From Syntrophales bacterium (GTDB lineage: Bacteria > Desulfobacterota > Syntrophia > Syntrophales > UBA2210), in contig CAXXKT010000002.1 of assembly GCA_963662405.2 (NCBI GenBank), positions 1-64,000 on the forward strand: 64,000 nucleotides of DNA, given 5' to 3'. A program made the position numbers and the translations under genes. The notes beneath the pieces were generated by a model, which saw nothing but the letters and a program-made list of their open reading frames with translations, made no database searches and was not told the origin of the DNA. This document shows positions 1 through 64,000 of this stretch, one piece after another. Position 1 is the first letter of the stretch. Every line of letters begins with the position of its first letter.

Positions 1-839
1 GTGAGGCACGAAGTCTGCTCTTACAGGTAACGGTCGGGTGTTCACACAACAAATGCACATTCTGCTCGACCTACAAGGGCGAGCGATTCCGGATCAAGAC
101 CTTTGAGGAAATTGAGGAGGATATCCTTGAGGCCGCCGGATATGGTTATATTGACAAGATATTTCTCTGTGATGGTGATGCCCTGATACTTCCCATGAGA
201 AAGCTGGTGCCTATTCTCGAATCCATCAAGACCCATATACGGGGTGTCCGGAGGATAGGACTTTACGCAAACGCAAAGAGCATCCTGCGTAAGACGCCGG
301 AAGAACTCGTACAGCTTCGCGAACTGGGCATAAAAATAGCGTACCTGGGCATGGAAACGGGAAACGATGACATCCTCCAGTCAATAGAAAAGGGGGCGAA
401 TTCCAGCCAGATGGTGGAGGCGGGCAGGAAGATCAAGGCGGCCGGAATCACGCTTTCCGTCACGGTTCTCTTGGGAATTGGCGGAAAGTCGCGGAGCATG
501 GATCACGCCCTGGATACGGCCCGGGTTCTGACTCAGATTGACCCTGACTATGTTGGGGCACTGACCGTGATGGTCGTTCCGGGGACCCCCCTCTACGAAG
601 AACAGATCGCGGGACGCTTTGAACTCCCCGATCAATTCGGTTTTCTCAAAGAACTCGGAGTGATGGTGGCAAACTCCGATTTTACCGACTGTTTTTTCAC
701 CTCGAACCACGCATCCAATTATTTGCCGATACGAGCATGGATGCCCCGGGAGAAGGATGATACGGTGAAGCTGATACAACGCGTTATCGAATCCTCGAAT
801 AAGCGGATGCTTCGCCCGGAGTATCTGAGAGGATTATAA
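1..839 (+). CDS. Radical SAM protein (5'-truncated by window edge)
   Basis: The frame of ORF 195-839 is open back to base 3 and reads SLLLQVTVGCSHNKCTFC, a 4Fe-4S Cys motif; it also has GxETG and SNHASNY. Confidence 0.85.
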   Translation, partial: EARSLLLQVTVGCSHNKCTFCSTYKGERFRIKTFEEIEEDILEAAGYGYIDKIFLCDGDALILPMRKLVPILESIKTHIRGVRRIGLYANAKSILRKTPEELVQLRELGIKIAYLGMETGNDDILQSIEKGANSSQMVEAGRKIKAAGITLSVTVLLGIGGKSRSMDHALDTARVLTQIDPDYVGALTVMVVPGTPLYEEQIAGRFELPDQFGFLKELGVMVANSDFTDCFFTSNHASNYLPIRAWMPREKDDTVKLIQRVIESSNKRMLRPEYLRGL

Positions 840-879
840 GAGAACAGATCGACTCTTTCGCTGGTAAGGAGGGCTCACT

Positions 880-1710
880 ATTTTTCTGGAGAGATTCAAA
901 AAGTGGATCCGCGCCCTTTTCCGGTCTGTAGCCGGGAAACAGGGTCTCACGGTGCTTGAAGAGAAGATACAATCGATTATTGATGTAGGTGAGGAAGATG
1001 GCCTCATCGACCCGCAATCGGGTGAGATGATCCAGAGTATCCTTGAGTTGCGTGAGACGGTGGCCAGAGAGGTGATGGTTCCCCGCACCGAAATTGTTGC
1101 GGTCAGCGATGAATCCACTATCGAGGATATCCTCGCCCTCATCCTGAAACACGGGCACACAAGGATGCCTTTCTACCAGGACAACATCGATAATATCGTC
1201 GGAATACTCAATGTAAAAGATCTTTTGAGGTTTTGGTCGAAACCGTTCCAGAAGGAAGATATTACCTCGATCCTGAGAAAGACATACTATATACCGGAGA
1301 CAAAGAATATCCATCTTCTCCTCCATGAGCTCAGGGAAAAAAAATCGCATATGGCCATTGTGATTGATGAGTACGGTGGAACGTCGGGTCTCGTTACCTT
1401 GGAAGACCTCATAGAGGAGATCGTTGGTGAGATCCACGACGAACATGATGTCGACGAAAATCCCTTCACGAAGCTTACCGGGGGAGATGTCTTGGCGGAC
1501 AGCAGGGTCGATATTGAGGAGTTTGAAGAGTATTTCGGCATTACCGTTCCAGACGGGCAGTTTGAAACGCTGGGGGGCTTTATCTTCTATCTGATCAAAA
1601 AGATTCCCGTTCCGGGAGAAACCCTCACCTTTGGAGATCTTACGATTACCATCGAAGCGGCTGATGAGAGAAGTATCAAAAAGTCCGGATCCAGAGAGCG
1701 GGGGAGGTGA
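880..1710 (+). CDS. corC: CBS/CorC-HlyC domain hemolysin-family transporter-associated protein
   Basis: REVMVPRT, HTRMP, DEYGGTSGLVTLEDLIEEIVGEI and TLGGF motifs. The frame is open from 868 and a strong SD (TAAGGAGG, 865-872) points to ATT at 880. The 3' end is probably affected by a frameshift near 1680. Confidence 0.85.
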   Translation: MFLERFKKWIRALFRSVAGKQGLTVLEEKIQSIIDVGEEDGLIDPQSGEMIQSILELRETVAREVMVPRTEIVAVSDESTIEDILALILKHGHTRMPFYQDNIDNIVGILNVKDLLRFWSKPFQKEDITSILRKTYYIPETKNIHLLLHELREKKSHMAIVIDEYGGTSGLVTLEDLIEEIVGEIHDEHDVDENPFTKLTGGDVLADSRVDIEEFEEYFGITVPDGQFETLGGFIFYLIKKIPVPGETLTFGDLTITIEAADERSIKKSGSRERGR

Positions 1711-1757
1711 CTTCGTCCATTGCCGGGGTGAAAAAAAAAGAAAGACGCGCAAACACG

Positions 1758-3315
1758 ATGAATAAGAAAGAGTTCCTCCTCTCTTTGGTATCCGGACTCC
1801 TCGTTTGCCTGTCCTTTCCCAAAGCAGACTTTGCTTTTCTCATATGGATCGCGCTCGTCCCGCTTTTGTATGCCATCAGGGGCAAGGATCTTCCGGGGGC
1901 CTTTCGTGTAGGATTTCTCACCGGTCTTGTCTATCACATGGTCTCATGTACTGGATCGTCTTCGTCACCGTACGGTATGGGCACCTTCCTTTCTATGCCG
2001 GCGTTTCGGTCATGCTTCTCCTGGTCATGTATCTGAGTCTTTATCCCGCCTTGTTCTGCGCGGGTGTGGCTTATTTCGCCCGGCGGAAAGTGGCCGTGGC
2101 ACTGATTGCCCCTCTCCTTTGGACCTCGCTTGAATATCTGAAATCCCATCTTCTTTCGGGGTTTCCGTGGGGCAACCTTGCCCATTCCCAGCACGGATAT
2201 CTTCCTCTGATACAGATTGCCGATATTACAGGGACTTTCGGAATCACGTTTCTGATCGTTCTGGTCAATTGTGTCATATACGATTTGCTGAACGGCCTTT
2301 TCCCCCTCCCCGGCAGAAGGAGAAACCTGCGTCTCTTCGAAACGATATCCGTGATGATTCTTTTGCTGCTCGTGTGTGGATACGGCATGGACCGTATGGC
2401 CACCTTAAACAGTGAGGAGCGGGACCTCGAGCAGGTGAATGTTATCATCGTGCAAGGCAATATCGATCAATCCATCAAGTGGACTCCTCAATACCAACAG
2501 GAAACGATCGATATATACCGGCGGTTTGTCTCTCGAGGGTGCTGCCGACGACGATGCCGAGTTGATGGTATGGCCCCGAAACTGCAGTCCCCCTTCTGTT
2601 TCCAGAACTACGATGACAAAGACCCGGGATGTCATCGATATCGCCCGGGAGACCGGGGCCTGGCTCCTCTTCGCGATCGCCGGCCTACCATCGCGGGGGA
2701 GAGGGGTGATGTCTCTTTTTACAAACAGTGCATACCTGCTAGCCCCCGGATGGCTCCGTTGCAGGCCGATATGATAAGGGAACACTTAGTCCCCTTTGGG
2801 TGAATATGTTCCTTTTGAAAAGCTCCTTTTTCTTTCTTGATAAGCTGGTCGAAGGTGCCGGAGATTTTACCCCGGGCGACGAAATCATCCCCCCTTCAAA
2901 TGGGTGAAAAGGCGATAGGACCCTTGATCTGCTACGAGGGAATATTCCCTGAGATCAGCCCGTATGCACCGATCAAGAGGCGCCGGGCTTCTTGTCAATG
3001 TAACCAACGATGCGTGGTATGGAGACAGCTCGGCCCCCTATCAGCATTTGACCATAGCGGTTTTTTCGGGCGGTTGAAAACCGTATGTGGCTGGTCCGCG
3101 CCGCAAATACCGGGATCAGTGCGATGGTGAAACGCCACCGGTGCAATCGTTTCGCGAACGGAATTATTCGAGCGAACAACCTTGAGCGGCCAGGTACGGT
3201 TTTACCCCATCACCGCAACCATTTATTCCCGGTATGGGAACATATTTGCTTGTTTCTGTGCCGGCTTTCTGTTAATTGCCTTCATAGTTTCATTGAGGAG
3301 GAAAAGCGCGCATGA
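1758..3315 (+). pseudogene. lnt: Apolipoprotein N-acyltransferase, broken by several frameshifts (probable sequencing errors)
   Basis: Lnt motifs are spread over several frames: [49 protein letters not shown]. It lies between corC and prfB. Confidence 0.8.
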
Positions 3316-4401
3316 TTGCAGATACAGTTGAAACAATACAGGATTTAAAAAAACGAATCGAGAACCTCAGGGGTTGTCTTTGACATAGATACAGCCGAAA
3401 AGAAAATAGCGGAGTTGGAAAAGGAGACCCTCAAAGAAGGATTCTGGGATGATCCCGCATCTGCCCGGGAGATCGTTAAGGAGAAAAGCAGGGCGGAGGA
3501 AACCGTACGGGGATGGCGTGACCTGGATACTGCCGTGTCCGATGTGGCGGTTCTCTTTCAGATGGCACGTGAAGAGAACGACGAGAGCATCTTGGAGGAG
3601 ATCGACCAAGACCTCATTCACCTCGAATCTTCAGTCAGAAAAGCGGAATTCAGGATGATGCTGGGGAGCGAGGAGGATCCGGGGAATGCCATCATGGCGA
3701 TTCATGCCGGGGCCGGTGGTACGGAAGCCCAGGATTGGGCTGAGATGCTGCTCCGCATGTATCTGAGGTGGTCCGAGCAAAAGGGATTTGAAACGAAGAT
3801 CATCGATTTCCAACCGGGAGATGAGGCCGGGATCAAGAGCGTGACGATAACGGTTGAAGGACGATATGCATACGGATATGCCAAAGCGGAGATCGGCATA
3901 CACCGGCTTGTGCGTATATCCCCTTTTGATACCGGTAAGAGAAGACACACATCATTTGCGTCGGTCTTCGTCTATCCGGAAGTCTCCGACGATATCGATA
4001 TTGAAATCAATGAAAGTGACCTGCGGATAGATACCTACCGGTCAAGCGGAGCGGGGGGGCAACATGTCAATAAGACCGATTCCGCGGTCAGGATTACCCA
4101 TCTGCCGACTGGAATCGTGGTTCAATGCCAAAATGAGAGATCCCAGCATAAGAACAGGGCCATGGCCTTGAAAGTGCTGCGATCACGCCTTTATGAAGAT
4201 GAAATTCGCAAGAAGGCCGAGGAACTGGACGAGGTCCACAAGACAAAGAAACAGATAGCATGGGGCAGCCAGATCCGATCCTATGTTCTCCACCCCTACA
4301 AAATGGTCAAAGACCACCGAACAAACATAGAGGTGGGAAATGTCGACAGGATCCTGGATGGTGATATAGATGACCTGATCGAGGCATACCTGATAAGCTG
4401 A
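3312..4401 (+). CDS. prfB: Peptide chain release factor 2 with programmed +1 frameshift
   Basis: ATG 3312 leads to AGGGG-TTGT-CTT-TGA-C at 3369-3384; the +1 frame joins ORF 3415-4401, which has SPF and GGQ motifs. Confidence 0.97.
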
Positions 4402-4522
4402 TTCCGGCAGGGGATCGGACCTGCTTATTGGTTGCTCATTTCCTTTTCGTTCAAACAGTTCAAACGGGATTTACAATCATGAAGGGGGTAGATGTGACAC
4501 TATATCCGGAGAGGGTTCTTGT

Positions 4523-6385
4523 ATGTCGGTATTAATGCGGTTGATGGTAACAGCCTTTCTTTTTCTGTTTCTTTTTTCATGTGTTCCACTGGACAAAGCG
4601 ATCCTTTTGCCGCCCCCGGAACCGGTGACGCCGGAACCGGTGACGCAGAGAGATGATCCCCTCTCGACACACCGTGATGACCCAAAGCATACGATTGATC
4701 CCCTCGTGGAGCCTGAATCGCAAAAGGATCCCCAAGCCCTACCCCAAACGGGGAGTGAGCCTCCCCAGGAATCCCTTTCAGAGGCACCACCCTCTGATTC
4801 TGCAGTAAACGGGGAAGAGGGAAACGACAAACAGACTACCCAGAACAACGGGCAGGCAATTATGGATGAGGCCCTCGATTTCTTGGAACAGGCCCAGCTG
4901 CTCTGGGAAAAGGGAGAGCCGGATAATGCCCTGAAGCTCCTTGATGAGGCCTATTCCCTTCTCCTGGATGTCAACGGCGACCCCGAGATTGCCTGGCAAA
5001 AAGACGATCTGCGCATAATGACAGCGAAAAAGATTGTGGAGATTTATACATCCCGAAGCCATGTCGCAGCGGGGTATCAGAGTGAAATCCCCCTCGTGAT
5101 TAATGAAGATGTCGAAGCAGCCATTAGACGCTTCCAAGGTTCAGAACGGAACTTTTTTCTCTCTTCATATAAACGATCGGGGAAGTATCGTCCCATGATG
5201 CTCCGCCAACTTATAGATGCAGGTCTTCCCGAAGAACTGTCTTGGCTGCCCCTCGTCGAAAGCGGTTTCAAGATAAAGGCACTCTCGAAGGCCCGTGCGC
5301 TCGGGCTGTGGCAGATCATACCGTCAACCGGTTATCGATATGGACTCAAACGAGACCTGTGGATCGATGAACGGATGGACCCGGAGAAATCGACTCAGGC
5401 GGCGATTGCCTATCTGAAAGAACTCCATGGGATATTCGGAGACTGGCTCACGGTTCTCGCGGCATACAACTGCGGAGAGGGAAGGGTGCTCAAGGCCATA
5501 TCCCGCCAACAGATGAACTACCTTGACAACTTTTGGGATCTGTATCGGCAGCTCCCCTTTGAGACGTCAAACTACGTCCCGCGCTTCCTCGCGACGTTGC
5601 ACATCATCAGAAACCCCGAAAAGTATGGGTTTGATTTGACCTGTACTCAGGAAACACCGCTCTCCTTCGATACGGTCAAGGTGGAAAAGAGTGTGAGGCT
5701 CGCGGATGTTGAAAGGATGCTTGAAATACCAAAGAAAACGTTGGAAGTCCTCAATGCGGAACTCCGCTATAAGACGACCCCGCAATCATATGACTTGAAG
5801 ATCCCGACAGGGATGACCGAGCAATTTGTCTCGATAATAGACAAGGTCACGACAGCGAAAAAACCGGGGGGTCCCCAGTATTTACGCTATAAGGTCAAAA
5901 AAGGCGATACCCTTTCCGTCCTTGCACGGAGATATAAAAGTTCGGTGAATGCAATTTTAGCTGCGAATCGCCTTACCAGTAAACATCGTATCAGGGCGGG
6001 CAAGTGGATCAAGATTCCTTCTCGCGGATATGTCTACGCGGAAAGCCGCAGCACCCCTCGCCTGCACGGTGGTGAGGTGGCAACGTATCAGGTAAAAAAA
6101 GGGGATTCCCTCTGGTTGATTGCAAAGCGCTTCGGCACCACTATCTCGGAAATCAAGCGGTTAAATAGTCTGCACAGTAATGACTTGAGTATCGCACAAA
6201 TGCTCAAGGTCCGGGCGAACGTGGAGGGTGATACGGGATCGTCGAAGACGTATATAGTGCGGAGTGGCGATAGCCTCTCCACCATAGCTCAGAGGCACGG
6301 AGTCGATATCGATAGCCTCGTAAGACTGAACAAGATCAGTGCACGATCCGTGATACATCCCGGGCAAGTGATCGTAATACGATAA
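4523..6385 (+). CDS. mltD: Membrane-bound lytic murein transglycosylase D-like lipoprotein (SLT plus 3 LysM)
   Basis: Lipobox-like LFSC, catalytic LVES, GLWQ, AAYNCGEG, ETSNYV, and three LysM repeats (YxVKxGDT/SL). Confidence 0.88.
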   Translation: MSVLMRLMVTAFLFLFLFSCVPLDKAILLPPPEPVTPEPVTQRDDPLSTHRDDPKHTIDPLVEPESQKDPQALPQTGSEPPQESLSEAPPSDSAVNGEEGNDKQTTQNNGQAIMDEALDFLEQAQLLWEKGEPDNALKLLDEAYSLLLDVNGDPEIAWQKDDLRIMTAKKIVEIYTSRSHVAAGYQSEIPLVINEDVEAAIRRFQGSERNFFLSSYKRSGKYRPMMLRQLIDAGLPEELSWLPLVESGFKIKALSKARALGLWQIIPSTGYRYGLKRDLWIDERMDPEKSTQAAIAYLKELHGIFGDWLTVLAAYNCGEGRVLKAISRQQMNYLDNFWDLYRQLPFETSNYVPRFLATLHIIRNPEKYGFDLTCTQETPLSFDTVKVEKSVRLADVERMLEIPKKTLEVLNAELRYKTTPQSYDLKIPTGMTEQFVSIIDKVTTAKKPGGPQYLRYKVKKGDTLSVLARRYKSSVNAILAANRLTSKHRIRAGKWIKIPSRGYVYAESRSTPRLHGGEVATYQVKKGDSLWLIAKRFGTTISEIKRLNSLHSNDLSIAQMLKVRANVEGDTGSSKTYIVRSGDSLSTIAQRHGVDIDSLVRLNKISARSVIHPGQVIVIR

Positions 6386-6485
6386 GGAAAACAATCAGAT
6401 TTGGAAAATGCGTCATTTCAACCCGAGGGAGCCCAGGCACCCCTCCGGTTGCATGCGAAAGACTGCTTAAGTGATTCGACTGGGG

Positions 6486-6932
6486 TTACTCCAAGTCATA
6501 ATCTTTCAGTGCAAAGAAGATCTCTTTTTCTTTCCCGCTCATCTGCTCTGCCTCACCCGGTAGTTCATGATCGTAACCCAAGAGGTGGAGGACCCCATGG
6601 ATCATCAGGTAATCGATCTCATCATGGAGGGATAGATCTCCGCCTTTCGCGTCGCGCAGGGCCGTTTCCGCCGATATGACGATATCTCCGAGCAGGGGGG
6701 CGTTAATATCGCCGAACTCCCCTTCGTTCATGGAGAAGGCGATAACATTTGTCGGGTAATCCCGCCCCAAATATTCCCGGTTGATACCGGAAATTATTTC
6801 ATCGTCGACAATGGTCAGGCTGACCTCCCGGTTTTCCTCCCCGAGGGCTTTGAGAATCAAGCCCAGTGAGCGTTTGATTTGCACCAGATCAATCTCGATC
6901 GTTTGTTGTCTGTTAGTTGCCAAGATATTCAT
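6486..6932 (-). CDS. ybeY: rRNA maturation endoribonuclease YbeY
   Basis: HGVLHLLGYDH motif; PTNVIAF. Confidence 0.95.
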   Translation of the reverse strand: MNILATNRQQTIEIDLVQIKRSLGLILKALGEENREVSLTIVDDEIISGINREYLGRDYPTNVIAFSMNEGEFGDINAPLLGDIVISAETALRDAKGGDLSLHDEIDYLMIHGVLHLLGYDHELPGEAEQMSGKEKEIFFALKDYDLE

Positions 6933-6948
6933 ATATATACCCTATCTC

Positions 6949-9219
6949 TCATGTCGAAGACTGATGGTATTCTATCCGACGGTGAAAAATGCCGGTCAGT
7001 ATCCGTGTAAATGTTTCGGCAATCTTTCTGAGATCGCGAAACGTCAACTCTGAGTCGTCAAGCTGCCCTTCTTCCACGACCTGTTGGATTCGGGTATTGA
7101 CCAGGTTTTTTATCCGAGCGGGAGTCGGATTGGTCAATGTTCGTGACGATGCTTCTATGATATCTCCCAGAAGGACGAGACCGGCCTCTTTCTTCTGAGG
7201 TTTTGGCCCGGGATATCGAAAGTCATCCTCGAGGATTGGCTGCCCGGAGGTCGTCTTGGTTTGTTTTTTTGCTTTTTCGTAAAAGTAGGTTACGAGGCCC
7301 GTGCCATGATGTTGCCGTATGATATCAGTTATTGCTTTCCCGAGATTATGCTCCTTGGCCAGTTCACACCCATCCTTGACGTGAGAGATAATAACGAGAC
7401 TGCTCATCTGAGGAGATAAATCATCATGGCGGTTTTTCCAGTTTGGTTGATTTTCTATGAAATAGAGAGGTTTTTTGATTTTACCGATATCATGGTAATA
7501 GGCACTAACCTTCGCCAGGAGTGAATTTGCCCCGATTTCCTCAGCCGCCGCTTCAACGAGAGAGGCAACGATAACGCTGTGATGATAAGTGCCCGGCGCC
7601 GTCATAAGGAGTTCCTGAAAGATCGGTTGGTTGAGGTTTGCGAGTTCCATGAGCTTGATATCGGTCATATAACCGAAGAGGAATTCAAAGAGAGGAACGA
7701 GACCGGATACAATAAATCCCGACAAAAGGCCACCAAGGATTCCCATGACCAGTTGTATCGGGGTCTCAATTGACAAGGGGCTTCCGGAAAGCAAAGAGAG
7801 ACAGAGGATAGCCCCCATATTAACCATCCCCACGACCAGCCCTGTTTTTAAAAAGGCCGAGCGCCGTTCGCAGCGGATGATGAAGTGTGCCGCGATTACG
7901 CTTCCCACGAGGGAAAACAGGAACATCGGTGTTTTCCCGTCAAAGATGAAAGTCGCCATAATTGAGGAAAAGACCGCGAATATCAAACCTTCATTTCTCC
8001 CGATAAGGATGGCGACGAGCATTGCCCCCATGGTGAAAGGTATGGCATATAAACAAGGAGATGCGGGAATAAGCTGATAACTCCGATCTATTGAGTCGCA
8101 GATGAATATCCCCGCCTTGACCAGGATCACTTGAAGGATAATCACAATACCCATAAACAGGATGTCCGTCACCACCGTCTTCGTCGAGCGAAAGCGCACA
8201 CTGGCCATTCGGTAAAAGATGACCGATAGGAGTACTATCGTCAGAAAAATTCCCGAGAAGACAGAGGCACTGATCAAACGGCTCCCTTCTTTTCCTTGGT
8301 AAAACGCATCCAGTTTATCAAGCTCGACCGGGGTAATCTTTTCTCCTGCTCGAATGATCATCTCGTTCTTCTGAACTTCGTACAGGACCGGCTTAATCTG
8401 GTCGGAAACCGCTTGTTTCCTCTTTTCTGTAGCATTATTGGCGAAGGTGAGATTGGGGCGCATGGTCTTTTGTGCTAATGAGAGAAGGAGCTTGTCCGGC
8501 TTATGGGTGTTGAACAAGGCCGCCGCGTTTTTTCGGAGACGATCACTGACCTGCTCTCGGTACAGGACGGATGTTATGTCCTTCAGCTCTCGTTCCTCCT
8601 GATTTCGTATTTCCCGTATTGTTATGCCCCTTTCCCTGTGAAGATCCAAGGCATCCTTATCGCCGATCAAGACATCACCGTATGTGCAATAGATAAGGCG
8701 CACTATATGGGTACATAGATCAATCGGGAAGCCTCGTCTGGAAAGCTCGACAAATTCGCTGTTGGTTAAAGATATGCCGGATGCATCTTCGAAGGTTTTC
8801 TTTGCCTTTTCGCCGGACTCTTTTCCCATGGCGATCGCGGGATTCTTTGGATGGTACCCATCCACGGCGAGAAATGCCTTCGAGAGGGCAATGCCGATCT
8901 TTGCGGGCATGTCACTGTCAAAGTCATAGATGGCCTGCGTTGCTTCTATGGCGGCATTTCTCTTCTGTTCCGTTGATGCCCGGTCAATCACGAGGAAATT
9001 GCGATCCGCCTGGATGTCCTTTGTTATGATCATTCCCACCTCATATGCCGGCGGTGCGATATGGAGGATCTGGGGATAGAGTATGAGGGTGAGAATAAGC
9101 CCGACACCGATCGCTATGCCGCTTTTCTCGGAAAAGAGATCGCTTAGGAAACGATCCATCCACTTGCGACGCGGATCTCCGTTGGTGGTTCCATTCTGAG
9201 GGGGTGTTTTGGTAGCCAT
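6949..9219 (-). CDS. 7TM-HD family phosphohydrolase (PgpH-like)
   Basis: Extracellular domain, several TM helices, APGTYHHS, YYHDIGK, HHGT, YPGPKPQ; lies between phoH and ybeY. Confidence 0.9.
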   Translation of the reverse strand: MATKTPPQNGTTNGDPRRKWMDRFLSDLFSEKSGIAIGVGLILTLILYPQILHIAPPAYEVGMIITKDIQADRNFLVIDRASTEQKRNAAIEATQAIYDFDSDMPAKIGIALSKAFLAVDGYHPKNPAIAMGKESGEKAKKTFEDASGISLTNSEFVELSRRGFPIDLCTHIVRLIYCTYGDVLIGDKDALDLHRERGITIREIRNQEERELKDITSVLYREQVSDRLRKNAAALFNTHKPDKLLLSLAQKTMRPNLTFANNATEKRKQAVSDQIKPVLYEVQKNEMIIRAGEKITPVELDKLDAFYQGKEGSRLISASVFSGIFLTIVLLSVIFYRMASVRFRSTKTVVTDILFMGIVIILQVILVKAGIFICDSIDRSYQLIPASPCLYAIPFTMGAMLVAILIGRNEGLIFAVFSSIMATFIFDGKTPMFLFSLVGSVIAAHFIIRCERRSAFLKTGLVVGMVNMGAILCLSLLSGSPLSIETPIQLVMGILGGLLSGFIVSGLVPLFEFLFGYMTDIKLMELANLNQPIFQELLMTAPGTYHHSVIVASLVEAAAEEIGANSLLAKVSAYYHDIGKIKKPLYFIENQPNWKNRHDDLSPQMSSLVIISHVKDGCELAKEHNLGKAITDIIRQHHGTGLVTYFYEKAKKQTKTTSGQPILEDDFRYPGPKPQKKEAGLVLLGDIIEASSRTLTNPTPARIKNLVNTRIQQVVEEGQLDDSELTFRDLRKIAETFTRILTGIFHRRIEYHQSST

Positions 9220-9234
9220 GGGTTCGTGTAATGG

Positions 9235-10230
9235 TTACTTTGCGCCCATCGGTTCTCTGCCGCCGAGATGGTTGTAGGCACGTATAATCGCCTGGACGAG
9301 ACGGTGTCTTACCACATCTATCTCTGAAAAGTAAACAAAACGAATATCCTCGATTCCCTGTAAGAGAGATTCCACCTCTACAAGCCCCGATATCCTGTCG
9401 GGGGGGAGGTCGGTCTGGGTCACATCCCCGGTTATAACGGCCTTTGAACCGAATCCGAGCCGTGTGAGAAACATCTTCATTTGTTCTGAAGAGGTGTTCT
9501 GCGCCTCATCCAGGATAACGAAGGCATCATTCAGGGTTCTCCCCCTCATAAAGGCGAGAGGGGCTACTTCAATGATACCTTTCTCGATTAATGCAGAGGC
9601 CCTTCCAAAATCCATCATGTCGTACAGGGCATCGTACACCGGTCTCAGATAGGGATTAACTTTTTCAGAAAGGTCGCCCGGCAGGAACCCCAGCCGTTCT
9701 CCCGCTTCCACCGCGGGTCTTGTCAGGATAATCCGGCTCACGCTCTTTTCGAGGAGCGCTCCGACCGCCATGGCCATGGCGAGATATGTCTTCCCGGTCC
9801 CTGCGGGTCCTATTCCGAATACAATATCATAATCTCGCATGGAATCGATATACTGCTTTTGAGCGATACTCTTTGGCGTGATGACCCTCTTTTTCGTGGA
9901 AATGAAGACGGTATCGAGAAATATCGCCTCCAAGTCGGCAGAATGGTTTCTCGATAAGATACGATGTGCGTAATCGATGTCGTTTGAATAGACGGGATAG
10001 CCCTTTTCAATAAGACCATACAGCTGCGACAGGAGGTTCTTGATAAGGGTGCAGTCGTGCACACCTCCCGATATGGATATCGTGGATCCTCTGGTATTGA
10101 GTTTCACCCGTCCCAGTTTCTCGACGACCTTGCGATTCTTGTCCTGCTCTCCAAGAAGAGTCTTCAGCTTATCATTGTCCGGGAAGTGTATCTTGGTGAC
10201 GGAGAGATCTTGAGGGTTTCTTTTCTCCAA
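9235..10230 (-). CDS. phoH: PhoH family ATPase
   Basis: GPAGTGKT, RPAVEAGERLGFLPG, MRGRT, DEAQN, VVRH. Confidence 0.95.
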   Translation of the reverse strand: MEKRNPQDLSVTKIHFPDNDKLKTLLGEQDKNRKVVEKLGRVKLNTRGSTISISGGVHDCTLIKNLLSQLYGLIEKGYPVYSNDIDYAHRILSRNHSADLEAIFLDTVFISTKKRVITPKSIAQKQYIDSMRDYDIVFGIGPAGTGKTYLAMAMAVGALLEKSVSRIILTRPAVEAGERLGFLPGDLSEKVNPYLRPVYDALYDMMDFGRASALIEKGIIEVAPLAFMRGRTLNDAFVILDEAQNTSSEQMKMFLTRLGFGSKAVITGDVTQTDLPPDRISGLVEVESLLQGIEDIRFVYFSEIDVVRHRLVQAIIRAYNHLGGREPMGAK

Positions 10231-10405
10231 ATAGCGTATAACCTACCCACGTAGTGACCTCCTTATACCATACCTTCACACGATCGCCAACAGCTATTGT
10301 TTTTTTCAATCCCTCATATGGTTCGTTTAAACGGTTGACAGGGATACCCGATTTACACCACAATAACAGCTGGTGCTGAATTTCCAAGAAAGGGAGGCCC
10401 GTACA

Positions 10406-11551
10406 ATGAAAACAAAATCCTGGAAGATTTACAATCCCGGGGGAGACAAACGGGTGATTGTCACCAAGACACTACCGGGAGCGAAATGGATCGACCTCCT
10501 CACGCGGGCGGGTTGTCAGGTCGACGTCTGTACGTCTCCGAATGCCCTGAACGGAGATGAAATACTCTCTGCCATCGGGAACCGCTGTGATGGCGCAATC
10601 GGGCAGCTGACGGAGATGTGGGGGGAAGAATTATTTTCGGCCCTCCAGCGGGCCGGTGGAAAGGTGTACGGTAATTATGCCGTGGGGTATAACAATGTGG
10701 ACGTTGATGCCGCGACGCGCCATCACATCTGTGTCGGAAACACGCCCGGTGTCTTGACGGAGACAACCGCCGAGATGGCTGTTGCCCTTACCTTCGCAGC
10801 GGCCCGACGGGTTATCGAGGCCGATCGATTTATGCGCCAAGGACGATTTGAGGGATGGCTTCCAACCCTGTTTCTCGGACGGCTTCTCTATCGGGGAACC
10901 GTCGGTATCATCGGTGCGGGACGTATCGGTGTATCCTATGCACGCATGATGGTCGAGGGACACAAGATGGATCTCGTCTATTATGACCCGGTCAGAAATG
11001 AAAGACTCGAAGAATATGTAGCCGCCTATGCCGACCTTCTCGTTTCACATGGAAAAGGGCCGGTCACATGCACACGGGCCGAAACGCCGGAAGCACTGCT
11101 CCAGACCGCTGATGTCGTGAGCCTTCACCCGGTGCTGGATGCACATACTCACCATTTTATCGATGCCCGGCGCCTGAGGCTCATGAAAAAAAATGCCATT
11201 CTGATCAATGCGGGGAGGGGGGCGCTGATCGATGAGGAGGCCCTCGTCGCTCATTGTCGCAACAATCCGGACTTTCGTGTGGGGCTCGATGTCTTCGAAG
11301 ACGAACCCGATTTGAAACCGGGCCTCCGTGAGCTTGATAATGTCGTCATGACCCCCCATCTCGGTTCGGCGACCAGTTGGACGAGAGAGGGAATGGGTGT
11401 CCTTGCGGCGAGAAATGTGACTGGGGTATTGAAGGGTTATCCGGGTTGGGAGAGGGAGGACATGATGCCTTTTCTGGACAACGATCCACCGAAAGCTACG
11501 CCCAGCATCGTCAATCGGAAGGCTCTGGCAATGCCGACATATCTTCGGTGA
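10406..11551 (+). CDS. D-glycerate dehydrogenase / hydroxypyruvate reductase (plant HPR1-like)
   Basis: AVGYNNVD, GNTPGVLTETTAE, GAGRIG, GLDVFEDEP, PHLGSA; SD AGGGAGG before ATG 10406. Confidence 0.88.
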   Translation: MKTKSWKIYNPGGDKRVIVTKTLPGAKWIDLLTRAGCQVDVCTSPNALNGDEILSAIGNRCDGAIGQLTEMWGEELFSALQRAGGKVYGNYAVGYNNVDVDAATRHHICVGNTPGVLTETTAEMAVALTFAAARRVIEADRFMRQGRFEGWLPTLFLGRLLYRGTVGIIGAGRIGVSYARMMVEGHKMDLVYYDPVRNERLEEYVAAYADLLVSHGKGPVTCTRAETPEALLQTADVVSLHPVLDAHTHHFIDARRLRLMKKNAILINAGRGALIDEEALVAHCRNNPDFRVGLDVFEDEPDLKPGLRELDNVVMTPHLGSATSWTREGMGVLAARNVTGVLKGYPGWEREDMMPFLDNDPPKATPSIVNRKALAMPTYLR

Positions 11552-11780
11552 GGCAATATGCCGGAAACCGGTGGAAAACATTTCATTTCTTCCCGTGCTT
11601 TATCGCTCTTTTAAGGGGAGATCCGGAGAGATCCGGAGAGATCCCGTTTGTAGGGAGAGAAACCCTATCCCGGTCGCTTAAAAGGCGCGCCTTCCCGGTG
11701 TGAGCGGCATTCGCCGATTGCCCTTCGATGGTGATCATGTTATAAAAAATAGGGGTGAGATATATTGTCTTGAGGGTACG

Positions 11781-12878
11781 ATGAACGAAACCATACAAAG
11801 AAAAAAGACGCGTCAGATCTCAGTCGGTTCGGTCCGGATCGGAGGGAATGCCCCCGTTGCCGTTCAATCAATGACCTGTACCGATACGAGAGATGTGACG
11901 GCGACAATCAATCAGATCGAGAGATTGATCGAAGCGGGATGTGAAATTGTCCGGGTGGCGATTCCCGATGAGCGGGCGGTTCAGGCCCTGCCTGATATCA
12001 AAAAGGCCATATCGATTCCAGTGGTTGCGGACATCCATTTCGACGATCGTCTTGCCATCGGTGCCATCAGGAACGGTGCCGATTGTATCCGCATCAACCC
12101 GGGAAATATAGGGCAACACAAGCTCGGGCCGATCATTCAGGAAGCAAAAGACAAAAACATATCGATTCGTATCGGGATCAATTCGGGTTCGATCGAAAAG
12201 GATATTCTTTCACGGTATGGCGCCCCCACGACGAACGCCCTTGTTGAGAGCGCCCTGCGGAATATACGTTACTTCGAAGAGATGGGTTTTTACGAACTCA
12301 AACTCTCCGTGAAGGCCTCGGATGTTTCCACTATGATTGAAGCCAATCGTGCCCTGTCGAAGGCAACCGATTATCCACTCCACCTCGGAGTGACCGAGGC
12401 CGGACGCCTCCTTCAATCGGCCATCAAGTCATCCATCGGTATCGGGGCCCTTCTTCAAGAGGGGATCGGCGATACTATACGGGTCTCTATCTCGGGAGAT
12501 CCCGTTGACGAGGTCGGCGTTGCATATGACATCTTGAGGGCTCTAGGTATCAGGAAAGTGGGACCTGATATCGTTTCCTGTCCTACCTGCGGACGGTGCG
12601 AGGTGGACCTCTTCCGGCTGGTCCAAGAGGTGGAAGCCAGACTTTCCGGGATGAAAGATTACCTCAAGATTGCACTGATGGGGTGTGTCGTCAATGGGCC
12701 GGGGGAGGCCGCTGAGGCCGATATCGGCATCGCAGGGGGACGACACATGGGACTTCTTTTTAAAAAAGGAGTGGTGGTCCGTAAAGTACGGGAAGAGGAG
12801 TTCGTCGATACCTTGATGACTGAGATTGATTCCATGCTCGAAGACAGGCATAGGACGGAAAGTATAGCACCACGATAG
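11781..12878 (+). CDS. ispG: HMBPP synthase
   Basis: VQSMT, ADIHF, RINPGN, HLGVTEAG, SCPTCGR, MGCVVNGPGE. Confidence 0.96.
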   Translation: MNETIQRKKTRQISVGSVRIGGNAPVAVQSMTCTDTRDVTATINQIERLIEAGCEIVRVAIPDERAVQALPDIKKAISIPVVADIHFDDRLAIGAIRNGADCIRINPGNIGQHKLGPIIQEAKDKNISIRIGINSGSIEKDILSRYGAPTTNALVESALRNIRYFEEMGFYELKLSVKASDVSTMIEANRALSKATDYPLHLGVTEAGRLLQSAIKSSIGIGALLQEGIGDTIRVSISGDPVDEVGVAYDILRALGIRKVGPDIVSCPTCGRCEVDLFRLVQEVEARLSGMKDYLKIALMGCVVNGPGEAAEADIGIAGGRHMGLLFKKGVVVRKVREEEFVDTLMTEIDSMLEDRHRTESIAPR

Positions 12879-12896
12879 ACACCACAAGGAGGAAAA

Positions 12897-14606
12897 ATGC
12901 GTTACTCAGAGATGTTGCTGCCGACCACCAAGGAAACTCCCTCGGATGCGGAAATTGCAAGCCACCAGCTTATGTTGCGAGCGGGGCTGATACGAAAACT
13001 GGCCGGTGGTATCTATTCTTATCTGCCCCTGGGGTATCGAGTGATTCGAAAGGTGGAGAACATTATCCGTGAAGAGATGGACCGGGCGGGTGCCCAGGAG
13101 GTGTTTTTGCCGGCCGTTCAACCGGCCGAGCTTTGGATGGAATCGGGCCGGTGGAACATGTATGGAAAGGAATTGCTGCGGTTCAAAGACCGACACAATC
13201 GGAATTACTGCATCGGGCCGACACATGAAGAGGTCATTACGGCTCTGGTTCGCGATGAGATACAAACGTATCGCCAGCTTCCCCTGAATCTTTACCAAAT
13301 TCAGACAAAATTTCGTGATGAGATACGACCGCGGTTCGGGACTATGCGATCCCGGGAATTCGGCATGAAGGATGCCTATAGCTTTGACGCCACGGAAGAG
13401 GGGGCGGAGGACAGTTATCGTAAGATGTTCGATGCCTACAATCGTATATTCGAACGATGTGGTCTTCATTTTCGACCGGTAGAGGCGGACAGCGGCAATA
13501 TCGGGGGAAGTTTCTCTCATGAATTTATGGTCACCGCCGATTCGGGAGAGGATGCAATGGTTCATTGCACCGCATGTCCCTATGCTGCAAACCTTGAAAA
13601 GGCCGAATGCTCCCGACCGGAGGGAGAAACGGTTACTGACGATGATTCTCTGCCGCTGGAGGAGGTTCACACACCTGATGTGCGAACGATTGAAGAGGTC
13701 TGCGCATTTCTTGACGTGTCTCCGAGCGACGTGGTCAAGACGATGATATTCATGTCCGACGACACGCCCGTGGCCGCGCTGGTTCGGGGTGACGAAGAGA
13801 TCAATGAAGTAAAGCTCAGAAATTACCTGAAAAGTGACCGTCTTGAACTCGCGATGGACGACACCATCCTGGAGGTGACCGGTTCTCCCCGGGGATTCGC
13901 CGGACCTATCGGAATTAAGTGTCGTATTATCGCCGACTATTCTCTCCTCAATATCAAGAATTTCGTCGTGGGAGGAAACCGGGAAAATTACCACATTCAA
14001 AACTGCAACACCCCCCGGGATTTCAAGATCAGTGAGTACGCGGATCTGAGGGTGATACGAGAAGGAGACGTATGCCCACGCTGTGGCGAAACCATCCGGA
14101 TTGTCAGAGGTATTGAAGTAGGACACGTTTTCAAACTGGGTCTTAAGTACAGTAAAGCGATGAAGGCAATGTTCCTTGATCGTGACGGCAAAGAGAAATA
14201 CATGGTAATGGGGTGTTACGGCATAGGTGTCGGGAGAACGGTTGCCGCGTGTATCGAGCAGAGTCATGATGAAAACGGCATTATATGGCCAATGGCGATT
14301 GCGCCGTATCACGTCATTATCACGCCCGTCAACATGAACGATGAGGCGATTTCCCGGACTGCGGAAGAGCTGTATCGGGGGCTTGTCTCCGCCGGCATAC
14401 AGGTTATTCTGGATGATCGGGATGAACGGGCGGGAGTCAAATTTAAAGACGCCGACCTGATAGGAATACCCCTCAGGATCACGATCGGTTCCAAGGGGAT
14501 CGCCGAAGGGGTGACGGAGGTCAAATTCAGAAAATCGGGGACGGTTGAAAAAGTCCCGATTACAGCGGTGGTCGACTACATATCCGACATATTGGTTGAC
14601 GCATGA
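12897..14606 (+). CDS. proS: Proline--tRNA ligase
   Basis: GPTHEE, FRDEIRPRFG, editing insertion, MGCYGIG, KFKDADLIG. Confidence 0.97.
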   Translation: MRYSEMLLPTTKETPSDAEIASHQLMLRAGLIRKLAGGIYSYLPLGYRVIRKVENIIREEMDRAGAQEVFLPAVQPAELWMESGRWNMYGKELLRFKDRHNRNYCIGPTHEEVITALVRDEIQTYRQLPLNLYQIQTKFRDEIRPRFGTMRSREFGMKDAYSFDATEEGAEDSYRKMFDAYNRIFERCGLHFRPVEADSGNIGGSFSHEFMVTADSGEDAMVHCTACPYAANLEKAECSRPEGETVTDDDSLPLEEVHTPDVRTIEEVCAFLDVSPSDVVKTMIFMSDDTPVAALVRGDEEINEVKLRNYLKSDRLELAMDDTILEVTGSPRGFAGPIGIKCRIIADYSLLNIKNFVVGGNRENYHIQNCNTPRDFKISEYADLRVIREGDVCPRCGETIRIVRGIEVGHVFKLGLKYSKAMKAMFLDRDGKEKYMVMGCYGIGVGRTVAACIEQSHDENGIIWPMAIAPYHVIITPVNMNDEAISRTAEELYRGLVSAGIQVILDDRDERAGVKFKDADLIGIPLRITIGSKGIAEGVTEVKFRKSGTVEKVPITAVVDYISDILVDA

Positions 14607-14693
14607 TACGGCTCACATAAGCCCGATTCGCATACGAGCACAGTCTGTACAGAATGGATCCCCACCGCTGGCGCGATAATTGAGAAGTAACGT

Positions 14694-16901
14694 ATGATAC
14701 GGATAACCGACATATTGGAGGAAGCCCAGCAGTATCTCTCACGAAAAGATCTTGAGATGTTGGAAAAGGCTTATATCTTTTCAGCGTCCGTCCACCATGG
14801 ACAACTTCGGCTGTCGGGGGAACCGTATCTCATTCATCCCCTTGAGGTGACGGGTATGATGGTGGGGATGAGACTTGACGCCGCCACCTTGATTACCTGT
14901 CTCCTTCATGACACAGTGGAAGACACACTAGCGACCATCGAGCAGATAGAAGAGGCCTTCGGCAATGATGTCGCCTTTCTCGTAAACGGCCTGACCAAGA
15001 TCAGCAAGATAACCTTTGGTGATCAACTGGAACGTCAGGCGGAAAACTTCAGGAAGATGATCCTGGCGATGTCTTCCGATATCAGGATCCTTTTGGTGAA
15101 ACTGGCCGATCGGCTTCACAACATGCGCACACTCGACTTTCAACCACCGGACAGGCAGGTATTTATTGCGCAAGAGACCCTCGAGGTCTATGCCCCGCTG
15201 GCAGCCCGTCTGGGCATCAACTGGATAAAAGATGAACTGGAGGACCTGTCGCTGAAATATCTCCACCCGGAGGGATACTCTGAACTGGCCGAACGGATCG
15301 ACATGAAAAAAGGAGAGCGTGACCGCTACACGGAGGAGATAAAGAACATCATCTGGGAAAAGATAGAAAGCTTTGGCATCAAGGGAGAAGTCAGGGGAAG
15401 ATCAAAACATTTTTACAGCATCTTCAAAAAGATGCACGAGCAGCGCATCAATTTCGATGAGGTCTATGATCTGACGGCATTCCGAATCATTCTCGCTTCG
15501 GACGAAGAGAGGAAATGCTATGAGGTGCTCAGCGTGATTCACGCCCTCTGGAAACCCGTTCCCGGACGGTTCAAGGACTTCATCGCCATGCCGAAGGCAA
15601 ACAACTATCGTTCCCTGCATACAACGGTGATCGGCCCCTATGGCGAGCGGGTGGAGATACAGATACGTACAAAGGAGATGGATGAATGGGCGGAGAAAGG
15701 GATAGCCGCTCACTGGAAGTACAAGGAAGGGAAAACCTTTTCCACCGGGGATGAAGACCAGATCAACCAACTCAGGGAACTTCTCGACATGCAGAAAGAT
15801 CACAAGGATGCCAGGGAGTTTATGAAGAATTTGAAGCTGGCACTCTACCCCGATGAGGTCTATGTCTTTACCCCCCATGGTGACGTCAAATCCTTTCCGA
15901 AAGGCGCTACCCCGATCGATTTTGCCTACAGCGTCCATACCGATGTAGGGAACCAATGTATCGGGGCGAAGGTGAATCGTAGCATCGTACCCCTGAAATA
16001 CAAGCTCCAGAACGGAGATACCGTGGAAGTCATGACACAAACCGGCCATTATCCGAGCAAGGATTGGCTCAAATATGCGGTGACTTCACGGGCCTTATCA
16101 AAAATTAAACAGTGGATCAAAACGGAAGAGCGTGACAAGAGCATCGCCCTCGGACGTGATATCCTCGAAAAGGAATTGAAACGGCATCACCTCAAATTCG
16201 GCCAGTTGGTTAAGGCCAATGAATTTAGTACCATATTGGAGGAGAATTCACTCCCTACCGTGAACGATATGCTAGCCCTCATCGGGTATGGAAAGCTTTC
16301 GGCCCGGTATGTAACCAACCAGTTGCTGCATGAAGAAGAGGAGCAGCACGAAGAAAAAAGGGGGATTCTGGATAGGGTCAGGGATAGATTCAAGAAGGCT
16401 CCCTCCGATGCCGGAATCTCCATTACCGGGATCGATAACGTCATGGTGCGGTATGCAAAGTGCTGTAGTCCTCTTCCCGGCGATGACATCGTCGGCTGTG
16501 TGACGAGAGGGAGGGGAATCACCGTTCACATGGCCAACTGTCCCCGTATACAGGACATGGATCCCGAGAGAATTATCGAGGCCCAGTGGAATGTGGATGA
16601 GAAACAGACTTTCTCGGTCGGTGTCAGGGCAACCTGCAGGGACAAGAAAGGGCTCCTGTCGGAGCTGAGCAATGTCATATATTCTCTGGGCATCAACACG
16701 ACATACGTCAATGTCGATGCAACCCCGGGTAATTATGCGATCTGCAATTTTCAATTGGACGTCAAAGACCTGAAACAACTCAATCTGGTTATCTCAGAGC
16801 TTCACAAACTCAAGAGTGTTTCATCCGTTGAAAGGATGCACGAATCGTTTTCTCCGAAAGGAAGGGATAAAATACGCGAATCTATTGACACACGGCACTG
16901 A
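14694..16901 (+). CDS. relA: Bifunctional (p)ppGpp synthase/hydrolase (RelA/SpoT)
   Basis: HD hydrolase (LLHDTVED), synthase (YRSLHTT, EIQIRT), TGS, CC and ACT domains. Confidence 0.95.
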   Translation: MIRITDILEEAQQYLSRKDLEMLEKAYIFSASVHHGQLRLSGEPYLIHPLEVTGMMVGMRLDAATLITCLLHDTVEDTLATIEQIEEAFGNDVAFLVNGLTKISKITFGDQLERQAENFRKMILAMSSDIRILLVKLADRLHNMRTLDFQPPDRQVFIAQETLEVYAPLAARLGINWIKDELEDLSLKYLHPEGYSELAERIDMKKGERDRYTEEIKNIIWEKIESFGIKGEVRGRSKHFYSIFKKMHEQRINFDEVYDLTAFRIILASDEERKCYEVLSVIHALWKPVPGRFKDFIAMPKANNYRSLHTTVIGPYGERVEIQIRTKEMDEWAEKGIAAHWKYKEGKTFSTGDEDQINQLRELLDMQKDHKDAREFMKNLKLALYPDEVYVFTPHGDVKSFPKGATPIDFAYSVHTDVGNQCIGAKVNRSIVPLKYKLQNGDTVEVMTQTGHYPSKDWLKYAVTSRALSKIKQWIKTEERDKSIALGRDILEKELKRHHLKFGQLVKANEFSTILEENSLPTVNDMLALIGYGKLSARYVTNQLLHEEEEQHEEKRGILDRVRDRFKKAPSDAGISITGIDNVMVRYAKCCSPLPGDDIVGCVTRGRGITVHMANCPRIQDMDPERIIEAQWNVDEKQTFSVGVRATCRDKKGLLSELSNVIYSLGINTTYVNVDATPGNYAICNFQLDVKDLKQLNLVISELHKLKSVSSVERMHESFSPKGRDKIRESIDTRH

Positions 16902-16948
16902 ATTGCTGTAGTAGATCTGCGCAGTGAAGGGTGGGAGGGAGACGGTAG

Positions 16949-17647
16949 ATGAACACAGGATTACAAAACATCATACGGGGGTTATTGATAGTTCTCTGGT
17001 TTGTCTCTCCCCTGTCCGCCGGAGCGGCAGAGCATATGCTGATGATAGACCCTGCTCACGGGGGGGCCGATACCGGTGTTAAACTGTCCCGAACCGTGTA
17101 TGAGAAAGATATAACTCTTGCTATCGCGTTGGATATGAAGGAGCGTCTTTCCAAGACGAGCGGTATAACGATCCGCCTCACGCGGTCCGGTGATACCGAT
17201 CTTACATTGGCGGAGAGGAAGAATATCCTTCGACAATCAAATGCGGATCTCGGGATCAGTCTCCACGTCAATGCAGGGTTTGGGCTGAACGCTGAAGGGT
17301 ACGAGGTCTACTACCTTGGGGTCACGGCACCGTCCGCTCCCGAGCATAATTCAGGAGAGATCGTCAACGATATGGCACAGACACGATGTTTTAATAACAG
17401 TGTCCTTTTTGCCCAGATGGTACAAAAAAACATGGAACAGGTCTTCCCGCGGAAGGGGAGAGGTCTCCGGGAAGCACCGGTACACCTCCTACAGGCGCTA
17501 GAAATGCCGGCCATTCTCTTGGAAATAGGCTTCTCGACGAAACTTGAAGAAAAGAAACAGCTACGGGAAGACGCCGTGCAGAAGGCCGTTGCAGATGCCC
17601 TGACGCACAGTGTGAAAGAATATTTTTCGATGGATGGGTCATCATGA
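16949..17647 (+). CDS. N-acetylmuramoyl-L-alanine amidase (Amidase_3)
   Basis: Signal peptide, IDPAHGG, EK, SLHVN, LLEIGF. Confidence 0.88.
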
Positions 17648-18366
17648 TACGGTTTAACGGCCGCGGATGGAATGAAATGCGGCGGATAAAGATAACCAGA
17701 GACTTCGTCTCGAGTGCGAAGGGGTCGGTCCTCATAGAAATAGGGGATACACGCGTGATATGCGCTGCCTCATTGGAAGACCGTGTGCCCCCCTTTCTGA
17801 AGAATTCGGGAAGGGGATGGCTGACCGCTGAATACGCCATGCTCCCCGCGTCCACGCCGCAAAGGAATGCTCGGGAGTCAGCGAGTGGAAAGATCAAAGG
17901 GAGAACGCACGAGATCCAGCGTCTGATAGGACGGTCGCTGCGGGCCGTGACCGATATGGCCGCTTTCGGTGAACGGACGATCTTTATCGACTGCGATGTG
18001 ATTCAGGCCGATGGAGGCACACGAACCGCATCCATCACCGGGGGATTTATCGCGCTGGTGGATGCCGCACGCCGACTGAAAGAGGAGGGGCTGATAGAAC
18101 GCTTTCCTGTAAACGACTTTATCTCGGCGATCAGCGTCGGGATTGTCGACGGCGAAGTTCTTCTTGATCTGGATTATGCTGAAGATTCGCATGCCGATGT
18201 CGATATGAACGTAGTCATGACCGGCAGCAAAGGGATCGTCGAGATCCAGGGAACTGCCGAGGCGGAACCCTTTCAGAGAGAACTGCTGGGTCGGATGATC
18301 GACACGGCGGACGCAGGGATCTCTCAACTGACGGAAAAGCAGAAGGAACTTCTCGGATCGCTCTAA
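17644..18366 (+). CDS. rph: Ribonuclease PH
   Basis: [30 protein letters not shown]. Confidence 0.97.
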
Positions 18367-19037
18367 TGCCTCATTATCGCGCTCCCGGATCAGCGTATGC
18401 TATGAACGAAGATGAAAAGCAAACAATCATTATCGCCTCGGAAAACAAGGGAAAGGTACGAGAACTTAAAGCGCTGCTTGAGGGAATGGAAGTGGACCTC
18501 CGGTCGCTGAGCGACTATCCTGACGCTCCTCATGTCGAGGAGAATGGGCGCACATTTCTTGAGAATGCCTTCATAAAGGCACGCACGATATCTGACTTTA
18601 CCGGCATGACGGTCATTGCGGACGATTCCGGGTTGGAGGTTGACGCGCTCGGGGGGAGGCCTGGTATATATTCGGCCCGATATGCGGGAGATACAGCGAC
18701 AGACGAAGAAAATATTTGCAAACTCTTATACGAAATGGGATCTGTTCCGGAAGGCAAGAGAGGGGCAGCCTTCCGTTGTGTGCTGGTTTTGTACCGGACC
18801 AACGGGACCTCTGAAACCTTTGAGGGGACATTGAGAGGATCAATTACTCGGGAACCATCGGGTAAAGAAGGATTCGGTTATGACCCCGTCTTTTTTGTCC
18901 CGGAATATATGGTCACCGTTGCCGAACTCGATCCGGCTGTCAAGAACCGGATCAGTCACCGGGGAAAGGCATTTGCACAGCTCAAAGACCGTTTGGCCAA
19001 GGACCAGGCGGTCGATAAAAACTCAATCGGGGCGTAG
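18366..19037 (+). CDS. rdgB: XTP/dITP diphosphatase (start may be 18402)
   Basis: [30 protein letters not shown]. Confidence 0.93.
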
Positions 19038-19104
19038 CGCAGCCTGGTAGCGCGCCTGCTTTGGGAGCAGGATGTCGCAGGTTCAAATCCTGCCGCCCCG
19101 ACCA
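19028..19104 (+). tRNA. tRNA-Pro(TGG)
   Basis: CGGGGCG acceptor stem, anticodon arm CCTGC-TTTGGGA-GCAGG, T loop GTTCAAATC, 3' ACCA. Confidence 0.97.
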
Positions 19105-19107
19105 TTT
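19060..19107 (+). repeat. attL of element A (48-bp tRNA-Pro 3' direct repeat, copy 1)
   Basis: TTTGGGAGCAGG...CCCCGACCATTT, identical to 28554-28601. Confidence 0.95.
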
Positions 19108-19323
19108 AAATCAAGTACTTATGATATATTCAGGGGAGTCAAAAAGAGATACTTTTATTACCGGACCGTTTCCGGTACCATTTTAATGAGTGCTTGAAGC
19201 ACAAAAAAGGCCCCCGATCTCTCAGGAGCTTCAAATCCTTGCAAAAAGATCAAGAATCCATTTCCTTACTAAGCAACATCAACATGCTATCCAAATACGA
19301 TAAAAAGAAGGGGGCATAAAAAC

Positions 19324-19734
19324 ATGGGATTTTTATCGCGCTTGTTCGGATCAAAAAAGCAAGAACTTATTGTCAATATACCTGGTCCCGGCCTATTTAA
19401 GCATGATGTAGTCGGGGAATCAAAATATCAGAAGGAGCTATCCGCAATATGTGGTGGCAAAACAGAGGACGGCCACAAAAAGGTTGTAACTGCCCTGCTG
19501 ATACATGAAGACACTAATAAATATGACAACAAAGCCATCCTTGTTGCTATTGATGGCAATCCGGTTGGTTATCTTGATAGAGAAAATGCGAGACAATTCA
19601 GGAAACTTCTTGCCGATGAAGGCTATCCCGGAGCCGGGGCAACATGTGCCGCCAAAATAGTCGGTGGCTGGCAAAGGAAAGACGGAGACGAAGGTCATTT
19701 CGGTGTCAAGCTTGATCTACCAGTGGTGGAATGA
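19324..19734 (+). CDS. HIRAN-domain-like protein
   Basis: VVGESKYQ...HEDTNKYDNKAILV...VGYL pattern typical of HIRAN. Confidence 0.7.
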   Translation: MGFLSRLFGSKKQELIVNIPGPGLFKHDVVGESKYQKELSAICGGKTEDGHKKVVTALLIHEDTNKYDNKAILVAIDGNPVGYLDRENARQFRKLLADEGYPGAGATCAAKIVGGWQRKDGDEGHFGVKLDLPVVE

Positions 19735-19944
19735 GGGCCGGGTGGTCTGGGTTCTGTTTTGAAAAGGGGGAGCTATGAAAACAAGCAGACTGATTAAATG
19801 TAAAAAACGTGACGGCAGTTATTGTTATTGTTCTTCTGATACTATTTTTTCTAACAGGCGGCTTCGGTCTGATGTATTAAGAATATGGGATGGAGCAATT
19901 AAAGAAAGGGTATAATTAACAGGCTTGAAAGGAGACCGTGGAAG

Positions 19945-20172
19945 ATGTCGCACACAATCAAAGAACTCCGAGAAACAAGTGATGAACAACTTATAATTGA
20001 CCATGATAAAAAAGCAGACAGTACCGATCCGGGTGTGAATTATTACCTCGATGAATTGCAGCGCAGGCAACAAAACAGACAAACCAAAATCATGTTGTGG
20101 CTTACTGTTGTGATAACGATATTAACAGCCGCCAATGTCATTACGGTTTTTGCTTCTCTGGCGTGTCGATAA
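19945..20172 (+). CDS. Small protein with C-terminal transmembrane helix
   Basis: 75-aa ORF with GGAG upstream and a hydrophobic tail IMLWLTVVITILTAANVITVF. Confidence 0.6.
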   Translation: MSHTIKELRETSDEQLIIDHDKKADSTDPGVNYYLDELQRRQQNRQTKIMLWLTVVITILTAANVITVFASLACR

Positions 20173-20344
20173 ATTCTCTGACTTCATATCGTCCTGGTTT
20201 CCGCTCAAAGCTATTCATTTCCGAGAGCTTTGCTTTCATAACCGCTCTGCCAGTTGACCACATAATCGCCCCGTCCCCGGTATTCATCCATCTTGAAATT
20301 TCGGTGTTCCATATTCCATAATGTTTCATATTGCTGTCCTCCAT
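20141..20344 (-). CDS. Small hypothetical protein
   Basis: ORF track; an internal GGAGG SD precedes the MKHYGIWN start. Confidence 0.45.
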   Translation of the reverse strand: MEDSNMKHYGIWNTEISRWMNTGDGAIMWSTGRAVMKAKLSEMNSFERKPGRYEVREFIDTPEKQKP

Positions 20345-20362
20345 TTTAAGAAAGGATCAAAT

Positions 20363-20552
20363 AATGACCGCACGAATAAAAAGTATTGACAACGATCTAA
20401 TAACCCTTGATGACGGTCACGCATATCGCGCCGAAAGAATGGATATGAATCGCCTATCATCGTGGAACGTTAATGACAAGGTTAGAATAGGATATGATTA
20501 CCTATTCCACTTTAAGCGCGAAAAAAAGGTACACGTCAGGCGCGAACGATAG
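20363..20552 (+). CDS. Small hypothetical protein (start approximate)
   Basis: AAGGA SD then MTARIKSIDNDLITLDDG...; beta-rich. Confidence 0.5.
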
Positions 20553-20718
20553 GAACCACGCACGCTACCTCTATAAGAAGTTTCCCCTCGCAGGCAATCT
20601 CTTGCCCCTGGAGATTTCTTTTTTTGAAATCGCGGTCAAGAGGATAAGCATCCTCTATTGATACGACTTCGATACCAGCCGCTTTAAGATCACTAATTAC
20701 CTTCTCTATTGTTCCCAT
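20536..20718 (-). CDS. Small hypothetical protein directly downstream of terL
   Basis: Strong AGGAGGTGAGGT SD, 60 aa. Confidence 0.6.
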   Translation of the reverse strand: MGTIEKVISDLKAAGIEVVSIEDAYPLDRDFKKRNLQGQEIACEGKLLIEVACVVPIVRA

Positions 20719-20789
20719 ACCTCACCTCCTGAATTTTTCTTAACTCTACCCCAGGCCGCCGTCTTCGGGAGAGGTCAACAATCTTGCGA

Positions 20790-22430
20790 TTAAAAACACA
20801 TCCCGGCGAGGATCTCCTCTTTCGTCATATTTTCGTATGCTGAAACGAACGCGTCTTCATGTAGCAACAGGCCACCGGCAAGGGCCATAATTGCCGCGAC
20901 TGCTGCATCTATCTTCTCTACGGATCGCCGCTTGGAGGGTTTCAGGTTTCCTGCTGCATCCGCTTCCGTGGTCAGATTCGATATACACCACCGTAGCACC
21001 GGGTCATCGTTGTGACGGAGTTTTCTGGAAAGTATCAGTTTCAAAAGTTCCTTCGTTGGTGCTGACTGATCTTTGTAGCCCTGCCCGTGTCCGACCATGA
21101 CCACACTTTCAGATTCAAGTGCTTGTCTCACCGATTCAGAGCCCCATCGGTCAAAGTGAATGGACTGAAGGTCAAATTGTGTTTTCAGTTGGAGAATCTT
21201 CTCTATGATGAAGTTGTATTCAATCACAGCACCGGGAATCGCTATCAAGTCACCACTGTTAATCCATTGCAGGTAAGGTTTTCTCCGGTGCTGTCTTGCG
21301 GTATCTTCGGGCAGCCAGGACCAGGACAGCAAGTAAAAAAGATCCTCTTCACCGTCAGGAGGGAAACACAAGGAAAAGGATGTCAAGTCCTGTGTGCTCG
21401 ATAGGTCAAGGCCACCGTAGCATTTACGGCCCGAAAGGTCAGGGATATCGCCCTTGCAGGCATCCCAATCGGTCATAGATATGAAGGGTGTAGCCGCTTC
21501 TGTCCACTGATTCAAGTGCAGCCTCTTGAATACGGCTTCATATGCAGGGCTTTCCTTTGCCCGTTCACACTCCCGTGCCAAGTACTCTTTGGAAATCGAA
21601 ACACCTAAACAGGGATTGACGGCCTCCCAGATTGCCGAATCTGTCCAAGCGGCCCCCGTGGGAGCCTCATAAATCACAGGGAAGAAGGCCTTGTCATTAA
21701 TAACGCCGTCCTGGACACCCTTGGCGTATTGATATTTTTCGTAACATATGCTTGTCTGATCATATCCCGCCGTAGTAATGGAAAGCGTCAATGGTTCCCG
21801 CCTCGCTCCCGTACTGGTTTGTAAAACGTCGATCAATTCACGGTCGGCGATTGCGTGAAGTTCATCAAATATGACAAGGTTTGAATTGCTACCATGCTTT
21901 GTGTTTGCTTCTGACGATAGAACCCGAAACACGCTGTCACGGTCAGGATATCTGATTTCACTTCTTAAGACTTCGGCGCGCCTGTCCAAATCCTCATCTT
22001 TAAAAATCATCATTTTCGCTGTATCAAAGACTATCCGTGCTTGTTGTCGATCCGCTGCGCAAGCGTAGAGTTGCTGGCCACGCTCCTCTTGGCAAAACAG
22101 AAAAAAGAGCGCAATACCAGAGATTAAAAGGCTCTTTCCGTTCTTCCTCGGTATGAAGATAAAGGCCTCCCGGAATCGCCTGAGGTGTGTCTTCTCATGC
22201 TTCCAGCCGAAAAGGTGGCCGATAATAGCCTCCTGCCACAATTCAAGCACAAAGGGATATAGGGCCTTTTCTCCGTGGACATGGTGAAGACACTCATGGA
22301 AGAAATCAATAGCCTCTTGACCGGCCTCGGCGTCAAGGTAGTAGTCTCCGGCGCTCTGGTACGGGTCGAATCTGACCGGATACCCCGGATTGAATTTGAT
22401 CCAATCATTTGAAGAATCTATTTTTTCCAT
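20790..22430 (-). CDS. terL: Terminase large subunit (HK97/Terminase_1 type)
   Basis: LELWQ, Walker A PRKNGKS, Walker B IFDELH, ITTAG, nuclease GLDLS, FDRW, KIDAAVA; intact 546 aa. Confidence 0.95.
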   Translation of the reverse strand: MEKIDSSNDWIKFNPGYPVRFDPYQSAGDYYLDAEAGQEAIDFFHECLHHVHGEKALYPFVLELWQEAIIGHLFGWKHEKTHLRRFREAFIFIPRKNGKSLLISGIALFFLFCQEERGQQLYACAADRQQARIVFDTAKMMIFKDEDLDRRAEVLRSEIRYPDRDSVFRVLSSEANTKHGSNSNLVIFDELHAIADRELIDVLQTSTGARREPLTLSITTAGYDQTSICYEKYQYAKGVQDGVINDKAFFPVIYEAPTGAAWTDSAIWEAVNPCLGVSISKEYLARECERAKESPAYEAVFKRLHLNQWTEAATPFISMTDWDACKGDIPDLSGRKCYGGLDLSSTQDLTSFSLCFPPDGEEDLFYLLSWSWLPEDTARQHRRKPYLQWINSGDLIAIPGAVIEYNFIIEKILQLKTQFDLQSIHFDRWGSESVRQALESESVVMVGHGQGYKDQSAPTKELLKLILSRKLRHNDDPVLRWCISNLTTEADAAGNLKPSKRRSVEKIDAAVAAIMALAGGLLLHEDAFVSAYENMTKEEILAGMCF

Positions 22431-22776
22431 TGCCGTTTTCCTCTTCTCTTGGTGTTATTTTTACACCTCGGCTGTATGGTGACAGTCCAAAGTGAGACAA
22501 AAGTTTCAAATAAAGGTCGCTGTAAGCTTTCCACATGGTAAAGGCCGGATGTTTTTTAGTGGTATCATGGAGCCCGTCAACGGCCAGGCCTTCACGCTCT
22601 ATCAGCCGGTCAGATACTGTCATCTTATGGTAAACGCGACACAGGGTTTCAAAGGTCTCACGGTCAAGATTGTCCAGTGAGCCCGACTCTACTAGGCGCG
22701 GGCCAACGCTTTTCCATAACCTTTTTCCGTGTTCTCCCAGGTCTGAAGGTGCTTTCCAGAGCTTTGTAATTTTCAT
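22405..22776 (-). CDS. terS: Terminase small subunit, P27 family
   Basis: APSDL...W, KKHPA, FGLSPYSR; overlaps the terL start. Confidence 0.9.
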   Translation of the reverse strand: MKITKLWKAPSDLGEHGKRLWKSVGPRLVESGSLDNLDRETFETLCRVYHKMTVSDRLIEREGLAVDGLHDTTKKHPAFTMWKAYSDLYLKLLSHFGLSPYSRGVKITPREEENGNGKNRFFK

Positions 22777-22827
22777 AATTTCCTCATTTACCTAAAACCG
22801 ATTGACCTTCAGCGGTGTGCTTCTGCC

Positions 22828-23211
22828 CTAGCGCCGGTATGACGATCTCGCGCTTTCTGAAGATTTTACCCCCCCCTTGGCCCCATGCTCAACGTTGTGA
22901 CAGGCAAGACAAAGGCTTTCCAGGTTATCCATAGCGAAGGGATCGCCACCGGCTTTCACTTCTTGCTTGTGGTGAACCATCGTGGCAGGTGTAACCCTTC
23001 CCTGATCCATGCACTTCTGACACAAGGGAAACTCTTCCAGGTGCAACCGTCTAACCTTGCGCCATTGCGATGATACATAGAGCGGGTCAGGTGTTTTGTT
23101 ACCTTTCTCTTTCGTGTATCCCTTCAAGTGCTCATCACAATAACCCGAAGCATTACGGGTCAGATTGTGACAACCCTTCATTTTACAGACTCTGAACGCT
23201 CTCTTTGCCAT
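22828..23211 (-). CDS. HNH endonuclease (terminase-associated, gp74-like)
   Basis: W.K.R...PLCQKC, VHHK, NLESLCLACHN; upstream of terS. Confidence 0.92.
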   Translation of the reverse strand: MAKRAFRVCKMKGCHNLTRNASGYCDEHLKGYTKEKGNKTPDPLYVSSQWRKVRRLHLEEFPLCQKCMDQGRVTPATMVHHKQEVKAGGDPFAMDNLESLCLACHNVEHGAKGGVKSSESARSSYRR

Positions 23212-23343
23212 CAATTTTTTCTCCGCTTTATCACAACACACAAACGAGCCAGCCCACAGCAAAACCCATTATGGCCATACACATATGAAGAAATATCTCT
23301 ATTACGTTCATCTCATTATCTCCTCGCATCCCTGTTATTTTGT

Positions 23344-25068
23344 TCACCGTGCCATTTCATCAAACCTTGAATATTCCCCGTGATAATAAAGCAGACATTC
23401 CCCGCCGCTGTTGTACCGGCTCGCCTCAATCCTGACCAAGGTTGCCGGATCATAACTTTCCGTTGCTAATTCCCCGCCGTTTCCCTTCTTCCTGGCCCGG
23501 TGTAAAATTATCAGGTGATCGCAATCCGAAAAGATTGAAGATGAATCTTTCAAATCCATTGCCGTCATGATTGAGTTGGCCTGAATCTTTCGCGGTTGTG
23601 CAATCAGGATGATAGGAATTTCAAGTTCTTCGGCAAGGAACTTGAAGGCTTGAACGGCAAGCCCGATTTCTTGAACCTGGTTATTGATTGACCGGCAAAG
23701 AAAATGAAGATGGTCAAAGCATATCAGCTTCAGACCATAGCGCCGAATTGCCGCTTTCAGTGTTTCCATGATCCCGTCAAGTGTCGGCTTCTGGTAGCAG
23801 TAACCCAGGTAAAAGGGCTTTCCCTTGAAGTCGATCCGCGCCCTTTCGATCTCTGCAAGACCGATCTCTTCTGATTTGTTATGGCATTGCATGGCCTTCT
23901 GAACGATCTTCATCGGTCGCATCTCAAGGCAAAAGAAGAGGGAAGGAATATCTTGAAGGGCGTTATGGGTGATGGTCTGTAAAGCAAGGGTTGACTTTCC
24001 TATCTTCGGGGGTGCGGATAGAACAATCAGTTCACCCGGCATAAAACCCGTTTTGATTATACGGTCAACAGCCCCCCAGCCGGTTCTAATCCCAGTCGCC
24101 TGGTCCGGTCGTTGCGCTTCCTCTCGATACTTTTTCACACCTTCGGCAAAGGTCATGATCCCGGCAACATCAAATTGACGCGCTTCATTGACCATCTCGG
24201 AAAATTCATTATGACCGCCGCCGGCCCGGAATAGGTCGTTTACGTCCTGGCCATCAGGTAAGGCCACGTTTAAACAGCGCTCATATCCTAACCTCCGCGC
24301 CGCTTCACGGGCTCCCTTCTGTCCCGGTTCATCCTGGTCATAGCAAAGGTATATTTTCTTAACGGCTTGAAGCTGGTCAATCCATGACGGGTCAAATGAT
24401 CCAGCCCCTGTGGTAACTCCAACAACGTTTTTTATTCCCTGGTCAATCAAGGTCAATGCGTCAAGTTCGCCCTCAGTGATATAGATCTCATCCGGGTGTT
24501 CCTCTACAACGTCACCGTTAAAAAGGATTGACCGGCAACCCTTAACGCGCCGGAAGGTCTTTTCTGTGGGGGGCAGTGACCGGCTCTTAATGTTTATCAG
24601 CTTGTCTTTTTCGTAGTGGGGTATGGTCAACCATCGGCCCCCGTCTCTGTCGATCTGTAATCCAAGCTTGAAAGCTTTGGCGGTCTCAATGCTGATCCCC
24701 CTGGCCTCTGTGATGTAACTTACGGCGTTCTGGTCGGTCAAAAGGCGCTCATAGGCTTCTGTGGCCTTCTTTTCATCCGGCTTGATTGAAGGGGCGTCTT
24801 TATCCTCGAAAGCCTGCCTGACGGCTCCCTGTGGCTTCTGGTTCATGCGTCTGGTCCCTCGCTGTGGTTGAAAGTCTCCATAATGTTTTTGCAGGGTGAT
24901 AAGGTTTCCCCGTTCCTGGCACTTGTGGCAATAGAAAGCGCCTTCATCCGGATCCATGTAAAAATGACTTTTCGGATCCCCGCAAAAGGGGCAGGTTTTC
25001 AAGACTGCCTGTCCTGATTGAATCCGGTATTCAAGCCCCTTGCTCTGAATATATTCAAGTGCCGTCAT
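23344..25068 (-). CDS. T7 gp4/Twinkle-like bifunctional primase-helicase
   Basis: Zn finger CPFC...CHKC, TOPRIM ITEGELD / CYDQD, SF4 helicase APPKIGKST, CLEM, FDHL, IAQPRK. Confidence 0.9.
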   Translation of the reverse strand: MTALEYIQSKGLEYRIQSGQAVLKTCPFCGDPKSHFYMDPDEGAFYCHKCQERGNLITLQKHYGDFQPQRGTRRMNQKPQGAVRQAFEDKDAPSIKPDEKKATEAYERLLTDQNAVSYITEARGISIETAKAFKLGLQIDRDGGRWLTIPHYEKDKLINIKSRSLPPTEKTFRRVKGCRSILFNGDVVEEHPDEIYITEGELDALTLIDQGIKNVVGVTTGAGSFDPSWIDQLQAVKKIYLCYDQDEPGQKGAREAARRLGYERCLNVALPDGQDVNDLFRAGGGHNEFSEMVNEARQFDVAGIMTFAEGVKKYREEAQRPDQATGIRTGWGAVDRIIKTGFMPGELIVLSAPPKIGKSTLALQTITHNALQDIPSLFFCLEMRPMKIVQKAMQCHNKSEEIGLAEIERARIDFKGKPFYLGYCYQKPTLDGIMETLKAAIRRYGLKLICFDHLHFLCRSINNQVQEIGLAVQAFKFLAEELEIPIILIAQPRKIQANSIMTAMDLKDSSSIFSDCDHLIILHRARKKGNGGELATESYDPATLVRIEASRYNSGGECLLYYHGEYSRFDEMAR

Positions 25069-25832
25069 ATAATCCTCATCCCCTGGCTTCTGTAATGTTC
25101 ATCAAGGGCATGACTCCCTGTTGACTTCATAACTTCCACGCTTGTCATGCTGGTCTCTGGTTTCAGATTTCGGATGATTCCCAAAAGGTACTTTTCGCCC
25201 TTCTTCTGTTCTGCATATCCCTTTTCAAGATAAGCCCTGGTCCCTGTCATAACCGACTCAACCGGGTATTTATTCCATGACTGCAAAATGGACAGCTTCA
25301 CACTGTCTGCAATTCGGTTTGATTTTCTGGTTGATGATATGGCTTGAAATGCCTGGTTGATGATTTCCTGGTTTGAATATCTTTCTTCCAGGGCAGAGAT
25401 TTCAGAAAGTATTTTTTCAGGGGTTCTTTTCTTCTTATGTTCTTTTGTTCTTGTATGTTGCCCTTTGTTTGCCACTTGTTTGTCGTTTTGCGTGTCGTTT
25501 TCGTTCTCACTGCTCTGGTAAACGCTCCAATTTACAATGGTAATTACCGAAAACTTGTTTGTCGTTTTGCGTGTCAAATTTCCGGCCTTTTCCAGAAAAT
25601 CAAGAATGGTGCGGATTTCCCGGACTGTAAGGCCCGTTTCCTTAGAAGCTACGCGTAATCCGAAGATGAATTGACCCGGCATAAGGTGGACAACCTGCAA
25701 GCCTACAATGGCATCAAATTCTTTATGGGTAGCCTTCATGAGGCAGTAGGTCCAGAAAGCCCAAAGCTTATGATTCTTGATCCATCCGGCATCAAGGGAC
25801 TTGCGCCATAGTTTCACATAGCCTTGATTCAT
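25065..25832 (-). CDS. Phage-type replication initiator / replisome organizer (winged helix)
   Basis: GYVKLWRK...LMKA...PGQF...TNKFSVITIVNW..YQ N-terminus typical of phage initiators; internal DNA repeats; ATGA-coupled to the primase. Confidence 0.75.
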   Translation of the reverse strand: MNQGYVKLWRKSLDAGWIKNHKLWAFWTYCLMKATHKEFDAIVGLQVVHLMPGQFIFGLRVASKETGLTVREIRTILDFLEKAGNLTRKTTNKFSVITIVNWSVYQSSENENDTQNDKQVANKGQHTRTKEHKKKRTPEKILSEISALEERYSNQEIINQAFQAISSTRKSNRIADSVKLSILQSWNKYPVESVMTGTRAYLEKGYAEQKKGEKYLLGIIRNLKPETSMTSVEVMKSTGSHALDEHYRSQGMRII

Positions 25833-26041
25833 TTATCCGCCCCCACTGGTAGCTGATACGCCTTCGGATCTTCAAACCGGGCATTGAAGAGTGCTGCAAT
25901 TTCTTCCTCAGTGATCTGGACACGGCCCCTCTTATCTGCCAGTTCAGCGATTAGAAGGAACATGTTCGCGCCCAGAGGATTCTTCTGGAAAAGACGGTTG
26001 TACCGCTTCTTGAATTTCCGGTTCGGCTTGACGTCGATCAT
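25829..26041 (-). CDS. Small hypothetical protein between AlpA and initiator
   Basis: 70 aa, coupled to its neighbours. Confidence 0.6.
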   Translation of the reverse strand: MIDVKPNRKFKKRYNRLFQKNPLGANMFLLIAELADKRGRVQITEEEIAALFNARFEDPKAYQLPVGADK

Positions 26042-26043
26042 GA

Positions 26044-26250
26044 TTAGGCCTCGATAGAACCCCGCGAACCATCCCGCGCCGCTAATCGTTCCGCCAGCCA
26101 TGCATCAATCTCTTCTTCAAGCCAGCCAACAGAGTTTCCCCCCAACTGTAGCCGCTTCGGGAATCGTCCCGCCTTTTCCATTCTCCAGATAGTGGGATCG
26201 CTGAGGGGAACCCGTGATAGAAGTTCCGGTTTTCTGATTACTCTGGTCAT
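26044..26250 (-). CDS. alpA: AlpA family regulator / excisionase
   Basis: IRKPEL...LSDPTIWRMEKAGRFPKRLQLGGNSVGWLEEEI. Confidence 0.92.
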   Translation of the reverse strand: MTRVIRKPELLSRVPLSDPTIWRMEKAGRFPKRLQLGGNSVGWLEEEIDAWLAERLAARDGSRGSIEA

Positions 26251-26365
26251 TGTTGCTTTTCCTTTCCGGCAAAAAAAATGCCCATCAAGTGTTCTTTTGA
26301 TAGGCATTAAAGCACAGTACAAAACATTGCTCTATGTATGGGGGTACGGCAGTTACGTACAGTAT

Positions 26366-27148
26366 TTATGGTGTAACAGTGATATTGTTTCCCATTGGTG
26401 CGGCGTTTGTTGTATCGATCTTGACTGCGAAAGTATTTTTTGTGGCATAAATGACTGGTGAATCTTTGCCGTTTAACAAGGTTGCATCCTTACCCGTGGC
26501 ACCAGATAGGGTAACAATGTCACCGTCTAAAAGACCGTGATTTTCTTTTTCTATGATTGTAGGATAGCCTATTCTGGCAGTACAGTCCCGTACAGGGTCT
26601 TTCTTCCATTTTTCAGCGTTCCGATAAAACCATTGCTTAACAGTTTCAAAATTTATGTCTGTTCCCCACTCTTCTTTGACACATTGCGCCGCACCACGGA
26701 AGATATCATCCATTGGTTTGCCATCATTCTTGTTGATTTGATCAATAACATATGAAATAGCAATGATTCTTTCGCGATAGGATTTGTATTGTTTCCAAGG
26801 TCCAGAACCGCCAGAAGAATCAAAGCCGAAGCACCAATCGAGCTTATTTGCCTTATTGTCTGTACGCATAAGACGCTTTGCGGTCCCGTCAAGATATTTT
26901 AATATCCATTCAGGGAGCGGGAGGCTGTTCTCCCGTACAAATTGGTAGGCGTCCCATACAGCAAGAGGGTTTCCTGTTTCCTCATAATCAAGTTTAAATC
27001 CATCAAGTGATCTCTTCTTTTGCTGCTGGATTATATCCAGCCCTCTAAAATAGGCTTTTAAACGAACCTCCACGGGTCCGCTTTCAGGCACTTCGGGGGG
27101 CAGAAGATAGTAGTTTAGAGGTAGTGTTCTACGTCGTTTTTTAGCCAT
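26366..27148 (-). CDS. Hypothetical protein with C-terminal FCCH-like beta domain
   Basis: Overlaps the integrase stop; C-terminus HGLLDGDIVTLSG...LNG...NTF..IDT. Confidence 0.6.
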   Translation of the reverse strand: MAKKRRRTLPLNYYLLPPEVPESGPVEVRLKAYFRGLDIIQQQKKRSLDGFKLDYEETGNPLAVWDAYQFVRENSLPLPEWILKYLDGTAKRLMRTDNKANKLDWCFGFDSSGGSGPWKQYKSYRERIIAISYVIDQINKNDGKPMDDIFRGAAQCVKEEWGTDINFETVKQWFYRNAEKWKKDPVRDCTARIGYPTIIEKENHGLLDGDIVTLSGATGKDATLLNGKDSPVIYATKNTFAVKIDTTNAAPMGNNITVTP

Positions 27149-28367
27149 GCTTGTAATCCCCCATTGAAATAACTTTGCCGCCTGTAGGTGCAAATCCAAG
27201 GATTGATTGTAAGCGCCGTTCCCAAGCCATCAGCGCTTGACGTTTTTCTTTGTCATAGGGATAGCGATTATAGACGGCCAAAAGCCCTTGAAGTTTATGC
27301 CCCAGTACCCGCTCCGCGATTACATCATCAATTCCGATTTCAGCAAGACGGGTCCGCAGGGTCCGACGGATATCATGAGAAGAAAATCCCTCTGTGATTC
27401 CCATTTCCGACCAATGTCTCCGGATCGCGTTTGTCATTGCCCCCACCGTGACAGGAGTTCCTTCGTTATGCGTCGATCTGAAAACCCATAATGAATCACT
27501 TGAATAAATCTTTGCTTCGTCAAGTATATCCTGCATCATAGGAACAACCGGAACCCGGTTTTCTTCGTTGTTTTTTCGAGCGTCCGCCGGTATCACCCAC
27601 CACGCATCGGAGAGGTTCTCCCACTTCATCCTTGCAACCTCTCCCGGCCTTTGCCCGGTCAACAGGATCATTTTCAAGGATAGTTTTGTCAATCGGTAAA
27701 TGTCGATCTCCGTATTTTCAAGATCCATAGCAGACCAAAAAAGCTTAATCTCTTCATCAGAAAGTACACGTGAACGAGGAGTTTCCTTGGTCTTCCGCAT
27801 GCCACCCAAGGGAGAAAATTCTATCATCCCCCGTTCGGCTGCGAAGTTGAACATTCTGACAAGCACCCCTTGCAAACGATTTGCACCAATAGGAGCTCGT
27901 TCTCTCACCTTGTCCAGTAACAGGACAGCATCCCGCCTTGTGATCGTGTTCACCTTGCGCCGTTTCCAAGAGGGTAGGGCATCTTTTTTTACAAGCCTTC
28001 GCCGCTCTCCGCCTGTCTTGCTTTTTGATAATTCTCGTTCCCAAAATTCGTTGAGTAGATCCTCAAAAGTTGGGTCCAGCTTGGATTTGCTCTTTTTTTC
28101 CTTGGCCTTTGCTGCTGGGTCAATGCCGTTTTCAACGTCTCGTAAGGCAAGAGCAGTCCGTTCCCTGGCCATGGCAAGTGAGACAGCCGGATATAATCCA
28201 AGGGAAAGCCTCTTTCGCCCCGGATTTTTGCCAGTATAGGTATAACGCAAGGTCCAGGATTTCTTCCCTGACGGATAAACCCGAAGGAATAAACCATTCT
28301 CATCTGCGAGATAAAACTCTTGATCGCGTGGTTTAATCCGTCTGATTTGAAGGTCAGTCAATGGCAT
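27141..28367 (-). CDS. int: Tyrosine integrase, P4-like with arm-binding domain (element A)
   Basis: GLFLRVYPSGKKSW, LGLYPAVSL, TGQRPGE, HDIRRT, LGH, VYN. Confidence 0.95.
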   Translation of the reverse strand: MPLTDLQIRRIKPRDQEFYLADENGLFLRVYPSGKKSWTLRYTYTGKNPGRKRLSLGLYPAVSLAMARERTALALRDVENGIDPAAKAKEKKSKSKLDPTFEDLLNEFWERELSKSKTGGERRRLVKKDALPSWKRRKVNTITRRDAVLLLDKVRERAPIGANRLQGVLVRMFNFAAERGMIEFSPLGGMRKTKETPRSRVLSDEEIKLFWSAMDLENTEIDIYRLTKLSLKMILLTGQRPGEVARMKWENLSDAWWVIPADARKNNEENRVPVVPMMQDILDEAKIYSSDSLWVFRSTHNEGTPVTVGAMTNAIRRHWSEMGITEGFSSHDIRRTLRTRLAEIGIDDVIAERVLGHKLQGLLAVYNRYPYDKEKRQALMAWERRLQSILGFAPTGGKVISMGDYKHG

Positions 28368-28491
28368 AATATTTCCCTTTCGTGCGGTCCGGCAGTTATT
28401 CTCGGACCGTTTCCGGTACCATTTTTTAGGGTATAACAGCGAAGAAACATGAAACGCTATGAAGAGAGAATATTGCTATATCCTCTTAATG

Positions 28492-29828
28492 TCAATAGAT
28501 TTTTGAATGCTCTTGAATGGTTTTGAAAAGGAGAGAAAGATGGAAAATTCTTTTTTGGGAGCAGGATGTCGCAGGTTCAAATCCTGCCGCCCCGACCATT
28601 TTTATATTATAATTACAATAACTTACAAAAGTTTTGTGCCTCAAAATAGTGGTGCAAAGCTCGTTCAGTTTTTGTTGATTTTTCCCCTCTCCTGACGACT
28701 TCGCATAGATCATTCTGACGTCATCCGATTCAATCTGAAAATACCGTTCAAAAGCCTTGTTGGTGGAATGCATTGTTGCCCGTTTTATCTGTTCAGGGGA
28801 GAAATGCTTTCTCAGGGCTCGCGCGGAACTGTGACGTGTCCCTCCGTACAGATCAACGTCAGCAATTCCCAAATTTGAACAGGCTCTTTTCCAGTATCGG
28901 CGTAAAAGGTCATTGCCAAAAGGGGCACCTTCCTTGAAAACACGTTGACCCTTGGCCGCAGGTCTATGTCGAAAGAAATGGAGGCGAGGAAGGGCAGGGG
29001 GGAACGTTTTAAGAATCTCGATATCCTCATCCAGTAAAGAACGGCCTTGTAACGCTTCTCTTTTGGGTGTGGGAAGAGAAAATAGCCATTACCCGTATCG
29101 ATATGACCCTCTTGGAGAGAAAGAAGCTCCTTGGGCCGAATTGAAATATATGTGGCAAGCCAACGTATGGCAAGGTAGATTTTGGGATTCACATTATGCG
29201 ATATATTCCAAACCTCGTTAAGAATAGCGTCTTGAGTTTCCTTGTCAATGACGTTCCTGAAACCGAGGGTAAATTTACATTCAGGAAATTCGGGGAATTC
29301 ATACTGCCTGAAAGATTTCTTTTCTCTTCTCCATACCCACGTAAAAAAGTCATGGAGACAAGACATATAATTTGAAGCAGTTTTAGCGCCAACATTCAAG
29401 GAAGACTTGAAGTCCTCAAGCTCTCCATATTGAATCTTTTTGATCGTTATATCATCAAAGAATTCTTGTGCAGTTTTTATATAATTTTGAAGATTTTGGA
29501 AGTGACGTTTTGTGATAACTCCTCTCTGAACTTCGTCTGATTTGAGCAATAACCATTTGTCAGACAGGGTTTTAAATCCCAGTGGGTTCCCAGCTTGATA
29601 ATCTCTCCGATCAAAAGTTCCTTCATCTTCCTTGTAACGGATACCTTCGAGAAATCGCCGTGCACTGTCATAATAGGTAAATGTCTTATATACCCCTTTG
29701 AACTTTATAAAAAATGAAGACGCTTTTTCATCCCTGTGTTTCGGGCAATAAAGGCCCGTTTTCCCGTCATCTTTAAAAGATCGATTACATTTAGGACACC
29801 GCTCACGAGAATAGATTCCGCCTATCAT
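28492..29828 (-). pseudogene. int: Tyrosine integrase of element B with one frameshift near 29039; ORF reads through the att site
   Basis: N-terminal CPKC..CPKH and ISIRPKEL; adding one base gives VPLLDEDIEIL...YWKRACSNLG...GTRHS...MHSTNKAFERY. Confidence 0.8.
28554..28608 (+). repeat. attR of A / attL of B (tRNA-Pro 3' repeat, copy 2)
   Basis: 48-bp match to 19060-19107; 28572-28608 matches 38382-38418 (37 bp). Confidence 0.95.
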
Positions 29829-29981
29829 GCACAGTCCCCCTTTTTGATATAATGGGGGATAAGTATCACGAACGGGAGAATCTTTCAAATTAGGCCACCT
29901 CCACGCAGAACAAAGGGTATTCTTGTTCGGAGGTTTTCGGTTTATCAGTGTATGTTGTGATATCCATGGAATTCACCGTGC

Positions 29982-31172
29982 TTAATATTTCCTTTGGAAT
30001 CGCCTAACCATTTTATGTACCCGTTCAGTTCTGGAATCCTTCTTCCGGTGGTACTTTGCTCTTTTTTCCTTGACCCGTGCTTGCACGTCGGGAAGATATT
30101 CAGGGTACATAGAAACTTGTTCGGCATAGGTAGCAACACAATCATGAATACTGTAAGTGGTTTCAGGACTTCTCCTTTTTTCTTGATCAAGAGCATGAAG
30201 TGAAATGGCTAATCCATTTAACTGTTGAATCAGTCGTATCTCATCATTACACACGGCCTTTTCCCTCACGAGAGGTTCGGCATCCTGTACATTGTTGAAT
30301 CCATTTTGAATCACCTTCCACCACCCAAAGGTTGACCTCTGGGTGTGATGAAGACCCGGCCTGTCCTGAAACTTGAGCCAATTTCTTGTGCAATACGCCC
30401 AAAGATTAACCGCCTTTTTTAAAAGATCAGAAGGCGTGTCAATATGGACTTCATCAAGGACTTCCCGCCTCATCTGAAATTCAAACCGTATAATCTTGGA
30501 GCTTTCCGGAACTTCCGAAATACCCCATACATCAAACATCCATGTTTTTTTCGATTGCTGTTTGATCTCCAAAGGCTTGTCATACAGTCGGGCTGAAATA
30601 TCACCTTTTCCGATCCGAATACCGGTCAGCTTTTTGTGCCGAAAATAGGGAGCATAATCGGTTGCACGACTGACAACATATTCCAAGAGCTTCGTATTCC
30701 ACCATCCTTCGGGCATAAGAACATCAACGCATAAGTCAACACGGCTTACTCTTTTCTTTGTAATATATCCCCCATTTGCTTCAACAATTCCCACCACCGT
30801 TTTAATTGCTTTATGTACGCCCAAATGCCAGAGGGTTTCAGAACGAATTTCTACGATAACACTTGCTTGAGGCCCCGGTTCTTTCCAGTTGCCCACTTTG
30901 AAGGTAAAATCAGAGGCCAAGAGAATCCAAGCATATCCCTTAGCCCCATGCGGTTTGATCAAGAAAGGCCACTCTTCAGAAGGATCGGCATATTTCAGTT
31001 TTCCCGGATGATCTTTTTTGAGCTCTTGGGCTTTTTTTTTCAGTTCTTCGAGATATGGAAATAAACGAGGGCCGCGCCAGGCAACATCCATAGATAAAAC
31101 AAGGGTATCCACACCAGAGGCAAGTATATTTTCCTGATTAATTTTCACCTTTGAGGGGTACCTGATAGTCAT
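29982..31172 (-). CDS. Rolling-circle replication initiator / relaxase, Rep_trans-like
   Basis: GVDTLVL, VSRVDLCVD, IRIGKG...ARLYDKPLE, IIRFEFQMR. Confidence 0.75.
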   Translation of the reverse strand: MTIRYPSKVKINQENILASGVDTLVLSMDVAWRGPRLFPYLEELKKKAQELKKDHPGKLKYADPSEEWPFLIKPHGAKGYAWILLASDFTFKVGNWKEPGPQASVIVEIRSETLWHLGVHKAIKTVVGIVEANGGYITKKRVSRVDLCVDVLMPEGWWNTKLLEYVVSRATDYAPYFRHKKLTGIRIGKGDISARLYDKPLEIKQQSKKTWMFDVWGISEVPESSKIIRFEFQMRREVLDEVHIDTPSDLLKKAVNLWAYCTRNWLKFQDRPGLHHTQRSTFGWWKVIQNGFNNVQDAEPLVREKAVCNDEIRLIQQLNGLAISLHALDQEKRRSPETTYSIHDCVATYAEQVSMYPEYLPDVQARVKEKRAKYHRKKDSRTERVHKMVRRFQRKY

Positions 31173-31591
31173 ACGGTACCCCCACTATCAGATGACAGAT
31201 CAAGGGACATTTGCCCCTCAGATATCCACCGGTTTTTAGCAACACGTCTCTTTTTGTCTTTGCTTTTGATATTTCCCTGACTTCTGGATCTGATCGGATG
31301 ATCTGAAGATTGCTCAGCATCAAAAAAGTTAGCCTTTGCGGTCTCTCTGCCGGACCGCTTTGGCTTTTCGCATCCAGAATGCTGGCGACGAAGGAGAGTA
31401 GTTTTTTCCTCTTCCGATAGTACACGTGAACCGGGAAAGGCTTGGAGTATTTTATTGATGAGCGGTTGATGTTTTTTCTTGATTATATCAGCGTAAGTTC
31501 TCAGGGGCTGTGCCGACAAATTATATATACGGCTCACCTCTTCACGAACGGGGATTTCATCATTTAACGAAAGATTATGCTTTAAAAACAT
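31169..31591 (-). CDS. Hypothetical basic protein translationally coupled to rep (candidate leader)
   Basis: ATGA overlap with rep; its SD lies in a hairpin. Confidence 0.6.
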   Translation of the reverse strand: MFLKHNLSLNDEIPVREEVSRIYNLSAQPLRTYADIIKKKHQPLINKILQAFPGSRVLSEEEKTTLLRRQHSGCEKPKRSGRETAKANFFDAEQSSDHPIRSRSQGNIKSKDKKRRVAKNRWISEGQMSLDLSSDSGGTV

Positions 31592-31622
31592 AAAACTCTC
31601 CCATGTGCAGTGGGAGAGCCTC

Positions 31623-31651
31623 TTGACACACCCGATCTAACGGAATATCAT
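31623..31651 (+). promoter_or_regulatory. Sigma70 promoter, antisense to the rep operon
   Basis: TTGACA-17 nt-TATCAT. Confidence 0.7.
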
Positions 31652-31657
31652 TACAAG

Positions 31658-31740
31658 TGATATTGGGCTGCCGAAAGGCTCTCATATCGTTACAGAGACC
31701 AAGCACCGGGACCGGCCAAAGTCAGGTGCTTGGTCTCACT
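31658..31740 (+). ncRNA. Putative countertranscript (antisense copy-control RNA)
   Basis: Downstream of the promoter, with no ORF, ending in a 13-bp stem GAGACCAAGCACC/GGTGCTTGGTCTC (31695-31737). Confidence 0.5.
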
Positions 31741-31745
31741 CCTGA

Positions 31746-32015
31746 TTATTCTTTAATCTTCAATTCTCCTTCTTCGTTGAAGGTAATTTTCCCACTGGCA
31801 ATGCCTGCCCGGATATTCTTTATGAGTTTCTGACCGAATTTAAAGGCAGCAAGCAAACCGATTTTCTCCAACATGATTGCATCTTCATATGCTGACTCTA
31901 AGAGGTTCCTCATTAGCTGACTCCTGCTGACCCCGATCTTAGTCGCCATTTCATCGAGCTTTGCGACAAATTCAGGTTCAAGTTGAACGGTATATTGCTC
32001 TTTTGTCTTTTTCAT
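31746..32015 (-). CDS. Ribbon-helix-helix (CopG-like) repressor
   Basis: YTVQLEPEFVAKLDEMA...VSRSQLMRNLL. Confidence 0.85.
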   Translation of the reverse strand: MKKTKEQYTVQLEPEFVAKLDEMATKIGVSRSQLMRNLLESAYEDAIMLEKIGLLAAFKFGQKLIKNIRAGIASGKITFNEEGELKIKE

Positions 32016-32026
32016 ATCTTGCCCCC

Positions 32027-32052
32027 ATTATGATGTGACTTTACATCATAAT
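32027..32052. promoter_or_regulatory. Palindromic operator upstream of the copG-like gene
   Basis: ATTATGATGT-6 nt-ACATCATAAT, perfect 10-bp arms. Confidence 0.6.
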
Positions 32053-32136
32053 CATCTCATATATCATTTCCATTGTCAAAGGTTTTTTTTCTAATGAAAT
32101 TCAAAAAATGCGGGGAGAGAGCTAATCACACAAAGA

Positions 32137-32266
32137 CTCTCCCCTTACGCCTTGCCGTGATTAGCACGAGCGCCCGAACTGTCAAGGGTTCCCTTCGGCT
32201 CACTTCGTTCGGCCTTGACAGTCCGGCCTTGGCTCGTGCTTAAAAATAATCAGGCGACGGGGAGAG
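32137..32266. other. Long imperfect hairpin, candidate single-strand/double-strand origin of element B
   Basis: Nested arms CTCTCCCC/GGGGAGAG, TGATTA/TAATCA, AGCACGAGC/GCTCGTGCT, ACTGTCAAGG/CCTTGACAGT. Confidence 0.55.
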
Positions 32267-32622
32267 GGTAGGGCGACATTCAGGCTCAAGGAAAAGGGTA
32301 GAAACTATGTAAATGTTCATTTTGATGGTTCATGTCCACTTATTTGTCGGAATAATTTGGTAGCATAAGTTGTAATCACAATATGAAAGCAAAACATTAA
32401 ATTATCTTGACAATACACTGCCATAGAGTTAACAACTAGTTGTTTTAAATCTTGATGTAAATTTTCTTAAAGTACCCAGCTGTAACAATCAGTTGCCCTG
32501 AATCAGTACGCTATGCGCGCAGCATCTCATGAATCAGTGAATTGATTTGACCCATTCAGGATAAATCATCCGCAGAGTGTTATGTCTATTAACGAAAGAT
32601 ATATCTATAAGGTGTGAATTTT

Positions 32623-32967
32623 ATGAAAAGAACGATCTCAGTCTTTATCGCATCTCCAAGTGATCTCGCCAATGAGCGTCGTTATTTCAAGGAAGCAATT
32701 AAACAGTTAAACGTAGGCTTTGGCGATGGTGCAAATGTCGAATTTGTACCTTTGGGATGGGAGGATACCCTGGCATCAACAGGAAGACGGAACCAGGATG
32801 TGATCAATAAAGAAGTAGATGAGTGTGATGTGTTTATTTTGGTAATGTATAGACGGTGGGGCCAAAACGCGCTCGATGCAGAACCATATACGTCATACAC
32901 AGAAGAGGAATTTTACAGAGCCCTTGAACGGTGGAAAAAAGAAGAGTCTCCTGAGATATTTGTTTTT
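32623..32967 (+). pseudogene. 5' part (DUF4062, TIR-like) of the IS-interrupted DUF4062-TPR gene
   Basis: VFIASPSDLANER...CDVFILVM..RWG...SYTEEEF; interrupted at the IS terminus. Confidence 0.85.
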
Positions 32968-33030
32968 GGCGATTATATACTTGACAAACCCATTTGGGGG
33001 TGCTATTCTACTTTCAAATGGAGGCAAACC

Positions 33031-33960
33031 ATGAAAACTATAGGATTTGATGCCCCGTATTTCACGGACGATAAAAAGGCTAGGCTATATCTTGAAAAAG
33101 TAAGATGGCCTAATGGTCCAATTTGTCCCCACTGTGGGAGTAATGAAAAGCATTATTCTCTCAAGAGCAAAGAAGATTCTAAGAAACCAGTCCGGGAAGG
33201 TGTATGGAAGTGCAAAAAATGTAGGAAGCAATTCAGTGTTACCGTGGGAACGGTCTTTGAGAAAAGCCACATACCACTTAACAAATGGCTATTTGCAACG
33301 TTTCTTATTTGCTCTTCCAAGAAAGGTGCGAGCGCACATCAACTGCATCGTATGATAGGGGTTACCTATAAAACAGCGTGGTTTATGTTTCACCGTATTA
33401 GATACGCAATGGATCAAAAGCCAAAAGGGAAAATGACTGGTACGGTTGAAGCTGATGAGACCTATGTTGGCGGGAAGGGGCATGGCAAGCGTGGGCGTGG
33501 TGCCGAAAAAAAGACTCCGGTCTTTTCCTTGGTAGAACGTAATGGTTCCGTAAGGTCCATGCCAGTAGAGCGCGTTACAAGTGTAAACCTAAAGGCCATT
33601 ATTAGGGAACATGTTGAAAAAACTGCAACTATAATGACCGATGACTTTCTTTCCTATCGTGGCTTGGGACGTGAATTCTCGTTGCATCACGTCATTAACC
33701 ATGGTAATAAAGAATACGTCCGTGGGAATGTACACACCAACACGATTGAGGGGTATTTTAGTATCCTTAAACGCGGGATAGTTGGGGTTTATCAGCATGT
33801 TGGTAAACAGCATCTTCACAGATACCTTTCTGAATTTGATTTCCGGTACAACGAACGTAAAGTTGATGATGCACAACGGAGTGTATTGGCTCTGTGTGGC
33901 ATTGAAGGGAAAAGACTTATGTACAGGGACTCATCGGCAGAAAGAAGGATTGCAATGTGA
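33031..33960 (+). CDS. IS1595-family transposase
   Basis: Zn ribbon CPHC..CKKC, EADETY, MTDD, HTNTIEG, YLSEFDFRYN; GGAGG SD; promoter TTGACA-17-TATTCT at 32981-33009. Confidence 0.95.
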   Translation: MKTIGFDAPYFTDDKKARLYLEKVRWPNGPICPHCGSNEKHYSLKSKEDSKKPVREGVWKCKKCRKQFSVTVGTVFEKSHIPLNKWLFATFLICSSKKGASAHQLHRMIGVTYKTAWFMFHRIRYAMDQKPKGKMTGTVEADETYVGGKGHGKRGRGAEKKTPVFSLVERNGSVRSMPVERVTSVNLKAIIREHVEKTATIMTDDFLSYRGLGREFSLHHVINHGNKEYVRGNVHTNTIEGYFSILKRGIVGVYQHVGKQHLHRYLSEFDFRYNERKVDDAQRSVLALCGIEGKRLMYRDSSAERRIAM

Positions 33961-34769
33961 GGTCTTTTGATATGACTGAAATAAAAATACGGGTTTTGTT
34001 AAACAAGGGGAAAATCGGTGTTCCCCTAGATAAACTTGGAAACATTTCTAGTGAAACGATGAAATTCTTGCGTTTAATGACTCGTGATGTGGGAATTTCT
34101 TCCTTTGACAAAGGCAAATGGATAGCGAAAAATTTTGAAAATGGTTCTCTTGCTTATGATAGCGTTTATGAGGGTGTCTATGAGCAGGAACATGTAGAAA
34201 AGTTTAATGCTGGGATTGTATATACAACTTCTCGTTTGCAAGAGGATATACCACGCTGCGATTTTGTGAGTTCTGAAACCATGTTGCAATATACAAAAAT
34301 CGGGAATCATATTGATGCAGGAGAAGTAATTGAGTTTGGACTGTACAAAAACGGAACGAGAGTTCCCGGTGAATGGAAAGAGCTAACAAAAGAAAAGGCG
34401 GAACAAATATCCAAGGTTGTTAAAACTTATGTAGAATATATGGGCTCAATATATGGCTCCATTCACGCTTTTAACAAGGGTGCTAAACCACAATTTATAA
34501 GTGTAAGGGATGCCATAACCGGTGATTTGATTCATTGCGAATTTGGGTTAGAGCACTATCAAGATATAATACGAGCCCTTAAAGGACCAAATTCAACTGT
34601 ATATATTTCTGGTCGGATTAAAGAAAACCTTGTCACCAAAAAGATTGACTCCATTTCTTTAACAAGAATTAAGGTTGCTCCTGTATTATCTGATGAAGAA
34701 TATCACATGTTTTTTGGATGTGCTCCCGATATTGAATCAATAAAGGATGATGATATCTATGGAGACTGA
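33957..34769 (+). CDS. IS passenger hypothetical protein (C-terminal OB-fold-like beta region)
   Basis: 270-aa ORF overlapping tnp and the PIN gene. Confidence 0.7.
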   Translation: MRSFDMTEIKIRVLLNKGKIGVPLDKLGNISSETMKFLRLMTRDVGISSFDKGKWIAKNFENGSLAYDSVYEGVYEQEHVEKFNAGIVYTTSRLQEDIPRCDFVSSETMLQYTKIGNHIDAGEVIEFGLYKNGTRVPGEWKELTKEKAEQISKVVKTYVEYMGSIYGSIHAFNKGAKPQFISVRDAITGDLIHCEFGLEHYQDIIRALKGPNSTVYISGRIKENLVTKKIDSISLTRIKVAPVLSDEEYHMFFGCAPDIESIKDDDIYGD

Positions 34770-35316
34770 AAACCGGGTATACATGGATTCGTGTTGTTTT
34801 ATTGATATGGCGAAGATGGCAAAAATTACTCATCTCAATAAAAACACACACGATCCAACCGGAAGAACTGAGGATGTATGGTACTTGAGGCGTCTGTGTG
34901 ATGCTGCTAGGGCTGGAGATATCGAGATTATAAGCTCAACGTTGGCAATAGCCGAATGTCTTCATGATGGCAATCGAGACAAAATAGATGATACAGCAAA
35001 GGATTTATTTGAAAAATACCTAACTTCAGGAAGTGTTGTTTTACCTATTGAAGCTGGGTATGATGTGTGTGTTCAAGCGAGAGATTTATTTTGGAGGCAC
35101 GGGATTCTTTTGTCGGGTGCAGATCAGGTGCATCTCGCATCAGCAATTGAAACGAATTGCAGGGAGCTCATCACCACTGACGAGAAAATACAGACTAGGC
35201 AGAAATTTCATGATGCTATTGCGCCAATAGAGAAAATACTTGGAATCACAGTTATTCGCGCTTCGGCTACCACGATATTGCCGGGGAAATATAGACAAGT
35301 ACAAGCAGGCATATGA
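34759..35316 (+). CDS. PIN-domain ribonuclease
   Basis: VYMDSCCFI, STLAIAE, ADQVHLASA, LITTD. Confidence 0.82.
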   Translation: METENRVYMDSCCFIDMAKMAKITHLNKNTHDPTGRTEDVWYLRRLCDAARAGDIEIISSTLAIAECLHDGNRDKIDDTAKDLFEKYLTSGSVVLPIEAGYDVCVQARDLFWRHGILLSGADQVHLASAIETNCRELITTDEKIQTRQKFHDAIAPIEKILGITVIRASATTILPGKYRQVQAGI

Positions 35317-35486
35317 ATAAAAGCAAAAAGAATAAAGAAAATAAACCGCTAGAAATTGGTTCGCCAGTAATTGAACGCGATGAATTTGATGCGTTAATCA
35401 AGAAGGTTCTTTCTGTTCCCCCACCCAAGAAATCAGAAAAGAAAAGTAAAAAACAACGTCAAAAGGAGAATAAACATGAAGAATGA
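35313..35486 (+). CDS. 57-aa basic hypothetical protein (below the ORF-track cutoff)
   Basis: MNKSKK...EFDALIKKVLSVPPPKK...; overlaps the PIN stop. Confidence 0.45.
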   Translation: MNKSKKNKENKPLEIGSPVIERDEFDALIKKVLSVPPPKKSEKKSKKQRQKENKHEE

Positions 35487-35721
35487 AAAACAGACTTCAG
35501 AAGAAGTTGCAAAACTTGCAGCGCAAACACTCCAAGACGATAATTCTTCCGCTACCGCTAAAAAGTTAGCTGCTTCTGTACTGTCACAATCGGGTACTGG
35601 AAAACAAACAGGCGCAGAGATAGAAGACCTTGCATCAAAGGTATTACAGAGCGATAAATATAGTGACGACACAAAGTCACTTGCTGGATCAGCACTTTCA
35701 CAATCCAACAAAGATAGGTAG
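35476..35721 (+). CDS. Small protein with two internal about 38-aa repeats
   Basis: KQT...A..L.D..S...K.LA.S.LSQ occurs twice; AAGGAG SD. Confidence 0.75.
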   Translation: MKNEKQTSEEVAKLAAQTLQDDNSSATAKKLAASVLSQSGTGKQTGAEIEDLASKVLQSDKYSDDTKSLAGSALSQSNKDR

Positions 35722-35724
35722 CGA

Positions 35725-35991
35725 CTATCCTTTCTCTATAAGATCTGTAATTTTCTTTACGCTACAAGTTGGTATATGAATAATACCTGATGCTTGGATA
35801 TTGGTTTCTGATGATATATCACCCATGTTCGGAGCAATGGCCTTTACATCTTTACCGTCATAAATCATGAATCCAACAGAAACACACGATATTGGATCGC
35901 TCTTATGATAGTCACTGAGGTGTTGCCACTCTGGGTATGGCCTCACACTATCAAACCATTCAATCATTACCATTCTAACTTTTTTCTTCAT
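35725..35991 (-). CDS. Hypothetical protein (IEWFDS...CVSVG...IP type)
   Basis: 88-aa ORF starting just inside the right IS end. Confidence 0.65.
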   Translation of the reverse strand: MKKKVRMVMIEWFDSVRPYPEWQHLSDYHKSDPISCVSVGFMIYDGKDVKAIAPNMGDISSETNIQASGIIHIPTCSVKKITDLIEKG

Positions 35992-36032
35992 ATTTATATT
36001 GGGTTTCTAAAGTATATAATCGCCTTGTTTTT

Positions 36033-38255
36033 TTCAAGCGAGTTGATTCGGCATCAGAAGCAGACCCCGGGCCTCAACTAAAAAAAGTGATTGATTTTAA
36101 AAAACGATTAGAAGATACGAGGCAGATTATTTATCGCTATTTCGACGATAAATCTGGTTTTGTCAAAGAGGTGGATAGCCATCTTCGTGCTTACGTAAAA
36201 GGAGATTTACCTAAAACGCCGTCAAGCAAAGATATAATTGTATTACCCACGGCTGCGATTGAAGAGATTGAAAAAGCTAAAACCTATGCTGAACAGAAAG
36301 CTTTAGAGGCAGAACAAGCTCATGATAATGCAGAAAAAACGCGTATTAAATTAGAGAAAATGCAATTACAAACTGCAAAGGATGCGGCGGAATTATCAAA
36401 AGAGGGGAAAATAGAATATGCACGGGAGAAATTTTCAGAGCTTTTAATAGAGTCAGTTGATTTGAGGATTTTATCTCTTGCATATGAGTTCTTCAATTGT
36501 ACAGGTGATTTGGATTCAGCATTTGAAGCTTCGAGAAAGTGGTTAAGCATAAGTGGTCCTGATCAGAAATCCGCTGCTACAGCAAGTGCCTATGGCAATC
36601 TCGGAGTTCTGTATAAGACGCGAGGCGATTTTGAGCGCGCAGAAGAAATGTACCAAAAGTCATTGGTTATCGATGAGGCACTTGATCGTAAAGAAGGCGT
36701 GGCAATCACCTATGGCAACCTCGGTGTCCTGTATCAGATACGAGGTGACCTTGAGCGCGCAGAAGAAATGTACCAAAAGTCATTGACTATCAATGAGGAG
36801 ATTGGTCGTAAAGAGGGTATGGCAAATGCCTATGGGAACCTTGGAGTTCTGTATAAGATGCGAGGCGATATTCAGAAGTCCGAAGAAATGTATCATAAGT
36901 CATTGGCTATCGATGAGAAGATTGGTCGCAAAGAGGGTATGGCAAATGCCTATGGGAATCTCGGGATTTTGTATCAGATACGAGGTGACCTAGAGCACGC
37001 CGAAGAAATGTTTCAAAAGGCATTGACCATCAATGAAACGCTTGGTCGCAAAGAGGGTATGGCAAATAACTATTCTAGCCTCGGAATCCTCTATATAACG
37101 CGAGGTGACATCGAGAGATCCGAAGAAATGCACCAAAAGGCATTGGCCATAGATGACGCGCTCGGTAGCAAAGCCGGTATGGCAAATGAATATGGCAACC
37201 TCGGAATCTTGTATATGAAACGAGGCGATCTTGCGCGAGCCGAAGAAATGCACCAAAGAGCATTGGCCATCAATGAGGCTCTTGGTCGCAAAGAAGGTAT
37301 GGCAAATGCCTATGGCAACCTCGGAATCCTGTATAAGACGCGAGGCGACCTTGCGCGAGCCGAAGAAATGTTTCAAAAGGCATTGACCATCAATGAAACG
37401 CTTGGTCGCAAAGAAGGTATGGCAAATGACTATTCAAACCTCGGGATCCTGTATAAGACGCGAGGGAACCTAGAGCACGCCGAAGAAATGTACCAAAAGG
37501 CATTGACCATATCTGAGGCACTTGGCAGCAAAGAGGGTATGGCAATTGACTATAGCAACCTCGGGATCCTGTATAAGACGCGAGGCGACCTAGACCGCGC
37601 AGAAGAAATGTACCAAAAAGCATTGGCCATCGATGAAGCGCTTGGTCGTAAAGAGGGCATGGCAAATGAATATGGCAATCTCGGGATACTGTATATGGAT
37701 CGGGGCGACTTAGAACGCGCCGAAGAAATGTACCAAAAGTCATTGGCTATCAATGAGGAGATTGGTCGCAAGGAGGGTATAGCAAATGCCTATGGAAACC
37801 TCGGAATTCTGTATCAGAGGCGAGGTGATCTAGAGCACGCCGAAGAAGTGTTCCAAAAGTCATTGGCTATCAATGAGGAGATTGGTCGCAAGGAGGGTAT
37901 AGCAAATGCCTATGGGAACCTCGGGATACTGTATCAGATGCGAGGGAACCTAGAGCACGCCGAAGAAATGCACCAAAAGTCATTGGCTATCAATGAGGAG
38001 ATTGGTCGCAAAGAGGGTATGGCAATTGGCTATAGCAACCTCGGGATCCTGTATAAGATGCGAGGGAACCTAGAGCACGCCGAAGAAATGTTCCAAAAGT
38101 CATTGACTATCAATGAGGAGATTGGTCACAAAGAGGGCATGGCAATTGGCTATAGTAACCTCGGGATCCTGTATAAGACACTAGGCGATCTTGAGCGCGC
38201 TGAAGAAATGCACCAAAGGTCATCACATCTTTTTACTGAATTGAAAAAATCATAG
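36033..38255 (+). pseudogene. 3' part of the DUF4062-TPR gene (coiled linker plus 14 TPR-like 40-aa repeats)
   Basis: Removing the IS and one TSD joins ...PEIFVF to FKRVDSASEADPGPQLKKVIDF... in frame. Confidence 0.88.
36591..38252 (+). repeat. Coding tandem repeat, 14 units of 120 bp (last one partial)
   Basis: YGNLGILY..RGD...AEEM.QK.L.I.E..G.KEG.A with an exact 120-bp period. Confidence 0.95.
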
Positions 38256-38381
38256 CACTAAAAGAACATACATTTAGACATTGTTCTATTTCAGACAAAA
38301 GATGTCAGCACCCTGCCAAGTATAAAGTGGTGCAAAAGTGGTGCAACCACCTTGTAAGTAGTTGATATTATTGGCTGTCGT

Positions 38382-38418
38382 CAGGTTCAAATCCTGCCGC
38401 CCCGACCATTTTTATATT
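38382..38418 (+). repeat. attR of element B (tRNA-Pro 3' repeat, copy 3)
   Basis: CAGGTTCAAATCCTGCCGCCCCGACCATTTTTATATT, identical to 28572-28608. Confidence 0.93.
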
Positions 38419-38575
38419 GTACAATCTTTATTTGTCATTATCTTCTCCAATTTATCCCTTCCCTTTTTTTCAACAATCCACGAAACAGTCTCTCTCTATT
38501 GGTCTGTCTCGATTGGTATGGCCATGCGATACTTACTTTGTTATAATGTCAGGAAAACCCGGTACGGGAGCTTCC

Positions 38576-40249
38576 ATGACCAATTACTTCAAGCAGGCTG
38601 CAGAGAAGATCTATTGTGACGCGAAGAACTCCGGGCGGTTGATCGAAGGGCGATCGCTCGAACAGCTCAAGGAAATCGCCGTGCGGCAGGACGGCGTGAT
38701 CCAGACGAATCTGGGTTCCGTCGCCGCGGATTCCGAGCCCATGTCCCGCTCGGCGCCTCATACGAAAAACAGTGTCGATGAGCCCTTTGGTGACGAAGAG
38801 ACGGCCCTCGCCGCGGAGGCTGTCGAGTATCTCGGGAGGGAAACGATCCTTTCTCTCGATACGATCGTCGGCGACGGGAAGGACGGTGTCACGGCGCGGT
38901 TCATCATGCCGGTTGAACACGCACAGATCGCCTACGGGGTGAAACTCCTCTTCGAAGACACACCGGCCTCCCGGGTGGTGGAAAAACCGACCTATACGAT
39001 CATCTTCTTTACCGATGAGTTCTTCGAACCCAATAAATTCAAGAAACTGATCGACAAGAATGTCTCGGTTCGTCTCTGGATGGGGGACAGGCGCGGGGAG
39101 CAGGTCAAGATCTGCCGTAACAGCACCTACGTGGGTGAGGCGAAGAAAGGTGTCTTTCAATTCGAAGGCTGGCGTGTAAAGAAGATCGATCAGAAGGGGA
39201 TATTTCTTCATTGCGGGGCACGGCGCGATTATCTCTGGGTGTACGATCTCGAGACGGAGCGGCCGGAGCTGCAGGAACTCGTCACGGGCATCTCCGGTCT
39301 CACGGCGACGGGGAAGACAACGACCCTCTGCCGGAAACTGGCGAAGCTGCCCCGCGAGTCGTCCGAAATGATCGGTGACGACGGGGGAATCATAGGGATG
39401 GATGGAAGTTACGCGGCATTCGAACAGGGCGGGATCTATATCAAAACGGAAGGCCTTGACGAGAGCCAGCCGGAGATCCTCCGCGCCGTTCTCGGGGAAG
39501 ATGTATTTCTCGAGAATGTGGCCATCTCCCGCTATCCCTATACCCCCGATTTCAAAGACACCGGCAAAACGGGGAACGGCCGCGCCGTCGTCAGGCGGGA
39601 CCGTCTGGGGATCGCCAGTCAAAGCCTCCGGGCCGACCGTCTCGATTATATCATCATGCTGACACGAAACCCCCTTGCCAATGTCATTTCGCGTCTGTCA
39701 CCCGAACAGGCCACGATGCAGTTTATCTACGGAGAATCGATCGAGAGCTCGGGGGGAAATCCCGAAGAGGCCGGGAAATTCAAGCGTGTCGTCTTCCTTG
39801 ATCCCTTTCTGGTGGGCGATCGCCTGGAACACGCGTTGCTCTTTTATGAGATCATCAAGAAAAACCGCATCAAATGCTACCTGGCCAATACCGGAACCAT
39901 CGGCGAGAACGATCTGAAGGTGTCACTGCGCCAGTCACTCGCCTCGTACAGCGACATACTGCGCGTTCAAATCCGGTTCGGGTCCGAGCCGGATCACCTG
40001 GGATACCACAATCCGATCAAGAGTGACCGGGCGAACATGGACCTGATGAACGCCTATCCCCGGTTTCAGGACAAGGGACTCCTCAAGCAAAAAGTGGCGG
40101 ATTTCTTCAGGGGACGCCGGGCCTTTCTGGAGGATTTCGAATCGAAATGGGGCCCGATCCCGGAGCCGATCCGGGAATCACTCCCGTACCTTGACGATCA
40201 TGTCGATTTTACTTACCTGGAAAAGGAATATCTCGGCTATATCGAGTGA
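38576..40249 (+). CDS. Divergent phosphoenolpyruvate carboxykinase (ATP)-like protein
   Basis: YVGEAKKG, LHCGA, SGLTATGKTT, IGDD, FEQGG.YIK, LENV, NGR. Confidence 0.72.
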   Translation: MTNYFKQAAEKIYCDAKNSGRLIEGRSLEQLKEIAVRQDGVIQTNLGSVAADSEPMSRSAPHTKNSVDEPFGDEETALAAEAVEYLGRETILSLDTIVGDGKDGVTARFIMPVEHAQIAYGVKLLFEDTPASRVVEKPTYTIIFFTDEFFEPNKFKKLIDKNVSVRLWMGDRRGEQVKICRNSTYVGEAKKGVFQFEGWRVKKIDQKGIFLHCGARRDYLWVYDLETERPELQELVTGISGLTATGKTTTLCRKLAKLPRESSEMIGDDGGIIGMDGSYAAFEQGGIYIKTEGLDESQPEILRAVLGEDVFLENVAISRYPYTPDFKDTGKTGNGRAVVRRDRLGIASQSLRADRLDYIIMLTRNPLANVISRLSPEQATMQFIYGESIESSGGNPEEAGKFKRVVFLDPFLVGDRLEHALLFYEIIKKNRIKCYLANTGTIGENDLKVSLRQSLASYSDILRVQIRFGSEPDHLGYHNPIKSDRANMDLMNAYPRFQDKGLLKQKVADFFRGRRAFLEDFESKWGPIPEPIRESLPYLDDHVDFTYLEKEYLGYIE

Positions 40250-40302
40250 TGCTCAAACGAAAGATGATCTCCTTCCAAACCGGATGACCGGCGCGGGAAG
40301 CC

Positions 40303-41373
40303 CTACAGCCATTTTTTCCTTTTAAAGAAGCCGAGCAAACCCACTGCAACGGCGATCATCGCGACCCAGAGCACCGGATAGGCCCAACGTACCTTCAGTT
40401 CCGGCATAAACTCGAAGTTCATACCGTAGATCCCGGCCATGAATGTCAGGGGGATAAAGATGGACGCGAAGATGGTCAGCACCTTCATCACCTCGTTCAT
40501 CTTGTTGCTCACGCTCGAGAGATAGAGATCGATCATCCCGGAAAGGATATCCTGGTAGGTCTCCACGGAATCGATTACCTGGATTGTATGGTCGTAGAGA
40601 TCGCGAAGATATGGGGAGATATCGGCGCTGATCAGTGCCGATTCGGCCCTCTCCAGACCGCTGATGACTTCCCTGAGCGGCCAGACAGATTTACGCAGAA
40701 AGATGATTTCCTGCTTGAGGTTATGGATATCCTGGAGGGTCTGAGGTTGTGGGTTTTGTGATAATTCCTCTTCCAGCGCTTCAATCCGTTCACCGCATTT
40801 CTCCAGGAGGATGAAATAGTGGTCGACGATGGAGTCGATGAGGGCATAGGCGAGGTAATCCGCCCCCATGCGTCTCACTCTGCCCTTACCGTTCCGTATC
40901 CTTTCACGCAGGGGATTGAAGACGTCCCCGGGGGCCTCCTGGAAGGAGATAACGAAGTGTTGCCCCAGTATGATGCTGATCTGCTCGGTTCGGACCGTAT
41001 CCGCATCATCATCGTAACGAAGCATCTTTAAGATAACGAGGACGTAAGAATCGGCATCTTCCATCTTCGGGCGCTGTCCCGTGTGGAGGATATCCTCCTG
41101 GATCAGGGGATGGACCCCGAACTGTTCCCCGATCTTTTCGATGATCGACACGTCGTGTAGACCGTTGACATTGATCCATGTCACCCTAGAGGTCTCTTTA
41201 AAGGAAAAAGTCTGCTCGACCTCTGCAACCTGCTGTTCATGAAAGATGGTCTGATCATAGTCCATCACGGTGATGGTTACCGTCTCGGTCTTCCTTTCTC
41301 CGATGTGAACGAGAGAACCCGGAGAGAGCCCCACCTTGGAAGATGCTCGTTTGAATAATTTCGGCATGGTCAT
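40303..41373 (-). CDS. corA: Magnesium/cobalt transporter CorA
   Basis: QRPK, MNEVMKVLT, YGMNF, MPEL. Confidence 0.95.
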   Translation of the reverse strand: MTMPKLFKRASSKVGLSPGSLVHIGERKTETVTITVMDYDQTIFHEQQVAEVEQTFSFKETSRVTWINVNGLHDVSIIEKIGEQFGVHPLIQEDILHTGQRPKMEDADSYVLVILKMLRYDDDADTVRTEQISIILGQHFVISFQEAPGDVFNPLRERIRNGKGRVRRMGADYLAYALIDSIVDHYFILLEKCGERIEALEEELSQNPQPQTLQDIHNLKQEIIFLRKSVWPLREVISGLERAESALISADISPYLRDLYDHTIQVIDSVETYQDILSGMIDLYLSSVSNKMNEVMKVLTIFASIFIPLTFMAGIYGMNFEFMPELKVRWAYPVLWVAMIAVAVGLLGFFKRKKWL

Positions 41374-41376
41374 CCG

Positions 41377-43005
41377 TTACCCTTTGTCCTCTTGCCCTGT
41401 CCGTTTCAGATCGTCGAGACCGGAAAGGGTTATGTTCAGTGGTCTCCGATCGTCCTGTGCCAGATAGGTAGTGGTGGTCGGGAAGGCGAACTCGATTCCT
41501 TCCGCTTCGAATGCGCGCATGATCCGAAAGTTGACCTTTTCGTTGAAACGTATGGCCTCCCAGAAATCAGGCGGATGGAACCAGTACCACACGGCTATAT
41601 TCAAAGAGGCGTCATTGAATTCGTTAAAAAACACCTGTGGTGGATAATCAGGGTGCATCCCTTCATGATCTTTCAAGATATCCTTGATGATAGAAACGGC
41701 ACGTTCAACCTTTTCCACCGGTGTGTCGTAGGTAATGGTGATATTCGTCTGACGTCGGACACTGGGGCGCATGCCGATATTTTCGATGTTGGAACTTGCC
41801 ATCTTTTCGTTGGGTATGGAGACCACGTGACCGGGGAAGGTCCGCAGTCGGGTGCTTCGAAACCCGATTTCCTCGACATACCCATCGAAACTATCCACGA
41901 CGACCCGGTCCCCGATCCTGAAGGGCTTGTCCACCATGATCATGAAGCTGCCAAAGAGATTCTTCAGGGTATCCTGGGCGGCCAGGGCAACTGCCAGACC
42001 GCCGATACCCAGACCGGCGAGGAGGGTCGTCATCGGTTTTCCCGTCGCAGCCTTGAGGAGGTAGATCGAGCCGAACAGAATAACCAGGACCTTCGCGACG
42101 ATGCGGACCATCTGGACGAAGTTCATGTCGAACTCGTTGTCGTCTCTCTTGACGAACCGGGTCAGTTCGTATTCGATCACCGCCAGGATTTGGTAGAAAA
42201 AGGTGACAACCACCAGGGTCCCGACGACGTTGGTCATTATCTCTATTACCCGGTCGGTCGAGGCAGGGAGCTTGAGGATTTCCTGCGTTGCGTAAATGGC
42301 GATGGCGAGAAGGAGCAGGCGAATGGGCCAGAGGGCCGCCTTGAGGAGGAGATGCAGACGGATCTTCTCCTCATCGTCCCTCAGGGCAACGGTTAGGGTG
42401 CTCAGGAAGGTGGTCAGGAACCTTCCTCCCACATAAAGGATCGCATATACAAGAAAGAGCGTTACATACAGCCACCAGGAAGATCTCCAGAGCCACGGCG
42501 GAAAGAGATCCCGCTGGGTATACGAAAAAACGATGACTACGGAGACAATCGTAGCGATCCTCAGGACTCCCCTGAAGCGTGTGAGGAAAGGTTCCGCAGT
42601 CTCCCTTGCCTGAGTTTCCGTGGGGAGAAGGTCTAAAAATCGTACGAGTTGAAAGATGAAAAGGATGCAGGCAATAGCAAAGAGAAAGGCCTCAAGTCCG
42701 TGGAGGAGAATAAGCAATTTGGGGGGGATTACCAGGGGGATCTCGGTAGCTCTCAGGAGCAGAGCGGCGACGGCGAGACGAAATGAGGGGACCAGGCCGG
42801 AAAGATAAGGGAGCCATGCCTTCACCCGTTTTACTTCCAGGATCACCTGAATCCGCCTGTTGAAATGGCGCCAGAGGAGCTCCAGCAAAAAAAATCCGAA
42901 GACCAGAATAGCGAGCGATATAAAGAACTGCCACGGAGCATTGCCGCTGCGTACCTTATCGAGAAGAGGAATAATCCCCTGAAAAAAATCGTTGAAACGG
43001 TCCAT
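41377..43005 (-). CDS. MscS-family mechanosensitive channel with extended TM N-terminus
   Basis: LAGLGIGGLAVALAAQDTLKN, DKPFRIGD, IGFRST, IPN, GIEFAFPT. Confidence 0.92.
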   Translation of the reverse strand: MDRFNDFFQGIIPLLDKVRSGNAPWQFFISLAILVFGFFLLELLWRHFNRRIQVILEVKRVKAWLPYLSGLVPSFRLAVAALLLRATEIPLVIPPKLLILLHGLEAFLFAIACILFIFQLVRFLDLLPTETQARETAEPFLTRFRGVLRIATIVSVVIVFSYTQRDLFPPWLWRSSWWLYVTLFLVYAILYVGGRFLTTFLSTLTVALRDDEEKIRLHLLLKAALWPIRLLLLAIAIYATQEILKLPASTDRVIEIMTNVVGTLVVVTFFYQILAVIEYELTRFVKRDDNEFDMNFVQMVRIVAKVLVILFGSIYLLKAATGKPMTTLLAGLGIGGLAVALAAQDTLKNLFGSFMIMVDKPFRIGDRVVVDSFDGYVEEIGFRSTRLRTFPGHVVSIPNEKMASSNIENIGMRPSVRRQTNITITYDTPVEKVERAVSIIKDILKDHEGMHPDYPPQVFFNEFNDASLNIAVWYWFHPPDFWEAIRFNEKVNFRIMRAFEAEGIEFAFPTTTTYLAQDDRRPLNITLSGLDDLKRTGQEDKG

Positions 43006-43221
43006 AGTCTCCCTCCTCTAAGAAACCCCGTTACTATAGCAGATATTATGAGTTTGAAACACAAGGAAACTCTAAAATTTTATCTGGTGGTGTGGTAATG
43101 AGAAAGGGAGGATACGAAGGATGAGGAGATGACGGTGCTTCAACAAAAGAGTGTCGCAAGACAGGGCTCGATAGGACGGAATCCCGTAGCTGCCCACCTG
43201 TCGAATGATTCTCCGATATCA

Positions 43222-44118
43222 TTATGCCGAAGAGGACTTTGTCGATACTGCAGTTTTCTTTTTGAAAGAAACCCCTGAGATCTCATAGGAAATCGCACCA
43301 AATTTACACGATGACTGCATACATTTCAGACAGCGAATACAATCGTGTTGATTGGCGCCTTCGTAAAACCGCACCCCCATGGGGCAGTGATTGTAGCACT
43401 CTTTACACAGGACGCATTTGTCGGGATAATGCACCATCCTGAAGACGCTGACTTTGTTGAAGAGGGAGTAGATCGCCCCCAGGGGGCAAACGATTCGGCA
43501 GAAGGGTCGCTTGATGAACACCATTAGGGCCAGGGAAATGATCAGAATAACGATCTTGTTGAAATAGAGCCAACCGAAGAGTTCACGCAACTGGGGCTGG
43601 AGAAGGGTAAGGGGAATCCCCGCCTCAAGTGTTCCCGCCGGGCAGACATATTTACAGAACCACGTGACCCCGTAACCGAGCCCGTCAACAGCCAGAAGGG
43701 GGAGAAGGATTACAAAAAGGGCCAGAAAGCCGTATTTGAGATAGGTTAACCAGCGAGGGATCTCCATCTTACGCGAGGGAATCTTGTAAATCAGCTCCTG
43801 AAGAAAGCCGAAGGGGCAGACCCAGGCACAGGGCATGCGTCCGACCAGGCTCCCGGTCATCCCCAGTACCCCCAAGACATACAGACCGATGTGCGTATTG
43901 CCCGCCTTGAGACTCGGCCTGACATTCGCGAAAAGCGTCTGGAGCGAACCGAGGGGGCAGGCCCCCGTCGCCGCCGGGCAGGAATAACAGTTGAGCCCGG
44001 GGACGCAGATTGATTTGAGCTTCCCCTGGTATATGTTCCGGGTAAAGGGGAAGAGGAGGTAGGCGTTGCTGATCAGTGTTGCCGCACCCTGTATCCATCG
44101 TCGCAGGCGCGCCATCAT
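43222..44118 (-). CDS. Membrane 4Fe-4S binding protein (NapH/MauN-like)
   Basis: CYSCP..CP, CAWVCP, CKYVCP, CRIVCP, and two ferredoxin motifs. Confidence 0.9.
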   Translation of the reverse strand: MMARLRRWIQGAATLISNAYLLFPFTRNIYQGKLKSICVPGLNCYSCPAATGACPLGSLQTLFANVRPSLKAGNTHIGLYVLGVLGMTGSLVGRMPCAWVCPFGFLQELIYKIPSRKMEIPRWLTYLKYGFLALFVILLPLLAVDGLGYGVTWFCKYVCPAGTLEAGIPLTLLQPQLRELFGWLYFNKIVILIISLALMVFIKRPFCRIVCPLGAIYSLFNKVSVFRMVHYPDKCVLCKECYNHCPMGVRFYEGANQHDCIRCLKCMQSSCKFGAISYEISGVSFKKKTAVSTKSSSA

Positions 44119-44261
44119 CCGATACCTATGCAACTCAGACAGATACGGACAGCTTTCTCCCAGACAGCCGCTGCTTCTCCATTGATAATACCGATAATGA
44201 CACAAGCCAGGGAGAGAAAAAAGAGAATGAAGCCACCCTTGCTGACGTTTTTCCGTATCAT
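44115..44261 (-). CDS. 48-aa membrane peptide with C-terminal CxxC (CD1871A-like), below the ORF-track cutoff
   Basis: MIRKNVSKGGFILFFLSLACVIIGIINGEAAAVWEKAVRICLSCIGIG; ATGA overlap with the 4Fe-4S gene. Confidence 0.85.
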   Translation of the reverse strand: MIRKNVSKGGFILFFLSLACVIIGIINGEAAAVWEKAVRICLSCIGIG

Positions 44262-44294
44262 AGAATCCCTTTTCTATCGGGTGATTAAACGATA

Positions 44295-44813
44295 TTAGTT
44301 GTTTGCACGCTCCTTCTCACACTCATCAAGAAGTGCGACTATCTTTCCTTCGATGAATGCCTTGTCTCGGCGGCCGAGGATTGATTCCACGACCGCTCCG
44401 TTTTTTATCAGATAGGAGAGAGGGATAGCAGAGATACGATAGTGTTTGGCGACCTTTTCGCCTCCCCAGTAAACGGGGAACTTGAGCCCCATCTGATCCA
44501 CAAGCGGTTGCATTGCCGATGGTCCCCCCATATCAAGGCTGATCCCAATTATCTTAAGGCCTCTGTCTTTGTACTTCTCATACATCTCCTGGAGAACCGG
44601 TAGTTCTGCCCGGCACGGAGCGCACCACGCAGCCATGGCGACCAGCATAACAGGGCACCCCCGTTCCTGTATCAATGTTTCGATTCCGGCAACATCAATA
44701 GGAACGATGGTGTTTTTTGTGTCCTGCGGAGGGGATGGTTCATCCTGAGAACAGCTGGAGGATATGGCCACGCACAATAGAATGACCAGAACAATCATCA
44801 ATTTTTTTTTCAT
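44295..44813 (-). CDS. TlpA-family thiol-disulfide oxidoreductase lipoprotein
   Basis: Lipobox SSSC, AWCAPCRAELP, ISAIP. Confidence 0.9.
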   Translation of the reverse strand: MKKKLMIVLVILLCVAISSSCSQDEPSPPQDTKNTIVPIDVAGIETLIQERGCPVMLVAMAAWCAPCRAELPVLQEMYEKYKDRGLKIIGISLDMGGPSAMQPLVDQMGLKFPVYWGGEKVAKHYRISAIPLSYLIKNGAVVESILGRRDKAFIEGKIVALLDECEKERANN

Positions 44814-44937
44814 AGTTTCCCCTTGATCTTGCTTGGTATCCTTCGCTCGAAGTTGAAACACCGATGAACTTTATCATAATGGGACTGCAAATCAAGGGTT
44901 TTCGGCTTTATGATAGGCAACAGCGAACGAGAATCGA

Positions 44938-45141
44938 TCAGAAGGAGAGCGCTTCGCCCTTTCTCCGGCGATTTTTTGAGGTATGATCGCCGTTGTCCCC
45001 CAACTTCGCTTTTTTCCTGCGGCATTCCATGCACCGTCTGGGGATGCTGAAATTACGGGTTCTGTACCTGCGCTGTTCGGAGGCGGTGAAGACAAATTCA
45101 TCCCCGCACTGAATGCACCTGATTGTGATATCGTCCACCAT
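44938..45141 (-). CDS. Zinc-ribbon (zf-trcl-like) protein
   Basis: CIQCGDEFVFTASEQ...PRRCMECR. Confidence 0.85.
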   Translation of the reverse strand: MVDDITIRCIQCGDEFVFTASEQRRYRTRNFSIPRRCMECRRKKAKLGDNGDHTSKNRRRKGEALSF

Positions 45142-45157
45142 TCGGTTCCTATCGGTA

Positions 45158-45640
45158 TTATTGCGATTTATCAATGTTCTTCATGAAGATGACCTTGGTG
45201 TCTCCCTGCCGGTAGAAATCCTCCAGGATACAGACACTGCCATACCCCTGCTTTTTATAGAACCGTCGGGCAGGGGCATATGGAGGGGAGCTTGAGGTAT
45301 CGACATACACCTTTCCGCCTCCTTGCATGGCAATAATCTTCTCCATGAACTCGACAAGTTCGGACGCAACACCCCTCCCTCGAACCGGTGGATCTATCGC
45401 GATCCAATAAAGGTCATAGCGACGATCAGTCATCGGTATCGGGCCGAAGCAGATATACCCTCGGAATTGCCCCGCTTCGTCATAGGAGGAAAAGGCCTGA
45501 TAGTCGCCACCATCCTTTCGCGCCAGTACCTGATCGACAATCTCCATCGCGACGGCGATCTCTGCTTCGTTAAAAACGCCCGTCTGTTTCAGAATACGGA
45601 GGATCTCTTTTCTATCCTGATGTGTTATCGGTTTGATCAT
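45158..45640 (-). CDS. GNAT acetyltransferase
   Basis: YDLYWIAIDP..RGRGVA, ARRFYKKQGY. Confidence 0.88.
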   Translation of the reverse strand: MIKPITHQDRKEILRILKQTGVFNEAEIAVAMEIVDQVLARKDGGDYQAFSSYDEAGQFRGYICFGPIPMTDRRYDLYWIAIDPPVRGRGVASELVEFMEKIIAMQGGGKVYVDTSSSPPYAPARRFYKKQGYGSVCILEDFYRQGDTKVIFMKNIDKSQ

Positions 45641-45641
45641 A

Positions 45642-46640
45642 TCAGCACAACCGGAGTGACATAAATTGCAAGAAATAACGCACCATCTCAGCATACGGAA
45701 TCCCCGCATGTGAGAGAGAAGCGACAAATCCCGCATCCGGGCTGATGCACGGATTCGCATTAATCTCAAGGACAAAGGGGGTGTTCCGGGAGTCCGTCCT
45801 GATGTCGACCCGTGCATAGTCCCTGAGCATGAAGATACGAAAGCATTCACGGGCGATCTCCTCGAGTGATCCCTTGAGCGGAGAGGGGAGGTTATGAGGG
45901 AATTTTCTGACGGCGTTGTGATATTCCGGTGCCGATGCATCCCATTTTGCCCGATATCCAACGATACGATGGGTATCGGCCGGAAATGCCGAAAAATCTA
46001 TCTCTGCTATCGACATCACATCGGCCGTGGGATAACCGAAAAGGGAGACGTTGAATTCCCTTCCGTCGATGTATTCCTCGACGAGCAGGGACCCGAACCG
46101 TTTGTGAAGAGAGGGAAGTGCCTCCCGCAGGACATTTTCATCAAGAAAGACCGATTCCTGATCGATCCCGATACTGGCGTCCTCGAATCTCGGTTTTACG
46201 ATGATCGGGAAAGCGAGACAGGCGGCATTAAAATGGGGAGTACCTTCATATATGAGATATCCCGGTGTCCGTATTCCACACGCCTTCAATATCCGTTTTG
46301 TCGTGACCTTATCCGTCGTATAGGTGATGGCCCACGAGGGTGATCCGGTAAAGGGGATTCCCAGGAGCTCGAGGAGAGCGGCGGCGTGACCGGAAAAGAG
46401 AGGATTCTCATCGACGGTCTCACAGAGGTTGAAGACCTGATCGACGGGCTTGTCCCGAATCGTTGCAAGAAACGCATCTACATTCCGGGAAAAAGGAATT
46501 CGTATGGAGGGGTAACCCAGATCGCAGAAGACTTTCTCGATCGCGGCCACCTGTCTCATGACATCAGAAGAGGACTCGGAAAAAGAGTAGGGACCTGATG
46601 GTGGGACATTGTGCACCAATCCTATCAATGAGTTCTTCAT
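45642..46640 (-). CDS. Ddl-like ATP-grasp ligase 2
   Basis: FNLCE, PFTGS, DK, IVKP..EDASIGI, GREFNV, YARVD, EINANP. Confidence 0.88.
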   Translation of the reverse strand: MKNSLIGLVHNVPPSGPYSFSESSSDVMRQVAAIEKVFCDLGYPSIRIPFSRNVDAFLATIRDKPVDQVFNLCETVDENPLFSGHAAALLELLGIPFTGSPSWAITYTTDKVTTKRILKACGIRTPGYLIYEGTPHFNAACLAFPIIVKPRFEDASIGIDQESVFLDENVLREALPSLHKRFGSLLVEEYIDGREFNVSLFGYPTADVMSIAEIDFSAFPADTHRIVGYRAKWDASAPEYHNAVRKFPHNLPSPLKGSLEEIARECFRIFMLRDYARVDIRTDSRNTPFVLEINANPCISPDAGFVASLSHAGIPYAEMVRYFLQFMSLRLC

Positions 46641-46643
46641 GGC

Positions 46644-47639
46644 CTACATACATACCTTACCCGCGCCGTTCAAGCGGCCCAGGGCAGAGCGCATAATCGC
46701 ATCAATCAGCGCGGTGTAGGTCATCCCCCTCCGTGCGGCGATGATACAGAGGTCCGAATTTTCCGGATGAAGTCCGGCAATGGGATTCACCTCCATGAAG
46801 TTCGGCACCCCCGCGGTATCCACGCGCAGGTCCACACGCCCCGAATCTCTTCCCCCGAGGCCGTGCCATGCCCTGAGTGCCGTCTCTTCCGCCTGCCGTG
46901 CTATTCCATCGTCCACCAGGCGGTATTCGACCCGTTCCTTGAAACGCTCTTTATTCTCGTAGGAATAGACTTCCGGGTCGGCGTTGTCCTTGAGCAGGAC
47001 CTCAATGGTGCCCATTGATACGGCATTCTTCCCCGTGCCGAGGATCCCCACGGTGAATTCGCGGCCGGGGAGAAAGGTTTCCACTAATGCGGCCTGTCGG
47101 TGTTCTCGGATAATCTTTTTGCATACCTGTTCAAGTGCATGCCGATCGGTAATCTTTGATGCGGCGTCAATCCCTTTTCCGGTCCCCTCTGCGACGGGTT
47201 TCGCAAAGAGAGGGTAGGGGAGATCAACGGTGGCAATCTCCGCCTCCGATTCCACGATACAGAACGAGGGGGTAGGGATTCCCAGATCCCGGAGTACCCG
47301 CTTCACCATCCCCTTGTGCAGGGTCAGGGAGAGGATCAGGGGATCGGAGAATGTATAGGGAATTCCGTACGCATCGAGAAGCGCGGGGACTTGTGCCTCA
47401 CGCCCGTATCCCCGGAGACCCTCGGCGATGTTGAAGACGATATCCCAGCGATCTCCCGAGCTGAGCCGCTGCACCAGGGCCTTGACGTTGCCGATCCTTA
47501 CGGGTTCATGTCCGAGATCCCTCAGACTTGTTTCTATCGCGAGGATCGTCTCCTCACGGTCGAACTCCGCCGTCGCCTCGGCGCCGTATCCGGCACGGAG
47601 ATACTCATCGCGGAGATCGTAGGTCATACCAACTTTCAT
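46644..47639 (-). CDS. Ddl-like ATP-grasp ligase 1
   Basis: FNIAEG, PYTFSD, AKPVAEGTGKGI, GREFTV, RVD, EVNPIAG. Confidence 0.88.
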   Translation of the reverse strand: MKVGMTYDLRDEYLRAGYGAEATAEFDREETILAIETSLRDLGHEPVRIGNVKALVQRLSSGDRWDIVFNIAEGLRGYGREAQVPALLDAYGIPYTFSDPLILSLTLHKGMVKRVLRDLGIPTPSFCIVESEAEIATVDLPYPLFAKPVAEGTGKGIDAASKITDRHALEQVCKKIIREHRQAALVETFLPGREFTVGILGTGKNAVSMGTIEVLLKDNADPEVYSYENKERFKERVEYRLVDDGIARQAEETALRAWHGLGGRDSGRVDLRVDTAGVPNFMEVNPIAGLHPENSDLCIIAARRGMTYTALIDAIMRSALGRLNGAGKVCM

Positions 47640-47663
47640 CGCTTGCAAAATTCTCCTCAACGC

Positions 47664-48962
47664 CTAATGAATCTGAGCCGCATCCCCGTCGAAATACCGA
47701 TAGAGATCGCCGGCATAGTTCTTCAGAACGACGTCGTCGCCCTCCCGCCCCATCACGTAATCGGGCATCAGGGGGACTTTTCCCCCTCCGCCGGGACAGT
47801 CGATGACGTACGTCGGAACGGCGAAGCCGCTCGTGTAGCCACGCAGTCCCCTGATAATCTCCAGCCCTTTCTCGACCGGTGTCCTGAAATGTCCCGATCC
47901 GATAATCGGGTCACACTGGTAGAGATAGTAGGGCCTGACACGCATCATGACCAAGCCGTGAAAGAGCCGGCGCATAGTTTCAACGTCGTCGTTGATCCCA
48001 GAGAGCAGAACCGTCTGGCTCTGCAGGGGGATCCCGGCGTTCGCGAGATTGCTGCAGGCCTTTCTCACGTCCTCCGTCAGCTCCGCGGGATGGGTAAAGT
48101 GGATACTCATCCAGAGGGGATGGAACCGCCCCAGCATCCGGCAGAGGGCGGGGGTAATACGCTGAGGCATGACCACCGGCGCCTTGGTGCCGATTCGCAA
48201 TATCTCGACGTGGGGGATCCGGCGCAATCGGGACAGGAGCCATTCCAGAGTGTCGTCCGGAAGGGTCAGAGGATCTCCCCCCGAAAGCAGGACGTCACGT
48301 ATCGCACTGTTCGATTCGATATATTCTATTACCTTGTTCCACCTGTCTATCGAAAGACTGTGGTCCTTGGGACCTCCCACAATCCGTGACCGGGTACAAT
48401 AGCGGCAGTAGGTCGAGCAGGTATCGGTTATAAGGAAGAGCACCCTGTCGGGATAACGATGAACCAGGCCAGGCATGGGGGCATCCTTCTCCTCTCCCAG
48501 GGGGTCCTCACTCTCTCCCCGGGTCCTGACCCTTTCCGCCGCGGTCGGAATAACCGTTCGTCGCAGTGGTTGGGAGGGATCGCATGGATCGAGAAGGCTT
48601 GCGTAATATGGTGTGATCGCAACGGGTAATGCGGTACCATACGCGCTGAGAGCGCTGCGCTCTTCCGCGCTGAGTCGGAACATCCCTTCGAGTTCGTCCA
48701 ATGTAGTGATTCGATGGCGGAGCTGCCAGCGCCAGTCATTCCACTCGAGCGCACTCGCCCCCTTAAAAAATTTCCTTCGGAACTGGAGGGCCCCGCATTT
48801 CGCAGAAAATCCCGAAACAGCTTCCAATCTCGAGACTTTTTCCAGACCTGCACCGTCCGTTTTGATTCTATGAGCGTCTGTGTTTACCGTTCCAAGGGTC
48901 ACAGACGCGGTACTACCGTCGGGAGGCTCGCCATCCTCAAGGCTGATTTCCTGTTTCTCCAT
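47664..48962 (-). CDS. KamA-family radical SAM aminomutase (lysine 2,3-aminomutase-like)
   Basis: HRYPDRVL, CSTYCRYCTR, LSGGDPL, YYLYQCD, VIDCPGGGGKVP. Confidence 0.92.
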   Translation of the reverse strand: MEKQEISLEDGEPPDGSTASVTLGTVNTDAHRIKTDGAGLEKVSRLEAVSGFSAKCGALQFRRKFFKGASALEWNDWRWQLRHRITTLDELEGMFRLSAEERSALSAYGTALPVAITPYYASLLDPCDPSQPLRRTVIPTAAERVRTRGESEDPLGEEKDAPMPGLVHRYPDRVLFLITDTCSTYCRYCTRSRIVGGPKDHSLSIDRWNKVIEYIESNSAIRDVLLSGGDPLTLPDDTLEWLLSRLRRIPHVEILRIGTKAPVVMPQRITPALCRMLGRFHPLWMSIHFTHPAELTEDVRKACSNLANAGIPLQSQTVLLSGINDDVETMRRLFHGLVMMRVRPYYLYQCDPIIGSGHFRTPVEKGLEIIRGLRGYTSGFAVPTYVIDCPGGGGKVPLMPDYVMGREGDDVVLKNYAGDLYRYFDGDAAQIH

Positions 48963-49001
48963 CGTTATTTTCCCCCTCGTTTGGGAATGCGAATCGAATC
49001 G

Positions 49002-49289
49002 TTATTCCAATACTTCATAAGACAATACCTTGATCACTCGATCTCCCTCATCTTCAACGATCTCTCCGGCGACCTTCACCTTCTCTCCGGCGTGACCAGC
49101 CAGTTCCTCCCCGTTATCATCCGTCATTATTTCGTAAACCTGATCGCCGTCTGCGATAATCTGAAAGTCATCGTTGACCTCACCCACGATCGTCACCGTA
49201 CTCGCCCCCCATGCAACACCCGAGATCAACACGGTAGTCATTATCAACACAAACCCCAGACATACAAAACACCGTACCTTCTGAAACAT
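49002..49289 (-). CDS. Small secreted acidic beta-rich protein
   Basis: AAGGAGG SD, signal peptide ending AWG; first gene of the kamA operon. Confidence 0.7.
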   Translation of the reverse strand: MFQKVRCFVCLGFVLIMTTVLISGVAWGASTVTIVGEVNDDFQIIADGDQVYEIMTDDNGEELAGHAGEKVKVAGEIVEDEGDRVIKVLSYEVLE

Positions 49290-49330
49290 ACTAATCAAGC
49301 CTCCTTGTTGAGAATACTTTTCAACCGCTG

Positions 49331-49347
49331 AGCAAACAATGTGCCCA
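49331..49347 (-). promoter_or_regulatory. Sigma54 (-24/-12) promoter
   Basis: Minus strand TGGGCACATTGTTTGCT: GG-N10-GC. Confidence 0.75.
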
Positions 49348-49398
49348 GCACATAACTATGCGATATCATGCATTGAAGAGATTATTGGGACCGCAGGG

Positions 49399-49540
49399 AT
49401 CGGAACCCTGAGTTCCGATTAAAGAAAACGGTGAAACGAAAAGACTTCAGATATAAAGTAATACCCTTTGTTATTATAGGCTAATACGACGAGAGGAACT
49501 AATTGTTCCCATTACAGGTATACCGGAATTGAGAATTCCG
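49399..49540. promoter_or_regulatory. Three GGAA-N7-TTCC palindromes (candidate enhancer sites)
   Basis: Sites at 49402-49416, 49495-49509 and 49525-49539. Confidence 0.7.
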
Positions 49541-49596
49541 ATTCTGTATCACAGGGGGGGGCAAAGAGGGCGTCGGGAAGATAGCAAATCGGCAGA

Positions 49597-51048
49597 TTAC
49601 CTGGGCGAATTCATTCTCGGCACCTTAAAATCGTTCTTGTTGAGGTCGTAGCGGTTCAACAGCTTGGAGAGCTGGCGGGTGGTAATCCCTGCCCTCCGCG
49701 CGGTGGCACTGATGCTTCCGCGTTCCTCAGCAAGGATCTCCTTCAGGTAGAGACGTTCCACCTGTTCGACCCCCGCCTGTCTGAGCTCCTTGAGGGTCAG
49801 CGAGGAGTCGATCCGGATCCCCCCCGCACCGGCCTCGTTTTCAAAGAGTTCACCCGGGAAACTCTCGGGGTTCAGGACCGATGATTGCTCGATAATATGA
49901 GCCCGTTCGATTAGGTTCTGAAGCTCACGTATATTCCCCGGCCATGAGTAGCGCATGAACGCCTGCAGTACATCGGGATGGATGTCACGGATTTCCTTCT
50001 TTGAAAACTGATTCAGTTTTTTCAGGAATATCTCGACGAAGAGGCGTATATCCTCCCTGCGCTCCCGTAAGGAAGGGATCTCAATGGGAAAGACGTTCAG
50101 GCGATAGAAGAGATCTCTCCTGAATGTGCCGGCATCGGTCATCCTTTTCAGGTCCGTGTTTGTTGCGGCGATCGTCCGGACATCGGCATTGATTATCTCC
50201 TCACCACCTACCCGCTGAAAGAGCCCCTCCTGAAGGATCTGGAGGAGTTTGATCTGCGCGGCGGGGGTGATCGTTCCGATCTCGTCGAGGAAGATGGTCC
50301 CCCCCTTTGCGATTTCAAATTTTCCCAGTTGTCTCCTCACGGCGCCCGTAAATGAACCCTTTTCGTGCCCGAAGAGTTCACTCTCCAGGAGCGTTTCGGG
50401 AATTGCACCGCAGTGGAGACTGATGAAGGGACCGTCCTTTCGATTACTGTGCCGGTGGATCAGTTTTGCGAGAACGCTCTTGCCGGTCCCCGTGTCGCCG
50501 CTGATCAGAACGGTGCTGTTGGTGGACGCGACCAGCCGGGCCTTCTCGAAAACCTGTTTCATCGCCGGGCTTCTCGTCTGGACCAGTTCGAGCGAGTCCC
50601 CTTCCCAGAACTTGTCCCGAAGATATTCAAACTCAGACTGCATGACAATCGACTCATAGATGCTGTCCGCGACGTATTTCACTTCATCGGGATCGAGTGG
50701 GTAGGTCAGATAGTTGCTTGCCCCGGCCTTGACCGCCATGACGGCTTCCCTGATCGTCTCCGGGGGCGACATGACGATTATCTCCACATCGGGGGCGGCG
50801 AGCCAGAAGGGTTGGAGCGCTGTTTTGTATCCGTTTCCTCCTGTTCGGCTTCGGAGAATAGCGAGATCGATAAAGAGAAAATCGTAATGCCGATCGCGGA
50901 GCAGTTCTATGGCTATATCGAGATTGGCAGCCTCGTCAATCACCTTTCTCTCGCGAAAACCGGTACACACTGTCTGAAAAGCAGATCGATCCGGCGCGAT
51001 TACAAGGGCAGTACGCGATGTTTTAGGTCGATTTCGGAATGATCCCAC
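49597..51048 (-). CDS. Sigma54-dependent enhancer-binding protein (atypical REC-AAA-HTH)
   Basis: GDTGTGKS, ESELFGHEKGSFTGA, LDEIG, FRRDLFYRL, WPGNIREL, C-terminal HTH. Confidence 0.93.
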   Translation of the reverse strand: MGSFRNRPKTSRTALVIAPDRSAFQTVCTGFRERKVIDEAANLDIAIELLRDRHYDFLFIDLAILRSRTGGNGYKTALQPFWLAAPDVEIIVMSPPETIREAVMAVKAGASNYLTYPLDPDEVKYVADSIYESIVMQSEFEYLRDKFWEGDSLELVQTRSPAMKQVFEKARLVASTNSTVLISGDTGTGKSVLAKLIHRHSNRKDGPFISLHCGAIPETLLESELFGHEKGSFTGAVRRQLGKFEIAKGGTIFLDEIGTITPAAQIKLLQILQEGLFQRVGGEEIINADVRTIAATNTDLKRMTDAGTFRRDLFYRLNVFPIEIPSLRERREDIRLFVEIFLKKLNQFSKKEIRDIHPDVLQAFMRYSWPGNIRELQNLIERAHIIEQSSVLNPESFPGELFENEAGAGGIRIDSSLTLKELRQAGVEQVERLYLKEILAEERGSISATARRAGITTRQLSKLLNRYDLNKNDFKVPRMNSPR

Positions 51049-51272
51049 CCCTCAGAGTATCCTCCCTTCGATTAAGCAATTTCCGCATATGTATCATGAC
51101 TCCCAATCCGGAAACCGTATTTTTTCTCTTTATTCCTGTTTTCATAATGATTCAAGTCTTTTCACACCCCCTTCAAGAAGAACAGGAAACGTACTTCTTG
51201 ACATATAACCTCAATGGAGTTAATCCCTTTGGCAAGCTAAACAATTAATTCTTCTGAAAAGGAGCTTGAATC

Positions 51273-51584
51273 ATGTCAAAATCACGTATCGTAATGTACA
51301 TTCTTACAGGTCTGTTGGTGGCCTTTTTCCTCGGCTGTGCCTCAACACCCCAAACGGAAAGCACCGGAGAGTACATCGATGATACGGTAATCACCACCAA
51401 GGTTAAAGCCCTGCTTGCCAAGGATGACGTGTTGAAATCATTTCAGATCGGTGTCGAAACCTTCAAAGGAGTTGTCCAACTGAGCGGTTTTGTCAACGCT
51501 GAAAAGACCCGTGAAAAGGCGAGGGCCATTGCCGGGACCGTCAAAGGAGTCAAATCCGTCAAAAACGACCTGATCATAAAATAG
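51273..51584 (+). CDS. BON-domain (OsmY-like) lipoprotein
   Basis: Lipobox FLGC, IDDTVITTKVK, GVVQLSGFV, GVKSVKND. Confidence 0.93.
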   Translation: MSKSRIVMYILTGLLVAFFLGCASTPQTESTGEYIDDTVITTKVKALLAKDDVLKSFQIGVETFKGVVQLSGFVNAEKTREKARAIAGTVKGVKSVKNDLIIK

Positions 51585-51755
51585 GATTTCCCCTTTTGCA
51601 GACAGGGGACAAGGCATTTAAAATGCGAGACGGTAGCAGTCCCTTTGCTCCTATTACATGAGGGAGGTGACGACCCTTTGTTCAGGCGGTATGTCGTTGC
51701 GTTGGTACTTTCATAGCCAGATTCCATGTTCGAATTCAGACCATACGGGGGCACA

Positions 51756-52775
51756 ATGGAGAGCCAATACGAGAGAATAAATAACGCCTGTCTCCTCATC
51801 TTGGCGGCGACGGCCGTCACAGTGGCATTGATCTATACGAAATCAATACTGATTCCCTTCGTTATTGCCTTCTTCATCTACGCGATCCTCTCCCCCATCA
51901 TAGAAGGATTGAACACAAAACTGAAATGGCCGCGTGCCCTGGTCATTATATTCGTCACCACGATATTCCTTATCTTCACCGCCCTGATCGGGATATTTAT
52001 CGTCAATTCCCTGAACGATTTTTTCAAGGACGCGGCGCAGTATAAAGAACGGATTGTTGAATCCGTGGCATGGGTTCGGGCCACCGCGGAGGGATTCGGC
52101 TATCGAATACAGGATATCTCGATTGAGAATGCCGTCAAAAAACTCCCTTTCTTTTCTGTGGCGGGAAACATCACTCTGGCAGCCGGTTCCTTCCTCGGGA
52201 ACCTATTCCTGGTCATCGTCTTTGTCTTTTTCTTTCTCCTCGGAGAAACAGTCTCGATGACGGATGACAACCAATTGATCTCTCAGATGAAACACAACAT
52301 ATCACGGTACGTCGCCACCAAGTTTCTGACCTCTCTCGTCACCGGTATATTTGTCTTTATCCTTCTCGTCTCATTCCGTGTCGAGATGGCTTTTCTTTTC
52401 GGTGTGCTGACCGTCCTCTTCAATTTCATTCCCACGATCGGCTCCATTATCGCCACGGGACTCCCCGTCCCGGTCATTCTTCTCCAGTTCGGCTTCGGCT
52501 GGCAGTTGTGGGCCGTCCTGGCCGTCTCGATGGTGATCCAGATCGCGATCGGAAACGTGATCGAGCCCAAACTGATGGGGGAACGCATGGACCTGCACCC
52601 CATCACCGTCCTCCTCTTTCTGATGTTCTGGGGTCTCGTCTGGGGTCTGCCGGGAATGTTCCTGGCCGTTCCCATCACCGCCGTCCTCAAGATCGTCCTG
52701 AGCCGGATAGAGACGACACAGACCCTTGCGGAACTGATGGCGGGTAGGATTGGGGAGAATAAAGCGGCGCAGTGA
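51756..52775 (+). CDS. AI-2E family transporter
   Basis: NFIPTIGS, GNVIEPKLMG..MDLHP, GMFLAVP. Confidence 0.92.
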   Translation: MESQYERINNACLLILAATAVTVALIYTKSILIPFVIAFFIYAILSPIIEGLNTKLKWPRALVIIFVTTIFLIFTALIGIFIVNSLNDFFKDAAQYKERIVESVAWVRATAEGFGYRIQDISIENAVKKLPFFSVAGNITLAAGSFLGNLFLVIVFVFFFLLGETVSMTDDNQLISQMKHNISRYVATKFLTSLVTGIFVFILLVSFRVEMAFLFGVLTVLFNFIPTIGSIIATGLPVPVILLQFGFGWQLWAVLAVSMVIQIAIGNVIEPKLMGERMDLHPITVLLFLMFWGLVWGLPGMFLAVPITAVLKIVLSRIETTQTLAELMAGRIGENKAAQ

Positions 52776-52981
52776 AGGGAACAGGGGTCACGGATATAGG
52801 CTAAAACCGGTTAATTATCGGATATTATACGGATCATCATAAAATTCTGCAGATAGACTGTTGTATTTCTAATATTCGATTTAATACCAAAATCTTATGT
52901 CATATTGACCTTTCCCCCATAAACTATGCCATGTTCAAATTGAGTCTATCCTGATAAAAGGCATAATAGGAGGACTCAGGA

Positions 52982-53248
52982 GTGAAGCGCAAACGATTTG
53001 CAACGGAACAGATTATCAAAATTCTCAAAGAGGCTGAGCTGGGTATCAAGATTACGGAACTGTGTAGAAAGCATGGCATATCCGAACAAACCTTTTACAA
53101 CTGGCGGAACAAGTACGGCAGCATGGATATAAGCGAGGCAAAACGCCTGAAGCTCATCGAAGTTGAGAATCGCCGCCTCAAACGCCTGGTAGCCGATCTG
53201 CGCCTCGACAAGCAGGTATTAAAGGACCTCCTTGAAAAAAACTTCTAA
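52982..53248 (+). CDS. IS3 transposase OrfA
   Basis: EQIIKILKE, CRKHGISEQTFYNWRNKY; ends in an A-run slippery sequence GAAAAAAAC. Confidence 0.92.
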   Translation: MKRKRFATEQIIKILKEAELGIKITELCRKHGISEQTFYNWRNKYGSMDISEAKRLKLIEVENRRLKRLVADLRLDKQVLKDLLEKNF

Positions 53249-54110
53249 CGCCCACGGCGAAGAGAGGAGCGAGAGATTATATTATCTCCCACTTTGGGTT
53301 GAGCATGAGGAAGGCCTGTAGACTGATAGGGCTCAATCGATCCACGAGCCAGTACCAACCGGTAGCGAGCAAAGAGGAGAAACTCACGACGCGAATGAAA
53401 ACTCTGGCATATAAACATAAACGCTACGGAAGCCCCCGGCTGCATGTATTGTTGAAGAAAGAAGGACTCGTTGTCAACCACAAGAGGACCGAACGAATCT
53501 ACCGGCAAGAAGGATTATCACTACGGGTGCGCACAAAGAAGAAACGGGTGATGCCTGTGCGCGGTACCATGCACTGGGCATCGGGGCCACAGGATGTATG
53601 GTCCGTAGACTTCGTGTCTGATTCTCTTTCGGATGGAAGGAGATTTCGGATATTGACAATCATCGATGATTTTACCCGAGAGTCTCCCGGAATCCTGGTT
53701 GCACGATCCATCTCTTCGAGAAGAGTCACTAGCTTCATTGATCAGATTGCTTTATATCGTGGCTATCCCAACCGCATCAGGGTGGACAACGGTCCCAGTT
53801 CGCCAGCGCCTGGTTTCATGCTTGGTCGGAGAAACAAAACATCACCGTTGAGCATACCCGTCCTGGGAAACCCTCTGACAAGGCCTTCATTGAGAGTTTT
53901 AACGGGAAGATCAGAGATGAAAGCCTTAACGAACATTGGTTTCTTTCTATCCCTGATGCTCAGTCCAGGATTGAACAGTGGAGGAATGAGTACAACAAAG
54001 AACGACCCCATAGCTCATTGAATAACCTGACTCCCTATGAGTTTATAAAAGAACATGATATGAAAACCATTAGCAAGAAACTCAATTTACCCTTGGCCTA
54101 TATAATGGGG
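53245..54110 (+). pseudogene. IS3 transposase OrfB (DDE) with an extra frameshift near 53796; end approximate
   Basis: WSVDFVSD, VDNGP[E]F broken by one missing base; IESFNG and YNKERPHSSL continue in another frame. Confidence 0.82.
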
Positions 54111-54266
54111 TAAGGTCAATATCTATGAAGTCTTATCGAGGTGTTTTATACGGCAAATCCGCCGGGTTAAGGTTTTTATCAGGATCCAGATAAACATTGT
54201 TATGTGCTTTTGATATCGGTTGATGGTTTAAAAAATTTGTAACTTATTGTTGCCAAGGATTCTATT

Positions 54267-54995
54267 GTGAACAGGTCTGATCTAAAAGTAGTTAATATTC
54301 CAACCATTTTATGGGGAGATAAATCAGAAAAGATATTTGTTGCCATACACGGGAATATGTCCAATAAGGCTGATGACGTAATAATTGTCTTTGCAGAAGA
54401 AGCGGTTAAAGCAGGATATCAAGTTTTGAGCTTTGATTTACCGAAACATGGAGATCGTAAAAGTGAAACGACACTCTGCAAGGTTCAAAATTGCGTGGAA
54501 GATCTTAATACAATAATGAAATACTCAAAATCTCTATCAAATAATGTGAGTGTATTTGGATGCAGCATAGGAGCATACTTCAGCCTTTTGGCATATATGC
54601 ATGAGAAATTGCGGCAAGCAATGTTCCTGTCTCCAGTGGTTAATATGGAGTCTGTTATAATCAACATGATGAAATGGTTTGATATTACAGAAGAAAAACT
54701 TATGAAAGAAAAAGAGATAGTAACACCCATAGGTGAAGTACTTTATTGGGATTATTATTCATATGTGAAAAAACATCCCATTGCTGAATGGAAAATTCCT
54801 ACATCGATCTTGTATGGTTCTGAAGATAATTTGACAGATTTTATTACTATTTCTTCATTTTCAAATCAGTTTAAATCCGATCTGGAAGTTTTAGAAAATG
54901 GAGAACATTACTTTCACACAGAGGAACAGTTATCGTCTTTTAGGCGATGGGTAAATGATAAATTAATGGTTAGAGAATCTACATATCACACATAA
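54267..54995 (+). CDS. Alpha/beta hydrolase in an integron gene cassette
   Basis: HG, FDLPKHG, GCSIG, YGSED, GEHYF; very AT-rich; the stop lies inside the attC R'' box. Confidence 0.85.
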   Translation: MNRSDLKVVNIPTILWGDKSEKIFVAIHGNMSNKADDVIIVFAEEAVKAGYQVLSFDLPKHGDRKSETTLCKVQNCVEDLNTIMKYSKSLSNNVSVFGCSIGAYFSLLAYMHEKLRQAMFLSPVVNMESVIINMMKWFDITEEKLMKEKEIVTPIGEVLYWDYYSYVKKHPIAEWKIPTSILYGSEDNLTDFITISSFSNQFKSDLEVLENGEHYFHTEEQLSSFRRWVNDKLMVRESTYHT

Positions 54996-55085
54996 CAAAT
55001 GCATAAACTCGGACCTTTCTCGCGCCGTTTCGTTCGCTTCGCTCTCTACTCTCTGCGAAAAAGGCCGGTTATGCTGGTGTTCAGC
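54990..55085 (+). other. attC recombination site
   Basis: R'' ACATAAC, L'' GCATAAAC, L' GGTTATGC, R' GTTCAGC, with complementary inner arms. Confidence 0.78.
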
Positions 55086-55324
55086 GGACGCTGCCCTAAG
55101 CTGCTTCGGTCGGCGCGTAGCGCCTCCCGAACCAGCGGATGGACTTGTCCCCCTTGAGGCAGGTCATCCGACGCATGTTCTTCTCTAAAACAGACAGATC
55201 GCATAAACACGCAATTGATTTTTCTCTAATCAATCAAATCTTTGCCCCGAATATCATTGACAAATTAAGCCGGAAGTGGTTTTAATCCCTGAGATAAATC
55301 TTTTCCTGTCTCCATAAAGCAAAG

Positions 55325-57775
55325 GTGCGCGTGATGGAAGCTGTCCTGAAGGTCCTGAACAAGATTGAAAACCCGCTGATCTTTCTGTCGAGGGATTCGT
55401 ACAAGAACCTCCCGATCGTCAGGGATCTTGAACGGACGATGTCGGGTTTCATCAGCGAGTTGATGATGGCTTTTTCGGAGAACGCGATTTCGAATTCTGA
55501 AAAAACGATTATCGAACTCCAAAAGGTCTTCAAGGGCTTCGATGTGCTTCCTGTGCCGGACCGCAAGCGGCGGATCGACGCGGCCCTCGTCTATATACGG
55601 GAGCTGAAAAACCTCTGCGCCGAACCGGCCCAGCCATCTCCCTCCGTAATGGCTCTTCACGACCCGGAGGACCGGGCCGCCTGTTTTAAGAAGCTGGCGC
55701 TCGATGTCCAGTACCTCAAGGGGGTCGGCCCGAAGGTCTCTGCGCTCCTCGGCCGTAAGGGGCTGAAGAACGTTGAAGATATGCTTTACTTTCTCCCCAG
55801 AAGATATGAAGATAGAAGGCATATTCAGACGATATCAGCCGTCGCCGTCGGCGTGCGCGAGACGGTGGTGGGGAGGGTAACGGATGTGGGCGTCAAACGT
55901 TACCGAACCCGGCGCGTTCTCGAGGTGACGATGGGAGACACAACCGGTCTCCTCACCGCAAAGTGGTTCCAGGGGAACTTTTCCTACCTCGCCAAACGGT
56001 TCAAGGCGGGGCAACAGGTCATCCTGACGGGGGAGGTGAAGGTCTTTCTCCACGGAAAGGAGATGCTCCACCCCGACTACGAGATACTGGACGATACCGA
56101 TGACGAGATGATCCACTTCAAACGGATTGTCCCCGTCTACTCCGAGACGGAAGGACTGCACCAGAAATCTATCAGGCGGATCATGATGCGGGTCGTCCAG
56201 GACTATGCGCTCTGTATTTCCAGCCCGATCCCGGAAGAGATCTGCCGAAGGAATCGCCTCGTCGACATCGGGCACGCGATCCGGAATGTCCATTTCCCCG
56301 ACCACGATCAGGATATTGATGCCCTCAATGATCTTTCTTCGCCGGCCCGTCGTCGTCTTGTCTTCGACGAGTTCTTCTTCTTTGAGTTGGGAATGGCCCT
56401 CAAACGGACGGGGCAGGTCTTCGAACAGGGGATCTCCTTTCCAACGGGGGGATCGCTGGTACAGAAATTTCACGATATCCTTTCCTTCGAGATGACCGGG
56501 GCGCAAAAGCGGGTTGTCGGGGAGATCGAGGCGGATATGGCACGCCCGCACCCGATGCACCGGCTCCTTCAGGGAGATGTGGGAAGCGGGAAGACGGTTG
56601 TTTCCATGGCCGCGATGGTGACCGCCTGCGAGGCGGGGTATCAGACGGCCATCATGGCCCCGACGGAAATCCTGACTGCCCAGCATTTCAAGAATATCAG
56701 CCGGTGGTCACAGGAACTGGGTATTGGAGTGGTCCTTCTCACCGGTAATATGAAAGCGGCCGAACGCAAGGAAGCCCTGACGAGGATCGAATCGGGAGAG
56801 ATCAGCATTGTCGTGGGGACCCATGCGATAATCCAAGAAGGGGTTGCCTTTAATCGGCTTGGCCTCGTCGTAATCGACGAACAGCACCGTTTCGGTGTTA
56901 TCCAGCGGGCCGCCCTCCGGGGGAAGGGAATCAATCCCGACGTGCTCGTCATGACGGCAACACCGATACCGCGGACCCTCGCCATGACGGTGTACGGTGA
57001 TCTCGATCTTTCCGTAATCGACGAGATGCCCCCCGGCAAGAAGCCCATCAAGACAAAAGTCTTTTATGAAAAGAGCCGAGAACAAGTCTACGAGATCATC
57101 CGTAAGGAGGTGAAGAAGGGGAATCAGGCCTTCATCGTCTACCCCCTCGTGGAGGAATCGGAGGCCCTTGACCTGAAGGACGCGACGAGCATGGCCGCAC
57201 ATCTTCAGAAGGATATCTTCCCCGAACTGCGCGTGGGACTGGTACACGGGAGGATGAAAGGAACAGAGAAAGACGCGATCATGGCCGATTTCAAGGAACG
57301 CGCCCTGGATATCCTGGTCTCCACGACCGTGATCGAGGTGGGGATCGATATCCCGACGGCTTCGCTGATGGTCGTAGAGCACGCGGAACGGTTCGGCCTA
57401 TCGCAGCTGCACCAGCTCAGGGGAAGGGTGGGGCGGAGTGATCTGCGTTCCTATTGCATCCTGGTCGCCCAGCACCGCGGAAGCGCGGACGCACGAAAAC
57501 GGCTCCGCGTGATGGAAGAGACGAACGACGGCTTTCGAATCGCGGAGGAGGATCTCCTGATCCGCGGCCCCGGCGAATTCATGGGGACCAGGCAGTCCGG
57601 GCTCCCGGATTTCAGGGTCGCGAGCATCTTGAGGGATGCCACAACGCTCAACGAGGCGCGCCAGGAGGCCTTTCTTCTGGTGGAGAGGGATCGGGGCCTC
57701 GAAAGGCATCAAGACCTCAAAGAGACGCTTCTGAGGCGCTGGGAGCACCGTCTCGAAATCGCCAAGACGGGATAA
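55325..57775 (+). CDS. recG: ATP-dependent DNA helicase RecG
   Basis: LKGVGPK, PRRYEDR, QGDVGSGKT, DEQHRFG, MTATPIPRT, LHQLRGRVGR. Confidence 0.96.
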   Translation: MRVMEAVLKVLNKIENPLIFLSRDSYKNLPIVRDLERTMSGFISELMMAFSENAISNSEKTIIELQKVFKGFDVLPVPDRKRRIDAALVYIRELKNLCAEPAQPSPSVMALHDPEDRAACFKKLALDVQYLKGVGPKVSALLGRKGLKNVEDMLYFLPRRYEDRRHIQTISAVAVGVRETVVGRVTDVGVKRYRTRRVLEVTMGDTTGLLTAKWFQGNFSYLAKRFKAGQQVILTGEVKVFLHGKEMLHPDYEILDDTDDEMIHFKRIVPVYSETEGLHQKSIRRIMMRVVQDYALCISSPIPEEICRRNRLVDIGHAIRNVHFPDHDQDIDALNDLSSPARRRLVFDEFFFFELGMALKRTGQVFEQGISFPTGGSLVQKFHDILSFEMTGAQKRVVGEIEADMARPHPMHRLLQGDVGSGKTVVSMAAMVTACEAGYQTAIMAPTEILTAQHFKNISRWSQELGIGVVLLTGNMKAAERKEALTRIESGEISIVVGTHAIIQEGVAFNRLGLVVIDEQHRFGVIQRAALRGKGINPDVLVMTATPIPRTLAMTVYGDLDLSVIDEMPPGKKPIKTKVFYEKSREQVYEIIRKEVKKGNQAFIVYPLVEESEALDLKDATSMAAHLQKDIFPELRVGLVHGRMKGTEKDAIMADFKERALDILVSTTVIEVGIDIPTASLMVVEHAERFGLSQLHQLRGRVGRSDLRSYCILVAQHRGSADARKRLRVMEETNDGFRIAEEDLLIRGPGEFMGTRQSGLPDFRVASILRDATTLNEARQEAFLLVERDRGLERHQDLKETLLRRWEHRLEIAKTG

Positions 57776-57865
57776 ATCCTGAACTTTAACCTTGAAACTT
57801 TTCCCCAACTGTTATAGCAGTCTGCTATCAGAAGCTAATGTCAGCAGACGGAAGGGATTATCGGC

Positions 57866-59197
57866 GTGGGCAAGGATATATCGATTGGTTTGATCGGGTT
57901 CGGTACCATCGGTACCGGCGTTGTGAAGTTACTGCAGGAAAACAGCGAACTCATACGAAAACGTCTGGGTGCTCGGCTGGTTATCAAGAAGATTGCCGAT
58001 ATCGATATCACAACGCCGCGGCCGGTCACGGTTGATCGTAAGATTCTCACGACGGACGTGCGTGAGGTCTTGGAAGATCCGGAGATTTCCATTGTCGTCG
58101 AGTTGGTGGGAGGTTACACCTATGCAAAGAAAATTGTCCTGGATGCGATTCGGGGGGGGAAACACCTCGTTACCGCCAACAAGGCGCTCATTGCCACCTT
58201 TGGGAATGAGGTGTTCGAGGCGGCCGACAGCGAAAAGGTAAATATCGGGTTCGAGGCGAGCGTCGGGGGGACGATTCCGATCATCAAGACACTGAAGGAG
58301 AGCTTGGCGGGAAACAACGTTGATTCTATCTTCGGGATTATGAACGGGACCTGCAACTATATCCTGACGAGGATGACCCGTGAGGGAGGAGATTTCGCTT
58401 CGGTTCTCAAAGAGGCGCAGGCCCTCGGATTTGCCGAGGCCGACCCGACCTACGATATCGAAGGTATCGACACCGCTCACAAGCTCGCGATCTGTTTGTC
58501 TCTCTCCTATGGCAAGCGCGTGGTGCTGGATGATATCTACCGTGAGGGGATCGCGCAGACAAGTCCCCTGGACATCGAATTTGCCGGTGATCTGGGGTAT
58601 ACCATTAAACTGCTCGCCATCGCGATTCGACGCGGGGAGGTCATAGAGGCACGGATACACCCGACTATGATCCCCTTCGACCACATCCTGGCCAGTGTGA
58701 ATGGAAACTTCAACGCCTTCCATTTGATGGGAGATGCCTCCGATTCGGTTTTCCTGTATGGCCAGGGGGCGGGGATGATGCCGACGGCGAGTGCCGTGGT
58801 GGGTGATCTGATCGATATAGCGCGGGACATCACGGCCGGGATCTGGAGGAGGGTCCCCCTGCGTTCCTACAAAAAAGAGCAGATCAATGATATCCAGCTT
58901 CTTCCGATGGATGATGTTCTTACGAACTACTACTTCAGATTCTCGGCGGTTGACCGTCCCGGCGTTCTCTCCAAGATAGCCGGTATCCTGGGAAAACACG
59001 ATATCAGTTTATCCTCGGTGATTCAGAAGGAAAACAAGCTCGAGGCGGAGGATAGAGGAGTACCCATTGTCGTCACGACCTATAAGGCACGGGAGAGAAA
59101 CGTCCGTACGGCGTTGGAAGAAATCGACAACACGCTTGAGGATGTCGTCTTCGGTAAGACGACGTGGATCAGGATAGAGGACCAAGCGCTGAGATGA
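57866..59197 (+). CDS. hom: Homoserine dehydrogenase with ACT domain
   Basis: GFGTIG, TANK, FEASVGGTIP, NGTCNYIL, AEADP, DRPGVL. Confidence 0.96.
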   Translation: MGKDISIGLIGFGTIGTGVVKLLQENSELIRKRLGARLVIKKIADIDITTPRPVTVDRKILTTDVREVLEDPEISIVVELVGGYTYAKKIVLDAIRGGKHLVTANKALIATFGNEVFEAADSEKVNIGFEASVGGTIPIIKTLKESLAGNNVDSIFGIMNGTCNYILTRMTREGGDFASVLKEAQALGFAEADPTYDIEGIDTAHKLAICLSLSYGKRVVLDDIYREGIAQTSPLDIEFAGDLGYTIKLLAIAIRRGEVIEARIHPTMIPFDHILASVNGNFNAFHLMGDASDSVFLYGQGAGMMPTASAVVGDLIDIARDITAGIWRRVPLRSYKKEQINDIQLLPMDDVLTNYYFRFSAVDRPGVLSKIAGILGKHDISLSSVIQKENKLEAEDRGVPIVVTTYKARERNVRTALEEIDNTLEDVVFGKTTWIRIEDQALR

Positions 59198-60420
59198 AAT
59201 ATTTGATTCTACTGGGCGATGGGATGGCTGACTGGCCGCTTCCCGAATTGCAGGGGAAAACTCCCCTGCAGGCGGCCCACACTCCCAATATGGACCGGAT
59301 AGCAGCCGAAGGGACGCTGGGGCTGATCGACACGATTCCCCCCGGATTCACCCCCGGGAGTGACGTGGCGAATCTTTCCGTTTTGGGATACGATCCGAAA
59401 GTATATCATACCGGGCGCGGCCCCCTCGAGGCGGTGAGCACGGGGATTACCTTGGCCTCTGACGATGTCGCATTCCGCTGCAATCTTGTAACATTCGGCA
59501 CTAAAGAGGAACTCGTCATGGAGGACTTTACTGCCGGCCATATATCGTCCGAGGAGGCCGGGTGGATCGTAGAGAATCTCGATGCCGAACTTAGGTCTCA
59601 TGATATCCGGTTTTATCCCGGTGTCGGGTATCGTCACCTGATGATATACCGAGGCGGTCCCACGACACTGGAGACGACCCCCCCTCATGACATCACCGAC
59701 CAACCGATCGCCGGCCACCTGCCGAAGGGAGAGGGTTCTTATGAGATCAGGCGGCTCATGGAACGCTCGCGCACTATATTGCAGGATCATCCCGTGAACC
59801 TTCAGCGCGCAGCGCAAGGCAAAAGAACAGCCGATTCCATTTGGTTATGGGGTGAGGGGAGGGCGCCCGCAATGAACCCCCTCACCACCCGCTACGGGAT
59901 TAAAGGGGGGATCATTTCGGCCGTCGATCTTCTGAGGGGGATCGGGATCTGCGCCGGGCTTGAGGTTCTCCATGTCGAGGGCGCGACCGGCTACATCGAC
60001 ACTAATTATCGGGGAAAAGCGGAGAAAGCGCTTGAATTCCTGAGGGGTGCTGATTTCGTTTTTCTCCATGTCGAGGCCCCCGACGAGATGGGGCATGAGG
60101 GGAACATAGAGGGGAAAATCAAGGCCATCGAGGATTTTGACCGTGAGGTTGTCGGAAGGATTTTGACCGGGCTCCCCTCGCTCGGGGATTTCAGGGTGCT
60201 TGTCCTGAGTGACCACCCCACCCCGATAGAGCTGAAAACCCATTCGTCGGACCCCAGCCCTTTCGCTGTTCTCTCCTCCGTCGATGAGGAAAATATCGGG
60301 GAGGGAAAAGCGTACGGCGAGATATCCGCCGATGATGCCGGGATATTCATTTCTCCCGGCTATTTGCTGATGGATCGCTTTATGAAGGATTGGAGAGGAT
60401 TCATTGGAAAAAAAGGGTGA
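59194..60420 (+). CDS. apgM: Cofactor-independent phosphoglycerate mutase (ApgM type)
   Basis: GDGMAD, PGSDVAN, TGRGPLEA, HVEAPDEMGH, SDHPTP. Confidence 0.9.
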   Translation: MKYLILLGDGMADWPLPELQGKTPLQAAHTPNMDRIAAEGTLGLIDTIPPGFTPGSDVANLSVLGYDPKVYHTGRGPLEAVSTGITLASDDVAFRCNLVTFGTKEELVMEDFTAGHISSEEAGWIVENLDAELRSHDIRFYPGVGYRHLMIYRGGPTTLETTPPHDITDQPIAGHLPKGEGSYEIRRLMERSRTILQDHPVNLQRAAQGKRTADSIWLWGEGRAPAMNPLTTRYGIKGGIISAVDLLRGIGICAGLEVLHVEGATGYIDTNYRGKAEKALEFLRGADFVFLHVEAPDEMGHEGNIEGKIKAIEDFDREVVGRILTGLPSLGDFRVLVLSDHPTPIELKTHSSDPSPFAVLSSVDEENIGEGKAYGEISADDAGIFISPGYLLMDRFMKDWRGFIGKKG

Positions 60421-60811
60421 GTGCCGGATCAGGGTCATTTACGGCGACACGGATGCGATGGGTATTGTTTACTATGCAAATTATCTGAAATGGTTTGAGA
60501 TAGGCCGCAATGAGTTGATGCGTGACATGGGCATTGCCTACGCCGATCTTGAGCAATCCGGTTATAGCATGCCGGTAATCGAGCTGGGGTGCGAGTATCT
60601 TTCCCCCGCGCGGTATGATGATGTCTTGATGATTGAAACGATGATGACCAATCTCAGACGGGCAAGCGTTCGATTCGATTATGTGATATATAGTGAAGGG
60701 AAAGAGCGAATCCTTGCCGAGGGTTTTACCCGCCATCCCTTTATAAACAGTAAGGGAAAGATCGTGAGGGTCCCGAAGCATATAGCGGACATAATAAACG
60801 GAGAAGAATAG
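60404..60811 (+). CDS. Acyl-CoA thioesterase (YbgC/4HBT family)
   Basis: DTDAMGIVYYANYLKWFE, PARYDD. Confidence 0.9.
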   Translation: MEKKGECRIRVIYGDTDAMGIVYYANYLKWFEIGRNELMRDMGIAYADLEQSGYSMPVIELGCEYLSPARYDDVLMIETMMTNLRRASVRFDYVIYSEGKERILAEGFTRHPFINSKGKIVRVPKHIADIINGEE

Positions 60812-60823
60812 AGGAGGCCTTGA

Positions 60824-61528
60824 ATGGCGGATAAGCTGACGAAAAAGGAACTAGAACAACCGGATGAGTTTCACACCATGGGGTGGCGTGCCCTCCAGTA
60901 TCTATCCGAACACCGGGATAGGTTTTACCTGGGTGGGGCGATTATTCTGTTACTCATCATTGCCGTTGGGGGATGGTACTTTTACCGTGTGAATTATGAG
61001 GAGAAGGCACAGAACCTGTATTCGGCTGCGTACGCAACCTACGCGGTGAGCGATCAGTCCCCGGAGACAATGAGGGGTCTCTACCTCAAGGCCATCGGGA
61101 TGTACAACAAACTTCTGGAAACGCATCCGAGCAGCCATGCAGCGAAATTGTGTTACTATACTCTGGGCAATCTTTATTTTAAGGTCGACAACATAGAAAA
61201 ATCCATTGAATCCTACGACATCTTTCTCAAACGGTTCAAAAACGATGATATGCTGATTGCCCTGACCTATCAGGGATTGGGGTACTGCTATGAAGACGAG
61301 AAAGACTACGACAATGCGTTGCGAAACTTTCAAGCGTCAACTGACCGACTCAAGGGAACCCAAATCGAGTATATGAATTATGTCAGTATCGCGCGAGTAT
61401 ACGAGAAGATGGGGAATAATGGGAAATCACTTGAATACTACCGGAGCGCCGCAGGTAAAACGAACAATCCGGTCATGGAGATGCTGATCACAAATAGGAT
61501 CGCATCATTAACTTCTAAAAGCAGTTAA
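60824..61528 (+). CDS. Membrane-anchored TPR protein (YfgM-like)
   Basis: KKELEQPDEF, one TM helix, TPR helices. Confidence 0.78.
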   Translation: MADKLTKKELEQPDEFHTMGWRALQYLSEHRDRFYLGGAIILLLIIAVGGWYFYRVNYEEKAQNLYSAAYATYAVSDQSPETMRGLYLKAIGMYNKLLETHPSSHAAKLCYYTLGNLYFKVDNIEKSIESYDIFLKRFKNDDMLIALTYQGLGYCYEDEKDYDNALRNFQASTDRLKGTQIEYMNYVSIARVYEKMGNNGKSLEYYRSAAGKTNNPVMEMLITNRIASLTSKSS

Positions 61529-61552
61529 ATAACATAATGTTAGAAGGGTTAC

Positions 61553-63358
61553 ATGCAACAAATGAAAGCATTAATGTCAGGAAATGAGGCAATAGCACGG
61601 GGGGCGTGCGAGGATGGTGTTACGTTTGCTTCCGCTTACCCCGGAACACCGAGTACCGAGATCATGGAAGCCTTTGCAAAATATGACGGTGTCTATGCGG
61701 AATGGTCGCCCAACGAAAAGGTGGCCCTCGAGGTGGGGATCGGGGCTGCCCTGGGCGGTGCACGCGCCATGGTGGTGATGAAACATGTTGGAGTCAATGT
61801 CGCCGCCGACCCTCTGTTCACAGTGAGCTACACCGGTACGGAGGGCGGGCTTGTTATCATCAGCGCGGATGATCCCTCGATGCACAGCTCACAGAACGAA
61901 CAGGACAACCGAAATTATGCCCGGGCCGCCAAGATTCCGATGCTCGAACCCGCAGACAGCGCCGAGGCAAAGGAGTTCATCAAGATCGCCTTCAAGATAA
62001 GCGGGGAATTTGATACCCCGGTCTTTCTCAGGACGACTACACGGGTCTCCCATTCTAAATCCATCGTAAACCTGGAAGACTCCATCCCTGCAGAAGAGAC
62101 GAGGGGGATACGGCCGAACCCGTCAAAGTATGTGATGGTCCCCGCCAAGGCGCGGGAGCGAAGGGTCGAAGTGGAAAAAAAGATGGAGCGACTCCGGGCA
62201 TTTGCCGAGACCTTCCCTGAAAACCGGATGGAGATCAATGATACGAGCGTGGGTGTCATCACTGCCGGGATGCCGTACAACTATACAAAAGATGTCTTCC
62301 CCGGCTATTCATACCTCAAGTTGGGAATGGTATACCCTCTTCCTGAGGATCTGATACGGGAATTCGCCTCGAAGGTGGAAAAGATTTACGTCGTCGAGGA
62401 ACTTGATCCCTTCATCGAGGAGCAGGTGCGGGCGATGGGAATCGAGGTGACCGGGAAAGAAGCCTTTCCCTATACGGGCGAGTTTGACCCCGGTGTTGTG
62501 GAGGCGGGGATTACCGGAAAAGAGGCAGTGACGGTAAATCTTCCCGACCGTTTTCTCCCGCAGCGGCCGCCCAATCTGTGCCCAGGTTGCCCCCATCGCG
62601 GACTGTTCTATGTTCTTGGAAAAATGAAGGTGTTCGTTACCGGCGACATCGGCTGTTATACCCTCTCGTTCATGAAGCCCCTTGAGGGGCTTGACTCCTG
62701 TATCTGTATGGGTGCCAGCGTGGGGATGGCCCACGGGATGGACAAGGCCCTGCCCGAGCCGGGGAAGGTCGTCGGAGTGATCGGTGATTCCACCTTCATC
62801 CATTCGGGGATTACGCCGCTCCTCAACATGGCGTACAATAAAAGTAATGCCGTCATTGTGATATGCGACAACCGAACGACCGCCATGACCGGGATGCAGG
62901 AACACCCCGGGACCGGCATCACTCTTCAGAGAGAAGCGACGAAGACGCTTGATTTGTTTGAGCTCGGGAAGGTACTTGGAATCGACAATGTGCGGATACT
63001 CAATCCTTTTGATATGAAAGAAACAAGACAAGCGATTAAAGAAGAACTTTCCACAAACGGTCCCTCGCTGGTGATAGCGCGGGCGCCCTGCGCCCTTCTC
63101 GCCATTAAGCAGAAGGTGATGAGGAAGCCATCCCTGCGGGTAGATCCGGACAAGTGTACCGGCTGTAAGGCCTGTCTCGGTCTGGGTTGTCCACCGATTT
63201 CATGGCGTAATTTCGAGGATTTGGAAATGAAGATAGAAAAGAAGACAAAGAAACAGGAAGGAATCGCCCTGATCGATTCGGCCACCTGCGACGGATGTAC
63301 CCTGTGCATGCAACTGTGCAGCGCGGGAGCTATCGAGGAGGTTGCGAACAATGAGTAA
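61553..63358 (+). CDS. iorA: Indolepyruvate ferredoxin oxidoreductase alpha subunit
   Basis: YPGTPSTE, NEKVALE, MKHVG, CPGCPHR, GDIGCY, GDSTF, C-terminal ferredoxin motifs. Confidence 0.95.
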   Translation: MQQMKALMSGNEAIARGACEDGVTFASAYPGTPSTEIMEAFAKYDGVYAEWSPNEKVALEVGIGAALGGARAMVVMKHVGVNVAADPLFTVSYTGTEGGLVIISADDPSMHSSQNEQDNRNYARAAKIPMLEPADSAEAKEFIKIAFKISGEFDTPVFLRTTTRVSHSKSIVNLEDSIPAEETRGIRPNPSKYVMVPAKARERRVEVEKKMERLRAFAETFPENRMEINDTSVGVITAGMPYNYTKDVFPGYSYLKLGMVYPLPEDLIREFASKVEKIYVVEELDPFIEEQVRAMGIEVTGKEAFPYTGEFDPGVVEAGITGKEAVTVNLPDRFLPQRPPNLCPGCPHRGLFYVLGKMKVFVTGDIGCYTLSFMKPLEGLDSCICMGASVGMAHGMDKALPEPGKVVGVIGDSTFIHSGITPLLNMAYNKSNAVIVICDNRTTAMTGMQEHPGTGITLQREATKTLDLFELGKVLGIDNVRILNPFDMKETRQAIKEELSTNGPSLVIARAPCALLAIKQKVMRKPSLRVDPDKCTGCKACLGLGCPPISWRNFEDLEMKIEKKTKKQEGIALIDSATCDGCTLCMQLCSAGAIEEVANNE

Positions 63359-63932
63359 TACCTCTGTGCAAAGTGTCTTGATGGTGGGCGTGGGTGGTCA
63401 AGGAATCATACGAGCCAGTGATATCCTTTCAGCGGTCCTGATGAAAGCGGGGTTTGACGTCAAAAAGAGCGAAGTCCACGGGATGGCCCAGAGGGGAGGG
63501 TGTGTGAGCAGCCATATTCGGTTCGGATCGAAGGTATATTCCCCTCTCGCTAAAAAAGGAGACGCCGATCTCCTGGTTTCTTTTGAAAAACTGGAGACCC
63601 TCCGGTATCTCGACTATTTGAAGGCCGACGGGAAGGTCGTCATCAACGACGAAGAAATCTACCCCCCGTCCGTCAATCTCGGGGAAGAGCCATATCCCGA
63701 TGATGTCATCACCTTCATAAAACAGTATTTTAGTGACGTTAAGGTGGTTGATGCCACCGATATGGCGTTTCGTTCAGGTGATCGCCGGATGGCAAACACG
63801 GTTATCCTGGGCGTCCTCTCCTCGCACCTGGATGTAAACGATGGTGTGTGGGAAGGTGTGTTGGAAGAGAGCTTCCCCGCAAAGATCCTTGAGGGGAACA
63901 AGGCAGCCTTCACATTGGGGAGAGGTGTATAA
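63351..63932 (+). CDS. iorB: Indolepyruvate ferredoxin oxidoreductase beta subunit
   Basis: GVGGQG, SEVHGMAQRGG. Confidence 0.95.
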   Translation: MSNTSVQSVLMVGVGGQGIIRASDILSAVLMKAGFDVKKSEVHGMAQRGGCVSSHIRFGSKVYSPLAKKGDADLLVSFEKLETLRYLDYLKADGKVVINDEEIYPPSVNLGEEPYPDDVITFIKQYFSDVKVVDATDMAFRSGDRRMANTVILGVLSSHLDVNDGVWEGVLEESFPAKILEGNKAAFTLGRGV

Positions 63933-64000
63933 GAAAAGATGCGATTGACCGTTGTCAGGCTTGCAGTTCTCCTTCTGGTGATTTTTGTAATATATCCCGG

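What the first reader, a model, noticed from the sequence alone, without database searches (positions are those of the whole stretch)
19108..28601. Terminase-only phage satellite: full HNH-TerS-TerL packaging motor but no portal, capsid or tail
Seen: a complete att-bounded 9.5-kb unit with int, AlpA, an initiator, a primase-helicase, then intact HNH, P27-type TerS and a 546-aa TerL. After terL there are only 60-136 aa ORFs before attL. No portal, protease or capsid remnant sits where HK97-type operons place them, and the core shows no frameshifts. Known: classical PICIs/SaPIs carry TerS or a TerS-redirecting protein and borrow TerL; capsid-forming PICIs carry terminase plus portal, protease and capsid; P4 carries no terminase. 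Inference: this element may represent a different hijack strategy, supplying the whole DNA recognition, cutting and translocation motor and docking it on a helper prohead portal. A cf-PICI that cleanly lost its head genes is the alternative.
Basis: partly seen in the sequence, partly recalled or inferred. Interest (0 to 1): 0.85.

Follow-up and report, generated by a model that had tools for sequence, protein, structure and literature searches.

The report
Phage satellite with terminase but no head
This is an intact 9.5-kb island at a tRNA-Pro gene that carries integrase, replication genes and a complete HNH-TerS-TerL DNA-packaging enzyme set but no capsid or portal gene, a layout that recurs in unrelated small elements and would let a phage satellite bring its own packaging motor and likely steal only empty heads from a helper.

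Summary
Window 19108-28601 is a 9,494-bp unit bounded by an exact 48-bp repeat of the tRNA-Pro 3' end. It carries int, AlpA, a DnaD-like initiator, a primase-helicase, HNH, TerS and an HK97-type TerL, and no head gene.

It is not a one-off deletion.
- A sibling island is 92-96.5% identical in the DNA on both sides of this slot. There it holds a TerS-like gene plus a capsid gene instead, so the terminase set is a swapped cassette.
- A circular 9.3-kb virome contig (L312, TerL 63% identical) has a different integrase and replication gene. It carries the same HNH-TerS-TerL, then attP, and no head gene.
- Of 96 more distant TerL relatives with enough context, 94 have a portal gene downstream.
- TerL looks constrained (rough dN/dS about 0.09).
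- Near-identical cassette DNA lies in five metagenome runs from five studies.

More distant relatives in the same bacterial order (TerL 35-42%), two of them at the same tRNA-Pro site, are capsid-forming elements with capsid and portal.

Packaging into a helper's proheads is inferred. No helper is known. I found no report of such satellites in four literature searches. Earlier notes of this scan had flagged the same stretch.

The parts
19028..19104 (+). tRNA-Pro(TGG), the integration target
   Evidence: ARAGORN
19060..19107 (+). att core, tRNA-proximal copy (48 bp)
   Evidence: Exact 48-nt direct repeat with 28554-28601
19155..19184 (+). 30-nt repeat, copy 1. Likely an integrase arm-type site (inferred)
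   Evidence: 93% identical to 28396-28425. The two copies would flank the core in the circular form. L312 has an analogous pair of repeats around its attP.
19324..19734 (+). 136-aa HIRAN-like accessory protein
   Evidence: Pfam HIRAN 6.6e-4. Atlas HIRAN clusters score 0.95. 96% identical in sibling L217.
19945..20172 (+). 75-aa ORF, unknown function
   Evidence: No family. 99% identical in sibling L217.
20141..20344 (-). 67-aa ORF, unknown function
   Evidence: No family. 86% identical in sibling L217.
20348..23337 (.). Swapped cassette (2,990 nt) holding a 60-aa ORF, terL, terS and HNH
   Evidence: blastn against sibling L217: flanks 19806-20347 at 96.5% and 23338-25436 at 95%. The interior is replaced by 2,668 nt with a TerS-like gene and a capsid gene. 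The same joint is seen in lake metagenome contig X3.
20536..20718 (-). 60-aa ORF just after terL, inside the cassette
   Evidence: ORF list. No family.
20790..22430 (-). TerL, 546 aa, HK97-type large terminase
   Evidence: Pfam TerL_ATPase and TerL_nuclease, and phrog_9. PDB 6z6d, E 1.7e-63, with the Walker and nuclease motifs aligned. These motifs are invariant in the 14-member clade.
22405..22776 (-). TerS, 123 aa, Terminase_4 (P27 family)
   Evidence: Pfam 7.2e-17, phrog_83 2.7e-19. Overlaps terL by 26 nt.
22828..23262 (-). HNH endonuclease (likely start at ATG 23211)
   Evidence: Pfam HNH 2.4e-9, phrog_144 6.5e-30. Sequence read.
23344..25068 (-). Primase-helicase (zinc ribbon, Toprim, DnaB-like)
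   Evidence: Pfam, and phrog_239. 400 homologues at E<=1e-40. 97% identical in G037 and 83% in a third island of the same genome.
25065..25832 (-). DnaD-like replication initiator or helicase loader
   Evidence: phrog_2514 2.9e-31. Its N-terminal 121 aa are 88% identical to the island at tRNA-Cys on contig C1.
25829..26101 (-). 90-aa ORF conserved in the backbone family
   Evidence: 48-70% identical copies stand ahead of the DnaD-like gene in 7 of 13 related loci.
26044..26322 (-). AlpA-family regulator or excisionase
   Evidence: Pfam Phage_AlpA 1.2e-12, phrog_2790
26366..27199 (-). 277-aa two-domain protein of unknown function (likely start at 27148)
   Evidence: 301 representatives at E<=1e-3. 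In the AF2 model, residues 20-185 are all-helical with pLDDT above 90. No PDB match. It is not an HK97-fold capsid.
27141..28367 (-). Tyrosine integrase with an arm-binding domain
   Evidence: Pfam and phrog_1. 54% identical to the integrase of the capsid-forming element at the same tRNA-Pro site in G172.
28396..28425 (+). 30-nt repeat, copy 2
28554..28601 (+). att core, distal copy (48 bp)

Best explanation
Window 19108-28601 is an intact, tRNA-Pro-integrated, PICI-like island that carries a complete HK97-type HNH-TerS-TerL terminase cassette and no head gene, and it is predicted to use that enzyme set to cut and pump its own replicated DNA into proheads made by a helper.

Shown:
- The boundaries, the gene set and the absence of any capsid or portal gene.
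- The cassette occupies the slot right after the primase-helicase. Relatives with the same backbone carry there a TerS gene, or a TerS-like gene plus a capsid gene.
- The same head-less layout recurs with other integrases and replication genes.

Inferred:
- A helper triggers excision by Int and AlpA.
- The DnaD-like protein and the primase-helicase replicate the circle into concatemers.
- TerS, TerL and HNH recognise and cut the island's own cos or pac site.
- TerL docks on a portal supplied by the helper, which also provides capsid, protease, connectors, tail and lysis.

With no size-redirection gene, the 9.5-kb DNA would enter either full-size heads as multimers or small heads of about 10 kb.
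For: Anatomy:
- Exact 48-bp att repeats, flanking 30-nt repeats and intact genes.
- TerL is HK97-type (6z6d, E 1.7e-63). HK97-type cos phages need an HNH partner (Kala 2014 and Quiles-Puchalt 2014, as cited in the cf-PICI preprint passages).

Satellite backbone:
- The primase-helicase has 400 homologues at E<=1e-40 and is present in 12 of 339 genomes of the order, counting this genome.
- I fetched the loci of the other 11 genomes. The slot after the helicase holds a TerS-like gene plus a capsid gene in L217 and a TerS gene in L220. None of the 11 holds TerL or a portal.
- A second island of the same genome (L003) also holds a TerS-like gene plus a capsid gene.

Cassette swap: sibling L217 is 92-96.5% identical on both flanks, with only 20348-23337 replaced. 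Lake metagenome contig X3 (9,350 nt) shows the same joint.

Recurrence:
- L312 is a circular 9,325-bp element with TerL 63% identical. Its order is DUF3987 replication gene, HNH, TerS, TerL, attP (a tRNA-Leu 3' part flanked by 20-nt repeats), int. It has no head gene and its largest unknown ORF is 198 aa.
- L038 (TerL 67%) has a DUF3987 gene followed by HNH-TerS-TerL.
- L004 (59%) has no portal in the 2 kb after terL.

Baseline: 94 of 96 TerL relatives at 42-50% identity (plus L005 at 28%) with at least 3 kb downstream have a portal downstream, 91 of them right after terL.

Constraint: 18 of 546 residue changes against 120 of 2,664 nt changes, a rough dN/dS of 0.09. The Walker A and B motifs and the nuclease Asp columns are invariant in 14 clade members.

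Spread: cassette DNA at 92-100% identity lies in runs X9, X12, X14, X15 and X16, from five studies.
Against: - No helper is known. The genome has no PF04860 or SPP1-type portal. Its one prophage has a GpA-type terminase and a lambda-family portal, a different system.
- No cos or pac site was identified.
- No excision joint was seen in the contigs of the source run.
- The dN/dS figure assumes that DNA changes are spread evenly over the 2,664-nt piece.
- For 10 of the 13 other TerL clade members I could not see gene context at all. For L038 only 200 nt follow terL.
- TerL-portal pairing is thought to be fairly specific, and TerL and capsid are tightly linked in known cf-PICIs. A motor without its own portal is therefore mechanistically demanding.
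Confidence: 0.6

Rival explanations
1. A decaying capsid-forming satellite. The island descends from a cf-PICI-like element such as those at the same tRNA-Pro site. It lost capsid and portal, and its terminase genes are leftovers with no present role.
For: Elements in the same order carry int, AlpA, HNH, TerL, capsid and portal, two of them at the same rdgB/tRNA-Pro site with the same polarity (G172, G232). The G172 integrase is 54% and its AlpA 47% identical to the island's. In the FastTree, the island's TerL clade groups with four of these TerLs (98*), apart from 43 of 45 phage TerLs.
Against: - There is no remnant of capsid or portal.
- Both flanks of the cassette are shared at 92-96.5% with a sibling that has a different cassette.
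- terL is full length, with invariant motifs and a rough dN/dS of 0.09.
- The head-less layout recurs in L312, which has an unrelated integrase and replication gene.
- The cassette is found in five metagenome runs.
Confidence: 0.1
2. Interference cargo. The cassette serves mainly to block a phage or a rival satellite, by occupying proheads or cutting foreign DNA, rather than to package the island itself.
For: - The slot and the region next to it carry defence-like cargo in other family members (TIR, FRG, toxin-antitoxin, caspase-WD40).
- Satellites are known to manipulate helper packaging motors (PLE paper; title and abstract seen).
- VEIME authors list TerS among interference genes.
Against: - PADLOC finds nothing in the cassette.
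- The three genes are the exact set a cos phage uses for its own packaging.
- In L312 they are the only recognisable phage-like genes of a circular element that was assembled as a free circle.
- Both roles could coexist.
Confidence: 0.12
3. Division of labour with a co-resident island. The terminase island and the TerS-plus-capsid island at tRNA-Cys on contig C1 together supply a head and its motor.
For: The two islands share a 90-aa gene (70% identity) and the N-terminal 121 aa of the DnaD-like protein (88%). One has the terminase and the other a capsid gene 38-42% identical to those of the capsid-forming elements.
Against: Neither island has a portal or a protease, and none of the HK97 type exists in the genome. 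The sibling and L312 occur in other genomes or as free circles without such a partner being evident.
Confidence: 0.05

Closest known systems
Capsid-forming PICIs (cf-PICI; EcCIEDL933 type)
   Same: Integrase, AlpA, a replication module and an HNH-TerS-TerL set of the HK97 kind. Small size and att-bounded. The TerL clade groups with TerLs of compact capsid-forming elements of the same order.
   Different: No major capsid, portal, protease or head-tail connector gene. The cf-PICI authors stress tight linkage of TerL and capsid. Here that linkage is broken.
Classical PICIs and SaPIs
   Same: Same order of int, AlpA, replication genes and packaging-redirection genes. Size about 9.5 kb. The slot after the replication genes holds a TerS gene, or a TerS-like gene plus a capsid homologue, in siblings. 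That resembles TerS-bearing PICIs and the Ccm capsid homologue of SaPIbov5 (abstract of PMC8569155).
   Different: Classical PICIs lack TerL and borrow the helper's (passage in PMC13612085). This island has its own TerL and HNH.
HK97-type cos phages with an HNH accessory nuclease
   Same: TerL matches the solved HK97 TerL (6z6d, E 1.7e-63). HNH stands directly before terS-terL.
   Different: 94 of 96 TerL relatives with context have a portal gene downstream. Here terL is followed by a 60-aa ORF and then ORFs on the other strand. The best TerL identity to any deposited phage is about 45%.
VEIMEs, PICMIs, MiniFlayer/MulchRoom, EPIPs
   Same: Small helper-dependent elements. VEIMEs can carry TerS, HNH and AlpA.
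   Different: - For VEIMEs, the passages read name TerS, HNH and 'motor-like ATPases', and expect TerL to come from the helper.
- MiniFlayer and MulchRoom carry TerS, TerL, portal and capsid together.
- EPIPs carry TerS and capsid-related genes.
- PICMI gene content was not read here.

Membership tests
cf-PICI (11 core components in SatelliteFinder; at least 9 needed) | Integrase, AlpA and a primase/replicase | tested here: met
cf-PICI | HNH, TerS and TerL | tested here: met
cf-PICI | Major capsid protein, portal and head maturation protease | tested here: not met
   No Pfam or PHROG match in any ORF of 55 aa or more. tblastn with relatives' proteins is blank. The only unassigned ORF above 140 aa is all-helical.
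cf-PICI | Head-tail adaptor and connector | tested here: not met
   No match
Classical PICI | att-bounded island of roughly 10-15 kb with int, AlpA (Gram-negative type) and its own replication module | tested here: met
Classical PICI | Packaging redirection gene (TerS, Rpp or Ppi) after the replication module | tested here: met
   TerS Terminase_4. Siblings carry TerS or a TerS-like gene in the same slot.
Classical PICI | No large terminase; the helper's TerL is used | tested here: not met
   An intact 546-aa TerL is present
Classical PICI / any phage satellite | Induction, packaging and transfer depend on a helper phage | not testable with these tools
   No helper identified. No excision joint in the contigs.
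P4-like satellites | psu, delta, sid, epsilon and an alpha-type primase | tested here: not met
   The only shared items are int and AlpA. No other P4 marker appeared among the Pfam or PHROG matches.
HK97-type terminase with HNH | TerL with a Walker A/B ATPase and an RNase H-like nuclease, homologous to HK97 TerL, and an adjacent HNH | tested here: met
   6z6d alignment. Invariant columns. HNH next to terS.
HK97-type terminase with HNH | A cognate cos site cut by the enzyme | not tested
   No cos site could be recognised from sequence alone

The most novel reading that the evidence does not exclude
The TerL clade around this island marks a separate class of 'motor-only' satellites of about 9.3-9.5 kb. 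They carry HNH-TerS-TerL on interchangeable integrase and replication backbones. They parasitise not a phage head but the small heads built by the 10-11.4-kb capsid-forming satellites of the same bacteria: a satellite of a satellite.

The hints:
- The island's TerL groups with those elements' TerLs rather than with phage TerLs.
- The island shares their tRNA-Pro site and a related integrase.
- The sizes nearly match: 9,494 and 9,325 bp against 9,978-11,366 bp.
Probability: 0.12. Interest if true: 0.92.

Novelty: new variant of a known kind. Interest (0 to 1): 0.72.

Why it matters
Known phage satellites fall into two camps. Some borrow the helper's large terminase. Others bring a whole head together with the terminase. 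An element that brings only the enzyme set that recognises, cuts and translocates DNA would be a third hijack strategy.

It would show that TerL can be uncoupled from its own portal and capsid in nature. It would also give a natural test case for how specific TerL-portal docking is.

The family further shows that the packaging slot of these islands is a swappable cassette. TerS alone, a TerS-like gene plus capsid, or HNH-TerS-TerL can sit between flanks that are 92-96.5% identical. Satellites could thus change their mode of parasitism by a single recombination.

Detection tools that demand capsid genes alongside terL would miss such elements.

Tried and rejected
- **Excision or circle joints.** The source run's contigs break at the att repeats. 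No attP or empty-site joint was seen.
- **RNA.** No RNA holder was listed.
- **Close relatives in genome contigs.** Only L004 (59%) and L005 (28%) were found.
- **Metagenome scans.** The first found nothing. The second was swamped by 42-50% relatives and gave only L038 and L049 from the clade.
- **Viral-contig scans.** With the island's own TerL: one relative at 42%, L027. With alignment A1: no clade member. With P0004 (swamped) and P0009: no clade member. A back-translated P0004 peptide gave 0 matches.
- **Genome sampling.** 401 genomes of the phylum and the 10 genomes of the order around L004's genome gave only TerLs of 40-45% (L004's own, at 60%, aside).
- **Contig length as an argument for head-less layout.** Dropped, because the capsid-forming elements are also only 10-11 kb.
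- **L049.** Its terL is cut by a transposase gene, so it is uninformative.
- **Promoter and terminator scan.** Not above shuffles: 9 against 13.6 expected, and 16 against 11.6.
- **The 277-aa protein.** No Atlas hit. Foldseek on the model found no PDB match at E<=0.001.
- **PADLOC.** Nothing for any ORF of the island.
- **Island B.** No capsid or portal match in its ORFs, so the two islands together do not make a head.
- **Resident prophage as helper.** It has a GpA terminase and a lambda-family portal, a different system from the island's HK97-type TerL. This does not exclude it.

Full report
**Observation.** A tRNA-Pro(TGG) gene lies at 19028-19104. Its 3' part plus three bases (19060-19107) is repeated exactly, 48 of 48 nt, at 28554-28601. 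The bounded unit, 19108-28601, is 9,494 bp.

On the minus strand it carries, without any interruption:
- a tyrosine integrase with an arm-binding domain
- a 277-aa unknown protein
- AlpA
- a 90-aa ORF
- a DnaD-like initiator
- a zinc-ribbon/Toprim/DnaB-type primase-helicase
- an HNH endonuclease
- a Terminase_4 TerS
- a 546-aa TerL with full ATPase and nuclease domains

The TerL matches the solved HK97 large terminase (6z6d, E 1.7e-63), with the Walker A and B and nuclease motifs aligned.

Between terL and the tRNA there are only ORFs of 60-136 aa. None matches a head protein family. tblastn with 26 capsid, portal, protease and neighbouring proteins of relatives found no remnant there. An independent assembly of the source run covers 19078-25498 in one contig with no difference, so there is no assembly gap after terL. 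A 30-nt repeat (19155-19184 and 28396-28425) would flank the core in the circular form.

**Surroundings.** A third, partial copy of the tRNA 3' end near 38383-38414 bounds a second island, B (28602-38414). It has a split integrase, an IS1595 transposase, a PIN protein and a 722-aa TPR protein, and no capsid or portal match.

The 3.8-Mb genome has:
- no other TerL of this family
- no PF04860 or SPP1-type portal
- one prophage on contig C1 (about 2.35-2.38 Mb) with a GpA-type terminase, a lambda-family portal, a capsid and a tape measure

It also has two more islands related to this one.
- One lies at tRNA-Cys (C1, about 2.438-2.446 Mb). It has a TerS-like gene, an HK97-type capsid gene, a DnaB-like helicase, and a DnaD-like gene whose N-terminal 121 aa are 88% identical to the island's.
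- One lies at the tmRNA gene (C1, about 322-329 kb). It has an 83%-identical primase-helicase and no packaging gene.

**Relatives found through TerL in the same order.** 18 of 339 genomes, counting this one, have a TerL match at E<=1e-20. The best is 42% identical.

Five of these loci are compact tRNA-bound elements of 10.0-11.4 kb: G172, G161, G232, G090 and G276. Sizes by att repeats are known for four of them; G232 runs off its contig. Their gene order is int, (AlpA), replication gene, HNH, (TerS), TerL, an N-terminally extended capsid protein, a PF04860 portal and a sigma-70 region 4-like protein.

Two of them sit at the same rdgB/tRNA-Pro site with the same polarity. The G172 integrase is 54% identical to the island's. 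These are capsid-forming satellites in all but name, and they are what the 'lost its head genes' alternative would start from.

**The backbone family and the sibling.** The primase-helicase has 400 homologues at E<=1e-40, at 63-88% identity. Source names include Syntrophales, Smithellaceae and 'Deltaproteobacteria'. It is found in 12 of 339 genomes of the order, counting this one. I fetched the loci of the other 11 genomes.
- None has TerL or a portal.
- The slot right after the helicase holds a TerS-like gene (phrog_83) plus a 397-aa capsid gene in L217, a Terminase_2 TerS in L220, and a DUF5681 protein in L224. Elsewhere it holds unknown small ORFs.
- Further along there is cargo such as TIR, FRG, toxin-antitoxin, M48 peptidase or caspase-WD40 genes.

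L217 comes from genome G037, in another family of the order. It is a sibling of the island. Window 19220-19806 matches at 92%, 19806-20347 at 96.5% and 23338-25436 at 95%. Only 20348-23337 differs: it is replaced by 2,668 nt that hold the TerS-like and capsid genes. A 9,350-nt contig of lake metagenome run X3 shows the same joint.

The terminase set is therefore a discrete cassette in the packaging slot of a PICI-like backbone. It was exchanged by recombination. It is not what remains after a deletion.

**Recurrence of the head-less layout.** In the 5.8-billion-protein collection the TerL has one 97% relative and a clade of twelve at 61-70%, mostly 546 aa long. Full-length hits then drop to about 52%.

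Context could be seen for four members or near members.
1. The 97% relative lies on a 5,543-nt contig of run X9. It has the same order: small-ORF region, terL, terS, HNH, primase-helicase.
2. P0011 (63%) lies on IMG/VR contig L312.
 - The contig is 9,452 nt with an exact 127-nt terminal overlap, so it is a circle of 9,325 bp.
 - It carries a DUF3987 replication protein, two ORFs of 144 and 198 aa, HNH, TerS (Terminase_4) and TerL.
 - A 427-nt spacer follows. It holds the 3' part of a tRNA-Leu(TAA) gene flanked by a 20-nt repeat. Then come a tyrosine integrase and DUF739 and DUF4326 proteins.
 - No ORF matches a portal or capsid by HMM, tblastn or Pfam.
 - This is the excised form of another tRNA-integrating island with the same logic and unrelated integration and replication genes.
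3. L038 (67%) has a DUF3987 protein, two ORFs, and HNH-TerS-TerL. The contig ends 200 nt after terL.
4. L004 (59%) has five small opposite-strand ORFs and no portal in the 2 kb after terL.

As a baseline I took TerL relatives at 42-50% identity from metagenomes and IMG/VR, plus L005 at 28%. Of the 96 with at least 3 kb downstream:
- 91 have a PF04860 portal right after terL
- 3 have it 3.2-6.6 kb further on, behind inserted metabolic genes
- 2 run out of contig inside such inserts

In a FastTree of 82 TerLs the island's clade is one branch (support 67). Together with P0016 and 12 hits of unknown context it groups with four TerLs of the capsid-forming elements (98*). 43 of 45 portal-adjacent TerLs lie outside that group. 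This tree was not repeated with a slower method.

**Constraint and spread.** The 97% relative differs at 18 of 546 residues. The X9 contig differs at 120 of 2,664 nt over terL-terS-HNH. With 360 synonymous and 1,278 non-synonymous sites in terL, this gives a rough dN/dS near 0.09, if the DNA changes are spread evenly. Walker A, Walker B and the nuclease aspartate columns are invariant in the 14-sequence clade alignment.

Fragments of the cassette at 92-100% identity occur in runs X9, X12, X14, X15 and X16, labelled metagenome, landfill, oil field and sediment, from five studies. Runs X3 and X10 (lake and freshwater) hold the capsid-type sibling.

**Hidden head genes.** The only unassigned ORF long enough for an HK97-fold protein is the 277-aa protein between int and alpA. 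It has 301 representatives at E<=1e-3 in two domains. A model built on 40 sequences is all-helical with pLDDT above 90 over residues 20-185. It has no PDB match. It is not a capsid or portal. The 136-aa ORF next to att is HIRAN-like.

**Mechanism.** The parts list and its recurrence are shown. The rest is inferred from what these families do elsewhere.
- A helper triggers excision by Int and AlpA.
- The DnaD-like protein and the primase-helicase replicate the circle.
- TerS, TerL and HNH recognise and cut the island's own site in the concatemer.
- TerL docks on a portal that the island does not encode.
- The helper supplies head, connectors, tail and lysis.

The island, its sibling and L312 are all 9.3-9.5 kb, which hints at a packaging size constraint. 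That could mean small heads of about 10 kb, such as the capsid-forming elements of the same order would make. It could also mean multimers in a full-size head.

**Comparison with the literature.**
- *SatelliteFinder paper:* the passages read define cf-PICI by terL together with capsid and head-tail genes, and require at least 9 of 11 core components.
- *cf-PICI preprint:* the passages list capsid, protease, portal, connectors, HNH, TerS and TerL, and stress linked TerL and capsid phylogenies.
- *A 2026 Enterobacter survey:* it states that classical PICIs lack TerL and portal.
- *Other satellite classes:* passages on VEIMEs name TerS, HNH and motor-like ATPases and expect TerL from the helper. 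MiniFlayer and MulchRoom carry terminase with portal and capsid. EPIPs carry TerS and capsid-related genes.
- *Search coverage:* four full-text searches turned up no satellite described with TerL but no head genes. Supplements were not read, and papers outside the held library were not searched.

**Limits.**
- No helper, no cos site and no particle data.
- Context is unknown for 10 of the 13 other clade members.
- The dN/dS is rough.
- The tree is a quick method.

Noticed in passing
window 28602-38414: A second island sits in tandem at the same tRNA-Pro, bounded by a partial third copy of the tRNA 3' end (about 38383-38414). Its integrase is split into two frames (28812-29888 and 28492-28872). 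It also holds a 396-aa endonuclease-like protein, an IS1595 transposase with DUF4062 (PADLOC PDC-S60, 2e-17), a PIN protein, and a 722-aa TPR protein whose repeats are the 120-bp tandem array at 36462-38321.
   Followed up: partly
own genome C1:2438000-2446000 (L003 6040-14000): A third satellite-like island lies next to tRNA-Gly and tRNA-Cys. It carries int, a TerS-like gene (phrog_83), a 437-aa HK97-type capsid gene, a 168-aa protein homologous to one next to the capsid gene in G276, a DnaB-like helicase and a DnaD-like gene. The DnaD-like N-terminus is 88% identical to that of the island studied.
   Followed up: partly
own genome C1:322000-329300 (L201): A fourth island lies at the tmRNA gene, with int, a DnaD-like gene (50%) and a primase-helicase (83%). 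It has no packaging gene. Downstream lie a 1,249-aa CARDB/Ig-domain protein, an IS element and a 1,256-aa protein with no Pfam match.
   Followed up: partly
own genome C1:2350000-2380000 (L202, L203): A resident prophage with a D5-like primase, a DNA methylase, a GpA-type terminase, a lambda-family portal, a 684-aa protein with a Phage_capsid_4 domain in its C-terminal half, a cement protein and a tape measure. It is the only complete head module in the genome.
   Followed up: partly
L028, L030, L031, L032, L033 (genomes G172, G161, G232, G090, G276): Compact capsid-forming elements at tRNA genes; the four with both att ends measure 10.0-11.4 kb. They have an unusual order: HNH, TerL, a 567-605-aa capsid protein with a long N-terminal extension, portal, then a sigma-70 region 4-like protein. 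Some lack a recognisable TerS or primase. They look like a minimal cf-PICI type.
   Followed up: partly
L217 (G037:C33:1-9000) against window 19220-25436: Island segments 92-96.5% identical in DNA occur in genomes of two different families of the order. This points to recent horizontal spread of the backbone.
   Followed up: partly
L312 3585-4011: The attP of the circular element has the 3' part of tRNA-Leu(TAA), from the anticodon stem to the end, between two copies of a 20-nt repeat (3695 and 3961). Two islands of the primase-helicase family (L223, L227) sit next to tRNA-Leu(TAA) genes.
   Followed up: partly
L104, L159, L072, L166: Phage-like contigs in which metabolic genes are inserted between terL and the portal gene: FkbM methyltransferase and glycosyltransferases, or amidoligase, glutamine amidotransferase and gamma-glutamyl cyclotransferase.
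   Followed up: no
window 25474-25496 and 25553-25575: An exact 23-nt direct repeat lies 79 nt apart inside the DnaD-like gene. Logan's contigs of the source run break there. It could be an iteron-like origin element.
   Followed up: no
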